Position numbers and translations under genes: made by a program
Notes under the pieces: generated by a model
What the model was told of the DNA's origin: nothing
Database searches by the model: none
What the model saw: only the letters and a program-made list of their open reading frames with translations
NCBI GenBank assembly: GCA_964016885.1
Contig: OZ024740.1
Coordinates: 388,740,001-388,804,000, forward strand
Reading direction: 5' to 3'
DNA length: 64,000 bases
DNA from: Eledone cirrhosa
Lineage: Eukaryota
Shown: piece by piece, positions 1 through 64,000 of the stretch
Numbering within the stretch: the stretch's first letter is position 1
Layout of the letters: each line of letters begins with the position of its first letter

Positions 1-206
1 TTGAGAGCAGTTTCCTTGTTTGGATATGAATTCATTTTTACATTTTCATTTCGTCTTTCCATCTCTATAGTATCTAGTGAAGAAGACGTTGTTGACTGCG
101 AGCTTGGTAGTCTTACCGCCTCTCCACCACCATTATCGTTGGACGCAGCGTTCATAACGTAATCAAAATTTAACAATATTTTTTCCAAGATTCGATGGAG
201 AAACAT
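1..206 (-). CDS. Candidate first coding exon of a host gene, open off the left edge (MFLHRILEKILLNFDYVMNAASNDNGGGEAVRLPSSQSTTSSSLDTIEMERRNENVKMNSYPNKETAL...)
   Basis: Manual translation gives 68 stop-free codons from AAAAATG at 206. There is an in-frame stop just upstream and an acceptor-like TTTTCGCCCCTACAG ending at 229. No family recognised. Confidence 0.4.
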   Translation of the reverse strand, partial: MFLHRILEKILLNFDYVMNAASNDNGGGEAVRLPSSQSTTSSSLDTIEMERRNENVKMNSYPNKETAL

Positions 207-373
207 TTTTTAAATGGATATTCCGCCCCTGTAGGGGCGAAAATGAGTTGACCCACCACCTGAAGGTCCAGACGGGTGGTCAAGTTACACAATGATATAA
301 AATTTAACTAAAACTCACGTTTTTCTTTCTTACATAAATTAACGGAAACTTCTCCGCGAAGTTACACACGTCT

Positions 374-461
<88 letters not shown>

Positions 462-532
462 TGTATATACGTACATATTTATATAGAAGAAGAAGAAGAA
501 GAAGAAGAAGAAGAAGAAGAAGAAGAAGAAGA
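374..532. repeat. (GATA)n followed by (GAA)n microsatellites
   Basis: Directly visible. Confidence 0.95.
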
Positions 533-609
533 ATACTTTGCGCTTGAAGTTTCCGTGTTTACACATGCGTAATAGTAACCGAAATATAATAAAACCGGGA
601 AGATGACTC

Positions 610-1430
610 TTTCTACTTTTGGCACAACGCCAGCAATTTGAAGAAAAGGGAAATTCGATTAGATCGATCCAAGTGCGTCACTTGTGTTTTATTTTATTGA
701 CTTGCAAGGATGACAGGCAAAGCTAACCTCAGCGATATTTGAGCATAAAGATTCCTAAATATATGCCACAAAGCATGCTGTTCGATGCTCTACCAATGCT
801 GCCAATCCCCCACCCAAAAGAAGGTAAATAATGGTTTCTGATTTAGGCGCAAAACAAACAATTTTGGGGAAGGGCAAAGTGAATTAAATAGACCCCAGTG
901 CGTTACTGGTACTTTATCTTATCGAACTTTTAAGAAAGCAAACCTCGGCCACATTTCGTCTCAGAACTTAAAAAGTCGTAACTATTATGCCGGACGGTAT
1001 GTTGACCGACGCACTACTCATACTGCTAATCCTCCGCCGTAAAGAGAGTAAATATAATTACGTGAACATCTGTGACTGTACCCGAGGTAAGAAAGAAAAA
1101 AGGAATATCAGTTTGACGGATTATACAAATCAAGTGTATTCCAGCAATCCAAACGGCGTTTCTGGGACATTTTTAAACCTGGCGGAGCCCATTTCTTCTC
1201 CATGTCTGAACACATCAGATTTTCTTCCAGAGAAGGACAGAGAGAGTGGGGGAAAGGAAATGATAAATAGATATAGAGGAAGAATCTACCCCAGTACTAG
1301 ACATGCACTTTTTTATCGACCTCGAATGGATGACAGTCAAGCTTGACCGCCATGAGATCTGAACTCAGAGAGCAGAGAGCTAGAACGAATACGACAGAGC
1401 AACTTCTAACGACGCTGCCAATTCGCCGTC
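610..1430 (-). mobile_element. Three degenerate copies of tRNA-derived SINE family 1 (about 610-810, 835-1038, 1285-1430)
   Basis: Partial matches to the SINE at 19741-19929 (ttctactttt-ggcaca, gaccccagt, tttatcgac, tgaactcag, gccaat-ccgcc). Confidence 0.7.
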
Positions 1431-2213
1431 TTAAGTATTTCGTACGTTTTTTTTAAAACAGAATTTGGCTGCATTTCCAAGATTTATTTCAATTACATAA
1501 TCCTGCGTTTTCTGACGACGAAGAACATGATAGTAACATTTGATACAATTGTCAAACTACTCCAACAACAACCTATGTTGCAACATAGGTTGTTGTTCTC
1601 AACCATTATACAATCATAACTGGGAATGCATGTTTATGTACTAATTATACATAAATTTGCATTTATTTGGAAAATGTCCAACATAACACAATATAAGTAA
1701 ATCTAATGAATCAGTTTAACAGTCTCGCTGCATTTAACGATTCTATATGGCTATTAACTATAATATATTTGTTGTTATTGGCAGAAGCGCAGTTTGGCAG
1801 ATTAATTGCTATTTTGTCTGTTAAGAATCAAACGAAACTTGAAACCAGTTTAGATCCATTTTTACTGTCTACGGAAAGATAGCCAAATACATTTGTAATA
1901 CATTTGTAATGCAGCGACGGCTGTAATGTGTTGCGAACATTTTTCTACCATACTACATATAATAAAAAATCTTATCTACATACACACATACATACAGATA
2001 CAAACGCACACACAAACATGTTCACACATGTGCACACGCTCGCACACACTCATACTTACGCGCGTTGTGTCCTTGAGCAAGACACTTTATTTCACGTTGC
2101 TCCTTCTACCTGGATTTGCGACCGATAGAAATTATTAGCAATTAGAAAGACCAATGGAAGCATTGTTTCCTCGGTCCGATTTGACGAAATTCGATCGACT
2201 GTCGATGTATATG

Positions 2214-2223
<10 letters not shown>

Positions 2224-2256
<33 letters not shown>

Positions 2257-2280
2257 CTATATGCGCGTTTGTGTGTGTGA

Positions 2281-2328
<48 letters not shown>

Positions 2329-2372
2329 CTGTATGCGGGTGTGTGAGTGTGTGTGCGTGTGTGTGTGTGTGT
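2224..2372. repeat. Imperfect (GT)n microsatellite
   Basis: Directly visible. Confidence 0.95.
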
Positions 2373-2672
2373 AGACATATCTGTATGCATGAACAAGAAA
2401 AAAAATGAAAACAGTGCTCAATCGGGAAGAGAGCTGATATATTATATGTATTCATGTTCAAACATGGGACAAAAGCGCTATCCAAGTTATAATGCGTCTT
2501 TCGTAAACTTGCGTTTTCGCACACCTTGCTTTTAAAAGCATCTTATAAACTCATATAAGCGACTGAAAATTAGGTTACAATTTTAATCCATCTTACATTC
2601 TGGAGATATTATCAATATTGGACCTTGAAACTTTAGGTAGCGCTTTTGTTCCGTGTATGGATATAAATATTA

Positions 2673-2725
<53 letters not shown>

Positions 2726-2734
2726 TATCAGATA

Positions 2735-2915
2735 TGGTGTGGTAAGAAAACCAGGTGGACCATAACCCACCTGAGTACTGGATACTTGGGGTAGTAGAAT
2801 GAGTAATTTGAAAAGAGTCAATGCCCCAACGGCTGAGCTCCGGCCGTTTCGACAGCTAGATCCGAACTAGATCTAGCTGTCGAAACAGCCAGAGCTCAGC
2901 CGCCGAGGTCCGGAA
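2735..2915. mobile_element. PLE-type pLTR fold-back fragment, family A
   Basis: Similar to 28428-28636, 46363-46556 and 47484-47888; palindrome centred near 2866; flanked by (TA)n. Confidence 0.7.
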
Positions 2916-2918
2916 TCT

Positions 2919-2968
<50 letters not shown>

Positions 2969-2974
<6 letters not shown>

Positions 2975-3320
2975 GTTTGTATATGTATAATAAAGCCAAA
3001 ACAATGCTGGTATGGACATAGAATAAAGAATGCAAATGCAAAGGATATTGTTGACAATTAGTTTTTTACCTTAGATTTATTTAAATGTCCTTAATTTTCG
3101 AGATATGGTTTAACCGCTTTACTTCCCTCCGAAGAAGAGATATTATCTCGAAAATTAAGGACATTTAAATAAATCTAAGGTAAAAGACTAATTGTCAACA
3201 ATATCTTTTGCATTTGCATTCTTTATTCTATGTCCATACCAGAATTGTTTTGGCTTTATTATGCATATACAAACGTTTATACCTCATTACACAATGCTTC
3301 AAGTGAACTATAACTTCCTC

Positions 3321-3322
<2 letters not shown>
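2969..3322. mobile_element. Fold-back insertion with about 135-bp arms and a minimal hammerhead-like motif at 3126-3160 (+)
   Basis: Arms 2969-3105 and 3144-3280. Motif reads CCT-CCGAAGA-A-GAGATA/TATCTC-GAAAATTA-AGG. Flanked by (TA)n. Confidence 0.6.
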
Positions 3323-3364
<42 letters not shown>

Positions 3365-3367
<3 letters not shown>

Positions 3368-3457
3368 GTAATAATAATAAATTTGAAGACTAAAATCCAA
3401 AGAGGGCTCGATAAGGATAAATATATATCAAATATATAAGAACCGTAGAGCAAATAT
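3365..3457 (-). mobile_element. Solo fragment of the Naiad pLTR 3' end
   Basis: Near-identical to 56045-56135. Confidence 0.85.
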
Positions 3458-4329
3458 ATATATGAGGGTAGGGGGGGGATTGTCTCCTTCAACGATGAAA
3501 ATTATCCAATATCATCTTCATAATCAATTAAGGTTTTAAGATTATCGCTTGTATGCTTATGATATAGATTTCTTTCGGTTGGACAAAAGAACATATATTT
3601 GCACTCACAAATGAATTGGATCTACCGGCGTGGATTAGAAGTGCTTAATGTATTGACTATGGTGGCGGTGAAAGGTACAGTCGATTCCTAGGGGATTTGA
3701 ACTAAAGCCGTATAGCGACGGAATCTAATTTTCTGTGGACTTTGATCATATATTCTAGTCGTTTTCTTCATACAACTGTTTGATATTTATCATTGATTGT
3801 ATCTTATAGGTTAACCTCAATAACTAAACAACCATAGTTAAGTAGACATGTTTCGTATCTAATTTTCTACATCATGCTAAGCGCATATATAATTGTGTGG
3901 TATAGACGTTCACTTCATATCTACGTGTTTCCAGTCTCGGCCTCAGTGCACGCCACATTGCGCATTTGATTTCTACCACCACAACCACAATCACCCCCAT
4001 CCACCCACCCCAGGTGACAAATATGCATGTGAAGTGCATGTTCGTGTGTGTGTCTACATCATCATCCGGTGCTTTTTCAAATGGAATTTATTGTAATATG
4101 TGTCCTTCATCAAGTAACAGACACACTTGCGTTGTCACTCTTGCTTTCTAGAATTGTGAGAATCAGTGGTTGGCCAATTGAAAACCTGCAACCAGTGGTG
4201 ACATTAATAACCGAAATAACTAAAATAGACAAATAATAAATATTTAAACTTCTGGAATAGCCTCTTATCAGTTTTGTTCTTCGCGCCACCTGAGTGCCTA
4301 TCGAATGCATACGGGTACACTCACAAACA

Positions 4330-4662
4330 TATCTACCTGTATATACAGATATATGAATAGATATCAATATAGATATAAATATAGATATAACATAGATATA
4401 GATATATATATAGACATAGATATAGATATAGATATAGATATAGACATAGATATAGATATAGAGATAGATATAGATATCGATATAGATATAGATATAGATA
4501 TATATATAGACATAGATATAGATATAGATATAGACATAGATATAGATATAGAGATAGATATAGATATCGATATAGATATAGATATTAGTTATAGTTATAG
4601 ATATAGATATAGTTATAGTTATAGTTATAGATATAGATATAGATATCGATATCGATATAGAT
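4330..4662. repeat. (ATAGAT)n hexamer microsatellite
   Basis: Directly visible; explains the DIDIDI pseudo-ORF. Confidence 0.95.
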
Positions 4663-6170
4663 ATTGGAGTATGTGTTGTATGTTTACATGCGCATTGAAA
4701 TGTTGAATGGGTGAATGTATATATTCACGTATGAAGAACTGATAAGTCTAAAAGTAATAAATTTCTATATTTTCTTCCTTTTTGGTTATCTCGCGTTATG
4801 CACAGTTAGCGTTGATATTTTCTCACGTGGGGAACTTCAAATAAGGAGCCTACAAAGTTCTGGGATCTATATAATCGATTTTACGCTCTGAATTTGTGCC
4901 CCCATTATGTAAACAGTTCAAGTAAAAGATAAAAGAAAAGGAAATGTGTGTAGTTGTCATAATCTTAGAAAACTACAATAGTTTGCATATGTATGATTTT
5001 TCGTCTTGCTGATAATGAAATATTTGGTCTCAAAGAAACTGTTTGATGTTGTCAGTAATCCACACATATATAAAAGTAAATAATGAAAAAGCTTATGACA
5101 CTTATTGAAACGAATCGGCATCGTTCGTCACAAGTCCGTACGCGGTTATAGCGTTTCTATTCACTAATTTGCAATTAATTCTCAAGCTACCTTTGATTTC
5201 TGTAGAACACAAATACCAGTCAGATAATATAGATTTCTAATCAAATAAATATGTAACTATATGGGTAGCAGAAAGCGTCTATAATACGTCCCTTAAAGCT
5301 TTAAGAGTGAATGATATTATGTGCTAGAAATAGAACCACATATAAATCTATTGGACATGACTGAAACAGCTTTTAGTAAAGGCATCAGAGAGGTAAATGC
5401 ATGATTTTATAAGCCAAACTAATCAATATACTCTACCACTTCTTAGACTGGTTTCCATTTATAGGTAGGAAGTATGTAATGAAAATATGTGACCTGTATT
5501 TTCTTTAGAAATTCATTATAAATGCATGCGAAGTGGTTCTATATGAAAGATGAATGTGTATCGCAAATTTGATTCGAGGAAAGACACCACCACTTCAAAA
5601 TCAATCTCATTTGGATGCGGGTTGATCGGAATCAGCTCTTACTACTTTGCTTAATGAAAGAAAAGAATAGTGAGACATTTTCGTTTCATAAATTCTTAAT
5701 ATAATATAGAGCCATTAGTAAATGTGATTCCCTGTTATTTTAAAACATATTAATATAATGCATTTCTAAACACATTGTGAGTCTCCCATTTACTATAATA
5801 GCAATCAGATACCTTCGAGATAATTAAATGGCAATATTTTGTAAAATATTGTAGCGTATGCACAATTAAGAGATCAATGCCAGATAACGAAGATACATTT
5901 TAAAACATTCCATAATGGAAAATGTATGTAACTGACTGGAACAGGGAATTGTAAATATCATTTTCGATATAACTTGTATTACCTATTAATGTGAATTCTA
6001 CATGATCATATTACACACTCTCTTGAAACGATTTTATAAACGGACTTGGTAATATAGCGACCTCACATATATAACATTTCCAGAACATTATTACAGTAAG
6101 CCACAACAAATACTGAGTTGTTTTTAATCCGACGCACTAACGGCATTCCCAATTCGCCGACAATACTAAA

Positions 6171-6356
6171 TTGTTTCTACTTTTGGCACAAGGCCAGCAA
6201 TTATCCCAGTGTATTACTGGTACTTTATTTTATCGACTCCGTAAGGATGAAAGGCAAAGTTAACCTCGACAGGATTTGAACTCAGTCCGTAAAGGGACGT
6301 AACTGTGCTGCAAAGCATGGCGTCCGACCCTCTACCGATACTGCTAATCCACCGCC
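6171..6356 (-). mobile_element. tRNA-derived SINE family 1
   Basis: Reverse complement has A box (TAGCAGTATCGG) and B box (GAGTTCAAATCC); many copies in the window. Confidence 0.9.
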
Positions 6357-6439
6357 GACAATGATATAATGGATATAAATTATACCTAGAAAACTTATGA
6401 TACTGCGGTTATTTCCCTTGTTATTCTTCTTCATATATT

Positions 6440-8430
6440 TCTTCTTCTTCGGTCACTTATTACTAGGAGCGTCGGCGAGAGGATCCTCAAACTCGCTTTC
6501 CAGGAGAAACCGATGGCGGAGTCCTACTCCCTCATTGAATTGCTTTGATTTAGTACCATTTATCCGAACACAAATACTAGGGCATTCAGAGAAACAAGAA
6601 GCTGCCAAGCGATTCTATAATCCTGCAAAACCTCCCACAACTGGTCCTATGGAAATCGGTTATATGCCTTTTTGAAGTCTGCGAAGCAAGCATACACCGC
6701 TTGGCAGTATCCGTAAGATCTCTCAAAAACATGCCGCTTTGTGAATAGTTGGTCGGCTGTGCTACCTCCGGGGAGAAACCCACACTGTTCATCAGCTATT
6801 TGGACTGGACAATCTCCCTACATCACTGTGCCAGACCCTTAGCATAGACTTTACCGGGAAGAACCATCTATAATTGGAGCAATCTTTGTTGTCTTCTCTT
6901 TGGAAATCGAAATTATCGCCCCCCGATTGCCATTGCTTATGTGCTTTTCTCGAGATCTAGGCCAAACAGCACACACAAGTCAGGAAGAGAATACCTTCTT
7001 TATCTAAGGATTTTAACATTTCGGGCCGAATGTCATCTTCTCCAGCAGCCATGCCACATTTGAACTCTTTAATTGCTTCTGGGACTTCAGGCTCAATGAG
7101 GCTAGTCATCGATCCCAGATGCACATCACGTACACCAGAAAATGTTGTGACAGGGTTGAGGCTATCGGCTAAGTATTCTCTCCGACTCGTGACGACGGAC
7201 CTCACTGAAGAGAGGAGACCTCCAGATGCTTTGATGCTAGCAGGTCTAGAGGAGGTCGTTTTATTACGAAGTTGGCAGATGGTCTACTAAAAAACACTAT
7301 TTGCTGATATGATAGTCCTTCCATGTCAACTTTGGAGGCCTTTACTGTCTCAGCTGTGGCTTTTTGCGCCTGTTTATATCGCATGTGAAATAATGAGGAC
7401 TTATTTCCAAGTCAAGCTTTGCAGGCTTCCTTCTTTACTCGGAAGACATATTTGACCTCTTGATTGACCAAGAAGTCCTTCTGACACCCGACTCCACACC
7501 AAACATCTTTCGTCCACAGCATGTAACAGTTGAAGCAGACACTGTTGATTTAAACTCTCTCCACACCGTTTCAATTGCTCAGTTTATTGAGGGAGTTCTC
7601 TGTATATTAATGCAATATTATTTGCATACCTGGTCCTGACTTCCTTATTCGCCATATCTTCCAACTTTAATCTATAGGTCGACCTGGACCTGCCAGTGTT
7701 GAGGGCTTCCTCGGCTTTAGGTCGTCTCAAGTTGCAGATGATTATCAGTTCACAGCTGTCATTCTCTTAACACGAACATCTATCACAAAAGTTTAGAGCA
7801 ATAACAATATTACTTATTGTTCTCTGTCTCTGATTCCCCTTGTACCATGTACATTTATAGATGTCTCTGTGCTGGATGTATGTGTTCATAATAGAGAGCC
7901 CATTACTAGAACAGAAGTCTAATATGTATTCTCCACTCGTATTTAGATCGGGATCGCCATTCCTTCCAATTAATTATTTTCATGTCAGGTAATCCGTGCC
8001 AACATGTGCATTGAAGTCTCCCGTTAGGATACATTACTCAGTCTTAACTACATCCAAAGCTGCAGTGAATTCCTCAAGGGCGGATACGTATTCGAGCCAT
8101 TTGTTTGGTGCAAAAACTTGTTTGGTACCATTCACAGAGACCTATCTTTCAGCCTAATCTTCCCACGTAATGGGATCAAGTCCATAAGACATTCTCACAG
8201 CCGATGGGGGGGGGGAGCTTGTGAGTGTCCTCACTCCTGCCTGTGCAGTCATTTCTTGTGTCACATCTGAATAATTGGGTTTTGTATCTTCCATCCAAAT
8301 CAATAGTACCAGAGCCGGGGAAGTACGTTGAGGAAAGACCCGATTATATCTAGCCAGTAGCATCTAGCCTCCTCTATTAGATCCATCGCCTAATCTGCAA
8401 GTGGTTTGATGTCCCAGGTTCCAATTTTTT
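6440..8430 (-). mobile_element. Decayed RTE-type LINE (APE plus partial RT, internally deleted, (GAA)n tail); 5' UTR may extend to about 8990
   Basis: APE motif ILTGDFNAHVG near 8010; AAGEDDIRPEMLK near 7040; RT motifs STADQLF and CFADFKKAY near 6660-6780; many stops and frameshifts. Confidence 0.8.
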
Positions 8431-11400
8431 ACGGTTTGCTTCCTTTTGAACCCCTTTTTATAATCTCGAGATACGCAATATTTGTGCCTCAATCACACGC
8501 CTCCCAGGACGGCACTGGTCCATTGTCAGTCTTTTCAGCATGAAATGGGAGCCGCAATATATTTTTCAAACAGGTGTCTCTACTTAATACCAGAACGCGT
8601 CCCTTGTTATCCCGTGCGGTGGACGATGTAGTATGACTGCCTTTGTTGTCTCTCACCGTATTGCAGTGAATTTTGGTGGACGTATTTGTGCCAGTCACCA
8701 ATTTGATACTTTTCTCAGACTCACGAAGTCTAGGCATGTTTAGAGGCAGCCTTTACTCGCCTCATCGTAACTTCTCACTGAGTTGTTAGAGTTTTCTTGT
8801 GAGCTAAAGGTGTCACTCATTGCTCCATCTACCCTAGTAGTTTACCACTGCTGGACCGGTGGGTGGCCGCTTATATCGCAACTAGCCATATCTAGTGACT
8901 GTACCACTATCCACCACCTGCGATCCGTTCTCTAGCTGAACAGCTCTGCCGAGAACAGTTACTACTCAATTTTCTTTGCAGAACATTCCTTTTGTGATGC
9001 TGCTTAAACATTCTCCAGGGTTTGTAGTTTTTTTTTATTATTAGCTCCATTGATGCTTAACTAGCAAATAACACTGTCGACTTACCGCATATCATATTAC
9101 ACATATTTCACTAAGTATTTTGCAAAAATATTTTTCTCCTGAGCTTCCAGAATTTATTTCCCACTGAACCATCCACATGCGGATGCTGAAGCTGAACATT
9201 AACCTCATCGATACAACCAACGTGAGTGGGCCTACAATCAACAGAAACACGGCAACACCTACCGCTCCTCCTTCCCCCCTCCTTATCTACAGAATCATCA
9301 TAATCTTCATCCATCTCTTCTGAGAAATTAATAATATCCTTAATCAACAAAATTACATTGAGTTACTATTCAAATTTCCTTTTTGTTGATTTGGGATGTT
9401 ATTAATTTCATAAAAGATATGGATGATGATGGTGATGCTGTTAGGTATCAATGAAGGGGACACACAACTGGTTAATTTAAAGAAAAAAAAGCTGCAAGCT
9501 CTAGAGACTTTTTAAATAACCTCACAAGAAAAATGTTCTGAAACATTGGTGTTACTTTATGAATACTTATCTCGATTTTCCTCACAGTTTTTAGAATTAT
9601 TTGACGGCTTTAGAATGACAATGAAAATTCGTTGCTTTCATATCTATTCCCATGAGAATTGGTGTAATGAAAGTAAGTGGAAAACAAATGCTTCAACGTT
9701 GAAGAATCATTCTTGTTCTCATCATACACAATATTGATAACAATGTTTTTCGTAAAGTATTTCGTATGAAACATGACAGTTAAAACTAACTTGTCCGGAG
9801 TTAGAATGATATAGTATTCGATACAATATGAATACATGACCAAGGAAGTAGACACTTAAAAGTCTATGAATGTAGCTAACGATTAGACAACCTTGTATTT
9901 CAGATTATGTTGAGGTTGTAGTTGTTTTTATTGCTATTATATTTAACCAAATCAAGTACCACTTTGATAAAAGGATTTCAAGACATGACTTCCTTATCAT
10001 CTGAGTGTACTTATGTTTACATAATCTATTGTAATTGTTATTTAATATGTTGTTGTTTATTGTTTCTCTTTCCCGTAGATCGGGTGATTGTTTAGGTGCC
10101 TTCTCGTTGGTTCGTACCTTTTGTTGTATTCTTATAAAAAATGATAAATTGCCGTTCACCCTCTCACGTTATCATTCTTATATGCCATGAATTTTCCTAG
10201 AAATGAAATATATTTCAAATACACTGCGCCATTGTATCCGTCGTAATTATACAATGGTAAAATGTATCAAAGATAAGATTAGACTACATAGTTAACATAT
10301 GAACTCATAGAACCAGATTTACTGATACTAAATGGAGAATGATAGGAGGTTTAGTTATTCTCCGATAAATGCAGAGCCATGATATCAAGATATATATTAT
10401 TTGTATGTAAATATTTGATACTGAAAAAGTGATTTACACTTATAATTGAAGTTTATCTTTTGTCAAAATATAGATCTGACTATAATCAATCACATTAGAT
10501 GTTAAAATCAATCAATTTAATGTGTAATGGCTGGTACAAATTCGATAAATATACACCTTGTAGCTTGGCTGCTGAAAGAATATCCCACTGTGAAGTTTCT
10601 CTCAAAAGAGCAAAGTGAAAATAAATATACAATTTCTTTTTTTTTTAATATTCTAACCCAGTGCTTTAACTAGAATTAGCTTAAAATATATTGATTTCTT
10701 TGTTTGATTCAAAGCATATATCTGGCGAGTCTAATCAATTAAATCGACCTTAATATTCGAATGGAATTTATTTCATCGACCTCAAAAGGATGAAAGGTAC
10801 ATTATCTTCAAGAAAAGCTTGCTAAACAATATTATTTCATTGCCTGAAAATCAATTTAGTCACTAAACATTTACACAATTATGTACGAAACTTTAACAGC
10901 AAGCAAAGCAGCCTATTTTCTAAAGCAAATAAACTTATTTTCTTCATTTTTCTTTATCTGCTAGTATATCAATAGTATCTATTTGGCCTTAGTTCAAAAT
11001 TATTTCAAAGCTCTGTTTGCCAAAGATATTAGAGAAACATAACTCATTCAACGGTTAGTATTTATTTCAACCTCTCATATTCATACGTGCGTAACTAATA
11101 AATGATATAGCTGTTCAACTTAATTTTCGCAGCTTTTCAGTTTCTTTATATGGGGCAAAGCTTTATTACGATTTTAGTTTTTTGCCTTCCTTTCAGATAA
11201 ATCTTTTAAACGCTGAAGCTGTTTATATGAAATAAAATTATAACATTTTTATACGACGTATAACAAAATAAAGTTCCAAAACATTCATTGCTAACACTAT
11301 CGTAAGCTATAGTTCCGTTGGGTAGATGCAAATTAATCAAATTGCATCATATTCGTGGTATTATTGTCACAATGTACACATTGAAACTTCTGCTGTAAAT

Positions 11401-12881
11401 GGGCATTAAAAATATTACGAGTGTGAGTTGATAATTACAAAGAATGACCCCTTGACATGTAAATACAGAGATAATATATTTAATATATCGTACGTTAGGA
11501 ATACATTTTCATACAGTACTTATGTTTCATGATGTTAGACATTCACGAGGTGAATCCATCATTAGAGTTACTTCACCCGTATAAACTAACCCAAACATCA
11601 TTTTTTGAAAGTTAATCTATACGAGCGAATTATCCAATAATGGGAGTCATCTATTTGATGACTAAAATTATGAATCTTAAATATTTTATGAAAATATATA
11701 CTTATGTATTGTACTGTATATTCTAACGAAAGCAATCTTGAGGTGGTTTCTTATATATTCTTTTTATCTCATACTTATACCAATTTACAAGCTTTTAATA
11801 GACATCTTTCTATCCGACAAGTATGTTTGACTGTTTATTGAAGTTTACTTTATTATATCCTTATATATACGAAGCAAATAGACAGTCAATTAAACAGCAG
11901 TGAACAAAAACCTCCTTATCAGAAATAATTATGTACTAATAGTTAATTATCTTAGCCAAGGACACAACACAGAACATGTTACAATATATGAGCCATGGAC
12001 GAACATTTTATCGACTCGCTAAAATATATTTCATTTATTTATGTAATTGTGGGTGTATAACTACTGGCTAAATAGTCAATAAAAATCTCTCTGTTTACAC
12101 CTGACTAATATATTAATCACTTCAAAGCAATATCAAAAAACGGTCTATAAAACATTTTCAGACATCAGGTTTACAATGAATAATATATTAAAATTAAATT
12201 GAATGTAATTTTTTTATTCTTATCTTTAATACGTTTATAATTTTGTAAAGTGATGTAATAGCTGCAGTCTATGAATCAAAATTTAATTCTTTTTTCGATA
12301 CACTGTAAGGTAAATTACAAACATTCTGCAAATTTCCAATAGTATTCATTTTTAACGTGACATAGCAAGGATATATTCCTTTACAAATAGTAAAAACATT
12401 GAAATTAAACAAAATACGGGTAATTCATAGTAAAACTCATTATTTTACGATCGTTTCTGGGGGGTATTTCTCCGTATGTTCATTCTATTAGTGATCTATG
12501 TAAAATATATTACAAATGATCAAAGTAAGAAAATATACATACGTCTTCCCTACCCACCGTCTTCAGAAATTATGAGTTTTGTTTATTGAAAAATATAAAA
12601 ACATGTAAAAGTAACCTTTAAGGTTGAGATTGACCAATAGTAAAAATAGGAAGGGGCAATATAGATCATTAAGCTGGTAGTAGTAGATGAATAAATTAGC
12701 AGTCAGGGGATGAGGTATCGAATGACCTTTAAGAAAAGAAAAGAAAGTTGCGAGTGTAAAGGAATTTAGACAGATTGTATAGAAAAGTGTGGACAATCAA
12801 GGAAGATTAAAGTTGGAGGAAAAGGGGTGCAGATATCAGTGTGTTATATCTAGTAGAATAGTATAGAACAATCCTAAATAT

Positions 12882-13318
12882 TGTCATCCCTTGAAATTGT
12901 CATCCTTTGAATCGCAAGAATGTTTTGCAAATGTTGAAGGTGCCAGCCATTTGTAGTCTATGAATTTGGGAGCTGCACTCTTTGTGCACAAATCCAAGTT
13001 CAGTTATACTTTGTTCCAATAATGATAGGTATGAATTTGAAGGTGTATTTTGGATACTGGATCTGCAAGCTCCTCTTCAATGGTCCGTAGATGTCCTCCT
13101 CTTGTATATTTCTTACAACGTTGACATTAAGTGGGCAGCTGATCTCTACAACAAAGCACGTTTTCAATGCGTGGTCACAAGCAACAATATCAGGCCGGTT
13201 GTGTTTTAATTTGGTGACAGTTTTTAATTTCAGGTTCCACCAGTATTCTTTATTGCCATCTATCTCAACCTATTCCTCCTCATTTGTTTTCAATTTTGTT
13301 TTCCTAAGTGCGCTCCAG
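12882..13318 (-). mobile_element. 3' fragment of an RLE-type (R4-like) LINE
   Basis: Decayed paralogue of 14137-14625 (KHNRPDIV, EISCPL). Confidence 0.8.
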
Positions 13319-13381
13319 TGTATGTATGTATGTATGTATGTATGTATGTATGTATGTATGTATGTATGTATGTATGTATGT

Positions 13382-13840
13382 ATCAAAGGGCAAAGGAGCT
13401 CTTAAGAGTCAATGGCCATCCAAAATCACAGGGAGAGATGACCCCTTAGCCTTTGTCAAGGCAGAATTCTAGGAGAAGGAAAACTCTGATATAACACCTG
13501 CAACCCTGATGGTATCCAATGATGTTGACTTGTTCTTCTTTTTGGTAAATATCATCTTGGTTAAGAGAGTGGGACTGGCTTTGCGCAGTGCCTTTGCTCA
13601 CTATAAAAGCTTCACGGCACAGGCATTGCTTTATATCTGGAGATCTCTCTGCACTTGTCGTCACATGGTACCATGGGCCCAGCACTGTGTCAATAATTGT
13701 CACAAGTGTAGTGTTTGTACCAGAGTTTTCAAGTCGCTGGCTGGACTAAAGAGTCACACTCGTTCAGCGCATCGGTAGGGGTTCTCCTACATGGATATAA
13801 AGTAGTGGCCGTACTCGAAAAACGAGTTGGCAGCCGCCAT
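13382..13840 (+). mobile_element. Short RTE-derived element with C-terminal C2H2 finger and (GTAT)n tail; partial duplicate at 13885-14038
   Basis: ORF 13509-13778 ends CSVCTRVFKSLAGLKSHTRSAH; GGAGAAGGAAAACTCTGA at about 13472; flanked by (GTAT)n. Confidence 0.65.
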
Positions 13841-14054
13841 GTATGTATGTATGTATGTATGTATGTATGTATGTGTGTATGTATGTGTCAATAATTGTCA
13901 CAAGTGTAGTGTTTGTACCAGAGTTTTCAAGTCGCTGGCTGGACTAAAAAGTCGCACTCGTTCAGCGCATCGGTAAGGGGTTCTTCTACATTGATATAAA
14001 GTAGTGGCCGTACTCGAAAACTAGTTGGCAGCCACCATGTATGTATGTATGTAT

Positions 14055-14756
14055 GTTTTCTCTTTCTCTTAATTTCGAGTATATTTTTTTGACCGGCCAC
14101 CTTCCTGGTGGCAAGGTTGTAAAAGAAAAGAAATTGTCATCCCTTGAATCGCAAGAATGTTTTGCAAATTTTGAAGGTGCCAGCTATCGCAGCCATTTGT
14201 AGACTATGAATTAGGGAGCTGCGCTTTTTGTCCGCAAATCCAAGTTCAGTCATACTTTGGTCCAAGCGGGTTGGTATATAACCCGTAGCACCAATAATGA
14301 TGGGTATGAAGCTAAAGGTGTATCTTGGATACTGGATTTGTAAACTCCTCATCAATGGTCCGTAGATGTCCTCCTTCTCCTGTATTTTTCTGACAACGTT
14401 TACATCAAGTGGGCAGCTGATCTCCACAACAGAACACGTTTTCAATGTGTGGTCCCAAACTACAATATCAGGCCGGTTGTGCTTTAATTTGGTGGCAGTT
14501 TTTATTTTCAGGTTCCACCAGTATTCCTTAGTGCCGTCTGTCTCAATATATTCTTCCTCGTTTGTTGTTAATTTTGTTTTCCGAAGTGCGTTCCAGATGG
14601 TTCTAGCTATCCCATCGTGTCTCATGGGAGGTAGTAGCGAGATGACATTCTTTCGCAGTTGGCAACAATGTGGCTTACATCCTCGATCTTTGTTTTACAT
14701 AGCCTACATTTATTGTCAGCTGCTGGCCCTCCTCTTTTGTGCAGCAGATATTTGGT
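14055..14756 (-). mobile_element. 5'-truncated RLE-type (R4-like) LINE: CCHC finger plus PD-(D/E)xK endonuclease
   Basis: CRLCKTKIEDVSHIVANC, RHD, HNRPDIVV, EISCP, KEDIY; (ACAT)n on both sides. Confidence 0.9.
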
Positions 14757-14758
14757 AG

Positions 14759-14792
<34 letters not shown>

Positions 14793-14796
14793 TGTA

Positions 14797-15072
14797 TAAA
14801 CCTGTACGAGATAGAACCGCATAGAAGTAGACCAGTTCTTCTTTTGGAGTAAATGCTTTCGATGTTCAGAGAGTGGTATTGGCTCTGTGCAAAGCCTTCC
14901 CTCACTTAAAAAAGCTTAAAGCACAGGCATCGCTTCATATGTGACATTTTTTTGCGATGCATGGCATTGTTGGCCATTTGCAAGTCCCTAGCAGGACTAA
15001 AAAGCCACGTCCGTGATGCTCATGCTTAAGTATCAAGCGATGGCATTACGCGAAATCGAGTTGCAGCCATCA
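14797..15072 (+). mobile_element. Second RTE 3'-end remnant
   Basis: Similar to 13530-13840 (KSLAGLKSH); ends CATGTATGTA. Confidence 0.65.
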
Positions 15073-15414
15073 TGTATGTATCTTCTGGTTTCATAATTTA
15101 TAAATATTTACGAATAGGGAAAGAGTTTCTAACATAGTAACAAAACTATTTCATTGCAATGTAGACATCAACTAGGTAGATATGTATGCAGGTCCTCACG
15201 CGTGCATGTGTATGCGTGTCTTTGTGTGTGTTTGTGTGTGTATGTGTGTATGTGTGTTTGGGTGCGCGTGTGCAGGTATGGATGTTATTGTAAATATGTA
15301 TCTGTATGTTTTGAGTTATATGTATGCATGTGGATGTGTGTTGTATCTGTACATGTGTACATGCAGTTATTACATGCAGAATTTTTGGAATGTTTTACAT
15401 ATTTTTACTTTCAT

Positions 15415-16075
15415 TAATGGATTGTGCTTGTAACTTCCTAATAAGTCATGTTTTTTCTGGTTCTGTGAAGCTCAACTTCTCAAGATTTCTACTGAGGCAG
15501 TTACAAACATCCCAGTGCCCCAATAATCACAGATATAATTCTGAAGGCATAGTCAGGGTGAAGTATCTGCAGATTCCTCATTATTGCTGCATAAATGTTC
15601 TTTTCTTTATGTTCGCTAAATGTTCGCTAATCTTTAATATTATATTGGCATCTGCTGGGCAGCTGACTTCCACTACTGTTCATGCCTTCTTTTCCCTGTC
15701 GCATGTTATATCTGTTCTGTTGTGTTTGCTTTTTATTGGGGTTTTGCCAGGAACATCCCACCAATACTCTTTCCTATTATGTATGTATGGGTCTTCAACA
15801 ATGCTGCAACTTTTAATATAGATATTTGTCGGGACTATATTTTTCTACGGATTTCACTGTATAGTGGTTTGGCCAATACATCGTGTCTCATAGGCAGATA
15901 GTACCACGGTGACATCTTTGGACAGTTGCTTATGACATGGGTGACATCTTCGATGTTAATTTTGTAGAGCCTGCATTTGATGCCACATCTAGGTGTTTTG
16001 CCTGCATCCCTATCTCTTTTGTGAATCAGGTATTTTGTATTGATTTTCTGTTCTTCTTGTCTAAGCATTCATTCT
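15415..16075 (-). mobile_element. Decayed RLE LINE 3' fragment
   Basis: KCRL..IEDVTHVISNCPKMS..YYLPMRHD, EYWW, VEVSCP. Confidence 0.8.
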
Positions 16076-17480
16076 TTAAATTTTAAGCGGGCTTACAGAC
16101 TTTTATTGTCCCAGATATCGAGAACATTAGCAACCTCTGAGTTACAGAGCTGCATTTTCTCTTCAAGAACCCCAATTTGGTAGTTCTTTGATTTGGACAG
16201 TTCGTATAATAATACGTATGCAGCTAAATCTACATTTTGAATACTCGATTGTATATTTTATCACATTCATGTCATGCGGGTGGCTGATTTTCACAATCCT
16301 CTCCCGTATCAAACAATATCAGGCCGGGATAGTTTTAATTTAGTGGCAAATTTTACTTCCATGTTCCATCAATCAATAGGTGTTATAACTGTTATCCTCA
16401 TCGGGAAATTCCATTTCATTCTAACAACATGTATATTTAAAAGTCGTTCATTCTTACTTTACAATAATGTGACTAGCGGTCTCAGATTTTGTTTTGTATA
16501 GCATACATTAGTTGTCAGTTGCTAAGAATTTTATATGCAGAAAGTAAGATTTATTGCTCCTTGATTGCACAGAGATAACATTCAATTTGAAATATTATAA
16601 CCTCCATGCAAGGCATTTAGAAGTTTTTGTCCTTTTTATGGTCTGCGGTTTTCGATTCAAGTACCTATGTAAAGCCTTCTCAGTACACTGGTCTATACTT
16701 TTGGCACTGCTCCTGAAAGAGTTAAATGATTTTTTTAAAGGAACAATGTTGTTACATTTGGGGTCTTCACGTAGACGAAGTGATAGCTGACTTATTACTT
16801 TTGTCGTCAGAATGTAATTTAGCACATCGTATACTGCTATCCTTTGTAATTCAATATAAAAGCAGACGAGATGGTCATGGCGGTAAAACATTTCATCAAA
16901 GGTCAACTGGACACGGGCAGTAAAAGTAGGGTAGAGCTTTCGCCATAAATCATTTTAGTTTATCGTTTAACGCTAACATCTGGATATTACATAGTTTTAA
17001 GGCACCCAGTAAGAGGAGAATATAGTGGTCATTATTTTATCAGCCTAAAGCATGAAAGCAATTAGTTTTATGTGAAAATCATAGGCAGATGAAATAGTCA
17101 TGTACATAAACATTCATATAAAAAGGCACAAAGTACTAGGAATTATAAGGTTGTTAGATGCAAGGGAGCTATCTGCCAATTATATTAAGTTCTGCGTGAA
17201 AATATTAAATTTGGCTATTATTTTTCTTGTCTGACAATATTACATAAATGTTTTTCCTTTGGTTAGATCGGTTGAATTCCATATCACTCTATCGATATCT
17301 CTCTTTTTCAGCCACTATCAATCAGTATATGTCCATTAGGTGAAGTGCATGTGCATATGTAATAAGTATTACATTCGCGTTAGTTAATGGTAACTTTCAG
17401 TGTAAGCTCCAGTGGGGCATATTGCCGTTTTGAACAAATATAAATATAATCAATACATACAGATATATATATAAATATAC

Positions 17481-17512
<32 letters not shown>

Positions 17513-18645
17513 TTGAGTGTGTGGTTGCGTGTGTATGTGTGTGTATGTGTGTGTATGTGTGTATGTGCGTGTGTTCATGTATGTGTATGTCTATGTGTTT
17601 GTGTATGTATGTAAAAGTAAGATCGCAATCACTGTTGCAGCATATGTATAAACTTTATCGGCATATTAAAATTGTTTCAATATCGATCAGTTCAGTTTAA
17701 TATCATAATTTTAGAATCGAAATGGCATCATGCGACCTGTGATGAAGGAGCTAAGAGAAATTCCGACGTATTGAGTTGATTTATGTATATATTTATTAAA
17801 ACATTTATACATATTTATGTATTTACTAGGTGTCACCATCAGTGTCTAATGTATACTTCCAGATTTGCCTCAATAACCATCACTTTATCTATAACCCTAA
17901 ATATATTACGTACGTACTGGGAGATCGCCGAGTGGCTGAGATTTCAAGATGATCTGAAGCCGTCAATATCATATAGAATGGATCTAAATGAGCAGCGGTT
18001 TGAGTTGGAGGATGATTGTTTCCCAATGCACTACCCAGGACCTATGGCTAAGACTACGCACATGTCTCATTATTCAAGCACTCAAAACATTTGAATCCCA
18101 TGGCTTACGATTGAGATATAATCTATATTTACAGTAGAATACCTAGAAATTCTAAAGCCAACCTTAATAAATCCGACAGATATGCGGATTAAAAAGACAC
18201 TAATTTATTAAGGACTAAAATCTTCCATGGAAAGTTTCAAATCCAAGTATATATATGCTGATTTCATTTTGTAAAATATCTATATGCCACTTAGAAATAA
18301 TATCCTCTACACTCAACGCCACCTATCGCGTGGACCGGCTACTACTGCCATCTTCCTTTAAACATTTTCAAACTTCTGAACAATCTTTTTCAACAATGTA
18401 ACCTTCACTATCAAAGCATTCACCTAAGATACAGATATACGTGAGACCTGGATATACCAGCCTCAGGTCCATCTACCCCATCAGGCAGAAGCACTGTGAT
18501 TGAATCCATCTATCAAAGCTTTTCAACAACGTCAACTGCTTTCATAAAAATATTAAAATAGTAAATACACATGGTGCAACTCGCAATTTCTTGCAAATTT
18601 CGAACATTCATTTTTATGTGCGCGTGTGCGTGTGGCGGAGTATGC

Positions 18646-18654
<9 letters not shown>

Positions 18655-18700
<46 letters not shown>

Positions 18701-18701
18701 C

Positions 18702-18797
<96 letters not shown>

Positions 18798-18920
18798 CAA
18801 AGAAAGTGTCGTAAGAAACAAAGGCGACCATAACGCACTAGAGTACTCGATACTTAGGGTAGTGGAGTGGGTAATAGGAAAAGAGTCAGGACTCCTTACT
18901 GGGGTACTGATTCTTTTCCT
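18655..18920. mobile_element. Long (TA)n followed by a family A pLTR fragment (18795-18920)
   Basis: gaccataacgcac-gagtactc-atacttagggtagt-gagtgggtaataggaa motif shared with other family A copies. Confidence 0.75.
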
Positions 18921-19740
18921 ATATATATATATATGTGTGCATGTGTGTGTTATAAATTGTTGACTAACTGGGGTCGCATTTGCAACACTCCAATAAATAA
19001 ATAATGATGTAATTACGTTCAAGCACTCAACCTCAGTGTATCTTTTCAATTCCGATGCAGTTGTCTATGACGGAGTATACATACAATAATGATAAAAATG
19101 CGAAATCTAGAAATTCATAGTTTATATTATTCCGTTATTACGGAATAAAATTAAGTATATCTAGCCTTCGCTGCGTGTGTCTGTGTGCGTGTGTCCATGT
19201 GTGTGTGTGTGTGTAGTATGCGTGTGTGTATCTTGATGTACGTATGTAGCGAAGATAAATTAACTCTCCGAGAGCTCGTCACTGCCTTCATTGAAGTCTT
19301 AGAATCATGTAAAATTGTAACCGAATAAGCTTACATGATTATCTTTAACTATATAAAAGCTATTATTGATCCCAAGCGAAACGACAAAGCTTCCTCTAAA
19401 TTTTCAACTCGTTTCGTTACATTAATTTGATCTAATTTTTAAAAAACGTCGCTTTGTTGGGTACATGATAAATTTGTATTAAAGTAAGATAATCGAGCTG
19501 GAAGATTGCATATAGGCATGCGATTCTTTAGCTTCTATACATGCAAAATGGCTTCGGTATAATCCAATCTCACATCACGAAGCTAAAGGAGAAACTGTAG
19601 TTCAAAGATTAATGATCAGGAAGCAAAATAGTTGAGTGACAATACAGGGGACGTTCGTGTTTAAACAATGTATACATAGTGGGTAATGTCCAAATAGAGT
19701 AAACTTTCTTAGAATATTTTCAGCAGCGTGTATCAATAAT

Positions 19741-19929
19741 TATTTCTACTTTTGGCACAAGGCCAGCAATTATTCCAGTGCATTACTGGTACTTTATTTT
19801 ATCGACCCCGTAAGGATGAAAGGCAAAGTTAACCTCGGCGGGATTTGAACTCAGACCGTAAAGGGACGTAACTCTAAGCTGGAAAGCATGGCGTCCAACC
19901 CTCTACCGATACTGCCAATTCCCCGCCCT
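19741..19929 (-). mobile_element. tRNA-derived SINE family 1 with 15-bp TSD
   Basis: A and B boxes; TSD GCGTGTATCAATAAT at 19726-19740 and 19930-19944. Confidence 0.95.
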
Positions 19930-19977
19930 GCGTGTATCAATAATAAATACAAGTAACAATTATTATTATTATTACTG

Positions 19978-20190
19978 AGGTTGGTGCATTGCCAGTATCG
20001 GTAAAGCGTCGGACATCATGCTTCGTGGCATAGAGTTACGGCCCTTTACATTCTGAGTTCAAATCCTGCTGAGGCTAGCTTTGCTTATGGGGTTGATAAA
20101 ATAAAGCACCAGTAATGCACTGGGGTCGATTTAAAGCGACTTCCCTCCAAAAAAATTACTGGCCTTGTGCCTATAGTAGAAATCATTATT
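19978..20190 (+). mobile_element. tRNA-derived SINE family 1, long variant
   Basis: GAGTTCAAATCC B box; ends GGCCTTGTGCCTATAGTAGAAA plus (ATT)n. Confidence 0.9.
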
Positions 20191-22269
20191 ATTGGTGGTA
20201 GAGGTGATGGCGGTTGTGGTGATAGTGGTGGTAATTATCATCATCGTCGTCATGATGATGTTGATGTTGTTGTTGTTATACATTCGTATCTGATTACCAC
20301 TTACCACACCAAAGCCACGTATCTTTACCCTGATGCATTTCTTTCTTTTTTTTCTTCTTCAAATTACTCCAAAGAAATTTTAAACATTATTTTCTTTAAA
20401 TTTCTCCAAAATATTCTTAGGAAAAATTGGGTTTAAAATCTTACAGCATTTATCCTAATTGCGGACGACAGCTGCTTTCCACCACCATTCTACTCTTAGT
20501 AAACAATTATCTCATGAGAATATAAACAACAATGTTGATGTTTAATGAGTAAAAAGCCTAGAGGTAGCCATGACAGCTGTACTACCAATCGCTCAGAAGC
20601 TTTCACTTGTCAACTTGCTAAACCAATTTGCAGAGAAATTTTTCAGCAACATCATCAGGACTACCAACAATAATGGTATTGGCAATAACGTGGCCACCAA
20701 TAACATCAATAGCATCACAAACAACATATCAAACGGATATAGCAACATTATTGGTGTTGTCATCGTTATATAACAAACTCTCATTTCGCTAATTATAATG
20801 AAAAGGATTTTCCTACTTTTCTAATCTCAAGGTAGAGTGACAGGATCAATAAAAACAACAACGACGTTAGCCACGAACGGAAAGTTTCTAGAAGAACGAT
20901 TGACCTAAGCGTTTCTTCACCATTCTACTTAAAAACACAGTACCCTCTTCTTTTGCCAAAAACACCACTACCAATCCAACATTACATTTGACAGACGTAA
21001 TCATCTATAATGATAGGAACAACCTAAATAACAGTTATAACTAGAACACTGCAATGAAAATTTTAGAAATGATTGAACAGGTCTCTCTGGATGAGAATCA
21101 ATCAAACCTGAGAGTGCCCCCAAATGTTTGGTCGGAAAGATTACAGAAGAATCATTTTGTCAGAGTCCCAGGGCATCTGGAGAAAATCGTAAGAAGGACA
21201 TTGAGTTACTCGTGAGTATCGTTTAAGTCTCGATACGCAGAACGTGCTACATATATCCAAGTGGAGAAGTGCACTGTTTGAGTCATGCATTATAAGACTA
21301 GAAATGGGGTTCTTCTCAGAGGCTCCCACACAGAAACATTCCACGTCCCGTGCAAATTTAATTCATTCATACACTAATAACCTAGTAAATTGTGAAAGTG
21401 AGTGCTGCTGAATGTGCCCTCTATAATTAAAAATCTAATGCAGAGTGGAATAACTTATGTGTCCTAGAAGAAAGTGACAGGCTACTGAAAATAAAAATTT
21501 AACGAGGATTGGATTAAAGGTTCTAATCCAGATATAACTAGAAACCCAAGACACAAAACGGGACCGGGTACGCACACCAAGTGACATCTACCTGAAGGCT
21601 ATGGAAGAAAATAGATTTAGATGCGAAATATGAGATAGTAACACTCAAATGAGTGGCTTTCTACACTCAACAGTATGCAACAATGAAAGCCTGCATGGCC
21701 AATAACACTAGACCCACAGCAACAGCAACAGAATCTCTAGCACCGTCTGTAACAGAAACAGATTCGATGCCCGCAGCAGTGGAAACAAAAACAGCATCTT
21801 CATAACAAACATCAATATCCATTATGCAGGTAACAATAACAAGAGCAACGAAATCTTTAAAACCAAGAACACCAGCAGCAGCATCAGAACCGCAAAAAAC
21901 AATTCCACTAACACACTAAAACTAAGATGCCCCCCCCCCCTCCTTCGTCCACTGCATAAAACGCACACACGTACATTATCTTACTGACACATACCTCGCA
22001 GATACGGAGATCTTGTTTGTAAATATATAGAAAAAAGTATGTCCCAAACTGAAAACTAGAGGGATTGGCGGAATGGCAAGAGCGGTACCGGAGAAGCAAC
22101 ACCACCACAGGTATAAAATATACTCCCTAGAATAATGGGGCTTCTGCAACGAGATAGCTATACGTCAATAATATCTCAGTTTCTCCACATAACTATCTTA
22201 ATGTAGATTATTACTGGGATCGGTAGAGTATTATTACCTTAGACCTGTATTATGAAGTAATCTAATCTG

Positions 22270-23850
22270 TCTATAGAATTGCTTTCTAATCATTATTTTC
22301 ATCTGTGAGTGTTGGACTCCCTCTTGTCAATTGATTGCTAAGTAATTGTATGCCTGTGTTCCATATAATTACCTTACTTGTTTCTTTATCTAGCGCGATG
22401 TTTTCCTCTCATTAGAGTTGCATTGGTGCATTTTTCTTGTTTAAATGTTATGCCTATTTCATTTGGGACACCATGTACTGCTTGCAGCAATGTCGAAGAA
22501 AAGTGATGATAAGGATTACTCTTGAAATATCCATTTATCAATTTAGATGGGTTTTAGAAATCTACCTTTCGTCTTTATCTGCAGATTATTTACCACTTAC
22601 TCATGGCATGTTTGATGCCATGAGTCTGTTGGTGCTACTTTTTTCAGGGTTAGTGTGTACAGTATTCACACAAGGGGCACACTGTCATTACCCTTCTGCT
22701 AATCAATCTACTGTAATTCTTCATTTTCTGCAGTTTTCTCTTATGGCTTTGTTGATTAGAAATTCGTCTTTACAGTTATAGGGTTTTTTGCAGCATCATT
22801 TTGGCACTTCTGGAAACAAGTTGATTTTTTCCAGCTGCTTGATCAGTTTCTGTGATATTATTGCAATTAAGATCTTGTATATAGTAGGACGGCATTATAC
22901 GGGTCTGTAGTTGTTGGGGTTTGCTGTGTCATTATTTTAGTGGATCAGACACCATGTGTCCCTGATAGATATTTCAATCAGAATTTTGGGATTTTTTCAT
23001 GTCCCAGTACCTTCCAGTTGCTTGCTTTGTTCAGTGTATTAAATACTTATGTTTTGCTGTCTTCGTTGTTTTAACTAGTCCTGTTTGTGGCGATACCCCT
23101 ACTACATACGATCCTCCCAAGAACTCTTCCACTTTTTTTACGTTGGAAGCTACAGTTACTTTTATTTTGATTCTACCAAGTCGTTGTAGAATCATTTTGG
23201 ATTGGGGTGAAATGGCTGGTTTCCATAAAAAAATCTTCTGGTATTGTTTCGTATCTCTGGACAGAAAAGCAAGACAGAAAAGCAAGAAGAAGAATAACTA
23301 CATTTAGAATACATCATTCCATATCCATTATAGAAAGATTATACTTATCACGAACGCAGCGAAGAAAGGGTTTTATGCAACTAAATTACTATTAGAAAAA
23401 TAATCAATGTGGTTCATCAGAGATATCCAATGGAGTGTAATGAAACATTATTATAAATAGCTAAGAAACGCGAACAAATAAAAACATTTGTTTCCTGTCT
23501 TCCATGAAGCCAACAAATTCAAAACAAAAGCTGAATAGACATAATTACGAAGAGAATGTTGAGACGAAATGCCAACAGAAAAATTGTGGCACACATCCGA
23601 AAAGGTATCAGAGGATGACAAAGCGTCCATACACTGGGATATATCAATACACACAGACAAAGAGATCAAAGCTAATATTATAGTCTAAGACCACAAGGAA
23701 ATAGAAGTGTCTTCTAATCGACGTATCATCTGGATGATGAAAAAAGAAACAATCCTTATAATAATAGCTGCTCTGAAAGTGATACAAAAATACAAAGACT
23801 AACACGATACACAATCAATATCGCTAAAGGCATTGAGAATATATATGATA
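22270..23850. mobile_element. Old R4-like LINE with RT part on minus (22270-23280) and post-RT/RLE part on plus (23310-23850)
   Basis: Minus strand: NPNNYRP, IYKIL, FLINKAIRENC and a decayed GIFQGD-like motif. Plus strand: ERLYLSR and IHTDKEIKAN. Confidence 0.65.
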
Positions 23851-24891
23851 GGCACAGTCGTCTATGATAATTTGTTATTTACACACATTATCTGTTAATT
23901 TCCAAATTCATCATTAATGCTGACTACTTTTCCTTTTAAGAAAGACAATTTTAAATGTAATCCGCAAACTATAAATAATAAATATATCAACATAATAAAA
24001 ACAGAATTTTATAAGAAAATATGTTCACTCTGAAAATTATGCGGTTTAGAAATTGGGTCGTCATATGTTTTGCAAAAGAGATATTTTTTATTTCGCACTG
24101 CACCAATAGAACCTCATTAAGTTCATACTAAAAGACTAACTTAGATGAACTCAGTTAAATGTCTTAGATTAGTTAATTACCATTTTTCATTAGTCACTAT
24201 TTAAAAACCATTTTTTAAGGAAGATTATCAGTTTACATGAACCCGAACCTTCAGTTTATCATTTGCTCTGCATCATTCATTACAAATAGTTTCTTATTTA
24301 GTGATGTAGTCACATATTCATAGAATAATGAAAAGAGATTGTTTTCACTTCAAGTTAATTAGTGATACAAGGGAAATGTTTTTCACTCGGCTATAATAAA
24401 GTGACACAGAATCAAATTAGTGTTTTCAATACCCCTTAAGAATTAGAGGAATATTAAATTCGTAATTTTGTTTCTACTCTATACACATTCTTATCAAGTG
24501 TTTCAAATCCTTGATTTATTTTCTTGACTAATATTATTTTCCAGTTCAGTAGACATATATTTCGAAAAATGTTGTTAGACTTAGTGTCTATAAATGTTAA
24601 CATTCATTGCAACTACCGAGCTGGGAATTAAATAATATATTCAGTATAGTTGCTGTTTAGTTGTTGTTATTTAGTGCACTACGTACAAATAGACAATAGT
24701 CATGTATTTAATATAATTGCTGTAGAGCTATTTCTTTACTTGTGGTTGTGTGGAGTTTAAGGATGTAAAAGCTGAAGAGGATGATTTCAAGCATCCGACT
24801 AGCTGTTTCTGGTGGAGCAGTGGCAAAATTAATGTTGTGTCTGGATTATTTTACCTGAAACATTTAAGGTATCTATCTATCTCTACCCACA

Positions 24892-25083
<192 letters not shown>

Positions 25084-25393
25084 TAAAACTGACGCCGTAT
25101 GTATGTAACAAACTTTTGGCAAAACGGCGGGACCAAACAGCACCAAATTTGCACCGTAGATGTAACTTTTTCCAAGGAAGAAAGTGAGGGTATTTTGTTC
25201 TACTAAATTTCGTTATTATTGATTTAAAATATTTTGTTTATCTAAAGATTCACTTCTTTAGATTTTTCAAATGTTAACACTTCCGGTTAGCGATCACTTA
25301 AATAAACATTCATATATTTTGCAGTTTATATGAATCTTCGTCATTTTTTTAATGTATCATGGATTAAATGTCTATGTATATTGTCCATCTCTA

Positions 25394-26661
25394 TCTATAT
25401 TAATAAAGATGACTACATTACTGTACTTTATTATATATAATATATATAATACGACATTCCTCTCTCTTTCTTACTCTATCATTTTAGATAGATACATAGC
25501 TATAACGTCGCGTGCTATAATATCTGGTTGCATGTCTGCCTGTCTCCATTGACGTCACTTCTAACCAACTTTTAATTAATTATATATATATATATAATTA
25601 TATATTCCTGTACTTATTTTCAATAGTAATACTGTAATATATTTTCAGCAGTAGTACTATACTATATATTTTCAACAGTAGTACTGTACTAAGTATATTC
25701 AACAGTAATACTATACTATATGTATTCAACAGTAATACTGTACTACACAATATATTTTCAACAGTAATACTGTACTGTACTATATATTTTCAAGAGTAAT
25801 ACTGTCCTGTACTATATATTTTCAACAGTAATACTGTACTGTACAATTTATTTTCAACAGTAATACTGTACTGTACAATATATTTTCAACAGTAATATTA
25901 TCCTACACTATATATTTTCAACAGTAATACTATTTATTTTCAATAGAGATATTATATTATACTATATATTTTCAACAGTAATACTATATATTTTCAATAG
26001 AGATATTATATTATACTATATATTTTCAACAGTAATACTATACTATATATTTTCAACACTAATACTATATTATACTATATATGTTCAACAGTAATACTAT
26101 ACTATATATTTTCAACAGTAATACTATGCTATATATTTTCAACAGTAATACTGTACTATATATTTTCAACAATAATACTGTACTACATATTTTCAACAGT
26201 AATACTATACTACACTATATATTTTCAACAGTAATACTGTACTACACTATATATTTTCAACAGTAATACTGTTCTGTACTATATATTTTCCACAGTAATA
26301 CTGTATTATACTATGTATTTTCAACAGTAATACTATACTATACTATATATTTTCTACAGTAATACTGTACTATATATTTTCCACAGTAATACTGTATTAT
26401 ACTATATTTTCAACAGTAATACTGTACTATATATTTTCAACAGTAATACAGTACTATACTATATATTTTCAACAGTAATACTGTAGTATATATTTTCAAC
26501 AGTAATACTATACCATATATTTTCAACAGTAATACTATAAAACACAGACGGCTTATCGTCTGTTATCCAAGTGAAGCTAGGTACGTCAGCTATATATATA
26601 TATATATGGATGTCGTAGAACACGCCAATGGTAGCCGGGCGCCAGCCGGACAGGCCAGCTA

Positions 26662-26662
<1 letters not shown>
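25394..26662 (+). mobile_element. Probable non-autonomous Helitron-like element(s)
   Basis: 5' A|TCTATATTAATAAAG at 25394; 3'-like ends GTGAAGCTAGGTACGTCAGCTA (about 26592) and GC-rich hairpin plus CAGCTAG|T (26662). Confidence 0.5.
25615..26538. repeat. Minisatellite, 27-32 bp unit TTTTCAACAGTAATACTGTACTA(TACTA)TATA, about 30 copies
   Basis: Directly visible head-to-tail array without unique spacers. Confidence 0.95.
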
Positions 26663-26699
<37 letters not shown>

Positions 26700-26715
26700 T
26701 AAAATAACAGATTAA

Positions 26716-26765
26716 AGTTTAAGCAAAGAATCGCTGCTTTCACCCTTAACGGGATCTTCTGAAAC

Positions 26766-26766
<1 letters not shown>
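26716..26766 (-). ncRNA. Hammerhead-like motif with CAGAAGA core in a Naiad pLTR fragment
   Basis: Reverse complement: AGTTT-CAGAAGA-T-CCC/GGG-T-GAAA-GCAG..TTGC-TT-AAACT. Confidence 0.6.
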
Positions 26767-26810
<44 letters not shown>

Positions 26811-26832
26811 AGTATATATATATATATATATA

Positions 26833-27019
26833 ATTGTTTCTACTTTTGGCACAAGGCCAGCAATTACCCAGTGCATTACTGGTACTTTATTTTATCGACC
26901 CCGTAAGGATGAAAGGCAAAGTCAACCTCGGCGGGATTTGAACTCAGATCGTAAAGGGACGTAACTATGCTGGAAAGCATGGCGTCCGACCCTCTACCGA
27001 TACTGCCAATCCACCGCCC
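26833..27019 (-). mobile_element. tRNA-derived SINE family 1 within (TA)n
   Basis: Near-identical to 34351-34525 and 19741-19929. Confidence 0.95.
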
Positions 27020-27383
27020 TATATATATATATATATAATATAAACTGTTATAATATAAACTGTTATAATATAATAAAATAAAATATACTTACAACCCTAA
27101 TTCTTCATAAAATATACTTATAAATATTATCTCTATAATATTTAAACTCACTATTAGAATAGATCCAATAATAAGTAGCATCTCTTACTTTTTAAAATTG
27201 ATATTCTACCACTTCAATACATTTATAATTCTCATATTATATTATAAATACCGCCAAAATATATAAATATATAATCAAACAAATAAATATAATTACTTCA
27301 CTCTCTTTACACCATCACTAATACGATACATTAATAATAATAGTCTATTTCTAACTATAATATACCTTTTTCTTATATTATTT

Positions 27384-27500
27384 CCCCGCCGAGGTTGACT
27401 TTGCCTTTCATCCTTACAGGGTCGATAAAATAAATAAAGAATTTAATATTCCTCTAATTCTTAAATGCACTGGCCTTGTGCCTAAAGTAGAAACAATTAT
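27384..27500 (+). mobile_element. SINE family 1 3' fragment
   Basis: CCGCCGAGGTTGACTTTGCCTTTCATCC...GGCCTTGTGCCTAAAGTAGAAACAAT. Confidence 0.85.
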
Positions 27501-27726
27501 TTCCTTAAATTTTCTTACACCCTAATATTAATGTTAACCTCTCCCTCCTCTTTCCTTAAAAAATAATTCTAATATTTATTTAAATTTACCTAGCGTCGAA
27601 ATATAACGATCCTTTTCAGCTTTAACATATTCATCCTAAGATTTGAATTTCTTTCACTATTCAAACAGAACTTAAAACGATAAGGTCTTGTTTTGGGATA
27701 TATCACTATCTATAAAACAACTTTTG

Positions 27727-27788
27727 TATGTTATCTGATGAGAGCGTACCAAAAGTTTTGGTACCCTTGAAATATATATAATAAAATA
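27727..27788 (+). ncRNA. Minimal type I hammerhead ribozyme, family B
   Basis: TTAT-CTGATGA-stem II (GTACCAAAA/TTTTGGTAC)-GAAA-TATATA-TA-ATAA. Confidence 0.75.
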
Positions 27789-27924
27789 AATATGGTTTTA
27801 TAAAGATAGTTTCCATTTATTAATATTATTGATATTATACTCCAGAAGAAAACTGTAGAGTGCTTCGAATCTGTTATAAATAAATTTGTTGAATAACCAA
27901 CAAATTAAATAACTCTTTGCTTAT

Positions 27925-27977
<53 letters not shown>

Positions 27978-28113
27978 CAGAAGGGATATTCAATTTGTTG
28001 GTAATTCAACAAATATAAATGTTTATAACTGATTCAGAGCACTCGACAGTATTTCTGGAGTATAATATTCAATGATATTAGATAAATGGAAACTATATTT
28101 ATAAAACCATATT

Positions 28114-28174
28114 TATTCTATTATATATATTTCAAGGGTACCAAAATATTGGTACGCTTTCATCAGATAAAATA
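28114..28174 (-). ncRNA. Minimal type I hammerhead ribozyme, family B
   Basis: Reverse complement: TATTTTAT-CTGATGA-AAGCGTACCAA..TTGGTACCCTT-GAAA-TATATATA-ATAGAATA. Confidence 0.75.
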
Positions 28175-28299
28175 CGAAGTGTGTTTTATAAATGTTGACA
28201 TAACCAAGGAAAATACCCTAAAGTTCAGGTTTACCTTGGAAAACTTGAACCGTTGAGGTATTTTCCTTGGTTATGTCAAAATTTGTAAAACACACTTCG

Positions 28300-28360
28300 T
28301 ATTTTAACTGATGAAAGCGAAACAATGTTTTGGTACTCTTGAAATATATATAATAGAATA
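28300..28360 (+). ncRNA. Hammerhead family B, decayed copy in the opposite fold-back arm
   Basis: CTGATGA at 28308 and GAAA at 28341; arms about 28065-28218 and 28257-28405. Confidence 0.6.
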
Positions 28361-28427
28361 AATATGGTTTTATAAATATAGTTTCCATTTATTTAATATC
28401 ATTGTATATACATATATATATATATAT

Positions 28428-28633
28428 AACAAAGGAAGTGTGGTAAGGAACAAGATGGACCATAACGCACCAGCGTACTCAATACTTAGGGTAGTAGAGT
28501 GAGAAATAGGAAAAAGTATGACCCCGACGCCAGAGCTCAAGCCGTTTCGACGTCCAGAAATAGCCGTCCATAAATACCAGTCCATAAATAGACGACGAAA
28601 CGGCTTGAGCTCTGCCGTCGGGGTCATAGTTTT

Positions 28634-28636
<3 letters not shown>
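28428..28636. mobile_element. Family A pLTR fold-back
   Basis: Palindrome TATGACCCCGACG...CGTCGGGGTCATA; flanked by (TA)n. Confidence 0.75.
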
Positions 28637-28692
<56 letters not shown>

Positions 28693-28840
28693 ATATTGAA
28701 AAATTAACACACTAGAGAGATACAGTGCGCTATCAATAAGACAGGGAAAAACCACCAGGGCAGCCCAAAACTCAGAGAAGTGTGCTCAACCAAACAGAGA
28801 GAGAGAAAAGACTGTCATAAGGAGCGAAATATCACGATGC

Positions 28841-29599
28841 ATTAACGGAGCCATAGACTCTCGTCATTCCCTGTAAATAATTTGCTCAAAGGAGAGGAAA
28901 TCCTGAGCTCTTTAAAATACAATATGTTGAAAAGGTAACAGACTAGAGAGAAATACAGTGCGCTATCAATAAAGCAGGGAAAAACCACCAGTGTATGGAA
29001 TATATAACCTCTGAAAGGCAGAGTATACACACGATAATGAATAATATAAATTAAAGCGTAAATAAATACCTCTATAACTATATAACACACGTACAAATCC
29101 AAAGTGATCTGTTTCGCCAGTAAGTTGTTGACAGAAATGAAATAACCCCGGTTCATCAGCGTGTGTAAGGCTATACATTTCAGACAACACTAAGAGAATG
29201 TTTAAAGCGACCGTCCAGCTACACGTGGGAGAGATAATTCACAGCGTGTTTAACGGCAGTGGCCTCTGTGGGACGAGCTACTAGAAAGGGCAGCCCAAAA
29301 CCACTCAGAGTTACTGGCGAAACAGATCACTTTGGATTTGAACGTGTGTTATATAGTTATAGAGGTATTTATTTACGCTTTAATTTATATTTTTAATTAT
29401 CGTGTGTATACTCTGCCTTTCATAGGTTATAGATTCCATACATTGGTGGTTTTTCCCTGTTTTATTGATAACGCACTGTATCTCTCTCTAGTGTGTTACC
29501 TTTTCAACATATTGTATTTTAAAGAGCTCAGGATTTCCTCTCCTTTGAACACATTATTTACAGGGAATGACGAGAGTCTATGGCTCCGTTAATATATCG

Positions 29600-29600
<1 letters not shown>
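28841..29600. mobile_element. PLE-type inverted pLTR cassette, family E, with about 285-bp arms
   Basis: 28841-29123 is the reverse complement of 29311-29592; followed by (TA)n. Confidence 0.8.
29085..29166 (-). ncRNA. Canonical type I hammerhead ribozyme (GUA site)
   Basis: Reverse complement: ACACACG-CTGATGA-A-CCGG..CTGG-C-GAAACAGATC..GATTTGTA-CGTGTGT, with 7-bp stem I and 7-bp stem III. Confidence 0.85.
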
Positions 29601-29652
<52 letters not shown>

Positions 29653-29867
29653 TATGTATGTATACGTACATACGTATATGTCTACAGACGTACAGTAGTA
29701 TGTATATATATACATATATAAGCCGTACAATTCATTTTTTTCATTTACCGTTTTCTGTGCGCCTGGCCGACTAAACTCACTCGAAATGCAAATTAGGCTG
29801 CTCAGCCGTTAGTGTGCATAAGGAGGGTATATACTTTCAGACGTTCAATCATCTGGCAGGAAGGTAT

Positions 29868-29910
29868 ACGATGCTGACGATAGCTAATAAGCTTGAAACT
29901 AGTACATCGT
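29868..29910 (+). ncRNA. Minimal type I hammerhead with palindromic stem III
   Basis: ACGATG-CTGACGA-T-AGCT-AATA-AGCT-T-GAA-ACTAGT-A-CATCGT. Confidence 0.85.
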
Positions 29911-30310
29911 TCCTTTGTCAGTGTTGAACAAAAGGGAAACGATGGTTGCTGAACACTGTACGGCTTAATTCGGGCTGTTTGTTTGCAAACAAACCGAACA
30001 TTATAAAAAATGTTCGATAAACCGATACGTTCGTATATATATATGTGTATATGTGTACATGTATGTATATATATACATACTACTGTACGTCTGTATACAT
30101 ATATGTATGTACGTATACATACATACTTACATTTAAGTAACTGCCGTACTAGGAGTGAGAAATGAAATTTCGTTTCATTTTTTCCATTTATCGTTTTCGG
30201 TGCGCCTGGCCGACTAAACTCACTCGAAATGCAAATTAGGCTGCTGAGCCGTTAGTGTGCATAAGGAGGGTATATACTTTCAGACGTTCAATCATCTGGC
30301 AGGAAGGTAT

Positions 30311-30353
30311 ACGACGCTGACGATAACTAATAAGCTTGAAACTAGTACATCGT
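30311..30353 (+). ncRNA. Second family C hammerhead, with one mismatch each in stems I and II
   Basis: ACGACG-CTGACGA-TAACTAATAAGCTT-GAAACTAGTA-CATCGT. Confidence 0.75.
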
Positions 30354-30612
30354 TCCTTTGTCAGTGTTGAACAAAAGGGCAACGATGGTTGCTGAACAAT
30401 GTACGGCTTAATTCGGGCTGTTTGATTGCAAACAAACCGAATATTATAAAAAATGTTCTGTAAACCGATACGTACACATATATATGTGTACATGTATGTA
30501 TATATATACATACTACTGTACGTCTGTATACATACATACTGACATTTAAGTTACTGCCGTCCTAGGAGTGAGAAATGAAATTTCGTTTCATTTTTTCCAT
30601 ATATATATATAT

Positions 30613-31127
30613 AAATGGCTTGTACAGGACTAGAACTGTTTCATTCGGAGGAAATCATCAGGAAAGCCAATTGTCAATGTAATATGGTGGTATTCATACA
30701 TTTTCTGGTGGTAGGGTAGGCTGGTGATTAGGAAGGGTGGGGGACATCTGTTTGCTTGGAATAAATGGACCTTGAAAATTAGGAATGCCTGTGAGTGTGT
30801 ATGTGTTCGTCTATAGATACTTAGCGGGAATTTACTTTTGCCTTTGTATCACTATGTATATTTCTCTAAATACAGTTTTTTTTAAAGAATCCCCATTCTT
30901 CAAATGCATCAGCCAATGACCTTCATCCATTCCAATCACCACCCTCTACTACCACCAGAAAATGTATAAATACCACCATATTACATTGACAGTCCGGTTT
31001 CCTGATGAATTCATCCGAATGAAACAGACCTAGTCCTGAAGAAGCCATTTCTATATTAAATAGTTATACTCTGCTATGCATTGAGTACCTTACTTGCTGT
31101 GGTTACCCCCGATTGAACCTGGGATAA

Positions 31128-31130
<3 letters not shown>
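30613..31130. mobile_element. Inverted pLTR cassette, family D, with hammerheads at 30617-30668 (-) and 30996-31046 (+)
   Basis: Consensus GGTTTC-CTGATGA-ATTC/GAAT-GAAACAG..CTGTA-GAAGCC. Each copy carries substitutions; a third fragment lies at 55907-55950. Confidence 0.75.
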
Positions 31131-31181
<51 letters not shown>

Positions 31182-31758
31182 TGCGTATGGTATATTAAAT
31201 TTGAAGTTTGAAAGCCACAATATATATTTCACATACTATGCTCAAACTTCAAAATAATATCTGCTCATTGTATTTATTTCAAGTGATGAATTAATAAGTA
31301 AGAGATGAAAAAGTACCAGAGAAGAAGGGGCAAGGGGATTCGTGTATTTATATCGTATGTTATACTATTTCCTAATGCAATGTTTAATCTTTATACTGTC
31401 AAATTTATTCAACGCACATTTATGATTGCAATGAATAAAGTTGGATTTAATTGGACCTAAAATCATTACCGGTAAATGGTGAGAAATATTTCTGCCTACA
31501 ACAAATAGCATCGTACAATGATTATTTAGAAGGAGAACTTATATTGTATTTTTTCAAGTTTCATATTTGTAATGATTATGTCATAATAATTCTTTTACAT
31601 AAAATCATTCAAAACAATGGGACACAAATACATTAGAATCAGTCAAATTTTCTTGTTTATTGTGATATCATTTTGCAATAAAAAATAAAGCAGCTCAGTG
31701 CATCTAAAATATTGATATCGGTTGTATAATGTGTAATACTTCTTAAGTACATTCATTT

Positions 31759-31948
31759 AGTTGCGACGTCACTGGTGCCAAGCTGTATCGGTCATTGCCT
31801 TTCCCTTGGACAACATCGGTGGCGTAGAGAGGGGAGGCTGGTATGCATGGGCGACTACTGGTCTTCCACCAAAAAACCTTGCCAAGCCTCGGAGGGAAAC
31901 TTTCTCGGAGGGTGCAAAACCATGGTCATTCGTGACCGAGTGGGGCCA
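31759..31948 (+). mobile_element. Probable 3' body of SINE family 2
   Basis: GC-rich island beginning AGTTGCGACGTCACTGGTGCCAAGCTG. Recalled as a cephalopod SINE body; the link to the head at 60923 is inferred. Confidence 0.5.
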
Positions 31949-34350
31949 AAGTAAAGCAAACATTCTTTGTAAGAGTTTAAATTGGTTAAAACTATACCGT
32001 CTAATATTGTTCTGATATATTGCGTCACTAAACTGTTTCTGCACAAATATAGACATTTTCATGATATAAAATGTGTAAATTCCGGACACCACATGCTAGT
32101 ATCCGTACGTTTAGGTCCAATAAGGTGATGCTTAATATCTTTATTTGTAATATGAGGGACCTACACCACTATTTAACAATCTTTATTACTATGTTGTTGT
32201 TTTTATTTAAGTTCCAAAGTTTGTACGAAAACCATTGTTTTCTTCTTTTAGTGCAGTTGTTATTGTTAATTATGTTTGTTATTGTTAATATTGTTAATTA
32301 TGCAATGGCGAAATGATTAACAACCACCAGATGGGGTTAGTTGCTACCCCTTGGACCTTACGTGACCAGTCTGGGTGTTGAAAAGAAAGAAAAATAATTT
32401 TGTCTTCGAAGATCATTTAAAATAACGATTTCCTATCATAAAAGCTGAAAGCGTGACTGGTGACTCCCGGCAGATGCACTGTCACAGAATTATAAGGTAG
32501 AACTAGGAGAGAAGCTAATGAAAGTTACATGGATAAGGGAACATTAGAGGATGTAATGAAATGATACTTCATGAACAAACCAAATCAGACAGGGTCAAAG
32601 AATGCTGAGAATAATGAACGAAATTAGTGTGTTTCAAATCCAATAACAAAACAGAAACTTCAGAATGCTTTATAAAGCGTGATTGCTACTTGTGTCCAAC
32701 CTAGAATTATAGGAATTTAGTTGATTGATAAAAGATCAGTATGGGACATCAATGAATAGAAATAGGGTTAACCCTTTGATTTAACGGATATGAATTGGGT
32801 AGAGAGGAAATAGTATCATGAATGAGACAGGATTTCGGCGTAGCGATAAAATCAAGCTAACAATATATTAGACAAAATAAAATAAAACAGTACTACATAG
32901 AAACGTGGTAAACTTAGAGCATTTCTAGAAATACGGTAAAGGATATTTCAGTCAATAACTAAATGATACTTCTACTTCAAATATTACTTCAATTTTATAT
33001 TTTAAAAAATACATAAAATTATGGTTTATTTGTTGAACATTTTATATATTGTCAAAAACAATTTTCTCTTCAGATCCTGTTAACATTTTCAAGAGCATTT
33101 TTCAAAAGGTTTATACAAAAAAGAAATTATTTAACTCGATTATGATACATTTAGAGAAGAAAATTAATAATGTACATTCAAATTGAAATAATCATTGATT
33201 CATTTCTCCATCTTTACTTTGGCAAACATTTTAGAAATTTTGATATTAGTATTGCTTTCCATTTTACACCAGACATCTAAATTACAATATGGATTTATAA
33301 AACCGGAATCTATAAATCATGCTGGATTTATTCTGAAGGAAACAGCTCCATATTCTCCATATTCTCCAATCAGAATATTTATTTTGCTTCCTTGGTTGTG
33401 GAAAAGGCTTCTGACAAAATGTGTTGAGATGGAATGGTTTACAAACTGGGTGTTTTAGATTTTTACAGTAGAAAACATTACATGATTAATACATTCAGTC
33501 TATGTTTCATATTTCATATACATCGGTAGTCATGTGGTGTCACATAAGTGATGTTCTCAGCTCCTTCTTTTTTCATGTGCATATATGAATGATGTTTTAT
33601 CACTGTTAAAAAAAAGTCCTTTAGGTACTTCAAATAATAATATTTCTGTAAGTACTGTTTCTTATGCCGAGGATATCTTATTAATCGGGAGTTCACCATA
33701 TTGATTCTAAAATATATTAAATATAAGGAATCCAAATTAAATCCAACTAAAACCGCTATTATATGATTTCGAAGAGACCCCATTTTTTGTGATCAGTCTG
33801 AATGAGATAGCATGATCAACATACAATGTGAATTGTTGTTGTTTTTATGCAATAGTAAGGATAAATTCCATTTACAATTTCATATTACACTCAAATTGAT
33901 TCAAATGGAGCAGAAAATTGAATTTGTTTCATTCGCAAGTTATTCATTATTATCATCCTTCGTCCATTGGATATACTTTTAAAACTAAATTATTATATGG
34001 AATTGATTTTGTCAATTATAATACAACTTTAATATTATTGATTAGCTTAAAATAAGGGAAAATGTTTCAATTCCTATTTCGTTTTCCCAAACATTGCTCC
34101 AAATAACTATTAAAATCATTTCCTTTGAAGATATTTGAAAACTACATCTGGAAGCAACAGTAAAATTATTATATTCAAATAGTTATACAGGCATTTACTA
34201 TACATCAATTCTCGAATGGCTAAAGCAATTAAATATATATTCGTGAAAATGTATCAATTTAAAACATGAACGTATTTCAAATCTTTTTATAGAGATATTC
34301 CAAACATTCTTTTAAATTAAATGGTATTATTGAATCCGTAAATCATTTAA

Positions 34351-34525
34351 TTGTTTCTACTTTAGGCACAAGGCCAGTGCATTACTGGTACTTTATTTTA
34401 TCGACCCCGTAAGGATGAAAGGCAAAGTCAACCTCGGCGGGATTTGAACTCAGATCGTAAAGGAACGTAACTATGCTGGAAAGCATGGCGTCCGACCCTC
34501 TACTGATACTGCCAATCCACCGCCC
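34351..34525 (-). mobile_element. tRNA-derived SINE family 1
   Basis: A and B boxes; TSD-like TAAATCATT on both sides. Confidence 0.95.
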
Positions 34526-35261
34526 TAAATCATTAAATCATTTAATAAAAGATGGGAGTCATCCAGTTAACAAATTATTTTACATTATCATTATTTGCAT
34601 AGTAAAATACAACCATTACTAGATCGATTAGGGTTATATTTCCTTCTTTTTTTTAGATTTAGTTTTTGTATAATATGGAAGCGGGAATGGCGGAAAGGTT
34701 GAATAGCTTGGGGCCTGGTATGGTCCAGATCTCCAAGTTGAAAAGAATTGGGACAAGATGTGTATCACGACTGCCAGTCTAACTCAGAAATCTTCCGTAT
34801 CTCAGTACATCACTTAGCGTGTTTGCTTTATAAATTTCCTCTCGTTCTTTGTTACTTTTTCTCTATAGTTTATATGTCATTTTTGTATTTTCATATTTTG
34901 GATATAATACTTCTATGTAGTATACATGCAATATTTCAATATGGTCTTCGTTGTCTCAGCATAGATAGTGATCTTTAGGGACCGGGCTTTTATAATTACA
35001 ATGAACCTGTTTACAGGGCACCGTTTTGAAACATATTTTTATGGTCTCACGGTATAGTGATTGATTGCAAGAAGTTCACGTTCAGAGGTTTATCAATCTT
35101 TCTGTTGCTGGTTGTCTTGTCACTGGGCATAGATAATATGTTTTTGTATACTGTAATGGTAATTTTAAGAATCTATCGATTTGTTATGTTTGTATTGAAG
35201 AGGTCATTCTGTTCTGATTAGTTTGTCTTACATGCTAATGTAAGTAAAAATCCAAGCACTG

Positions 35262-36232
35262 AAGGGATTGAGTATAGAAGAGCCTATGACAGTGTACCAC
35301 ATGAATAAATATTGAAAGCTCTAGAAATTTACAAAATATCTCCCGAGATATCTAACTTTTTACGAATCGGCATAACAAAATGGAGTACGACCCTCTTTTT
35401 AAACCATTACAAATGAGTCAGATAAAAGTCAGATAAAATTAAACTTAATTGCGGAATATTCCAAGGTAACTCCCTTTCCCCTCTTCGCTTTTACCTAATA
35501 AAAAATGGATGCAACCCATTATGCCGTATATGTAAAAAGCAATCAGAGACCATTGATCATATAATTTCAATGTGCAGTCCTATAGCCCCAACCGAATACC
35601 TAAACAGGCACGACAGAGCTGCACAATACATACATTGGATAATGTGTAAGCATTTTGACCTGCCCCATCAAAAGAATTGGTGGGAGCATCAACCACCTCC
35701 CGTACTTGAAAAAGATCACATCTCAATCTTGTGGAACTTTAGCATCCAAACAGACCGAAAAATAGATGCAAATAGACCTGATATAATACTGAAGGACTTT
35801 AAAAAGAGGGTATGCCTGCTAATTGATATGTCCGTTCCATTAGACAAGAATGTATCTATAAAAACATTTGAAAAATTGAGCAAGTATAAGGACCTGGAGA
35901 TAGAAATTGGAAAATGTGGAGGTTGAGAACTAAAACAATACCAGTGGTTGTAGGCGCTCTGGGAATGATACCTAAGGGGTCTAATGATTACTTATCGCAA
36001 ATCCCAGGAAACCCGCGTATAGGAGAAATACAAAAGATAATACTAATGGGAACTGCCCATATACTAAGGATGATTCTGTCAATTTAAGTATATCACAAGT
36101 CTAAAAACACCTAAAGATGCATGTGTGTGTATGTATGTTCTTTCTTGAACATGGCGGACCTTGTTGTCCCTTGAGGTCACTGGTTGTGACCTGGTGATAA
36201 CTCGTATGAACATAAAGCAAGATAAATGCAAC
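35262..36232 (+). mobile_element. R4/Dong-like RLE LINE family 2, internally deleted, ending in (TAA)n
   Basis: AYDSVPH and GIFQGNSLSPL are joined almost directly to CRIC..ETIDHIISMC, RHD, NRPDII, IDMSVP, KYKDL. Confidence 0.9.
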
Positions 36233-36233
36233 T

Positions 36234-36272
<39 letters not shown>

Positions 36273-36295
36273 TTTTCTTTATTAACCACAAGGGT

Positions 36296-39200
36296 TTACA
36301 TAAAGTAGACATTAAGGACAGTACAGGACAATACATGACGGTACAAATGGGCATTTCTGCGTGTAAAAAACAGAGGATGTAATAAAATAACAAAGAAAAA
36401 TTCCCCAAAAGGGGGGAGACTTCCGAGGGACATTTGTGGAGAAAGCCCATTAAAAGACCACAGTGACCCTAACCACCAGGAAGGCCCATTCAGAGAAGGC
36501 CCATTCATTCGGGCCATACTTGCCTCTCTCACCCATCTTTCAACAAAATGCTGGGAAGAGAGCACTTCCCTCTCTACCCTGATTTTCCTTTTCAAATGAA
36601 ATTTGAAAAAGTTAATCAGGGCATCACCGAAGAGATAAGTGCTCGTCTTCAGCCCTTTCAAACGTGTCCACCATACTATCTCTTTCGCCATGGCCACCAG
36701 ACAGATAAAAACTGCCTGCCCTTCCCGGCTAAAGGAAGAGGGCGGGGCAATCCTTACGATGGACTCAGCTGATAGCTGGATCCGTCCTACACGTGACAGC
36801 AGGTGTTCGACATAAACCCACAAGTCAGCAATGCTCGGACACTGGACGAGTGCGTGCAGGACGGTTTCGTCGCCCTGTGCGCATCTCGGACATGCCCGGC
36901 TGACGGCACCTCCATGCCTGTAGAGTTTATCCCGAACTGGCAAAGCACCCCGGTAGCACTGCCAGGCCAGGGATTTCTGGAAGTTGTCCATAGGCCCCGG
37001 CCCGAAAGTCCTTCCGAAAAGATTGGCTAGTTGATTTTCGTCGACGCCTAGAGTTTCTCCAAGTACGTCGTCGCTCTTACCCTCCACTAATCCCCTATAG
37101 AACGCCAAGGTGGAGTTTCCACCGATCACATTGCCCGATTGGTCGAGGGCTGTGAGCGCCTGAAGACATTCCAGTCTCCAAGCGCTCCCTCTCGGTCTTC
37201 GCTTGACCCAGGACTGCAGCTCCGTCAAGGAGACGAGCTGGGGAAAAACGTGTCTAGCAAACGGCGACCACACCTGATCACCATCGAGGAAGAGGTGGAG
37301 ATGTCGTAGCCTGAGTGCGTGTCTGCGCATCATCAGTCACGGCATGCCCAGCCCTCCACGTAGCGGGTGTTGACAGCAGATGGACCGCCTGACCATCGGA
37401 GCGCGTCCCTTCCACAAGAAGCGAAAGAGCAAACGCTCCAGCGCAGTCAGGCGGGGCTTAGGACAAGGTACGACGGTCAGGCGGTAGTAGATAACGGACG
37501 CGATGTACGCGTTAGCCACCTCCACTCGACCTTTCAGGGATAGCTTCCTCTCGGCCCATTTCTGGGTGAGAGAAACCACCCTGCTCGTCACCTCGTCCCA
37601 GTTTTTGTCCGTCTGGAGGTCTGGACCGAACCAGTCCCCTAGCAATTTAACCAGTCCGTCCGTCCAGCGCCCGACGACGCTGTTGGACGGCATGGACCTG
37701 CCTCTCCAGGTGCCAAGCTGCAGGCCCACTGACTTTTCCTGGTTGATCATTGCTCCTGTCACCGCTTCGTATTCTCTTAGTGTAGTGCCGATCGCCTCGA
37801 TGTGTTTGGCGTTCGACACTACTACGGTGACATCGTCGGCATATGCTGACACGGATCTTCCGCATCCTAGTTCGCGCGGGACCCCCCTCAACGTCTCCAG
37901 TTTGTGCAGTAATGGCTCGAGAGTCAATACGTACAATAGGGACGAGAGGGGACATCCTTGGCGGACCGAGCGCATGATGTTGAACGGTTCCGAAAGGTGA
38001 CCGTTCACTCTCACTACAGAGCAGATGTCGCTGTGCATGGCAGCGATCCAGCCTCTGAAGACGGGCCCAAAGCCAGCCGCCCTCAGGACTGCCGCTAGGT
38101 AACGATGGTCGACCCTATCGAAGGCTTTCGACTGATCTAAATTGATCAAAGACCCACCCGTGCCAGGTTCCCTAGCTACCCTCTCTACGATGTATCGCAT
38201 GAGGTGGAGGTTGTCGTGGATGGATCTGTTGGGAATGGCGCATGTCTGTGCCTCTCCCACCAGACCACCAACGACAAGCGCCAACCTCTTTGCTAGCACC
38301 TTGGCCAAAATCTTTAACTCTGTGTTTAGCAGAGTTATGGGCCTAAAATTATCTATGTTATCCCCCTTGTTCGGATCCTTTCTCAGCAGCGCCACCGCTC
38401 CTCGGCTCACAGAGCTGGGAATTCTCCCGTTCTGTTGCCAGTTGCCAAGAGGCCTCCGAACAAGTCTGGCATTTGTACGTAAAGTTCATAGGGCAGACCA
38501 TCTAAACCAGGCGATTTACCCCTTGTGCAGCCAGTCATTGCCTCCCGTACTTCAGCGGTTGTTATCGGCTTTTCGCAACACTCCGCCTCAGTGGCCGAAA
38601 GCCGCGGCAGTCCGTCGAGGTAGACACTAAAGTCCATCCCTCGATCCGGCCCGCCACTGCCCCCGAACAGTTGAGCGAAGTGTCGCTGAAAAGCTTCACA
38701 CATTTGCCCGGAATCGAGTAGCATGCGCCCGTCGTGGTCCACCAAAGACCGGATCGTGGCTTTATTGCCACGACGCGCCTCCGCCACTCGGGTCCATTGA
38801 ACCGCTTTCGTCCCCTCGTGTATGAGAGCACGCACCCTAGCTCTGACAACGCAGCCTTCGTGCTTTGCATTGAAGAATTGGTCAAGGGCCAATTTCGCCG
38901 CAAGTACGTCGGTCGCGATGCCTTTGCTAAGCGCCTCGTCTAATTTTCTAACTAATTCTCCCTCTGCTCTATTTTTCTCTATTGCTAAAGCCTTACTAAA
39001 CCTAATGGACTCTACTCTAATTGCTCTTTTCAGAGCAAACCACCACTTGTTGTTGACGATGGCCCCCGTCAACGCCCGCTTAACTAGTTCGCTAATCCGG
39101 TCTCTGTAGGCCTTGCGCGCAGGTAAGGACGCGTTTAGCTTCCAGTAGCCGGGTACTCGTCTATGAAGCCTATCTAAGTCAAGCACACAGATCACGAATT

Positions 39201-39882
39201 TGTGGTCCGTATAGCTGACTATCTTGAATTGTGGACAGCCTATGCTAGACCTATCTATTTCCCTACAACATACTCTATCTAGATATGATCTGGATGACCC
39301 TATGCGATTTGTCCAAGTCCACATTGGTACATTCGGGAAATCCATTCGGTACCTGTCAGACAGTTAAAAACGCCTGAGCAGGTTGGTGAGACTCTTGCAC
39401 CCTCCTTCCCTATCCACTAATCCCACACAATACCAGCGTGCATCTAAGATCCCGTTCCAGTCGCCTACTAACACTAAAGAGCGGGACGTTCAAAGAAAGG
39501 TCTCCAGACGCCGGAAGAAATCAGGCCGCCCTGCTCCTGTCGGGGCATAGACGGCCACTAACCTGAAAGCTTGCCCTTCTCCGCTGGTCACGTCCAGCAC
39601 CACCAACTTACCTTCTGGGTCCAGGAAGATGGCCAGTATGGCAAGATCCAAACCTCTCCGAAAAAGCACAGCAACTCCTCCCCCCGATCCCGGACGGCTG
39701 GGAGATGCGTACACATCGTAGCCGCCGAATATCGGTGCGAAGGCACGTGCTTCGGAGATTCTGGTCTCGCTGATGGTCACTACATCTATGTTTAGTGACC
39801 TGAGGTTGTTGAGCAGGTGGCCCTACTTCCATGACGACCCCAAGCCACGCGCATTTATGCTGCCTATTCTGAGTGAGGTCAT
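36296..39882 (-). pseudogene. Tx1 ORF2 (APE endonuclease, RT, C-terminal Cys/His finger) with several stops and a frameshift
   Basis: MTSLRIGSINARGL, VYAP, GDWN, YLDR, TDH, PGYWKLN, NFRPITLLN, DQSKAFDRV, RQGCPLS, YADD, CPRC..ETVLHALVQC. Confidence 0.95.
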
Positions 39883-40059
39883 GTTGAAAAGGAGTGGAAA
39901 AGATGGGAAAGACCTCTTACCTTACTTCTCGTAGGGGAAAGACGGTTTTTCCATCCTTTTCACTGCTTGTGGCCTCCTCAGGAAGGATGTCCTTATAAAT
40001 CCTCCTGGAGAGTGCTTGTCGGAAGTCTCCGATGTCTTTGGGGAATTTTTGTTTTAGTG

Positions 40060-41808
40060 TCATGTACGTTTTCTGTGTGATGCGAGTGATTTGTATGTGT
40101 GGAGGTGGTGTGAATTTTTGGGTTGCTGTGTAGTCTTTTTCTGTGATGCTGGTGTTGTGTTGGATGTAGTGTAATAATTGCTTGTTTTCAAATTTAATGC
40201 TGTGTAGTGTGTATCGTTTTGGTTGTTTTGTTTTGTTTGCGTTTGTTGTGGGTTTGTTTCTGTTTCGCTTTTTAGTGACTTTTGTGGTGTAGTTGATGTT
40301 GGTGTTGGGGTTAATGATGGTGATGGTGTTGGTGTTTGGGTTGATGGGGTTGGTGATGCTGGTGTGGATGGTGGCATATCTGTCCTAACTTTTTTGTTTG
40401 ATAGTTTATTTGTTTCCCTCTGTATTTTGTTTTTGGAGGGGAAGGGAAGAGGATTTTTTCTTTTTGGGTTTCTTTTTCTTTTTTTCTTTTTTCCTGATAC
40501 CGTTTCCCACTCCTCGTCGTCACAATCTGTCTCCAGTTGCGATAAGCCGGGGAGTGGAAAATCCTCCACAGGCGTTGGTTTTGGTTGTGGCGTGGTGGAT
40601 GGTGTAGGCGCTGGTGCTAGTTCTGGCGCGTTGGGTGGTGGTGATGCTGGTTTTGCTACTGTTGCTGGGGTTGTTGCTGTTACAGTTGCTTCTGTTGCTG
40701 CTGTTACAGTTGTTGCTGCCATTTCTGCTGGGATGGGTAAGAGAGGTTGCTTCAACCTTTTAGCCTGAGGGCAGAAAGCCCTTAGGTGGGTTCCTTCACC
40801 ACAAACGACACACCTAGGCCTTCTGCCCTCGACGATTACGGTGAGGTGGCTGCCGTCAGTGAGGTCTATTACCTCTGGGATCTCCTCAATGCTTTTTTTG
40901 TCCACTTGGATCAGGAGCTCCATCCCAGATCCGAACCAGTTCTCGTGGTTTTCTTTCGCTATTTCGATTATCTTAGTGTTGGCTTCGATGCCAGCGAGGA
41001 CGGCAGCCATTAGCCAGGGAATTTTGATGGCCGGTGGAACGTGGGTCACCCTGATCTTCACGAGTCTCTGGCTACAATAGCTTGGGACGAGTGTGAAGTC
41101 GTCACTTTTTAATGGGGCCATGGAGTGTTCTCTGGCCTCCTGTGGTGTTTCAAAGAACACGTCCACGGTTCCATATTTCTGCCCACGTCTGATGTGGGGG
41201 TTTTTTGCCCACACATGTCCCAAAGCTTTTTGGATTTGGGACTCGGATGCCCGTTCTACTCGGCGCGATTTTATGTTAATCGTCCGATAAGACACGGTGC
41301 ATAGGAGCCGATGCTCCATTTTATTAGGTGGGGGGGGGGGGCTGACCCATCTTTCTTTACCATTTTGGGGGGCTCCTTCTAAGTCCTCCTGAGTTACCTG
41401 GAATGCTTCGCACTTTTTTGCTACTCTCGTAAAAGACAGGGTAGTTTTCTTAATTTCATTGTTGCCGTTGTTGTTATCGTTATTTTTGTTATTGTTAATT
41501 TTAGTTTTAGTTGTGGTGGTGGTGGCGTCAGTGGTCTTCGGTGTGGAAGAGTTCATTTTGGTTGAATTCATTTCGATATCACGAGTTAATTTATTTTTTT
41601 CTTTTGTTTCTGTTGTCGCTGTGGTGGGGGTGGCGGCTTTAACACCTGCAATCATTTGTAATGGCGGGAAATGAATGTCTGCCTGAGACAAATTTAAAAT
41701 ATTGCTACTGCTTATATTTTTAGTGTTGGCAAACGTAGTAATATTTACAATGGTGGTGTCGGTGTGAGGTGTTAGTTTGTGAGGAAGGTGTGACCCTGAG
41801 TCGTCCAT
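40060..41808 (-). CDS. Tx1 ORF1 (gag-like, CCHC zinc knuckle, Pro/Thr-rich and basic tail)
   Basis: 582-aa ORF upstream of ORF2; CVVCGEGTHLRAFC; WETVSGKKKKRKR. Confidence 0.85.
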   Translation of the reverse strand: MDDSGSHLPHKLTPHTDTTIVNITTFANTKNISSSNILNLSQADIHFPPLQMIAGVKAATPTTATTETKEKNKLTRDIEMNSTKMNSSTPKTTDATTTTTKTKINNNKNNDNNNGNNEIKKTTLSFTRVAKKCEAFQVTQEDLEGAPQNGKERWVSPPPPPNKMEHRLLCTVSYRTINIKSRRVERASESQIQKALGHVWAKNPHIRRGQKYGTVDVFFETPQEAREHSMAPLKSDDFTLVPSYCSQRLVKIRVTHVPPAIKIPWLMAAVLAGIEANTKIIEIAKENHENWFGSGMELLIQVDKKSIEEIPEVIDLTDGSHLTVIVEGRRPRCVVCGEGTHLRAFCPQAKRLKQPLLPIPAEMAATTVTAATEATVTATTPATVAKPASPPPNAPELAPAPTPSTTPQPKPTPVEDFPLPGLSQLETDCDDEEWETVSGKKKKRKRNPKRKNPLPFPSKNKIQRETNKLSNKKVRTDMPPSTPASPTPSTQTPTPSPSLTPTPTSTTPQKSLKSETETNPQQTQTKQNNQNDTHYTALNLKTSNYYTTSNTTPASQKKTTQQPKNSHHLHTYKSLASHRKRT

Positions 41809-42042
41809 GATTTTTCAAAGAAGAATTTTTGTTTGATAATTATAAAAGTTTAAATTTTGGGCTCAAGGCCCCAATCTTTTTGGGTGTCCTTTTCAGATAA
41901 CAATGTATGTGCACTTATATACAGTTAACAATAAGATTTTTCCATAAATGGCAATTTTAAACAACTGAAAATAACAAACCTTTTCGGAACTCACGATGAT
42001 ACGATTTACTACGTAGGTCCCCAATAATAATAATAATAATAA

Positions 42043-42133
42043 TTGTTTCTACTTTTGGCACAAGGCCAGCAATTACTCAGTGCATTACTGGTACTTTATT
42101 TTAACGACCCCGTAAGGATGAAAGGCAAAGTTA
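42043..42133 (-). mobile_element. 5'-truncated SINE family 1 within (AAT)n
   Basis: Matches the SINE 3' half. Confidence 0.9.
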
Positions 42134-42148
42134 ATAATAATAATAATA

Positions 42149-43274
42149 ATGAGATGTAATGTTGCTGAACAAAAAGAAATGGATAGGAAGACTAGGAAAC
42201 TATTGACTATCTACAATATGTTCCACAAAATGAGTGATGTCGATAGACTCTACTTAAGAAGATCTGAAGGTGGAAGAGGTCTTATCAGCATAGAGGACTG
42301 TGTTCAGATGGAGAAAAACAACCTACACAAATACGTGACTGATAGTATGGAGCCAATGCTCAGAATTGTACTGAAAGAGAGGACAATAGACCAGGGGATG
42401 TCCAGGGAGGAAGTAACAACAAGGAGAACGAGGAACCTTCATGAAAAATCCCTTCATAGTGCCTTCTTTGAGGAAACTGAATTTAGAGATCCACAGACAT
42501 GGGACTGGTTGAAAAGAGAAGACCTTAAAAAGGCTACATAAGGAATGCTAATGGCTGCGCAAGAGCAGGCCCTCAAAACGAAGTGGCTGAAGCACCATAT
42601 TTACAAGGAGGAGGCTAGCCCACTGTGTAGGATCTGTGGAGAGAGAGAGGAGACTGTGGCTCACATTGTATCCCAGTGTAAACACCTAGCGCAGACTCAC
42701 TATAAGGGCTGGAGACATGATGTGATGGGCAGTGTGATCCACTGGCACCTATGCATAGTAAACAATTTACCACATTCTGAGAAGTGGTATGGGCATAAGC
42801 CAGAGTCGGTGATAGAAAACGGTCAGGTGAAGGTGCTGTGCGATTTTAGGATACAGACGGACAAGAAACTGGAACACAATAGTCCTGACCTGGTGGTTGT
42901 GGACAAAGAAAAAAGATCGTGCCTGATTGTGGATGTGGCCTGCCCATTCGACACGAGAGTGCAAGAGAAGGAGAGGGAGAAAATTAACCGATACCAGGAC
43001 TTAAAGTAGGAGGTAAAAAGGATTTGGAACTGCCATGAAGTCAAAGTGATCCCGATTGTTATAGGCGCACTAGGGACTATCTCAAAAAGTTTCCAGGGAT
43101 GGTTAAAGAAAATTGGCCCCTTCACGCTTTTTGGAACGCTTCAAAAGGCATGCTTGCTGGGAACAACAAGAACCCTCCGATACGTCCTGAATATCTGAGG
43201 CTGCAGGTAGTGGCTTGATATTTATTTCAACAAACTTTCCAGTTAACTAACATCAATGACTGAGACTCAAAGAG
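42149..43274 (+). mobile_element. 5'-truncated Dong/R4-like LINE family 1
   Basis: [42 protein letters not shown]; closely similar to 44880-46002; flanked by (AAT)n. Confidence 0.95.
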
Positions 43275-43281
43275 TAATAAC

Positions 43282-43320
<39 letters not shown>

Positions 43321-43321
<1 letters not shown>

Positions 43322-46002
43322 GAGTGGTCAAATCAGGAAAATGAGAAATGACATTGGAAAGCTTGAGTCCCTACTGAATGGGACACTAAAAAACATAGAC
43401 ACTAAAAATAGACTGGAAATAAAGTACAAAACTAGGAGGAAAAAGCTAAATATTATCATAGAGGAACTGAAGCAACGCATTGTAGCAAAGAGTGCAAAAA
43501 TCAGGCGATACGAGAACAGAGTCAGTCAGTATAGATAGAACCGCATGTTCGACAACAACCAGGAGATGCTGTTTGGACAGCTTGAGGGGAAAGAAAGAGG
43601 CAACTACTTGATCCCCGAGGCGGAACAAACTAAAGCATTCTGGAGCGGAATATGGGAGCAGGATGTTAGACATAATGACCAGGCAGTGTGGATTGAGACA
43701 GTACAGAAGGAGATTAGTGAACAGGCACACCAACAAACTGATTTGAGTATCACAGTTGAAATTCTTAAGGGGCAGGTCAAAAAACTAACCAACTGGAAAT
43801 CACCAGGCCCAGATGGTGTGCAGGGGTATTGGATTAAAAATATAACATCCCTCCACCCGAAACTGACAACCATGTTCAATGCTTGATGTCAGGTGAGGTA
43901 CCAGAGTGGTTGACAAAAGGTACCACAGTTCTGATAATGAAAGACCGAATCAAGGGTAATGATGTTACCAACTATAGACCTATCACATGTCTGTCCGTAA
44001 TGTGGAAACTGTTGACAAGCATTATGTCTGAGGAAATCTACCATCACCTCCACACAAACAACTTGTTACCGGACGAACAGAAAGGATGCCGAAAGAAGTC
44101 ACGTGGTACAAAGGACCAGTTACTTATTGATAAGATGGTAATGAGGAATTGCAAGAGGAGACACACTGGTCTTGCCATGGGATGGATAGACTACAAAAAG
44201 ACATTTGACATGGTGCCTCATTCTTGGATCACCAAACGCCTGGAGATCTTCAAGGTGGCAGATAACATCAGACAGTTGTTGGGCAAAAGTATGAAGTCCT
44301 GGGAAACAGAGTTAACATCAACTGGAGAATCCTTGAGAAGCGTGAAGATCAAGAGAGGTATCTTCCAGGGAGATAGTCTGTCCCCTCTGTCGTTTGTCCT
44401 TGCCCTGATGCCTCTGACCAGTGTACTGCGAAAAGTGAGAGCAGGATACAGGTTGGGAAAGGGAGGGCTTACCATCAATCACCTCCTCTTCATGGACGAT
44501 CTTAAGCTCTTCGGGAAGAGTGAGAAGGAGTTGGATGTGCTTGTTGACACTGTCCGTATTTTCAGCAATGATATATGTATGCAATTTGGTATTAGTAAGT
44601 GTGGAGTCATTGTGATGAAGAGGGATAAATTGAGCAGAAGTAACGGAATCCTGGTACCAACAGGTGAGATGATAAAGGAAATTGACTCTGAAGAAGAATA
44701 CAAGTATTTCGGTGTTCTGGAGGCTGATGACATCAAGAACAAAAGAATGAAGGAATTAATAAGAACTGAATACATTCGGAGAATAAGGAGCTTATTAAAT
44801 TCACATCTGAACAGTAGGAATGCCATAAGTGCAGTAAATTCCCGAGCTGTGTCTATTATTAGGTACAGTGCGAGAATTCTGAGATGGAATGTTGCTGAAC
44901 AAAGAGAAATGGATAGGAAGACTAGGAAGCTATTGCCTATCTACAACATGTTCCACAAGAGGATTGATGTCGATAGACTCTACTTAAGGAGATCTGAAGG
45001 TGGAAGAGGGCTTATCAGCATAGAGGACTGTGTTCAGATGGAGAAAAACAACCTACACAAATACGTGACTGATAGTATGGAGCCAATGCTCAGAATTGTA
45101 CTGAAAGAGAGGACAATAGACCAGGGGATGTCCAGGGAGGAAGTAACATCAAGGAGAAAGAGCAGCCTTCAGGAAAAATCCCTTCATAGTACCTTCTTTG
45201 AGAAAACTGAATTTAGAGATCCACAGACTTGAAACTGGTTGAAAAGAGAAGACCTTAAAAAGGCTACAGAAGGAATGTTAATGGCTGCGCAGGAGCAGGC
45301 CCTCAAAACGAAGTGGTTGAAACACCATATTTACAAGGAGGAGGCTAGCCCGCTGTGCAGGATCTGTGGAGAGAGAGAGGAGACTGTGGCTCACATTGTA
45401 TCCCAGTGTAAACACCTAGCCCAGACTCACTATAAGAGCTGGAGACATGATGTGATGGGCAGGGTGATCCACTGGCACCTATGCAAAGTAAACAATTTAC
45501 CACATTCTGAGAAGTGGTATGAGCATAAGCCAGAGTCGGTGATAGAAAACGATCAGGTGAAGGTGATGTGCGATTTTAGGATACAGACGGACAAGAAACT
45601 GGAACACAATAGACCTGACCTGGTGGTTGTGGACAAAGAAAAAAGATCGTGCCTGATTGTGGATGTGGCCTGCCCATTCGACACGATAGTGCAAGAGAAG
45701 GAGAGGGAGAAAATTAACCGATACCAGGACTTAAAGTGGGAGGTAAAAAGGATTTGGAACTGCCATGAAGTCAAAGTGATCCCGATTGTCATAGGCGCAC
45801 TAGGGACTATCTCAAAAAGTTTCCAGGGATGGTTAAAGAAAATTGGCCCCTTCACGCTTTTTGGAACGCTTCAAAAGGCATGCTTGCTGGGAACAGCAAG
45901 AACCCTCCGATACGTCCTGAATATCTGAGGCTGCAGGTAGTGGCTTGATATTCATTTCAACAAACTTTCCAGTTAACTAACATCAATGACTGAGACTCAA
46001 AG
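43321..46002 (+). mobile_element. Dong/R4-like LINE family 1 (RT, CCHC, RLE), 5'-truncated with a few disablements
   Basis: [52 protein letters not shown]; flanked by (AAT)n. Confidence 0.95.
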
Positions 46003-46269
46003 AATAATAATAATAATTATAATAATTATAATAATAATAATAATAGCAATAATAATAATGTTGCTGTTGTTGTTATTATTATTATTATATTAAATTTACT
46101 ATGTAATTCTGTTAGCGCAATTCATCAACAAATTTATAAACTAAATTTATGAATTTAATTGTTCATCAATTAACGTCATTAATTATCGAAATTACTGAAA
46201 TAATCAAGCACTTTAAATCTAATCAACTTTTACTTGAAATAAGAATGCACAATATATATTTATATATGT

Positions 46270-46653
<384 letters not shown>

Positions 46654-46735
46654 GATAAACAGAAATAACAGCACAATCGGTACAGTATATGGAAGGGATA
46701 TATAAGGTTAACGCTTCATATAGCAGGAAGAGGGT

Positions 46736-46769
46736 CTTAACCTTTCGGACACTAGTCCTTCACCAGAAG
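46736..46769 (-). ncRNA. Decayed minimal hammerhead in a probable PLE 3' end (about 46650-47160)
   Basis: Reverse complement: CTT-CTGGTGA-A-GGAC/GTCC-GAAAGGTT-AAG, two changes from canonical. Confidence 0.5.
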
Positions 46770-47483
46770 CAAGAATGGGAAATTAGATATATTGAGAGGA
46801 GGGACGGGCGGAATGGATTGGAAAAAAATGAATTTAGATAAAAATAACAGGTCCATTCAGGTTGACATCTCTTGCAGGAGAGAATAAACAATGCAGAAGT
46901 AGATAATGTTGCATTTCGAAGAGGCACAGCGACCGTTTTGAGATGATACTGTTTAAGTAGATTTAAATAGGGAGAGAGAACTATAGCAAATGGAGACAAT
47001 GAAGATGGCTAAGGGAGCAGGGGTCCCGTCAGCATGTGTTTCAGAAGAGAGATGATGAACGAGAATCATATCAATGTTGAAAAGCAAGGAAAGATATTTA
47101 AGTAAGAAAAAAAATATGATGATGGAATATATGTATACATGGCAATGTCTATAAGACTGTTTGTCTCACAATGATGTATTCCAGTTCTTGATAACAACAC
47201 GTTGTCCCAGGTGCATGTGAAGTAGTTTCGTTACGTTCCATTGTGCACTGGAATGAATAGTATGTACCTTAAAGAACTGAAACTGCAGTGATTTCCAGAG
47301 GTTAACTGAGGGGATGGGACTGTCCGTTTTTCCGTTGCTTTTTCCATTGACCCTATCCTGTACGCCCCACTGGTGTGATTTCATATTCTAAAAACTTAGT
47401 CATGCGGGCGTTTTTTGAAACTATATATATATATTTTTTATTTATATATATATATATTTTTATATATATATATATATATATAT

Positions 47484-47888
47484 AACGAAGGAAATGTGGT
47501 AAGGAACCAGGTGGACCATAACGCACCAAAGTACTCAATACGTAGGGTAGTAGAGTGGGTAGGAACGAGTAGGACCCCGACGGCTGAGCTCCAGCCGTTT
47601 CGACGGCTAATTCTGGACTAAATGAAAATTGTTATCCTGGTATATGAATAGCCGAGCTTCTCAGGGGGTAATTCCATATATGGTAAAAGTGATTGTCACA
47701 AGGATTGGTCAAAAGTTTGTTGTTGAGACACATAATTCTATCATGGCAATTTGTGGAAAGAAGGTGTAGCTGAACCTGCCAGTACTGAGAAGCTCGGCTA
47801 TTCATATACCAGGATAAAAATTTTCATTTAGTCCAGAATTAGCCGCCGAAACAGCTTGAGCTCAGCCGTCGGGGTCCTACTCGTTCCT
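47484..47888. mobile_element. Longest family A cassette, containing a complete hammerhead-like fold at 47574-47669 (-)
   Basis: Reverse complement: ACCCC-CTGAGAA-G..CGGCTA(long insert)TAGCCG.C-GAAACGGC..GCCGTC-GGGGT. Confidence 0.75.
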
Positions 47889-47900
47889 ATATATATATAT

Positions 47901-48123
47901 ATTAGAAAATATATAGCTTTCACCGTATTTTTGACTAAAGGAATTTTTTTTTTTTTTTTTTTATTAGCTTGATAACGGGGTTTAGAACCCTCAGATAAAT
48001 GGAAAAAGATTTATCTGAGGGTTCTAAACCCCGTTATCAAGCTAAAAAAAAAAAAAAAAAAAAAAAAATTTTCTTTTAAATTCCTTTAGTCAAAAATACG
48101 GTGAAAGCTATATATTTTCTAAT
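47901..48123. repeat. Fold-back inverted repeat with internal poly(T)/poly(A)
   Basis: Arms meet at about 48004; next to (TA)n. Confidence 0.85.
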
Positions 48124-48160
48124 TTCAAACTCGCTCACTGTTTCAAAACATACTTACTTG

Positions 48161-48236
<76 letters not shown>

Positions 48237-48352
48237 TTGTGTGTGTATGTATGTATATATATATATATATATATAATATATAGAGTTATAAACTCAAAAT
48301 AGTCTTTTACAATTAAATAGCTCAAAGAAAGAAATACCTCCGAGCCGTGTAA

Positions 48353-48768
48353 TACAAATGAATATATGATAGGGATAAACACAGATCAAGTATACATGTG
48401 TTCGCATTGCAAATGACCAAGTTAGCTAGATTGAAAAATACTAATTAAAATAATACGGTTTGCCTGTCTCGATTTAAATCAATAAAAACAAACCTATATT
48501 GGCAATAGCCGTGATACCCGGACACATTTTTAATTTGTTTCACAACAATTAAGTGAAAGTTACTATTCCTGTTACTATGCTGTTGCGAAACAAATTTAAA
48601 ATTTGCCCGGGCCACGGCTATCGCCAATTTAGGTTTGTTTTTATTGATTTAAATCGAGACAGGCAAACCGTATTATTTTAATTAGTATTTTTCAATCTAG
48701 CTAACTTGGTCATTTGCAATGCGAACACGTGTATACTTGATCTGTGTTTATCCCTATCATATATTTAT

Positions 48769-48773
<5 letters not shown>
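48353..48773. mobile_element. Fold-back cassette (about 195-bp arms) retaining only the hammerhead 3' half
   Basis: GAAACAAATT..AAT(T/G)TGTC-CGGG next to the centre in both arms. Confidence 0.7.
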
Positions 48774-48802
<29 letters not shown>

Positions 48803-49039
48803 TATATATCTATCAGATCATATATATATCAGATCAGAGCAAACATCATGGACGTTCTATCTCAAAATTATTTTTGAAAAGCATTAGAAATGCGCAACCG
48901 GTAAAACTTAAAACCAAAACTGAATACTAACCAATACAATTACTAATTCTCACTTATTCCTAATTAAACTACTTTTCACTGTGAACAAAGTCAACGAAGG
49001 GAAAATGAAACATGTGTCAGTGAAAATTAATTAAATTGT

Positions 49040-50835
49040 AACACTTCAAATGCCAGGGTTGGGGCGGAATCACTGACAGCAGAACAAATTAAAGAAAGGA
49101 TCGAAAAAGTTGAAGGAGTGCATGCTCAAGATGAAACTAAAAATGAAAACAATGAGATCGTCAATGATAAAGAAATGAATGAGAATGAACTCACCGACTT
49201 GAAGAATGAAGTTATGATCGAATGAATGAAAATGAAAGAATCTGACATGGGGACCGAGACACTCTCCCTAAGATCCAGAACTCCAAACAAAACCAAAGGA
49301 TAATACACAAGACTAACATAACTCTCAAAAACATTATCATCACAAATAAAGTAAACATTACTGATCTAAATCATCTCTATTATGCATCGGCTAAAGTCAC
49401 CACTCGCTTATGTGGAGTGGAAATGAAAAAACAAAGGAATTCCCACAAAAAACCTACTTGGCAAGAGAACATCAATCGCCAAATAAACCTTCTCCGATCT
49501 GACATAGAAATTTTAGCAAACTATAAAGTAGGTGAACATGTTAAACAAACTAAACTTAGAAAATTGAAAAGAAAATACAGTATAAAATCAACAAGTGACA
49601 TAGACATGCTGACAGAAACAATCAAGCAAAAAGTGTCGGCCAAAGCTGCTCGTATAAGGCGCTTTGAAAAACGATCTAGATTCTATAAGGACAATAATAT
49701 GTTCAAAAACAACCAAAGAAAACTGCAACAATTGGATTATCTACATATCTAAGGGAATCACATGATTGGATGATCAAACTCGTTTTGAAACACGAAAGCA
49801 TCAAAAGATCATATTCCATTACAAAAGATGCACAAAGATACAGTAACGAACTACAAATTAGAGAAGCTCCATTTACTGCTAAAATGAAAAACACAGAAAA
49901 AGCAAAGCAGGTAAAAGTAACTGCAAAGAAAGAACTGCTACAGAAACTGGCTAAGAAATGGCAAGAAAAGCCTCTGTATGGAAAATACCCAGAAAAAGCT
50001 AACAATCCTGATGTTGACAAAACTTTAACCCATCAGTGGTTGGCATCCTCTGGACTGAAATCGGAGACTGAAGGACTGATTATATCAGCACAAGATCAGT
50101 GTCTGCGAACAAAAAATTACCAAGCCAACATCATAAAAATGGATGCAATCAATTATGCCGTGAGACCATTGATCATATAATTTCAATGTGCAGTCCTATA
50201 GCTCCAACCGAATACCTAAACAGGCACGACAGAGCTGCACAATACATACATTGGATAATGTGTAAGCATTTTGACCTGCCCCATCAAAATGATTGATGGG
50301 AGCATCAATCACGTCCCGTACTTGAAAAAGATCACATCTCAATCTTGTGGAACTTTAGCATGCAAACAGACCGAAAAATAGGTTCAAATAGACCTGATAT
50401 AACATTGAAGGACTTTAAAAAGAGGGTATGCCTGCTAATTGATATGTCCGTTCCAATAGACAAGAATGTATCTATAAAAACATTTGAAAAATTGAGCAAG
50501 TATAAAGACCTGGAGATAGAAATTGGAAAATGTGGAAGTTGAGAACTAAAACAATACCAGTGGTTGTGGGCGCTCTAGGAATGATACCTAAGGGGTCTAA
50601 TGATTACTTATCCCAAATCCCAGGAAACCCACGTATAGAAGAAATTCAAAAGATAGTACTAATGGGAACTGCCCATATACTAAGGAAGATTCTGTCAATA
50701 TAAGTACATCACAAGTCTAAACACCTAAAGATGCATGTGTGTATGTATGTTCTTTCTTGAACATGGCGGACCTTGTATCTTGAGGTCACTGGTTGTGGCT
50801 TGGTGATAACTCGCATGAACATAAAGCAAGATAAA
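49040..50835 (+). mobile_element. R4/Dong-like LINE family 2 with the RT deleted
   Basis: N-terminal KQKVSAKAARIRRF is joined to the post-RT region (ETEGLIISAQDQ, RHD, RPDI); 3' part is closely similar to 35500-36225. Confidence 0.9.
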
Positions 50836-50895
50836 TAATACTAATATTAAAAGGGAACAAAGAATCCGTATTGCATCATGCGTCTACATGTGAAC

Positions 50896-50987
50896 ACATA
50901 TCTGAGAAGCTTCCGATTCCAGAGTCAGGATCGATCATTAATCGATCGTTCCTCGAGCTGATCGGCAGTGAAACTTATGTAATATGT
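50896..50987 (+). ncRNA. Type I hammerhead-like motif with CUGA-GA-A core
   Basis: ACATAT-CTGAGAA-GCT.CCGAT..ATCGG.AGT-GAAAC-TTAT-GTA-ATATGT, inside an imperfect inverted repeat at 50836-51043. Confidence 0.65.
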
Positions 50988-51129
50988 AATTAAGTATGTA
51001 AATGATACAATACTGATTCTTTGTTCCATTTTAATATTATTATTGATACTCAGCTCCCCATGAGCATCGAATGGTCATCTTCGCATACAGCCTGCGGATG
51101 CAATTAATTTGCACCTGTAATACCCAAAG

Positions 51130-51208
<79 letters not shown>

Positions 51209-51267
51209 CCACATGTTAATTCCGCCTATAGAAATGTTCTCACTTGCAGTAAACGCGTCTGGAAAAC

Positions 51268-51357
51268 AGTCGGGGTCATACTTTTTCCTACTACCCTAAG
51301 TATTGAGTACTCTGGTGCGTTATGCTCCATCTGGTTCCTTACCACAACTCCTCCGTT
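51268..51357 (+). mobile_element. Family A pLTR 3' fragment
   Basis: GTCGGGGTCATAC..CTACTACCCTAAGTATTGAGTAC..TGGTTCCTTACCAC. Confidence 0.8.
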
Positions 51358-51437
51358 ATATATATATATATACGCACATGTATTCATGGATATATATATA
51401 CATACATACATACATATGTAATACATATAGATAAATA

Positions 51438-54400
51438 GATTTCTTTATTTGCCACAAGGGCGCACACGAAAAGGGGACAATACACACACATGCCGGGGAT
51501 TTTACATACAGTCGTGTAAAAAATATAAACAAACCAATTATAACAATCGAAATCCCCAATAGGGGGGAAGCGCCACAAATGGGTTGTTTAATACCCCGTC
51601 GATAGAACAACCCTCGAGTTCGGGTACGTGTTGTGCTCGTGCTCCTTTCTTCCTTTTGCTTTCTTCTTTAACCTACAGGCTTATAAACAGAGAAGGCCCA
51701 ATTACTCGGGCCATTTTTTCCACATTGACCCACCTTTCAGTAAATTTACTGGGGTGCAGTGCCTCTCTCTCTACTATGATTCTCCTTCTAAAGTGATACC
51801 TAAAGAAGGGAATCAATTGTTGTCCAGAGAGAAAGGCATCTGTCCTCAGTCCTCTCAATCTCGTCCACCATATAACCTCTTTCACTATAGCCACTGTACA
51901 GAGGAAAACCGCCTCTCTTTCGTTTTTGAAAGAGTCTGGCGATTTGATCCTTACTATGGACTCCGCAGTCAACTGGATTTGTCCCATACACTACAGCAGT
52001 TGTTCTGCATAGTTCCACAGGTCGGTTACGCCCGGGCAGTGTACAATTGCGTGCAGGACGGTTTCAATGTCCTGCGCGCATCTTGGACACGTCTTCTTGG
52101 AAGGATCCCTGCCGGGGCGTCCGTGCCTGTAGATCTTGTCACGAACTGGTAGAGCTCCTCGGTAGCACGGCCAGGCCAGGGACCTCTGGAAGTTGTCCAT
52201 AGTTCCCGATCGGAAAGTCCTACCAAACAGACTGGTGAGCTCATCGTCTTAGACGCCCAGAGTCTCTCCGAGCAAGTCGTCGCCCTTGTAGAAGGCAATC
52301 CCTCTATAGAATGTCGAAGTGGAGTCTCCACTGATTGCTGTGCCCGCTTGCCAGAGGACTGTGACAGCTTGAGCGCATTCAGTGTACCAGGCGCCCATCG
52401 TCATCGGTCTTTTCTTGACCCAGGACTGCAACTCCGTCAGCGAGACGAGCTGCGGGAAAGCCTGTCTCACAAACGGTGCCCACACCGGTTCCGGGTCGGT
52501 GAGGAATACGTGGAGATGCCGCAGCCTCAGCGCATGTTTGCGCATCATCAGCCACGGCATTCCCAGCCCTCCGTTGGAAGGGTGCTGACAGCAGACGGAT
52601 CTCCTCACCAGCGGAGCCTGCTTCTTCCAAGAAACGGGAAGAGCATGCGTTCCATCTTGGCGAGGTGTTCACGGGGACAAGGCACCAAAGTCAAGCGGTA
52701 GTAGATGACGGACGCTATGAAAGTGTTCTCCACCTCCGCTCGACCTCTCAAGGACGGTTTGCACTCTGCCCACTTCTGGGTGAGCGCAAACACCTTGGCC
52801 GTGACCTCGTTCCAGTTTTTCTCCATCTAGAGGTCTGGACCGAACCAGACCCCGAGCAATTTCAACGGCCCGTCCGTCCAGCGTCCAACGACGCTGTCAG
52901 ACGTTATCGGTTTGCCTCTCCACGTACCGAGTTGCAAACCGACAGACTTGTCCGGGTTTAGTTTTTCTCCCGTCAGCTTTTCGTATTCTTTCAGTAAGTT
53001 GCCGATCACCCCAATTTCCGTCGTCGGCATAAGCCGACGCCGCTTTGCGCAGTCCCGGTTCTAGAGGGGGATGCCCTGCAACAGCTCCAATTTCCGCAGT
53101 AGTGGCTCTAGAGTCAATACATACAGAATGGAGGGGAGAGGGCACCCCTGTCGAATGGAACGCGTGATTGCGAACGGCTCCGATAGGTAGCCGTTCAGCT
53201 TGACCCTCGAGCAGATGCTCGTGTGCATCGCCTCGATCCAGCCTCTGAAAACGGGACCGAAACCGGCCGCCTTGAGAACCGCTTCCAAGTATCGATGGTC
53301 GACCCCATCGAATGCCTTAGACTGATCCAAATTGATCAGAGCCCCACCGAAGCCGGGTTTACTACCCACCCTCTCTATGATGTATCGCATGAGGTGGAGG
53401 TTGTCGTGTATGGACCTGGTCGGGATTGCACACGTTTGAGCTTTCCCTACCAGGTTCTCGACGACAAGCGCCAACCTCGTCGCTAGCACCTTGGCCAAAA
53501 TCTTTAACTCTATGTTGAGCAGAATTATGGGCCTGAAGGTGTTAATTTCGTCACTCTTGTTCTCGTCTTTCCTGATCAGCGTTACTACGCCCTTGCCTGC
53601 AGAACTGGGAATTCTCCCGTTCTGCTGCCAATTGCAGTAGACGGCTTCGAGGACTCCAGAGAACAAGTCTGGCATGCCTATGTAAAACTCATAGGGTAGA
53701 CCGTGTGACTTGCATTTCCCGAAGCGGCCCAGAGCGTCCCGTATTTCAGAATCCGTGATAGGTCTTTCGCAGAACTCGGCGTCCGTGTTCGAGAGACGCG
53801 GCAGGCCGTCGATGTATGATCTAAAGTCCATTGCCCCGTTCGGCTCACCGTCGTTCTGCTCAAACAGTCGCGCAAAGTGGTGCTGAAAGGCCGCGCACAT
53901 TTGCTTGGGGTCAAGTAGCACGTGTCCGTTTTGGTCTTTCAAAGACCGAATTGTGGACTTGTTGCCACTTTTTGCCTCCGCTACTCGGGCCCAGCTGACA
54001 GCTTTCGCTCCTTCGTTTCCTAGAGCACGTGTTTTGCTTCTGACCACGCAGCCTTCGTGTTTCGTATCGAAGAACTGGTCCAGTGCCGTTCTCGACGCTA
54101 ACACTCTAGCTGCGTTTCCACTTCTAAATGCCTCCTCTACCTTGGCTACTAGTTCTCTTTCTATTTTGTTTTTCTCTAAGGCTAACTCTTTGCTAAACCC
54201 TATCGATTCTACTCTAATTGCTTTCTTGAGAGAGTACCACCATTTATTGTTGACGATGGCTCCCGTTAACTGTTGCTTGACTAGTCTACTTATCCGTTCA
54301 CTGTAAGCTTTGCGTGCCGGCAACGACACGTTCAGCTTCCAGTAACCGGGTCCCTGTCTATGTGTTCTATCACGGTTGACTACGCAGATGACTAATTTGT

Positions 54401-54590
54401 GATCTGAATAGGCAACCATGTGCATTCGTGGACAGCTTAACATCTCCTTGTCCCTTTCTCTAATGAAGAACCTATCTAGATGTCCCGCTGCGGTTTGCCC
54501 ACGTCCACTGTGGTGCAGTCGGGAAATCCAGTCGATACCTATCGGCCAGTTGGAATTGGCCGATTACAGTTTTGAGGCTGTTGCACCCCG
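51438..54590 (-). mobile_element. 5'-truncated Tx1-clade LINE, subfamily 2, flanked by GATA repeats
   Basis: SDH, GPGYWKLN, FRPIILLN, DQSKAFD, RQGCPL, AYADD, CPRC; homologous to the 36-42 kb element. Confidence 0.95.
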
Positions 54591-55490
54591 GATAGATAGA
54601 TAGTTAGGTATTTATGTTCGTGTGAATACGTATATGTTTGTGTATTATACATATTATTATACATAGTCTATGTTTGCACGTATATATTTATATATGTAAT
54701 GTATATAAATGTGTTTCTAGAAAATGTTTTGCGAAGTATTTTATATCAGCATTCTTAGCTTTTTCTCCTATCTGAACAACAGAGAAATAAAACTATTCAT
54801 GGGAGGAATAAGTTTCTAACACATGAACCATTATTTTCTCATTTGTTATATATCGTGAAAATCCTAACAAGCGAGATATAATTTTCGTTTGTATTCTTTC
54901 ATGAGATTGTATGGTGGTAACCTTTTAAAACTATTATGATTGATTTCTATATAAATTGCAGTAACTTTCTCAAAACCCTAAGCTTCTTATGAAAAAGATT
55001 AGTGAATTTTTGTTTGATTTCTATCCTATAAACTATATAGTACATATCACATAAATATGCGTATATTTAGATTCAGATTGGAAATATAGAAAACATAAAA
55101 ATCATAATGATAATAATATCATATTGAAATGATGAAGTACACAATTCTGACAGCGATAAAATACTTTACACACAAAACGTACGGAAATAGCCTGGCTACG
55201 CTTTGCAGATGTATTCCTATATACGTGTGTATTCCTATATACGTGTGTATTCCTAAATACAAGCAATTAAATATATAAATAATAAATTTTAAGAAAGAAG
55301 TGGTAGTTAAGGGATTTAAAATGATGCTACTGAAACTGAAATAATGATTTATTTTTAAGGATAAAAGTGCCCATGGCATTGGGAATCATATAAGAACAAA
55401 ACAACACAGTGTGAATTTAGATCGTTAATGGAAAGGGGACATCACTAAAGAGAAAACAGTAAAATCCACAATAATATATATATATATATA

Positions 55491-55772
55491 TAGTAATAAT
55501 AATAAATTAGAAGACTAAATCCAAAGAGGGCTCGATAAGGATAAATATATATCAAATATATAAGAACCTTAGAGCAAATATTTATTAAAATAACATATAT
55601 AACGAAGGAAGTGTGGTAAGGAACCAAATGCACCATAACGCACCAGAGTACGCAATACTCAGGGTAGTAGAGTGGGTAATAGGAAAATGTTTAATCCCGA
55701 CGGCAGAGATCAAGCTATTTCTGGATAGAAATAGCCGTCGAAACGGCTTGAGCTCTGCCGTCAGGGTTAAAC
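55491..55772. mobile_element. Naiad pLTR fragment (55491-55595) followed by a family A fold-back (55600-55772)
   Basis: Matches 56045-56148 and 28428-28636 respectively. Confidence 0.8.
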
Positions 55773-55857
55773 ATTTATATATATATATAAATGTACTGCA
55801 AAATACACTAAATATATTGCAAAATACACTATATATACATTCATATATTATTATTAT

Positions 55858-55901
<44 letters not shown>

Positions 55902-55950
55902 GAAATGGCTTCTACAGAACTAGAACTGTTTCATTCGGGAGAAATCATCA

Positions 55951-56021
<71 letters not shown>

Positions 56022-56417
56022 CACACACACACATATATATATATAGTAATAATAATAAATTTGAAGACTAAAATCCAAAGAGGGCTCGATAAGGATAAAT
56101 ATATATCAAATATATAAGAACTGTAGAGCAAATATTTATTAAAATAACAGATTAAAGTTTAAGCAAAGAATCGCTGCGTTCACCCTTAACGGGATCTTCT
56201 GAAACTAACAAAGTTAATCTGTAAACGCAGAAGTGGTGAAAGCAGCGATTCTTTGCTTAAACTTTAATCTGTTATTTTAATAAATATTTGCTCTACGGTT
56301 CTTATATATTTGATATATATTTATCCTTATCGAGCCCTCTTTGGATTTTAGTCTTCAAATTTATTATTATTACTATTTGGCTCCCTCGGTTGAGCACTCT
56401 ATTGACTTATATTCATC

Positions 56418-58541
56418 ATGCAGAAACAAGATCTGAATATTTCTACAAAGAACATACCCGTACCAAGCAGGAAAACATACCTAAAACTCCTGATACAGAA
56501 AACAGACGCGTTCATTAAAAGGTTACGTTGGCGTGCCTTTTATTTCGATAATCCGCGAAAAGCAGACAACAAACAGGATAAATTTGGGTTTAAAACCTAT
56601 AATAACCCCCCGTGTAACCCAGCATTGCTACCCTTCGAAAATGATGTCTTGGAACTCATACGGAGTATCAAATTTCGGAATAGGAGCAATTCCTTCCAGC
56701 AGGACCTGAAGGATAGAATTCGTTCTATTAAGGATTCTAATACCGTGCACGTCCATTCCGACAAAACTGGCAACCTACATCAAGTGGAGCGCAGTACTTA
56801 CCATCAACTACTACATAATGCTGTAACTAAGGATTACCGTAAAACTAATCGGTGCGTCATCAATGAAATCAACGATGCTGGGTTTAAAATCACATCTGAT
56901 CTCAACATCCTGAACCGGACCGAAACTCTGGACTCTATTTCTCCCCACTTTACCCTGAAGGATCACAAGTCCAATTTTCCGAACAACCCCTCTATTCGGC
57001 TTATTAACCCTACGAAGTCCGATTTAGGTAGACTTAGTAAAACGATTCTTGATAGAATTATACCTGAAATTAGAAGTTTGGCCCCTCTTGCACTGTGGAA
57101 CAATTCTTTCGCGGTGATTGATTGGTTCAACGGCATATGTAACAAGGAACATTGCCGTTTTATCCAATTCGACATCAACAATTGCTACTCCTCCATCACT
57201 TTACCACATGTCCTTAGAGCTATCAATTTCGCTAAAACACTCACAGTGGTTAAGGATTTCGAAGTTGATGTCATCCTCAATGTCCGTAAGTCGGTGATTA
57301 ATTTCGACGACTCTATTTGGATTAAAAAATCCAATAGTACCCCATTCGACGTCAGTATGGGCGCCAACGATTCTGCGGAGGTTACTGATCTTATCGGCCT
57401 TTTCCTTCTTTTCTCTATCAAGGACGAATTCCCCAACGCGGGCGGTGGTTTGTACCGTGATGATGGTCTTTTGACCATGACTAAGTGCGGACCTCGTGCT
57501 TACGACAGGTTCAGAAAAGAACTCACAGCCTTCTTTAAAGGCTTCAACCTCTCTATACAGGTTGAGGCCAATCTCTCAGTCGTTAATTACCTCGATGTTA
57601 CCCTCAATTTATTGAATGGGTTGTATTACCCGTATAGAAAGCCGAATGATACGCTAATTACATAAGTAAGCATTCCAACCATCCTGCCAGCATAACCAAG
57701 AACCTGGCAAGAAACGTTTCGTCGAGGCTTTCCCGTCTATCTACTAACGAGCATATTTTCAACGACCATTCCACTTATGAAGCTCTTGCTCGGAGTGGAT
57801 TTGTCGATAAGGTAGCATATACAGAGTACGAAAATAGACCTAGAAGAAATAGATCCCGTCGCATTTGTTGGTATAACCCACCATATAATATGGAAGTGGC
57901 CATACCATTAGCTAAGATCTTTCTTTACCTTATTACGAAGCATTTTCCCCCTACACATAAATATAGTAAACATTTTTAATAGAAATACTATTAAAATTTC
58001 TTACTCTACGACTCCTAACCTTGCACATAACATCACAACTTCAAATTTAGCTAAACTACCTAGCCGTAGGAACACGTGCAACCCTGTAGTTAGTACTAAC
58101 TGTAATTGTAGGAATCGGGTTGATTGCCCCCTATCCGGGAAATGCCTCTCTAGTAACATTGTCTACAAATGTAAGGTTGAAACACCCACGTCCCGTAGGG
58201 CCTACATAGGGTTAACCGCCAATAGATTCAAGCAGCGTATTTACATGTATACCCATTCTTTTCGTTACTCTCTAAGAAGGAATGTGACGTCACTTTCAGC
58301 TTATATCTGGAGTCTAAAAGACAACCACACCCAATATAAGTTACACTGGGCGATCCTAGCTAGGGCTAGATCGTATAATGGAAATAAAAGACCATGTGAC
58401 CTCTGCGCCGCTGAGGCCCTGGAAATACTCTACGCCACAGACCACATCTTAAACAAAAAATCTGAGGCAATTTCGGCTTGTAAACATAAATTGCACAAAA
58501 CTTTCCTGTATTACAGCCCCACGTTATACCCTAACGGATAG
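56418..58541 (+). pseudogene. PLE RT plus GIY-YIG endonuclease, with frameshifts near 57655 and 57975
   Basis: STKNIP..FIKRLRWRAF, SDKTGN, RLINP.KS, FDI, MGA, YRDDGL, YLDVTL, SNHP, WYNPPY, CNC..CPL.GKC, IVY..YIG, CDLC..E, LNK.SE. Confidence 0.92.
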
Positions 58542-58944
58542 TACGATCTATACGTGGATATTTTACGTCTTGATGTGGTAGCTAAGTATATGTTTTGTTT
58601 ATACCATTACTTATTTGCATAGGTAAGTATTTATTACCTGTATGTTTTGTGAAGGTACGTATACCTTCTCGTACGTATATTTGATTGTATATGTTATGGC
58701 GTATAATTTTATATATTCTGGTACATATGGTTTGGTTATGTGTATACGGGAGTTTTGCGTCTGTGTGAGTATGCAGGTTCGTACGTATGTAGGGTGTGTG
58801 TATATGTGTACTTCATGTTTTGGTTGACGTAGTCTCCGAACATTTGTGTATTTACATGTAGGTATGTGCGTGCGCTTGTAATATACGTATTTTTTTTATT
58901 TATATACGTTTATTTAATTATTTATTTATTTGTACACAAGCATA

Positions 58945-59115
58945 CACACACACACACATATTTATATGTGCGTGGTTTTGTATACCTATGGTAAGGTTTT
59001 GCGTATGCTTGTGTATGTACGTATTTTTTCGCGTGTAAGTATTTATTTATTTCTATTACTTCTGTATTGAATTTATTTACTTTGTTCTTAACTCTGTAGC
59101 GGAGATTCATTTGGT

Positions 59116-59192
<77 letters not shown>

Positions 59193-59625
59193 TTATATGT
59201 GCGTGGTTTGGTATACCTATGGCAAGTGTTTTCGCGTATGCTTGTGTATGTACGTATTTGCATGCGTGTATGTATTTATTTAACTTCTCTTACCTCTGTA
59301 TTGTATTTTATTTACTTTATTCTTAACTCTGAAGCGGAGATTCATTTGGTCTCCTAGTTATAATTTTATTCTACGACTTTAGCTATACCATTTACGTGGT
59401 TTTGTCTTTGCGTGCAATTGTTCTCCACGCTCCACATATGACGTATTATCATCGTTTTTTCCGTTCATTGCCAGAGAACGTCTCTATGAACCACCTAAGA
59501 GAACATTAGTCTACAACTTCTTTTATACCATAAACGTGGTTCTGTCTTTGCGTATAATTGTTTTTCATTAATGACGTAATATATTCGTTTTGTCCCGTTC
59601 TTTGCCAGGGAACGTTCCACGAACC
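58945..59625. repeat. Two tandem duplications in the PLE 3' UTR (about 175 bp around (CA)n, and about 120 bp)
   Basis: 58957-59118 resembles 59188-59352; 59387-59500 resembles 59527-59625. Confidence 0.8.
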
Positions 59626-59704
59626 AAAGTATCGTCTTCATGTCTTCCTCCGGTTGCAACGTTTTTTGAAATATCCACTTCTGCGTTTACAGATTGACTT
59701 TGTT

Positions 59705-59755
59705 AATTTCAGAAGATCCCGTTAAGTATGAAAGCAGAGATTATTTGCTTAAACT
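59705..59755 (+). ncRNA. Naiad 3' pLTR hammerhead-like motif (CAGAAGA core, decayed stem II)
   Basis: AATTT-CAGAAGA-TCCCGTTAAGTAT-GAAAGCAG..TTGCTT-AAACT. Confidence 0.55.
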
Positions 59756-60922
59756 TTAACTTTAATCTGTTATTTTAATAAATATATATATATATATATA
59801 CTTCGTTTTTTAATTTATTTTGCAACATTTCTTATCTGAAAACGTGTGTTGAAATAGATATTGTTATACTTTGGGAGGGTCATGCTGCTGATAAAAATAC
59901 ACACACCTGTTGGTTTCACTTCAATTTATTATAAATTTGCGCTTGGTTGATTGGTTGTTTCGAAAACCGGATGGTTGTTTATATATTGTCAAAGCTCTCT
60001 CGTCACAGAATATAATAGAAAACAATAATAAATGTCAACAAAACTAGTTCCCCTACAGTGGTGGACTGCATTTTAAGATAATTTCAGGGAGAAATCCCAC
60101 ACATAGCCCTGGATTATTCTATTGTCTCACAGTCATTTAACGTGTCCTCTCCCGACTTCTTACCTTCCTTTTCAAGTATCAGTTTACTAGTTTTTTGTTA
60201 GCCATTTTTTATCGTTATATAGATAAAATAACTAGAATCTTTGTTAGCTGATTGTTATTAGTCTACCTGTAGCCTTAAAGAGTTAAACCCATGTTTATTT
60301 TACAAATATGCCTCTCAATCTTTTACAGGGAATATGGCAGACAAAATTATTTTCATCTGAAAACGAGAACAGCCGGCTTTCGACAAAATGGAACATGTGA
60401 AGTTCAGAAAACTGCAGTGGCAACAACAACAGCAACAAAGCACGGGAATTAAGTGAAGAGTACCATATTAATTTCTGGCATTTAAAAACATTGACAAGGT
60501 CGTCACCCCACCCCCACCCCACCAGACGAACAAAGAATAAAACCAAAGCCAACAAAACCAACCACAACTCTAGCACAACACTGCCAGCACCACTACCCCA
60601 CCAACATCACATCAACCACAGCCCCAATGTCCACTACGAAAACAAAAAATATATAATAGAAAAAAAACAACAAAAGTAAGAGTAACACGAGTAACAACGA
60701 TGGCAACACACTGGCAACCCAAATGGCAACAACAAGAACAAAATGAACAACAACAATAAGACATTTGTAGCAACGGCTGCAAAAGCTTCAGGATTGTTAA
60801 TATGGACTCGATCGACAATGAAACTTGATTGGCACGAGCGGTCCTACTTGTCAAATTGGATAAGACTTGGTGCACAAGAATTGGATATTTGCTGGGTCCT
60901 GGACTGCGTGTTCCTCCAAGTG

Positions 60923-61063
60923 AAGGCGCATGGCTTAGTGGTTAGAGCATTGGGCTTGCAATCGAAAGGTTGTGAGTTCAATTCTCGAACCGGGTGATGT
61001 GTTGTTCCCTTGAGCAAGACACTTTATTTCACGTTGCTCCAGTTTACTTAGCTGTAGAAATGA
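60923..61063 (+). mobile_element. SINE family 2 head (tRNA-like part plus CORE-like segment); fragment also at 2062-2103
   Basis: A box TGGCTTAGTGG, B box GAGTTCAATTC, then CCTTGAGCAAGACACTT, which resembles the CORE motif. Confidence 0.8.
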
Positions 61064-61426
61064 GATGATAGGACTGAGGTCCCTATCATTAAATTACCCA
61101 AGACACCTCCAACGAGATATGCCTTGGAGGAGTCCAGCTAAACCTGCATAGGTGTGAGCTGTCACACACAAGTGAAAAGAATCTAGCAGGAAAACTGGTC
61201 TGGAATCAGTGTGGGGGTGTTTATTCACATCAAAGAAGATGCGATCGACCAGATCACAGACGCTATTCGCTTACTGGCTGAAGAACACAATGTAGCATCT
61301 TTCCATAGAATGTTGCAATCAAGGAATTATCAGATTAATTGTTTTTACTACATATTTCCAAAATATAATATAATTTAGCAATCCGATCAATAGAATTTGA
61401 AAATATAAGAACCAGTCTAAAGTAAT

Positions 61427-61643
61427 TGTTTCTACTTTAGGCACAAGGCCAGCAATTTGAAGGGGATGGGGAAAGTTGATTAAATCGACCCCAGTACTCA
61501 CTGGTGCTTTATTTTATCGACCCCATAAGGATAGAAGATGAAGTTAACCACGGTGGGCTTTGAACTAAGAACGTAAAGGGATGTAACTTTATGTCGCGAA
61601 GCATGGTGTCCGACGCTCTACCGATACTGCTAATCCACCACCC
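61427..61643 (-). mobile_element. tRNA-derived SINE family 1, long variant
   Basis: Homologous to 19978-20190. Confidence 0.9.
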
Positions 61644-63080
61644 TTGTAAATAGCCTCAGCTGCAATTAAGCCACGTGCCCTTGCAACGATTCGATCGTCT
61701 GACATAGAATGGTCATGCCATACATAAGTAGGCGACGAAATCCGAACTGCTATGTGCAGCACCACGCGAAGCCGCGGACCAGTCTAAAATAATGGAAACC
61801 ATAAGGCTGACTAAAACACTTGAAAGTATTTTCTCAGCTACTGTCCAGTCTAATGGCTGAAACGAATTAAAAGAGTGGGAGCATATTTGCAGAAATGCAT
61901 TTTCAACGCAAGATGTTCCAAAAAAGGCGGTTCATAATCCGCAACAAATCTCCATTATTTCGAATAATATGAACCATGTTAGAGAAATGTTAGGAGCAAT
62001 AGCACAAAAAATGAACACTAAAATAAGATAACAACTCTTTAATCTAAAATTTCTTTTTTTTTTGGGGGGGGGGGGGGGGGGGATTTTTTTTTTTATATAT
62101 TTGCCTGTTAGAAAATTATAGAAACAAATATATGATACCACAGTCAAAAAGTTTTTCTTTCTATATCATTTAAATAGAAAGTAACTTATAACAAGTAAAT
62201 AAATGTAAAGTAAATTGTATATTTATATGTAGTAGGAACACAACTAATATAAGATTGATTATAACGCACGCACTGGAGAAGAAGAAGAAGAAGAAGAAGA
62301 AGAAGAAGAAGAAGAAGAAGAAGAAGAAGATTAGCAAGCGTTAAGAAAATAAATTTCCGATTTAAGTCCCTAGTCTTTTATAAATTATTTTGTTACGTTC
62401 ATTTCATTTACTTTCATCTTTGTTTTCTTCCTTCCATTTCTGCTGTCATTAAGGGCAATTATGTTTTTCAAAGTGGATATTATATTATGTCCAGTTCGGC
62501 ATAATCACGTTTATAAATATCCGACGTTAGTTAAGAAATGTCGGCAGCAATAGATTTTCATTTTTTATTTTGTTTTATTTTATTTCTTTATTATTTTGTT
62601 GTTTTTTTCTTTTTAATCTTTTAAGCTACATCAATAATTTCTGGTGAAATACTGTCTGCAAGAAAGAGTTAGTCTTATAATGGCATCTTACAGCCGCTTT
62701 TCCTTTTCAGCATACATAAAAGAGAATAGTCTCACATATCTTTTGGGAATTACTTTTGAAGTTGGAAAATCTTCTTGCATCTAAAAGCAGTTTTAAATGA
62801 GCTTTCAATTTCGTGAAGAACGTATTTGCTTCTGACATCACTTCAGTTGTACGGTATAGTTCCGAGTAATTCGAATTAAAATGATTGTCATTTGACTTCA
62901 TTTGTAAAACAAAGATTTCCTGGAGTCTTTCTTGTAACCATAGGTATGGTGCTTTTTCAAAAAATAAAAATAAAAACATTAAAATAGTTTCTTTTACTCT
63001 TGAAAACTCATTAATTTCATAACATTCTTTTCTTTTTTTGAGAGAGAAAGAGTATGTGTGTCTGTGTGAAAGAGAGATAG

Positions 63081-63117
<37 letters not shown>

Positions 63118-64000
63118 TCTTTCTTTATTTGCCAAAAGGGCGTACAAAAAATGGGACATTACAAGACGTGACGGCGGGGGTTTTACATAAAAATAACTTT
63201 AACATTAATAAATAACAATAAATAGGGGAACGTTACTGCAGGGTTGTTTTACACCTCGTGGATAGAACAACCCTCAACACCAGGAACACGTTTTGTAGGT
63301 GTTCCTGACTTCCCTCTGTTTATCTTCCTCAACCTACAGGTTTATATACAGAGAATGCCCACTCACTCGGGCAATTTTCGCCACATTCACCCACCTTTCA
63401 GTGAAATTACTGGGGTGTAGCACCTCTCTCTCCACTCTCACCTTCCTTCTGAAGTGATACTTAAAGAAGGGGATAAGTTGTTGTCCGGAGAGAAAGGTGT
63501 TTACCCTCAGTCCTTTTAACCTCGTCCACCATATTACTTCTTTCGCCATAGCCACCATACAGAGGAAAACCGCCTCACCTTCGTTCTTAAATGAAGGCGG
63601 CGGGGTGATCCTCACGATGGGCTCTGCTGACAACTGGATGCGTCCCACACGTGACAGCAGCTGTTCGACATAATTCCACAGGTCGGTCACCCCTGTGCAC
63701 TGAACAATTGCGTGCAGAACGGTTTCGATGTCCTGCTCGCATCTTGGACAGGTCCTTTTGGCAGGATCTCTGCCAGGACGTCCGTGTTTGTAGATTTTGT
63801 CTCGAACTGGTAGAGCTCCTCGGTGGCACTGCTAGGCCAGAGGCCTCTGGAAGTTATCCATAGGTCCAGGACGGAAAGTCCTCCCGACAGACTGGTCAGT
63901 TCGTCCTCCTCGATCCCTAGAGTTTCCCCAAGAACGTCGTCGCACTTATTCTCCACTAATCCCCTATAGAATGTCGAAGTGGAGTCTCCGCTGATTGGCG
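63118..64000 (-). mobile_element. 3' end of Tx1 subfamily 2, abutting (GATA)n and continuing past the window
   Basis: Similar to 51438-52340 including the 3' UTR; FKYHFRRKVRVERE..FTERW. Confidence 0.92.

Follow-up and report, generated by a model that had tools for sequence, protein, structure and literature searches.

The locus considered here, an island of nine hammerhead (HHR) motifs within the 64,000-nucleotide stretch of Eledone cirrhosa DNA that we analysed as a whole (the window), raises the question of how ribozyme motifs of such dissimilar families came to lie together within 4.4 kb, and of whether they form a self-cleaving unit or are the residue of mobile elements. We favor the latter: with a probability of about 0.85, the island consists of truncated, partly decayed ends of Penelope-like elements (PLEs; families A, B, E, and F) and of retrozyme-like tandems (C and D) that were likely inserted independently into one TA microsatellite at different times, the hammerheads being likely passengers and not a selected locus.

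Composition of the Island

All nine motifs listed by the first-pass annotation could be parsed as type I HHRs, each position being the low end of stem I: 26716 (-) in family A; 27727 (+), 28114 (-), and 28300 (+) in B; 29085 (-) in C; 29868 (+) and 30311 (+) in D; and 30617 (-) and 30996 (+) in E, or five on the plus and four on the minus strand. A structure-plus-core descriptor recovered seven of the nine, five with a perfect core and two with one core mismatch, and found none in 100 block-wise dinucleotide shuffles; the two missed, 30311 and 30617, have damaged stems, yet are clear homologs of intact copies. An Rfam scan of the window, for its part, gave no hammerhead at E<=1, the matches there being chance miRNA-like similarities to TA hairpins. 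Three further 3' half-hammerheads—one at 29320-29350 (+), belonging to family C, and two within 28428-28636 that represent a sixth family, F—bring the content to 12 pseudo-LTR (pLTR)/hammerhead fragments of six families, arranged as follows:

26663..26695, no strand: (TA)n tract, left edge of the pile
26696..26766, minus: family A, 71-bp 5'-truncated pLTR end with type I HHR; CUU triplet, predicted cut after 26721
26833..27019, plus: abundant SINE-like repeat inside a TA tract, not a PLE, no HHR
27038..27921, plus: family B, 3' part (some 770 bp) with a SINE fragment intervening at 27385-27501
27727-27787, plus: family B, minimal HHR, helix III a UAUAUA palindrome, cut predicted after 27780
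27976..28217, minus: long-end pLTR of a second family B subfamily; HHR intact, cut predicted after 28122
28257..28409, plus: family B, inverted short-end copy of the 27976..28217 cassette; HHR 28300 damaged, site after 28352
28428..28560, minus: family F, pLTR end with 3' half-HHR only (GAAA, helix III, UC, stem I 3' strand)
28591..28636, plus: family F, inverted fragment with 3' half-HHR
28689..29310, minus: family C, non-coding tandem unit of about 540 bp and remnant of a second unit
29085-29166, minus: family C, intact HHR with stable helix III and GUA triplet, predicted cut after 29092
29311..29600, plus: family C, inverted 5'-truncated copy with 3' half-HHR, UA changed to AA
29651..29719, minus: family D, end, inverted fragment
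29731..30173, plus: family D, unit 1, 443-bp period; HHR 29868 intact, helix III a CUAG palindrome, site after 29904
30174..30598, plus: family D, unit 2; HHR 30311 with stem I and stem II mismatches, GUA site intact (after 30347)
30607..30747, minus: family E, inverted short-end copy; HHR 30617 with C-C mismatch beside the cut site (after 30623)
30916..31129, plus: family E, pLTR with long end, cassette continuing between the arms; HHR 30996 with U16.1 changed to A
31130..31178, no strand: (TA)n tract, right edge

The separation of the cassettes by (TA)n and the lack of an ORF, both described earlier, were seen again: no unique DNA occurs anywhere in 26663-31178, the longest ATG ORF within the island is of 104 aa, family D is overlapped by a single stop-to-stop frame (149 aa), and a tblastn search with the window's PLE protein gave no match inside the island. 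The DNA to the right of 31178 matched none of the loci compared. Each motif is followed, 25-270 nt downstream, by a fixed element end that abuts (TA)n—the long 3' end of the 27038..27921 B cassette being an example—and the long hairpins that had been foreseen correspond to inverted arms of 141-295 nt with 84-95% complementarity, among which the 295-nt arm of the C copy at 29311..29600 is 95% complementary to 28829-29123. A CTGACG at 26585 (-), considered as a tenth hammerhead, was rejected: it has no helix I, and its sole other copy has the same non-core sequence. The SINE-like repeat at 26833..27019, which we take to be an octopus-type SINE, is represented by two pieces in the island and by 168 matches in the 780 kb of background described below.

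With respect to the proposal of five unrelated families, families A-E indeed share no DNA similarity outside the core; the sixth family had been missed, however, and four of the six trace to PLEs, their RT/EN pieces being 38-50% identical to the window's PLE protein. As judged from those pieces, A, B, E, and F are related as elements despite the dissimilarity of their DNA outside the core.

The PLE-Derived Families

The parent family of A is represented in the window itself by a broken element:

56136..59781, plus: autonomous PLE, broken, with Hydra-clade motifs
56136-56206, minus: inverted pLTR
56235-56283: partial pLTR
56406-58541: RT-EN ORF pieces
59707-59781: 3' pLTR, followed by (TA)n

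Its ORF carries RWR, DKT, a CxCX5C linker, CxxC, and CxH, with CCHH being absent, and Pfam found no family in the two ORF pieces. The pLTR was joined to an ORF for RT plus GIY-YIG in all four families: for A in the window (56.1-59.8 kb) and at locus L216; for B at L010, where RWR and DKT are present; for E at L156, in a decayed form having RWR with NKT; and for F at L189, which carries RWR and DKT, at L177, and at others, the EN lying upstream in some 12 F loci. The EN motifs, seen among these elements in the window PLE and the F-family L177, comprise in the latter the CxCX5C linker, CxxC, and CxH without CCHH. A, B, E, and F are thus, to judge from these sequences, the pseudo-LTRs of autonomous PLEs with Hydra-clade motifs, the clade being assigned by motifs and by-eye comparison.

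Each of the families is a high-copy repeat, and the ends of its copies have, across loci, a form characteristic of PLEs. The distance from cut site to (TA)n is bimodal in B (45-55 or 135-145 nt), C (170-175 or 250-265 nt), and E (10-25 or 85-90 nt), and the end motifs of A and D likewise reveal two fixed 3' ends, the intervening tails being of 55-90 nt, longer than the 30-40 bp described for PLE pseudo-LTRs. (TA)4 follows within 10 nt in 43 of 48 long A ends, 17 of 20 long B ends, 11 of 15 long E ends, and 40 of 42 F ends; most other ends (short A, B, and E, together with C and D) continue into the tail or the next tandem unit. Head-to-head inverted pairs were found in B (24 in 51 loci), C (11 in 30), D (9 in 32), and E (16 in 47).

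The core of family A, CAGAAGA (U4A), is non-canonical and fixed across a family whose copies are nearly invariant. We rejected decay from a U4 family as the source of A, since the exact A4 pattern occurs 18,902 times in the genome (control 0) versus 684 non-A4 matches; nine of the first ten non-A4 loci are inversion junctions at the near-palindrome. Used as a DNA query, the 71-bp A cassette gave no genome matches, which came instead from a longer query and exact patterns. The exact B-type core pattern was found 60,816 times (control 13) and the E-type 26,985 times (control 0), the copy candidates of a first look numbering 2544 and 4598, respectively. Stem covariation across copies, the lack of which the first-pass annotation had named as grounds for refutation, is clear in B, where two-sided changes affect 9 of the 11 pairs of helix II, covariation cells amount to 75 versus 27 in shuffles (0/500), and RNAalifold recovers helix II unaided; in E that covariation is weak and restricted to helix I (13 cells versus 5.7).

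The Non-Coding Tandem Families

For C and D we found no ORF partner, whereas A, B, E, and F have one. Consecutive non-coding units, each with a complete type I HHR, were observed for both across loci, at same-strand spacings of 532-543 bp in C (6/6; GC 40%) and 420-479 bp in D (6/6, the unit being of about 435 bp; GC 37%), including five D copies at about 420-bp spacing on C1. The island contains D as a dimer, one of whose HHRs is damaged, and a single complete HHR of C. First-look copy candidates were 2592 for C and 2265 for D, and the exact D core pattern occurs 10,573 times (control 0). From their unit organization, C and D appear to be retrozyme-like, and an origin in PLE pLTRs and retrozymes, which the first-pass annotation named as carriers of type I hammerheads, is upheld by the ORF links of the former families and the tandem units of the latter.

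Cleavage Competence of the Motifs

The core C3 U4 G5 A6 N7 G8 A9, G12-A15, U16 H17 is intact in seven of the nine motifs (the three of B, that of C, both of D, and E 30617), the exceptions being A (U4A) and E 30996 (U16.1A), and helix I retains 4-6 of 6 pairs in all nine. Mismatches at or adjoining the core occur in B 28300 (an A-A mismatch, together with stem II changes), D 30311, and E 30617; four of the nine carry lesions beside the core that differ from the common form of the family. In native-context fold predictions—which ignore tertiary contacts, kinetics, and proteins, and in which we relied on the helix I values, those of helix II using a simple register that understates B 28300—only D 29868 keeps stems I and II, and eight of the nine motifs are predicted to be sequestered by the inverted arms. 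The D tandem alone within the island is predicted to fold as a cutting shape, with the cut after 30347, the double hammerhead in question being a predicted 0.7 kcal/mol above the minimum-energy fold.

Because the motifs are split between the strands, any transcript would carry at most five of them. The notion of a read-through transcript rich in self-cleavage sites is not supported in view of that limit, the lesions, and the predicted sequestration; the product would likely be a set of long double-stranded hairpins with a single probable cut, the one in the D tandem.

The Island Against the Genomic Background

As background we took 78 arbitrary 10-kb stretches (780 kb). Perfect-core motifs in the genome amount, by extrapolation, to about 170,000, and the density is about one hammerhead-bearing pLTR fragment per 4-4.4 kb, which figure leaves little of the rarity formerly implied for the locus; at least 13 HHR families are present, the largest with tens of thousands of copies each. 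Two of the 78 stretches held nine fragments within 4.4 kb, from five and from four families, versus the 12 from six families in the island, and the descriptor counted seven motifs in the island versus a maximum of five per background stretch. The island is the dense end of a genome-wide hammerhead load. As to the clustering of hammerhead fragments against (TA)n, 90% of 176 background fragments lie <=150 bp from (TA)5 versus 30% of random placements.

That the island is denser than any background stretch, together with the double hammerhead accessible to the D tandem, might suggest that the host co-opted the cluster as a functional self-cleaving module, serving either to terminate transcripts or to supply small or circular RNA. 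We consider this very improbable, and the least probable of the alternatives: four motifs bear lesions unlike the family form, three more are halves, the motifs face both ways, and clusters of four to five families recur in arbitrary sequence.

Another possibility is that independent insertions into neighbouring TA tracts produced a chance upper tail, with the intervening DNA being lost. In keeping with this notion, TA tracts >=12 bp have a similar density in the background (21 per 10 kb) and in the island (12 in 4.6 kb), and four of the six families have no excess of neighbours, other families being nearby in 9/29 cases for A, 10/29 for B, 12/29 for E, and 7/29 for F versus 63-68 of 234 background tiles. 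Around C (16/27) and D (18/26), in contrast, the proportion is raised (73/234 in the background), so that a general tendency to pile up was only partly shown. The absence of unique DNA between the cassettes argues against a chance tail, as do the overdispersed descriptor counts per stretch (mean 0.56, variance 1.26), though inverted pairs alone add to that dispersion; we deem it improbable, if the least so of the alternatives.

Origin of the Pile

Arrival of the cassettes together, as a composite mobile unit or a segmental duplication, is suggested by shared families at L016 (B+D+F), L027 (B+E+F), and L075 (E+D+F+A). The order and orientation nevertheless differ among those three loci, for every query the best genome matches stop at that query's own (TA)n junction, and the identities of the cassettes to their closest genomic relatives range from 90 to 100% (A, 100%; B, 96%; D, 95%; C, 93%; E, 90%). 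We accordingly judge joint arrival quite unlikely, almost to the same degree as co-option. Independent insertion into a single tract remains the preferred reading: the serial colonisation first proposed is upheld indirectly by those differing identities, by the lack of unique DNA between cassettes, and by the other orders in which their neighbours occur at other loci, from all of which we infer a serial order of insertions.

From PLE biology, the RT-EN protein would nick (TA)n and prime reverse transcription at either of two set positions in the element RNA, giving two 3' ends and the tail; usually stopping early and often switching template, it would leave behind a short end and, with TA on either side, an inverted copy. 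After each insertion TA would remain at both flanks as a new target, and C and D likely borrow the same RT-EN protein.

Relation to Known Elements

The island itself is what published biology would lead one to expect. HHR-bearing, (TA)n-targeting PLEs of the Hydra clade have been described, among them Hydra-1_Obim from Octopus bimaculoides (Craig et al., 2021; PMC8557442), and that report gives, as here, a C-terminal GIY-YIG EN without CCHH, with DKT, RW(K/R), the CxCX5C linker, CxxC, and CxH; (TA)n targets; a type I HHR near the 3' end; inverted 5'-truncated copies; and, often, a U-U at the helix II base, as in A, D, and E. The Obim protein aligns by eye with the window ORF motif by motif. 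In contrast, one octopus family is listed in that report versus the at least 13 HHR families here; the Hydra-element HHRs of file S2 are all CUGA, unlike the CAGA of A and the CCGA of another family; and most F copies have C3 opposite A8, unlike the HHRs listed.

The minimal PLE hammerheads (Cervera and de la Pena, 2014; PMC4209133), in the portion consulted, share the type I topology, long helix II, covarying families, short palindromic helix III (as in B and D), and occurrence either solitary or in opposite-strand pairs 100-700 bp apart, whereas a helix III, small or full, is retained by most motifs here; that portion contains no mention of multi-family piles in one microsatellite. C and D resemble the non-LTR retrozymes (Cervera and de la Pena, 2020, PMC7229834; Li et al., 2026, preprint 10.64898/2026.07.22.740005) in that their units are non-coding, arranged head to tail, and provided with one type I HHR apiece, in a GC below 45%, and in ranging from monomers to multimers; D (420-443 bp) falls within the 150-450 bp of those units, while C (532-543 bp) is longer. 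C and D differ in being dispersed with PLE insertion marks: two fixed ends, inversions, and (TA)n junctions. Li et al. argued a PLE origin from sequence kinship and invoked local tandem amplification; retrozyme-like units with a PLE tail, inversion, and target signatures add structural support for PLE mobilisation to that kinship.

For Poseidon PAc of Anolis, Frangieh et al. (2024; PMC11167929) report an HHR that depended on protein and without which insertion could proceed in vitro, and describe two RT start sites explaining the tail along with AT-rich nicking, both in line with the families here; Poseidon is of another clade, with an HHR that overlaps the start of the ORF, whereas here the cut site lies 25-270 nt inside the 3' end. 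The giant squid paper gives 235 Rfam hammerheads, and the repeat paper on Octopus vulgaris lists 31 Penelope-like families as recently active.

Two things here were not found in print, the scale of the load and an autonomous family of at least 18,900 copies with a non-canonical U4A core; our literature search yielded neither U4A nor a comparable load, and Lunse et al. (2017) may list further core variants. Tentatively, at somewhat under even odds, we propose an undescribed radiation of at least 13 HHR-bearing, (TA)n-targeting, Hydra-type PLE/retrozyme families with some 10^5 motifs, in which position 4 of the core, supposedly invariant, is free (U4A in A; U4C kept in another old family), and C and D are retrozymes with PLE-insertion footprints. 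If so, U4A and U4C would be active natural core variants, perhaps protein-assisted, or else PLEs would amplify without RNA cleavage, and the role of PLE hammerheads would become directly testable. The locus has value as a pointer to an animal genome with about one hammerhead fragment per 4 kb that Rfam did not see in the window, and the successful PLE families with canonical and non-canonical cores offer a natural comparison that bears on whether HHR cleavage is needed for transposition.

Composition and origin of the island

The island at 26663–31178 is real, and known elements account well for it, as new members of Hydra-type Penelope-like elements (PLEs) and of retrozymes piled within a TA tract; the account of their origin in the first-pass annotation holds. 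The nine hammerhead-ribozyme (HHR) positions listed there were likewise borne out, both by a reading of 25500–32500 and by our own core-plus-helix descriptor, which recovered seven of the nine and none in 100 local dinucleotide shuffles; the two escaping it, at 30311 and 30617, are damaged homologs. An Rfam scan of the window matched no hammerhead. Beyond the nine, three 3′ half-HHRs were found:

26716 (−), HHR, family A (PLE pseudo-LTR)
27727 (+), 28114 (−) and 28300 (+), HHRs, family B (PLE pseudo-LTR)
28428–28636, two 3′ half-HHRs, family F (PLE pseudo-LTR)
29085 (−), HHR, family C (non-coding, retrozyme-like)
~29320 (+), 3′ half-HHR, family C copy
29868 (+) and 30311 (+), HHRs, family D (non-coding, retrozyme-like)
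30617 (−) and 30996 (+), HHRs, family E (PLE pseudo-LTR)

The entire interval is composed of repeat cassettes and (TA)n alone, including two pieces of a SINE that we take to resemble an octopod SINE.

Each of these families numbers thousands of copies in the 3.0-Gb genome. A broken RT-EN element at 56136–59781 begins and ends in family A sequence; its protein resembles that of Hydra-1_Obim from Octopus bimaculoides, a likeness which, with the SINE, makes an octopod the probable host. The protein carries RWR, DKT, CxCX5C, CxxC and CxH without CCHH; those same motifs, with CCHH absent, define the Hydra clade in PMC8557442, the supplement of which describes one Octopus Hydra family with an HHR and (TA)n targets. 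RT ORFs continue directly from the B, E and F ends at three other loci (L010, L156, L189), and EN precedes F in about 12 of 29. No ORF was seen joined to C or D in the loci examined, where the upstream sequence is the preceding unit, at a spacing of 532–543 bp for C (6/6) and 420–479 bp for D (6/6). The D unit (29905–30347) is predicted to fold as a circle at −127 kcal/mol versus −97 ± 6.5 in shuffles, a stability like that of retrozyme circles; for the C unit the difference is smaller (−132 versus −121 ± 4.3).

Families A–E have two fixed 3′ ends, 55–90 nt apart and adjoining (TA)n, and all six families include truncated inverted copies, which features are the tail and inversion signatures of PLEs. 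From PLE biology we infer that target-primed reverse transcription at (TA)n would have used two priming sites, that early termination with template switching would have produced short ends with inverted partners, and that every insertion would leave flanking TA on both sides. A review describes a tendency of PLEs toward insertion beside existing copies (PMC6765202). Cassette orders differ at other loci, and the cassettes are unequally close to their nearest relatives (identity of 100% for A, 96% for B, 95% for D, 93% for C and 90% for E), as fits insertions at different times.

Stem covariation and cleavage potential

Stem covariation, proposed in the first-pass annotation as a check, was clear for B helix II and weak for E. 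The B alignment comprised 60 of 90 homologs collected by sequence alone—all three copies from the window being kept along with the homologs that diverged most, and 28 near-identical rows and two junction matches left out—and displayed a conserved core with a variable N7. Two-sided changes occurred in 9 of the 11 helix II pairs, which number does not exceed that of shuffles (127/500); the corresponding cells, whose counts are inflated by the relatedness of the copies, were 75 versus 27 (0/500). The covariation score was 0.261 against at most 0.150 in slid registers, and RNAalifold independently recovered the helix. In the E alignment (73 of 74 rows) the weak covariation was limited to helix I. 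The master elements have so retained real hammerhead folds. Not so the island copies, four of which are damaged: mismatches lie in or adjoin the core of B 28300, D 30311 and E 30617, and U16.1 is missing from E 30996.

The expectation that a read-through transcript would be rich in self-cleavage sites was not borne out. Such an RNA would contain five motifs on the (+) strand or four on the (−), and the predicted native-context folds keep helices I and II in D 29868 alone (probability 0.84–0.96), helix I having a predicted probability of at most 0.12 in the other eight. A D tandem double hammerhead, joining the unit 1 core to the unit 2 site, is calculated to cost 0.7 kcal/mol relative to the minimum, whereas the opposite junction costs 6.9, from which energetics a single cut, after 30347, is predicted. 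Motifs of this kind usually show low activity in vitro.

Non-canonical cores

The main interest of the island lies in the genome-wide HHR load and in the non-canonical cores. Of the 53 family A copies aligned, 52 carry A at the fourth position of the core, and the exact genome matches of the family are 18,902 with A4 versus 684 with another base; nine of the first ten non-A4 matches are inversion junctions. At those junctions (9 of the 10 loci L259–L268), template switching at a near-palindrome in the A core restores the canonical CUGAAGA, though helix I is then weak. No report of a natural U4A core was found in the literature searched, which search missed one key source. A further family has U4C in 12 of 13 matches across divergent subfamilies:

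L244:4745–4812, L022, L072, L165, L117 and L226, U4C HHR family, helix II variable yet paired

Among 36 full cores of family F, C3 stands opposite A8 in 33 and the pair is U3-A8 in three. U4C has precedent in viroids, and U3-A8 in schistosome PLEs. In an Anolis PLE, according to PMC11167929, HHR cleavage is dispensable and protein-assisted in vitro, which would readily explain non-canonical cores either way.

CAGAAGA is also the core of another HHR, at L244:1800–1900 (−), in which helix I measures 8 bp and helix III is long; this is the single full copy encountered, and a partial copy lies at window 48526–48604. At least seven more families, with palindromic helix III (TGCGCA, GTAC, TGCA, CAATTG, CTAATTAG, CAGCGCTG, CCATGG), occur in the background stretches (L121–L160, L221–L258).

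Genome-wide load and rank of the island

The background consisted of 78 arbitrary 10-kb stretches (80 were requested, two being nonexistent), 780 kb in all, in which the descriptor found 44 perfect-core motifs and none in the reversed sequence; extrapolation gives 169,000 per genome (bootstrap 100,000–246,000). Genome-wide pattern counts, with stems unchecked, were 60,816 for B-type, 26,985 for E-type, 10,573 for D and 18,902 for A. The axolotl genome is some ten times larger than the present one. Schistosome genomes may have denser HHRs, so we claim no record density. For axolotl, PMC7229834 gives 126,247 motifs.

Thirteen family probes detected 176 fragments in the background, of which 90% had (TA)5 no more than 150 bp away, versus 30% at random. 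The island, with 12 fragments from six families, stands at the top of the sample, the best background windows having nine of five and nine of four families; five targeted 3.2-kb loci held four or five families each. It therefore represents the extreme of a continuum. Neighbouring families were in excess around C and D, with no such excess around A, B, E or F. Genome-wide strand counts are unequal for E (14,841 versus 12,144) and D (5,527 versus 5,046), and large tandem arrays may therefore exist somewhere.

Other elements in the window

A repeated element at 25091–26662, with an internal 27–32-bp minisatellite at 25615–26539, ends in a GC-rich hairpin plus CTAG directly before the first (TA)n, resembling a Helitron-type 3′ end; the arrangement recurs in another locus (L103). 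Decayed non-LTR retrotransposon ORFs with RVT_1 lie at 36296–41814, 42122–45928 and 52249–54563. A second, smaller pile in TA/CA repeats, at 55470–56283, comprises an A tail, an F pair and E, followed by the autonomous A element.

Follow-up and report, generated by a model that had tools for sequence, protein, structure and literature searches.

Do two hammerhead motifs that lie close together in the genome of Eledone cirrhosa carry the same core, CUGAGAA, because this core is a functional variant, or did the two motifs reach it independently? The original prediction treated the core as a recurrent natural variant (N7 deleted plus an extra A, or G8A) found in two unrelated families and not produced by random decay. 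The question was examined in the window, which is the whole 64,000-nt stretch of contig OZ024740.1 (388,740,001 to 388,804,000), and in the surrounding 3.0 Gb, microsatellite-rich genome. The reading that we consider probable is that the match between the two families, here called A and B, is a coincidence, and that the C3·A8 core of family A is a weakened ribozyme that was tolerated and later repaired.

The two motifs and their surroundings

The shared sequence CTGAGAAG starts at 47664 (-) and at 50902 (+), as had been predicted, and both sites are inside type I hammerhead frames with a long stem II. The family A motif contains a stem I of ACCCC/GGGGU, a stem II of G-C plus CGGCUA/UAGCCG enclosing a 39-nt loop, GAAA, a stem III and a GUC site. 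The family B motif contains a stem I of ACAUAU/AUAUGU, a long stem II, GAAA and a GUA site. The long stems II and the two sites were correctly foreseen; stems I and III, described as intact in both, are so in family A, but stem III of family B is broken in the window copy. The shared core 8-mer occurs seven times in the window, counting both strands. Both motifs are repetitive, with 1116 and 1982 first-look candidates, of which 40 were scored for each. A scan with Rfam gave 61 matches, none of them a hammerhead, and neither motif matched a hammerhead model; the monomer minimum free energies of the motifs were not notable (z -1.47 and -1.90). The features of the locus are as follows.

47484..47784 (-): 5'-truncated family A Penelope-like element of subfamily X4, represented by its 3' end
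47574..47669 (-): family A type I hammerhead motif
47669-47665/47578-47574 (-): strands of family A stem I
47658..47664 (-): core CUGAGAA, with a C3·A8 mismatch derived from UUGANAA (U3-A8)
C3=47664, G7=47660, A8=47659, G10.1=47657 (-): core positions of family A
Between 47579 and 47578 (-): predicted cut of family A
47785..47889 (+): second family A copy, inverted and 5'-truncated, starting at CTGAGAAG and ending at (TA)n
50828..50879 (-): short inverted fragment of a family B 3' end, head-to-head with the copy at 50882..51139 (83% over 52 nt)
50882..51139 (+): 5'-truncated family B Penelope-like element, represented by its 3' end and running up to (TA)n/(TG)n
50896..50987 (+): decayed copy of the family B type I hammerhead motif
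Positions of the family B motif (+): C3=50902; private changes are G8A at 50907 and, within helix III, A>T at 50975; the cut is predicted after 50981

The family A copy at 47484..47784 (-) runs through the end of the 3' UTR, the hammerhead, the first 3' end, a tail of ~75 nt and (TA)n, and its tail matches the full unit down to ~47479. By sequence it belongs to subfamily X4, and positions 47772-47560 are 96% identical to a long X4 copy (L143). The inverted copy beside it lacks the 5' strand of stem I, has two private changes and forms an inverted repeat. Further family A insertions, arranged head-to-head and broken off within loop II, were seen at 46350-46590, 28371-28650, 55595-55795 and 2671-2940; they retain no more of the hammerhead than its 3' half, and truncation of this kind is very frequent genome-wide. 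Pieces at 56914-57409 (+), ~73-75% identical to the family A ORF, represent an older related Penelope-like element. Canonical CTGATGA cores occur in other repeats of the window at 27735 (+), 28166 (-), 28308 (+), 30661 (-) and 31002 (+), some of them within long inverted repeats. The region 48830-50850 (+) holds what remains of a non-LTR retrotransposon, interrupted by frameshifts, with an RHD..H zinc knuckle and an RPD endonuclease motif at the C terminus; it may be R4/Dong-like.

The family B core was examined with a pattern anchored on both sides of it, which gave 152 matches. Among the 100 matches listed, counted by hand, CTGAGGA was found in 53, a core fitting CTGANGA in 58, and CTGAGAA in 8, the window copy included. 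The same 100 matches were changed 9 times at C3, 6 at U4, 13 at G5, 5 at A6, 10 at G7, 13 at G8 and 2 at A9; G8 is therefore altered as often as the other G positions, indicating neutral decay. Comparison of the 8 CTGAGAA copies gave one common flank letter, also present in canonical copies, and neither a diagnostic change nor a CUGAGAA subfamily was found among them. CTGAGAAG itself occurs in 3 of 37 aligned family B rows. Helix III of the family is a palindrome with the consensus ACAUAUGU and a self-duplex energy of -7.0 kcal/mol, compared to +0.8 for the ACUUAUGU of the window copy, in which the palindrome is broken. The canonical C3-G8 core of the family, the private G8A and the broken palindrome together identify 50896-50987 as a decayed copy. 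The ten identical core nucleotides of the two window copies are what speaks for a recurrent variant that selection has fixed in both hammerhead families, themselves unrelated, but this is very improbable: the family B consensus reads CUGANGA, G8A arises there at the rate of changes at other G positions, and the letters were reached by different routes, G8>A in family B and U3>C in family A (see below). For family B a recurrent variant is refuted, and the common core is coincidental and carries no significance.

The families had been described as unrelated, and the two hammerheads do align only weakly (a score, with the common 10-nt run counted in it, that 5 of 500 shuffles attain). The reverse transcriptase (RT) pieces of the two families are 42% identical over 214 aa, indicating that the host elements are related. 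The family B copy at 50882..51139 is 88% identical to the 3' end of a long copy (L216) that has an RT and a GIY-YIG endonuclease upstream, with the motifs CSCRKPEAC, CGLC and CLH read by eye in a segment excluding the DKT region. In family A the upstream ORF encodes an RT, a CxCX5C linker and a GIY-YIG domain, is without CCHH, and contains DKT, CxxC and CxH; the motifs read by eye from the translations are SDKTG, CNCPDGSIC, CNLC and CKH. A Pfam search with four ORF pieces returned no family. In tandem arrays family A has a single ORF of 717-719 aa with the RT followed by the C-terminal GIY-YIG endonuclease. The tandem unit of 3.54 kb consists of the hammerhead, the first 3' end, a 75-nt tail, a short leader, the ATG, the ORF and a 1.1-kb 3' UTR, with the ATG about 190 nt past the predicted cut. 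One locus (L248, G000:C1:91472900-91480600) contains head-to-tail full-length units with intact ORFs at a spacing of 3543 nt, and three further long copies are truncated exactly at the ATG. Copies of family A are inserted at (TA)n, form tandem and inverted structures and carry a 3' tail.

Core states of family A and their order

A flank-anchored pattern for family A gave 7041 matches genome-wide, of which 4945 read TTGANAA (U3-A8) and 1434 read CTGANAA (C3·A8). Among the first 100 matches listed, 73 had U3, 25 had C3, 2 had another letter at position 3, and none had G8. All four letters occur at N7 in the U3 copies, while N7 is G in 95 of the first 100 C3 copies among the matches listed. The 40 nearest rows nearly all contained CTGAGAAG, a sample that is biased to the query. 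A pattern with a canonical core placed upstream of the 3' half of family A gave 67 matches. Ten of them had the family's own 5' strand and are family A copies with G8; the remainder were rejected as chance junctions. A stands at position 8 in the family as a whole and also in the outgroup, hence by descent, so that the window core is a U3-A8 core with U3>C. Both histories originally proposed, N7 deletion with an extra A and G8A, are thereby set aside for family A. The Watson-Crick pair between positions 3 and 8 is U-A in the 4945 matches and is absent, as C·A, in the window copy and in subfamilies X2-X4.

Four unlabelled contig runs from one public study were used to check the alleles of the window copy. 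About half of the contig depth at 47664 was the U3 allele, and no variant was listed at 47659. As both alleles at 47664 are present in the public-run contigs, neither is an assembly error. Deletion of a T from a five-C subfamily was also considered as the origin of C3 and was rejected, since U3 subfamilies with four Cs were found and the extra C is specific to subfamily Z.

The order of the subfamilies was obtained from two trees. The first used 300 nt upstream plus the motif, with position 3 masked, from the 132 of 195 de-duplicated copies that were long enough, and gave a ladder from W and Z (U3) through X2, X3 and X4 (C3) to X5 and Y (U3). The second used the endonuclease region, about 1 kb off, of 46 copies, with X5 absent and one copy each of X2 and W, and agreed with the first as (W,Z)-X2-X3-X4-Y. 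Divergence from the consensus was 0.086 for W, 0.055 for X2, 0.034 for Z, 0.031 for X3, 0.038 for X4 (median 0.031), 0.032 for X5, 0.015 for YG and 0.009 for YA; X3, X4 and X5 are not ordered by divergence, and their order is given by the trees. Consensuses were supported by 7-8 copies for W, X2 and X3 and by 3-4 copies for X5, YG1 and YG2, and the copies were retrieved with anchors inside stem II. The sister family A', used as the outgroup, differs in loop II and has a compensatory pair in stem II; among the 100 matches listed for it, 16 copies had a full core, every one with U3 and A8. The youngest subfamily has 2144 exact matches and intact ORFs. The U3 of X5 and Y has X-type letters on both sides, which favours a point reversion over recombination. 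We infer from the subfamily sequences that the core passed from U3-A8 to C3·A8, remained so through three subfamilies, and then returned to U3-A8. Three C3-phase copies (L072, L073 and L082, G000 C1 and C2) have A8>G, which restores a canonical C3-G8 pair; two of them, L073 and L082, group weakly (support 0.86) and are possibly a small alternative repair.

Constraint, predicted folding and activity of the C3·A8 core

Between the consensuses of X2, X3 and X4 none of the 43 core and stem sites changed, compared to 7.5 expected (7.2 when composition-matched, p about 0.001), while loop II accumulated 6 changes over 39 sites and the free sites, about 304 in number, accumulated 53. The result held without the anchor strand (p 0.002). 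With the 5' half taken by itself p was 0.05, and with the core taken by itself, where none of 11 sites changed and 1.9 changes were expected, p was 0.15. Over all nine branches there was one core or stem change against about 34 expected, with U4, G5, A6, A9, G12, A13, A14 and A15.1-U16.1 unchanged and N7 changed three times; X2b, which has 2 copies at one locus, was omitted from these counts. The stems are paired in 97.6% of cells across 10 subfamily representatives. Their covariation is weak: a single pair is compensatory (A-U in A' for G-C), another changed from G-C to G-U, and 55 of 500 shuffles matched this level. The unchanged core and stems indicate that C3 was inherited from active master elements and did not arise by decay of copies. 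The claim that CUGAGAA is not random decay thus stands for family A, where this state persisted over three subfamilies in succession and is found in 1434 copies, the remainder of the ribozyme being conserved, and falls for the family B copy.

The signal for the core alone or the 5' half alone is weak, so that the conservation could reflect binding of the RT to the 3' end and not catalysis. In this alternative the motif is kept for a non-catalytic purpose (RT binding, initiation or a promoter), cleavage is irrelevant, and position 3 drifts between U and C beside a run of Cs. Several observations fit: in vitro insertion of the Anolis element is normal with catalytic mutants, and RNA-seq in Anolis is reported to show no ends at the cut site (Frangieh 2024, PMC11167929), Naiad elements flourish without hammerheads, and the 5' junctions of family A show no peak at the cut site, with 6 of 183 tail-bearing ends stopping 12-14 nt before the anchor, some of them through mismatches. 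Despite this we regard it as improbable. Across the entire tree the 11 invariant core sites have no change and N7 has three, a contrast that is the signature of a hammerhead, position 3 reverted to the sole base that pairs with A8, and the changes in the youngest subfamily are predicted to favour the active fold.

The same conservation could alternatively mean that the C3 core was fully active. It is unlikely, in our estimate, that CUGAGAAG is a working family A core, either as an N7-less core with a C3-G7 pair or as a protein-stabilised C·A core, present in three subfamilies and more than 1400 copies of an autonomous lineage; if it were, descriptor searches with CUGANGA or UUGANAA would miss a whole class. 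The specific form in which CUGAGAAG is active by a shift of register, with a C3-G7 pair, N7 deleted, an extra A before G10.1 and perhaps help from a protein, is quite unlikely. It would account for U3>C and A7>G occurring on the same branch (W>X2), for N7 staying G through X2-X4 while varying among the U3 subfamilies, and for the unchanged core and stems of the C3 period. An additional nucleotide separating position 9 from position 10.1 is described as common in Penelope hammerheads (PMC4209133), and a protein-assisted Penelope hammerhead is known (PMC11167929). However, the W>X2 branch is long (46 flank changes) and less than one N7 change is expected in the C3 period, so that neither pattern at G7 is significant. 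The lineage also returned to U3 with G7 retained, family B gives recurrence no support, and the U7G and G8A double mutant is among those of low activity in published data (PMC9901934).

These data (Roberts 2023, PMC9901934) were obtained for all double mutants of a type III scaffold with the template core CUGAUGAG, on which U7G plus G8A gives exactly the CUGAGAA core. Every mutant in the core region is reported with low activity except the C3G/G8C swap; U3-A8 is not flagged as rescued in the accessible part of that report, so that the assay may miss modest activity. In the Anolis Penelope, cleavage by the hammerhead requires protein, and single mutants of position 3 or 8 abolish cleavage and leave insertion in vitro unaffected (PMC11167929). 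From this analysis the C3·A8 mismatch likely weakened cutting in family A.

Monomer predictions gave a probability of 0.31-0.60 for slippage of stem I into the core in the C3 consensuses compared to 0.01-0.21 in the U3 consensuses. The competent fold, predicted for the monomer without tertiary contacts, had a probability of 0.38 in YA and 0.002-0.075 elsewhere, and two changes that arose later, in the youngest subfamily, would by these predictions turn the active fold into the one of minimum energy. Stems II and III of family A use the same CGGCU/AGCCG strands, and a predicted swap of partners caps GAAA in a dead hairpin; one change each in A' and the youngest subfamily is predicted to break this swap. 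Helix III of family A is a near-palindrome, fit for dimers.

The tolerance of a weakened ribozyme could be explained by the arrangement of the element. In head-to-tail arrays the multimeric RNA would be cut by the hammerhead at a point that lies upstream of the following ATG by about 190 nt. The aligned genomic copies read across the cut site, so that their RNA templates were uncut at that 3' hammerhead. As copies would come from RNA uncut at this site, slow cutting may cost little and the lineage could keep spreading, and weak long-term selection for a working fold may have led to the reversion and to the two later changes in the youngest subfamily.

Comparison with known systems

By its motifs and description, family A is a Hydra-type Penelope-like retrotransposon. 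The Hydra clade was defined by a single ORF with an RT and GIY-YIG, DKT, CxCX5C and no CCHH (Craig et al., 2021, PMC8557442), and family A also resembles it in the CxxC and CxH around E/N, the (TA)n targets and the 3' hammerhead. It differs in its length of 3.54 kb and in reading RWR where the Hydra clade has RWK. The Hydra motifs in File S2 of that paper all have C3 and G8, which fits the canonical core of family B, whereas family A has U3-A8 or C3·A8. A canonical 3' hammerhead is a described trait of the clade and not its basis; family B has it and family A does not. The Hydra-1_oBim motif listed there differs in sequence from family A.

Minimal hammerheads with U3-A8 are described in the Cercyon Penelope-like elements of Schistosoma mansoni (Cervera and de la Pena, 2014, PMC4209133). 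Family A is similar in the terminal position of its type I hammerhead within a Penelope-like element, in the U3-A8 core of most copies, and in a long helix II, a short helix I and a palindromic helix III suited to dimers; its helix II bulge is as in the Penelope of D. virilis (PMC4209133). Unlike Cercyon, its helix III is substantial, it has no extra nucleotide between A9 and G10.1, and C3·A8, which the accessible text of PMC4209133 does not mention, is present in one fifth of the copies. Perreault et al. (2011, PMC3088659) described natural covariation from C3-G8 to U3-A8 and tolerated core changes of low activity, such as A6C and the viroid U4C, but the C3·A8 mismatch and N7 deletion are not named in the accessible text. 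Nothing on a CUGAGAA core was found in the accessible parts of PMC11014351 and PMC6155905, and the literature searched, with incomplete coverage, contained no paper on a natural C3·A8 or N7-deleted core.

PAc Poseidon of Anolis (PMC11167929) is similar to family A in having a hammerhead upstream of two 3' ends that define the tail, and in its tandem pLTR-ORF-pLTR arrangement. Its core is canonical and its ORF starts inside stem II, while the ATG of family A is about 190 nt past the cut. In Penelope elements the motif is conserved, yet dead mutants insert in vitro, and family A bears on whether these elements need their hammerhead. Read from its sequences, it is a case in which an active Penelope-like family lost the 3-8 pair at the level of a lineage and regained it; the pair appears to have passed through a natural mismatch and the lineage survived. 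It provides a dated natural series within one lineage, paired, mispaired, re-paired and refolded, and as the members of this series differ by single letters, their cleavage rates could be compared directly with evolutionary success.
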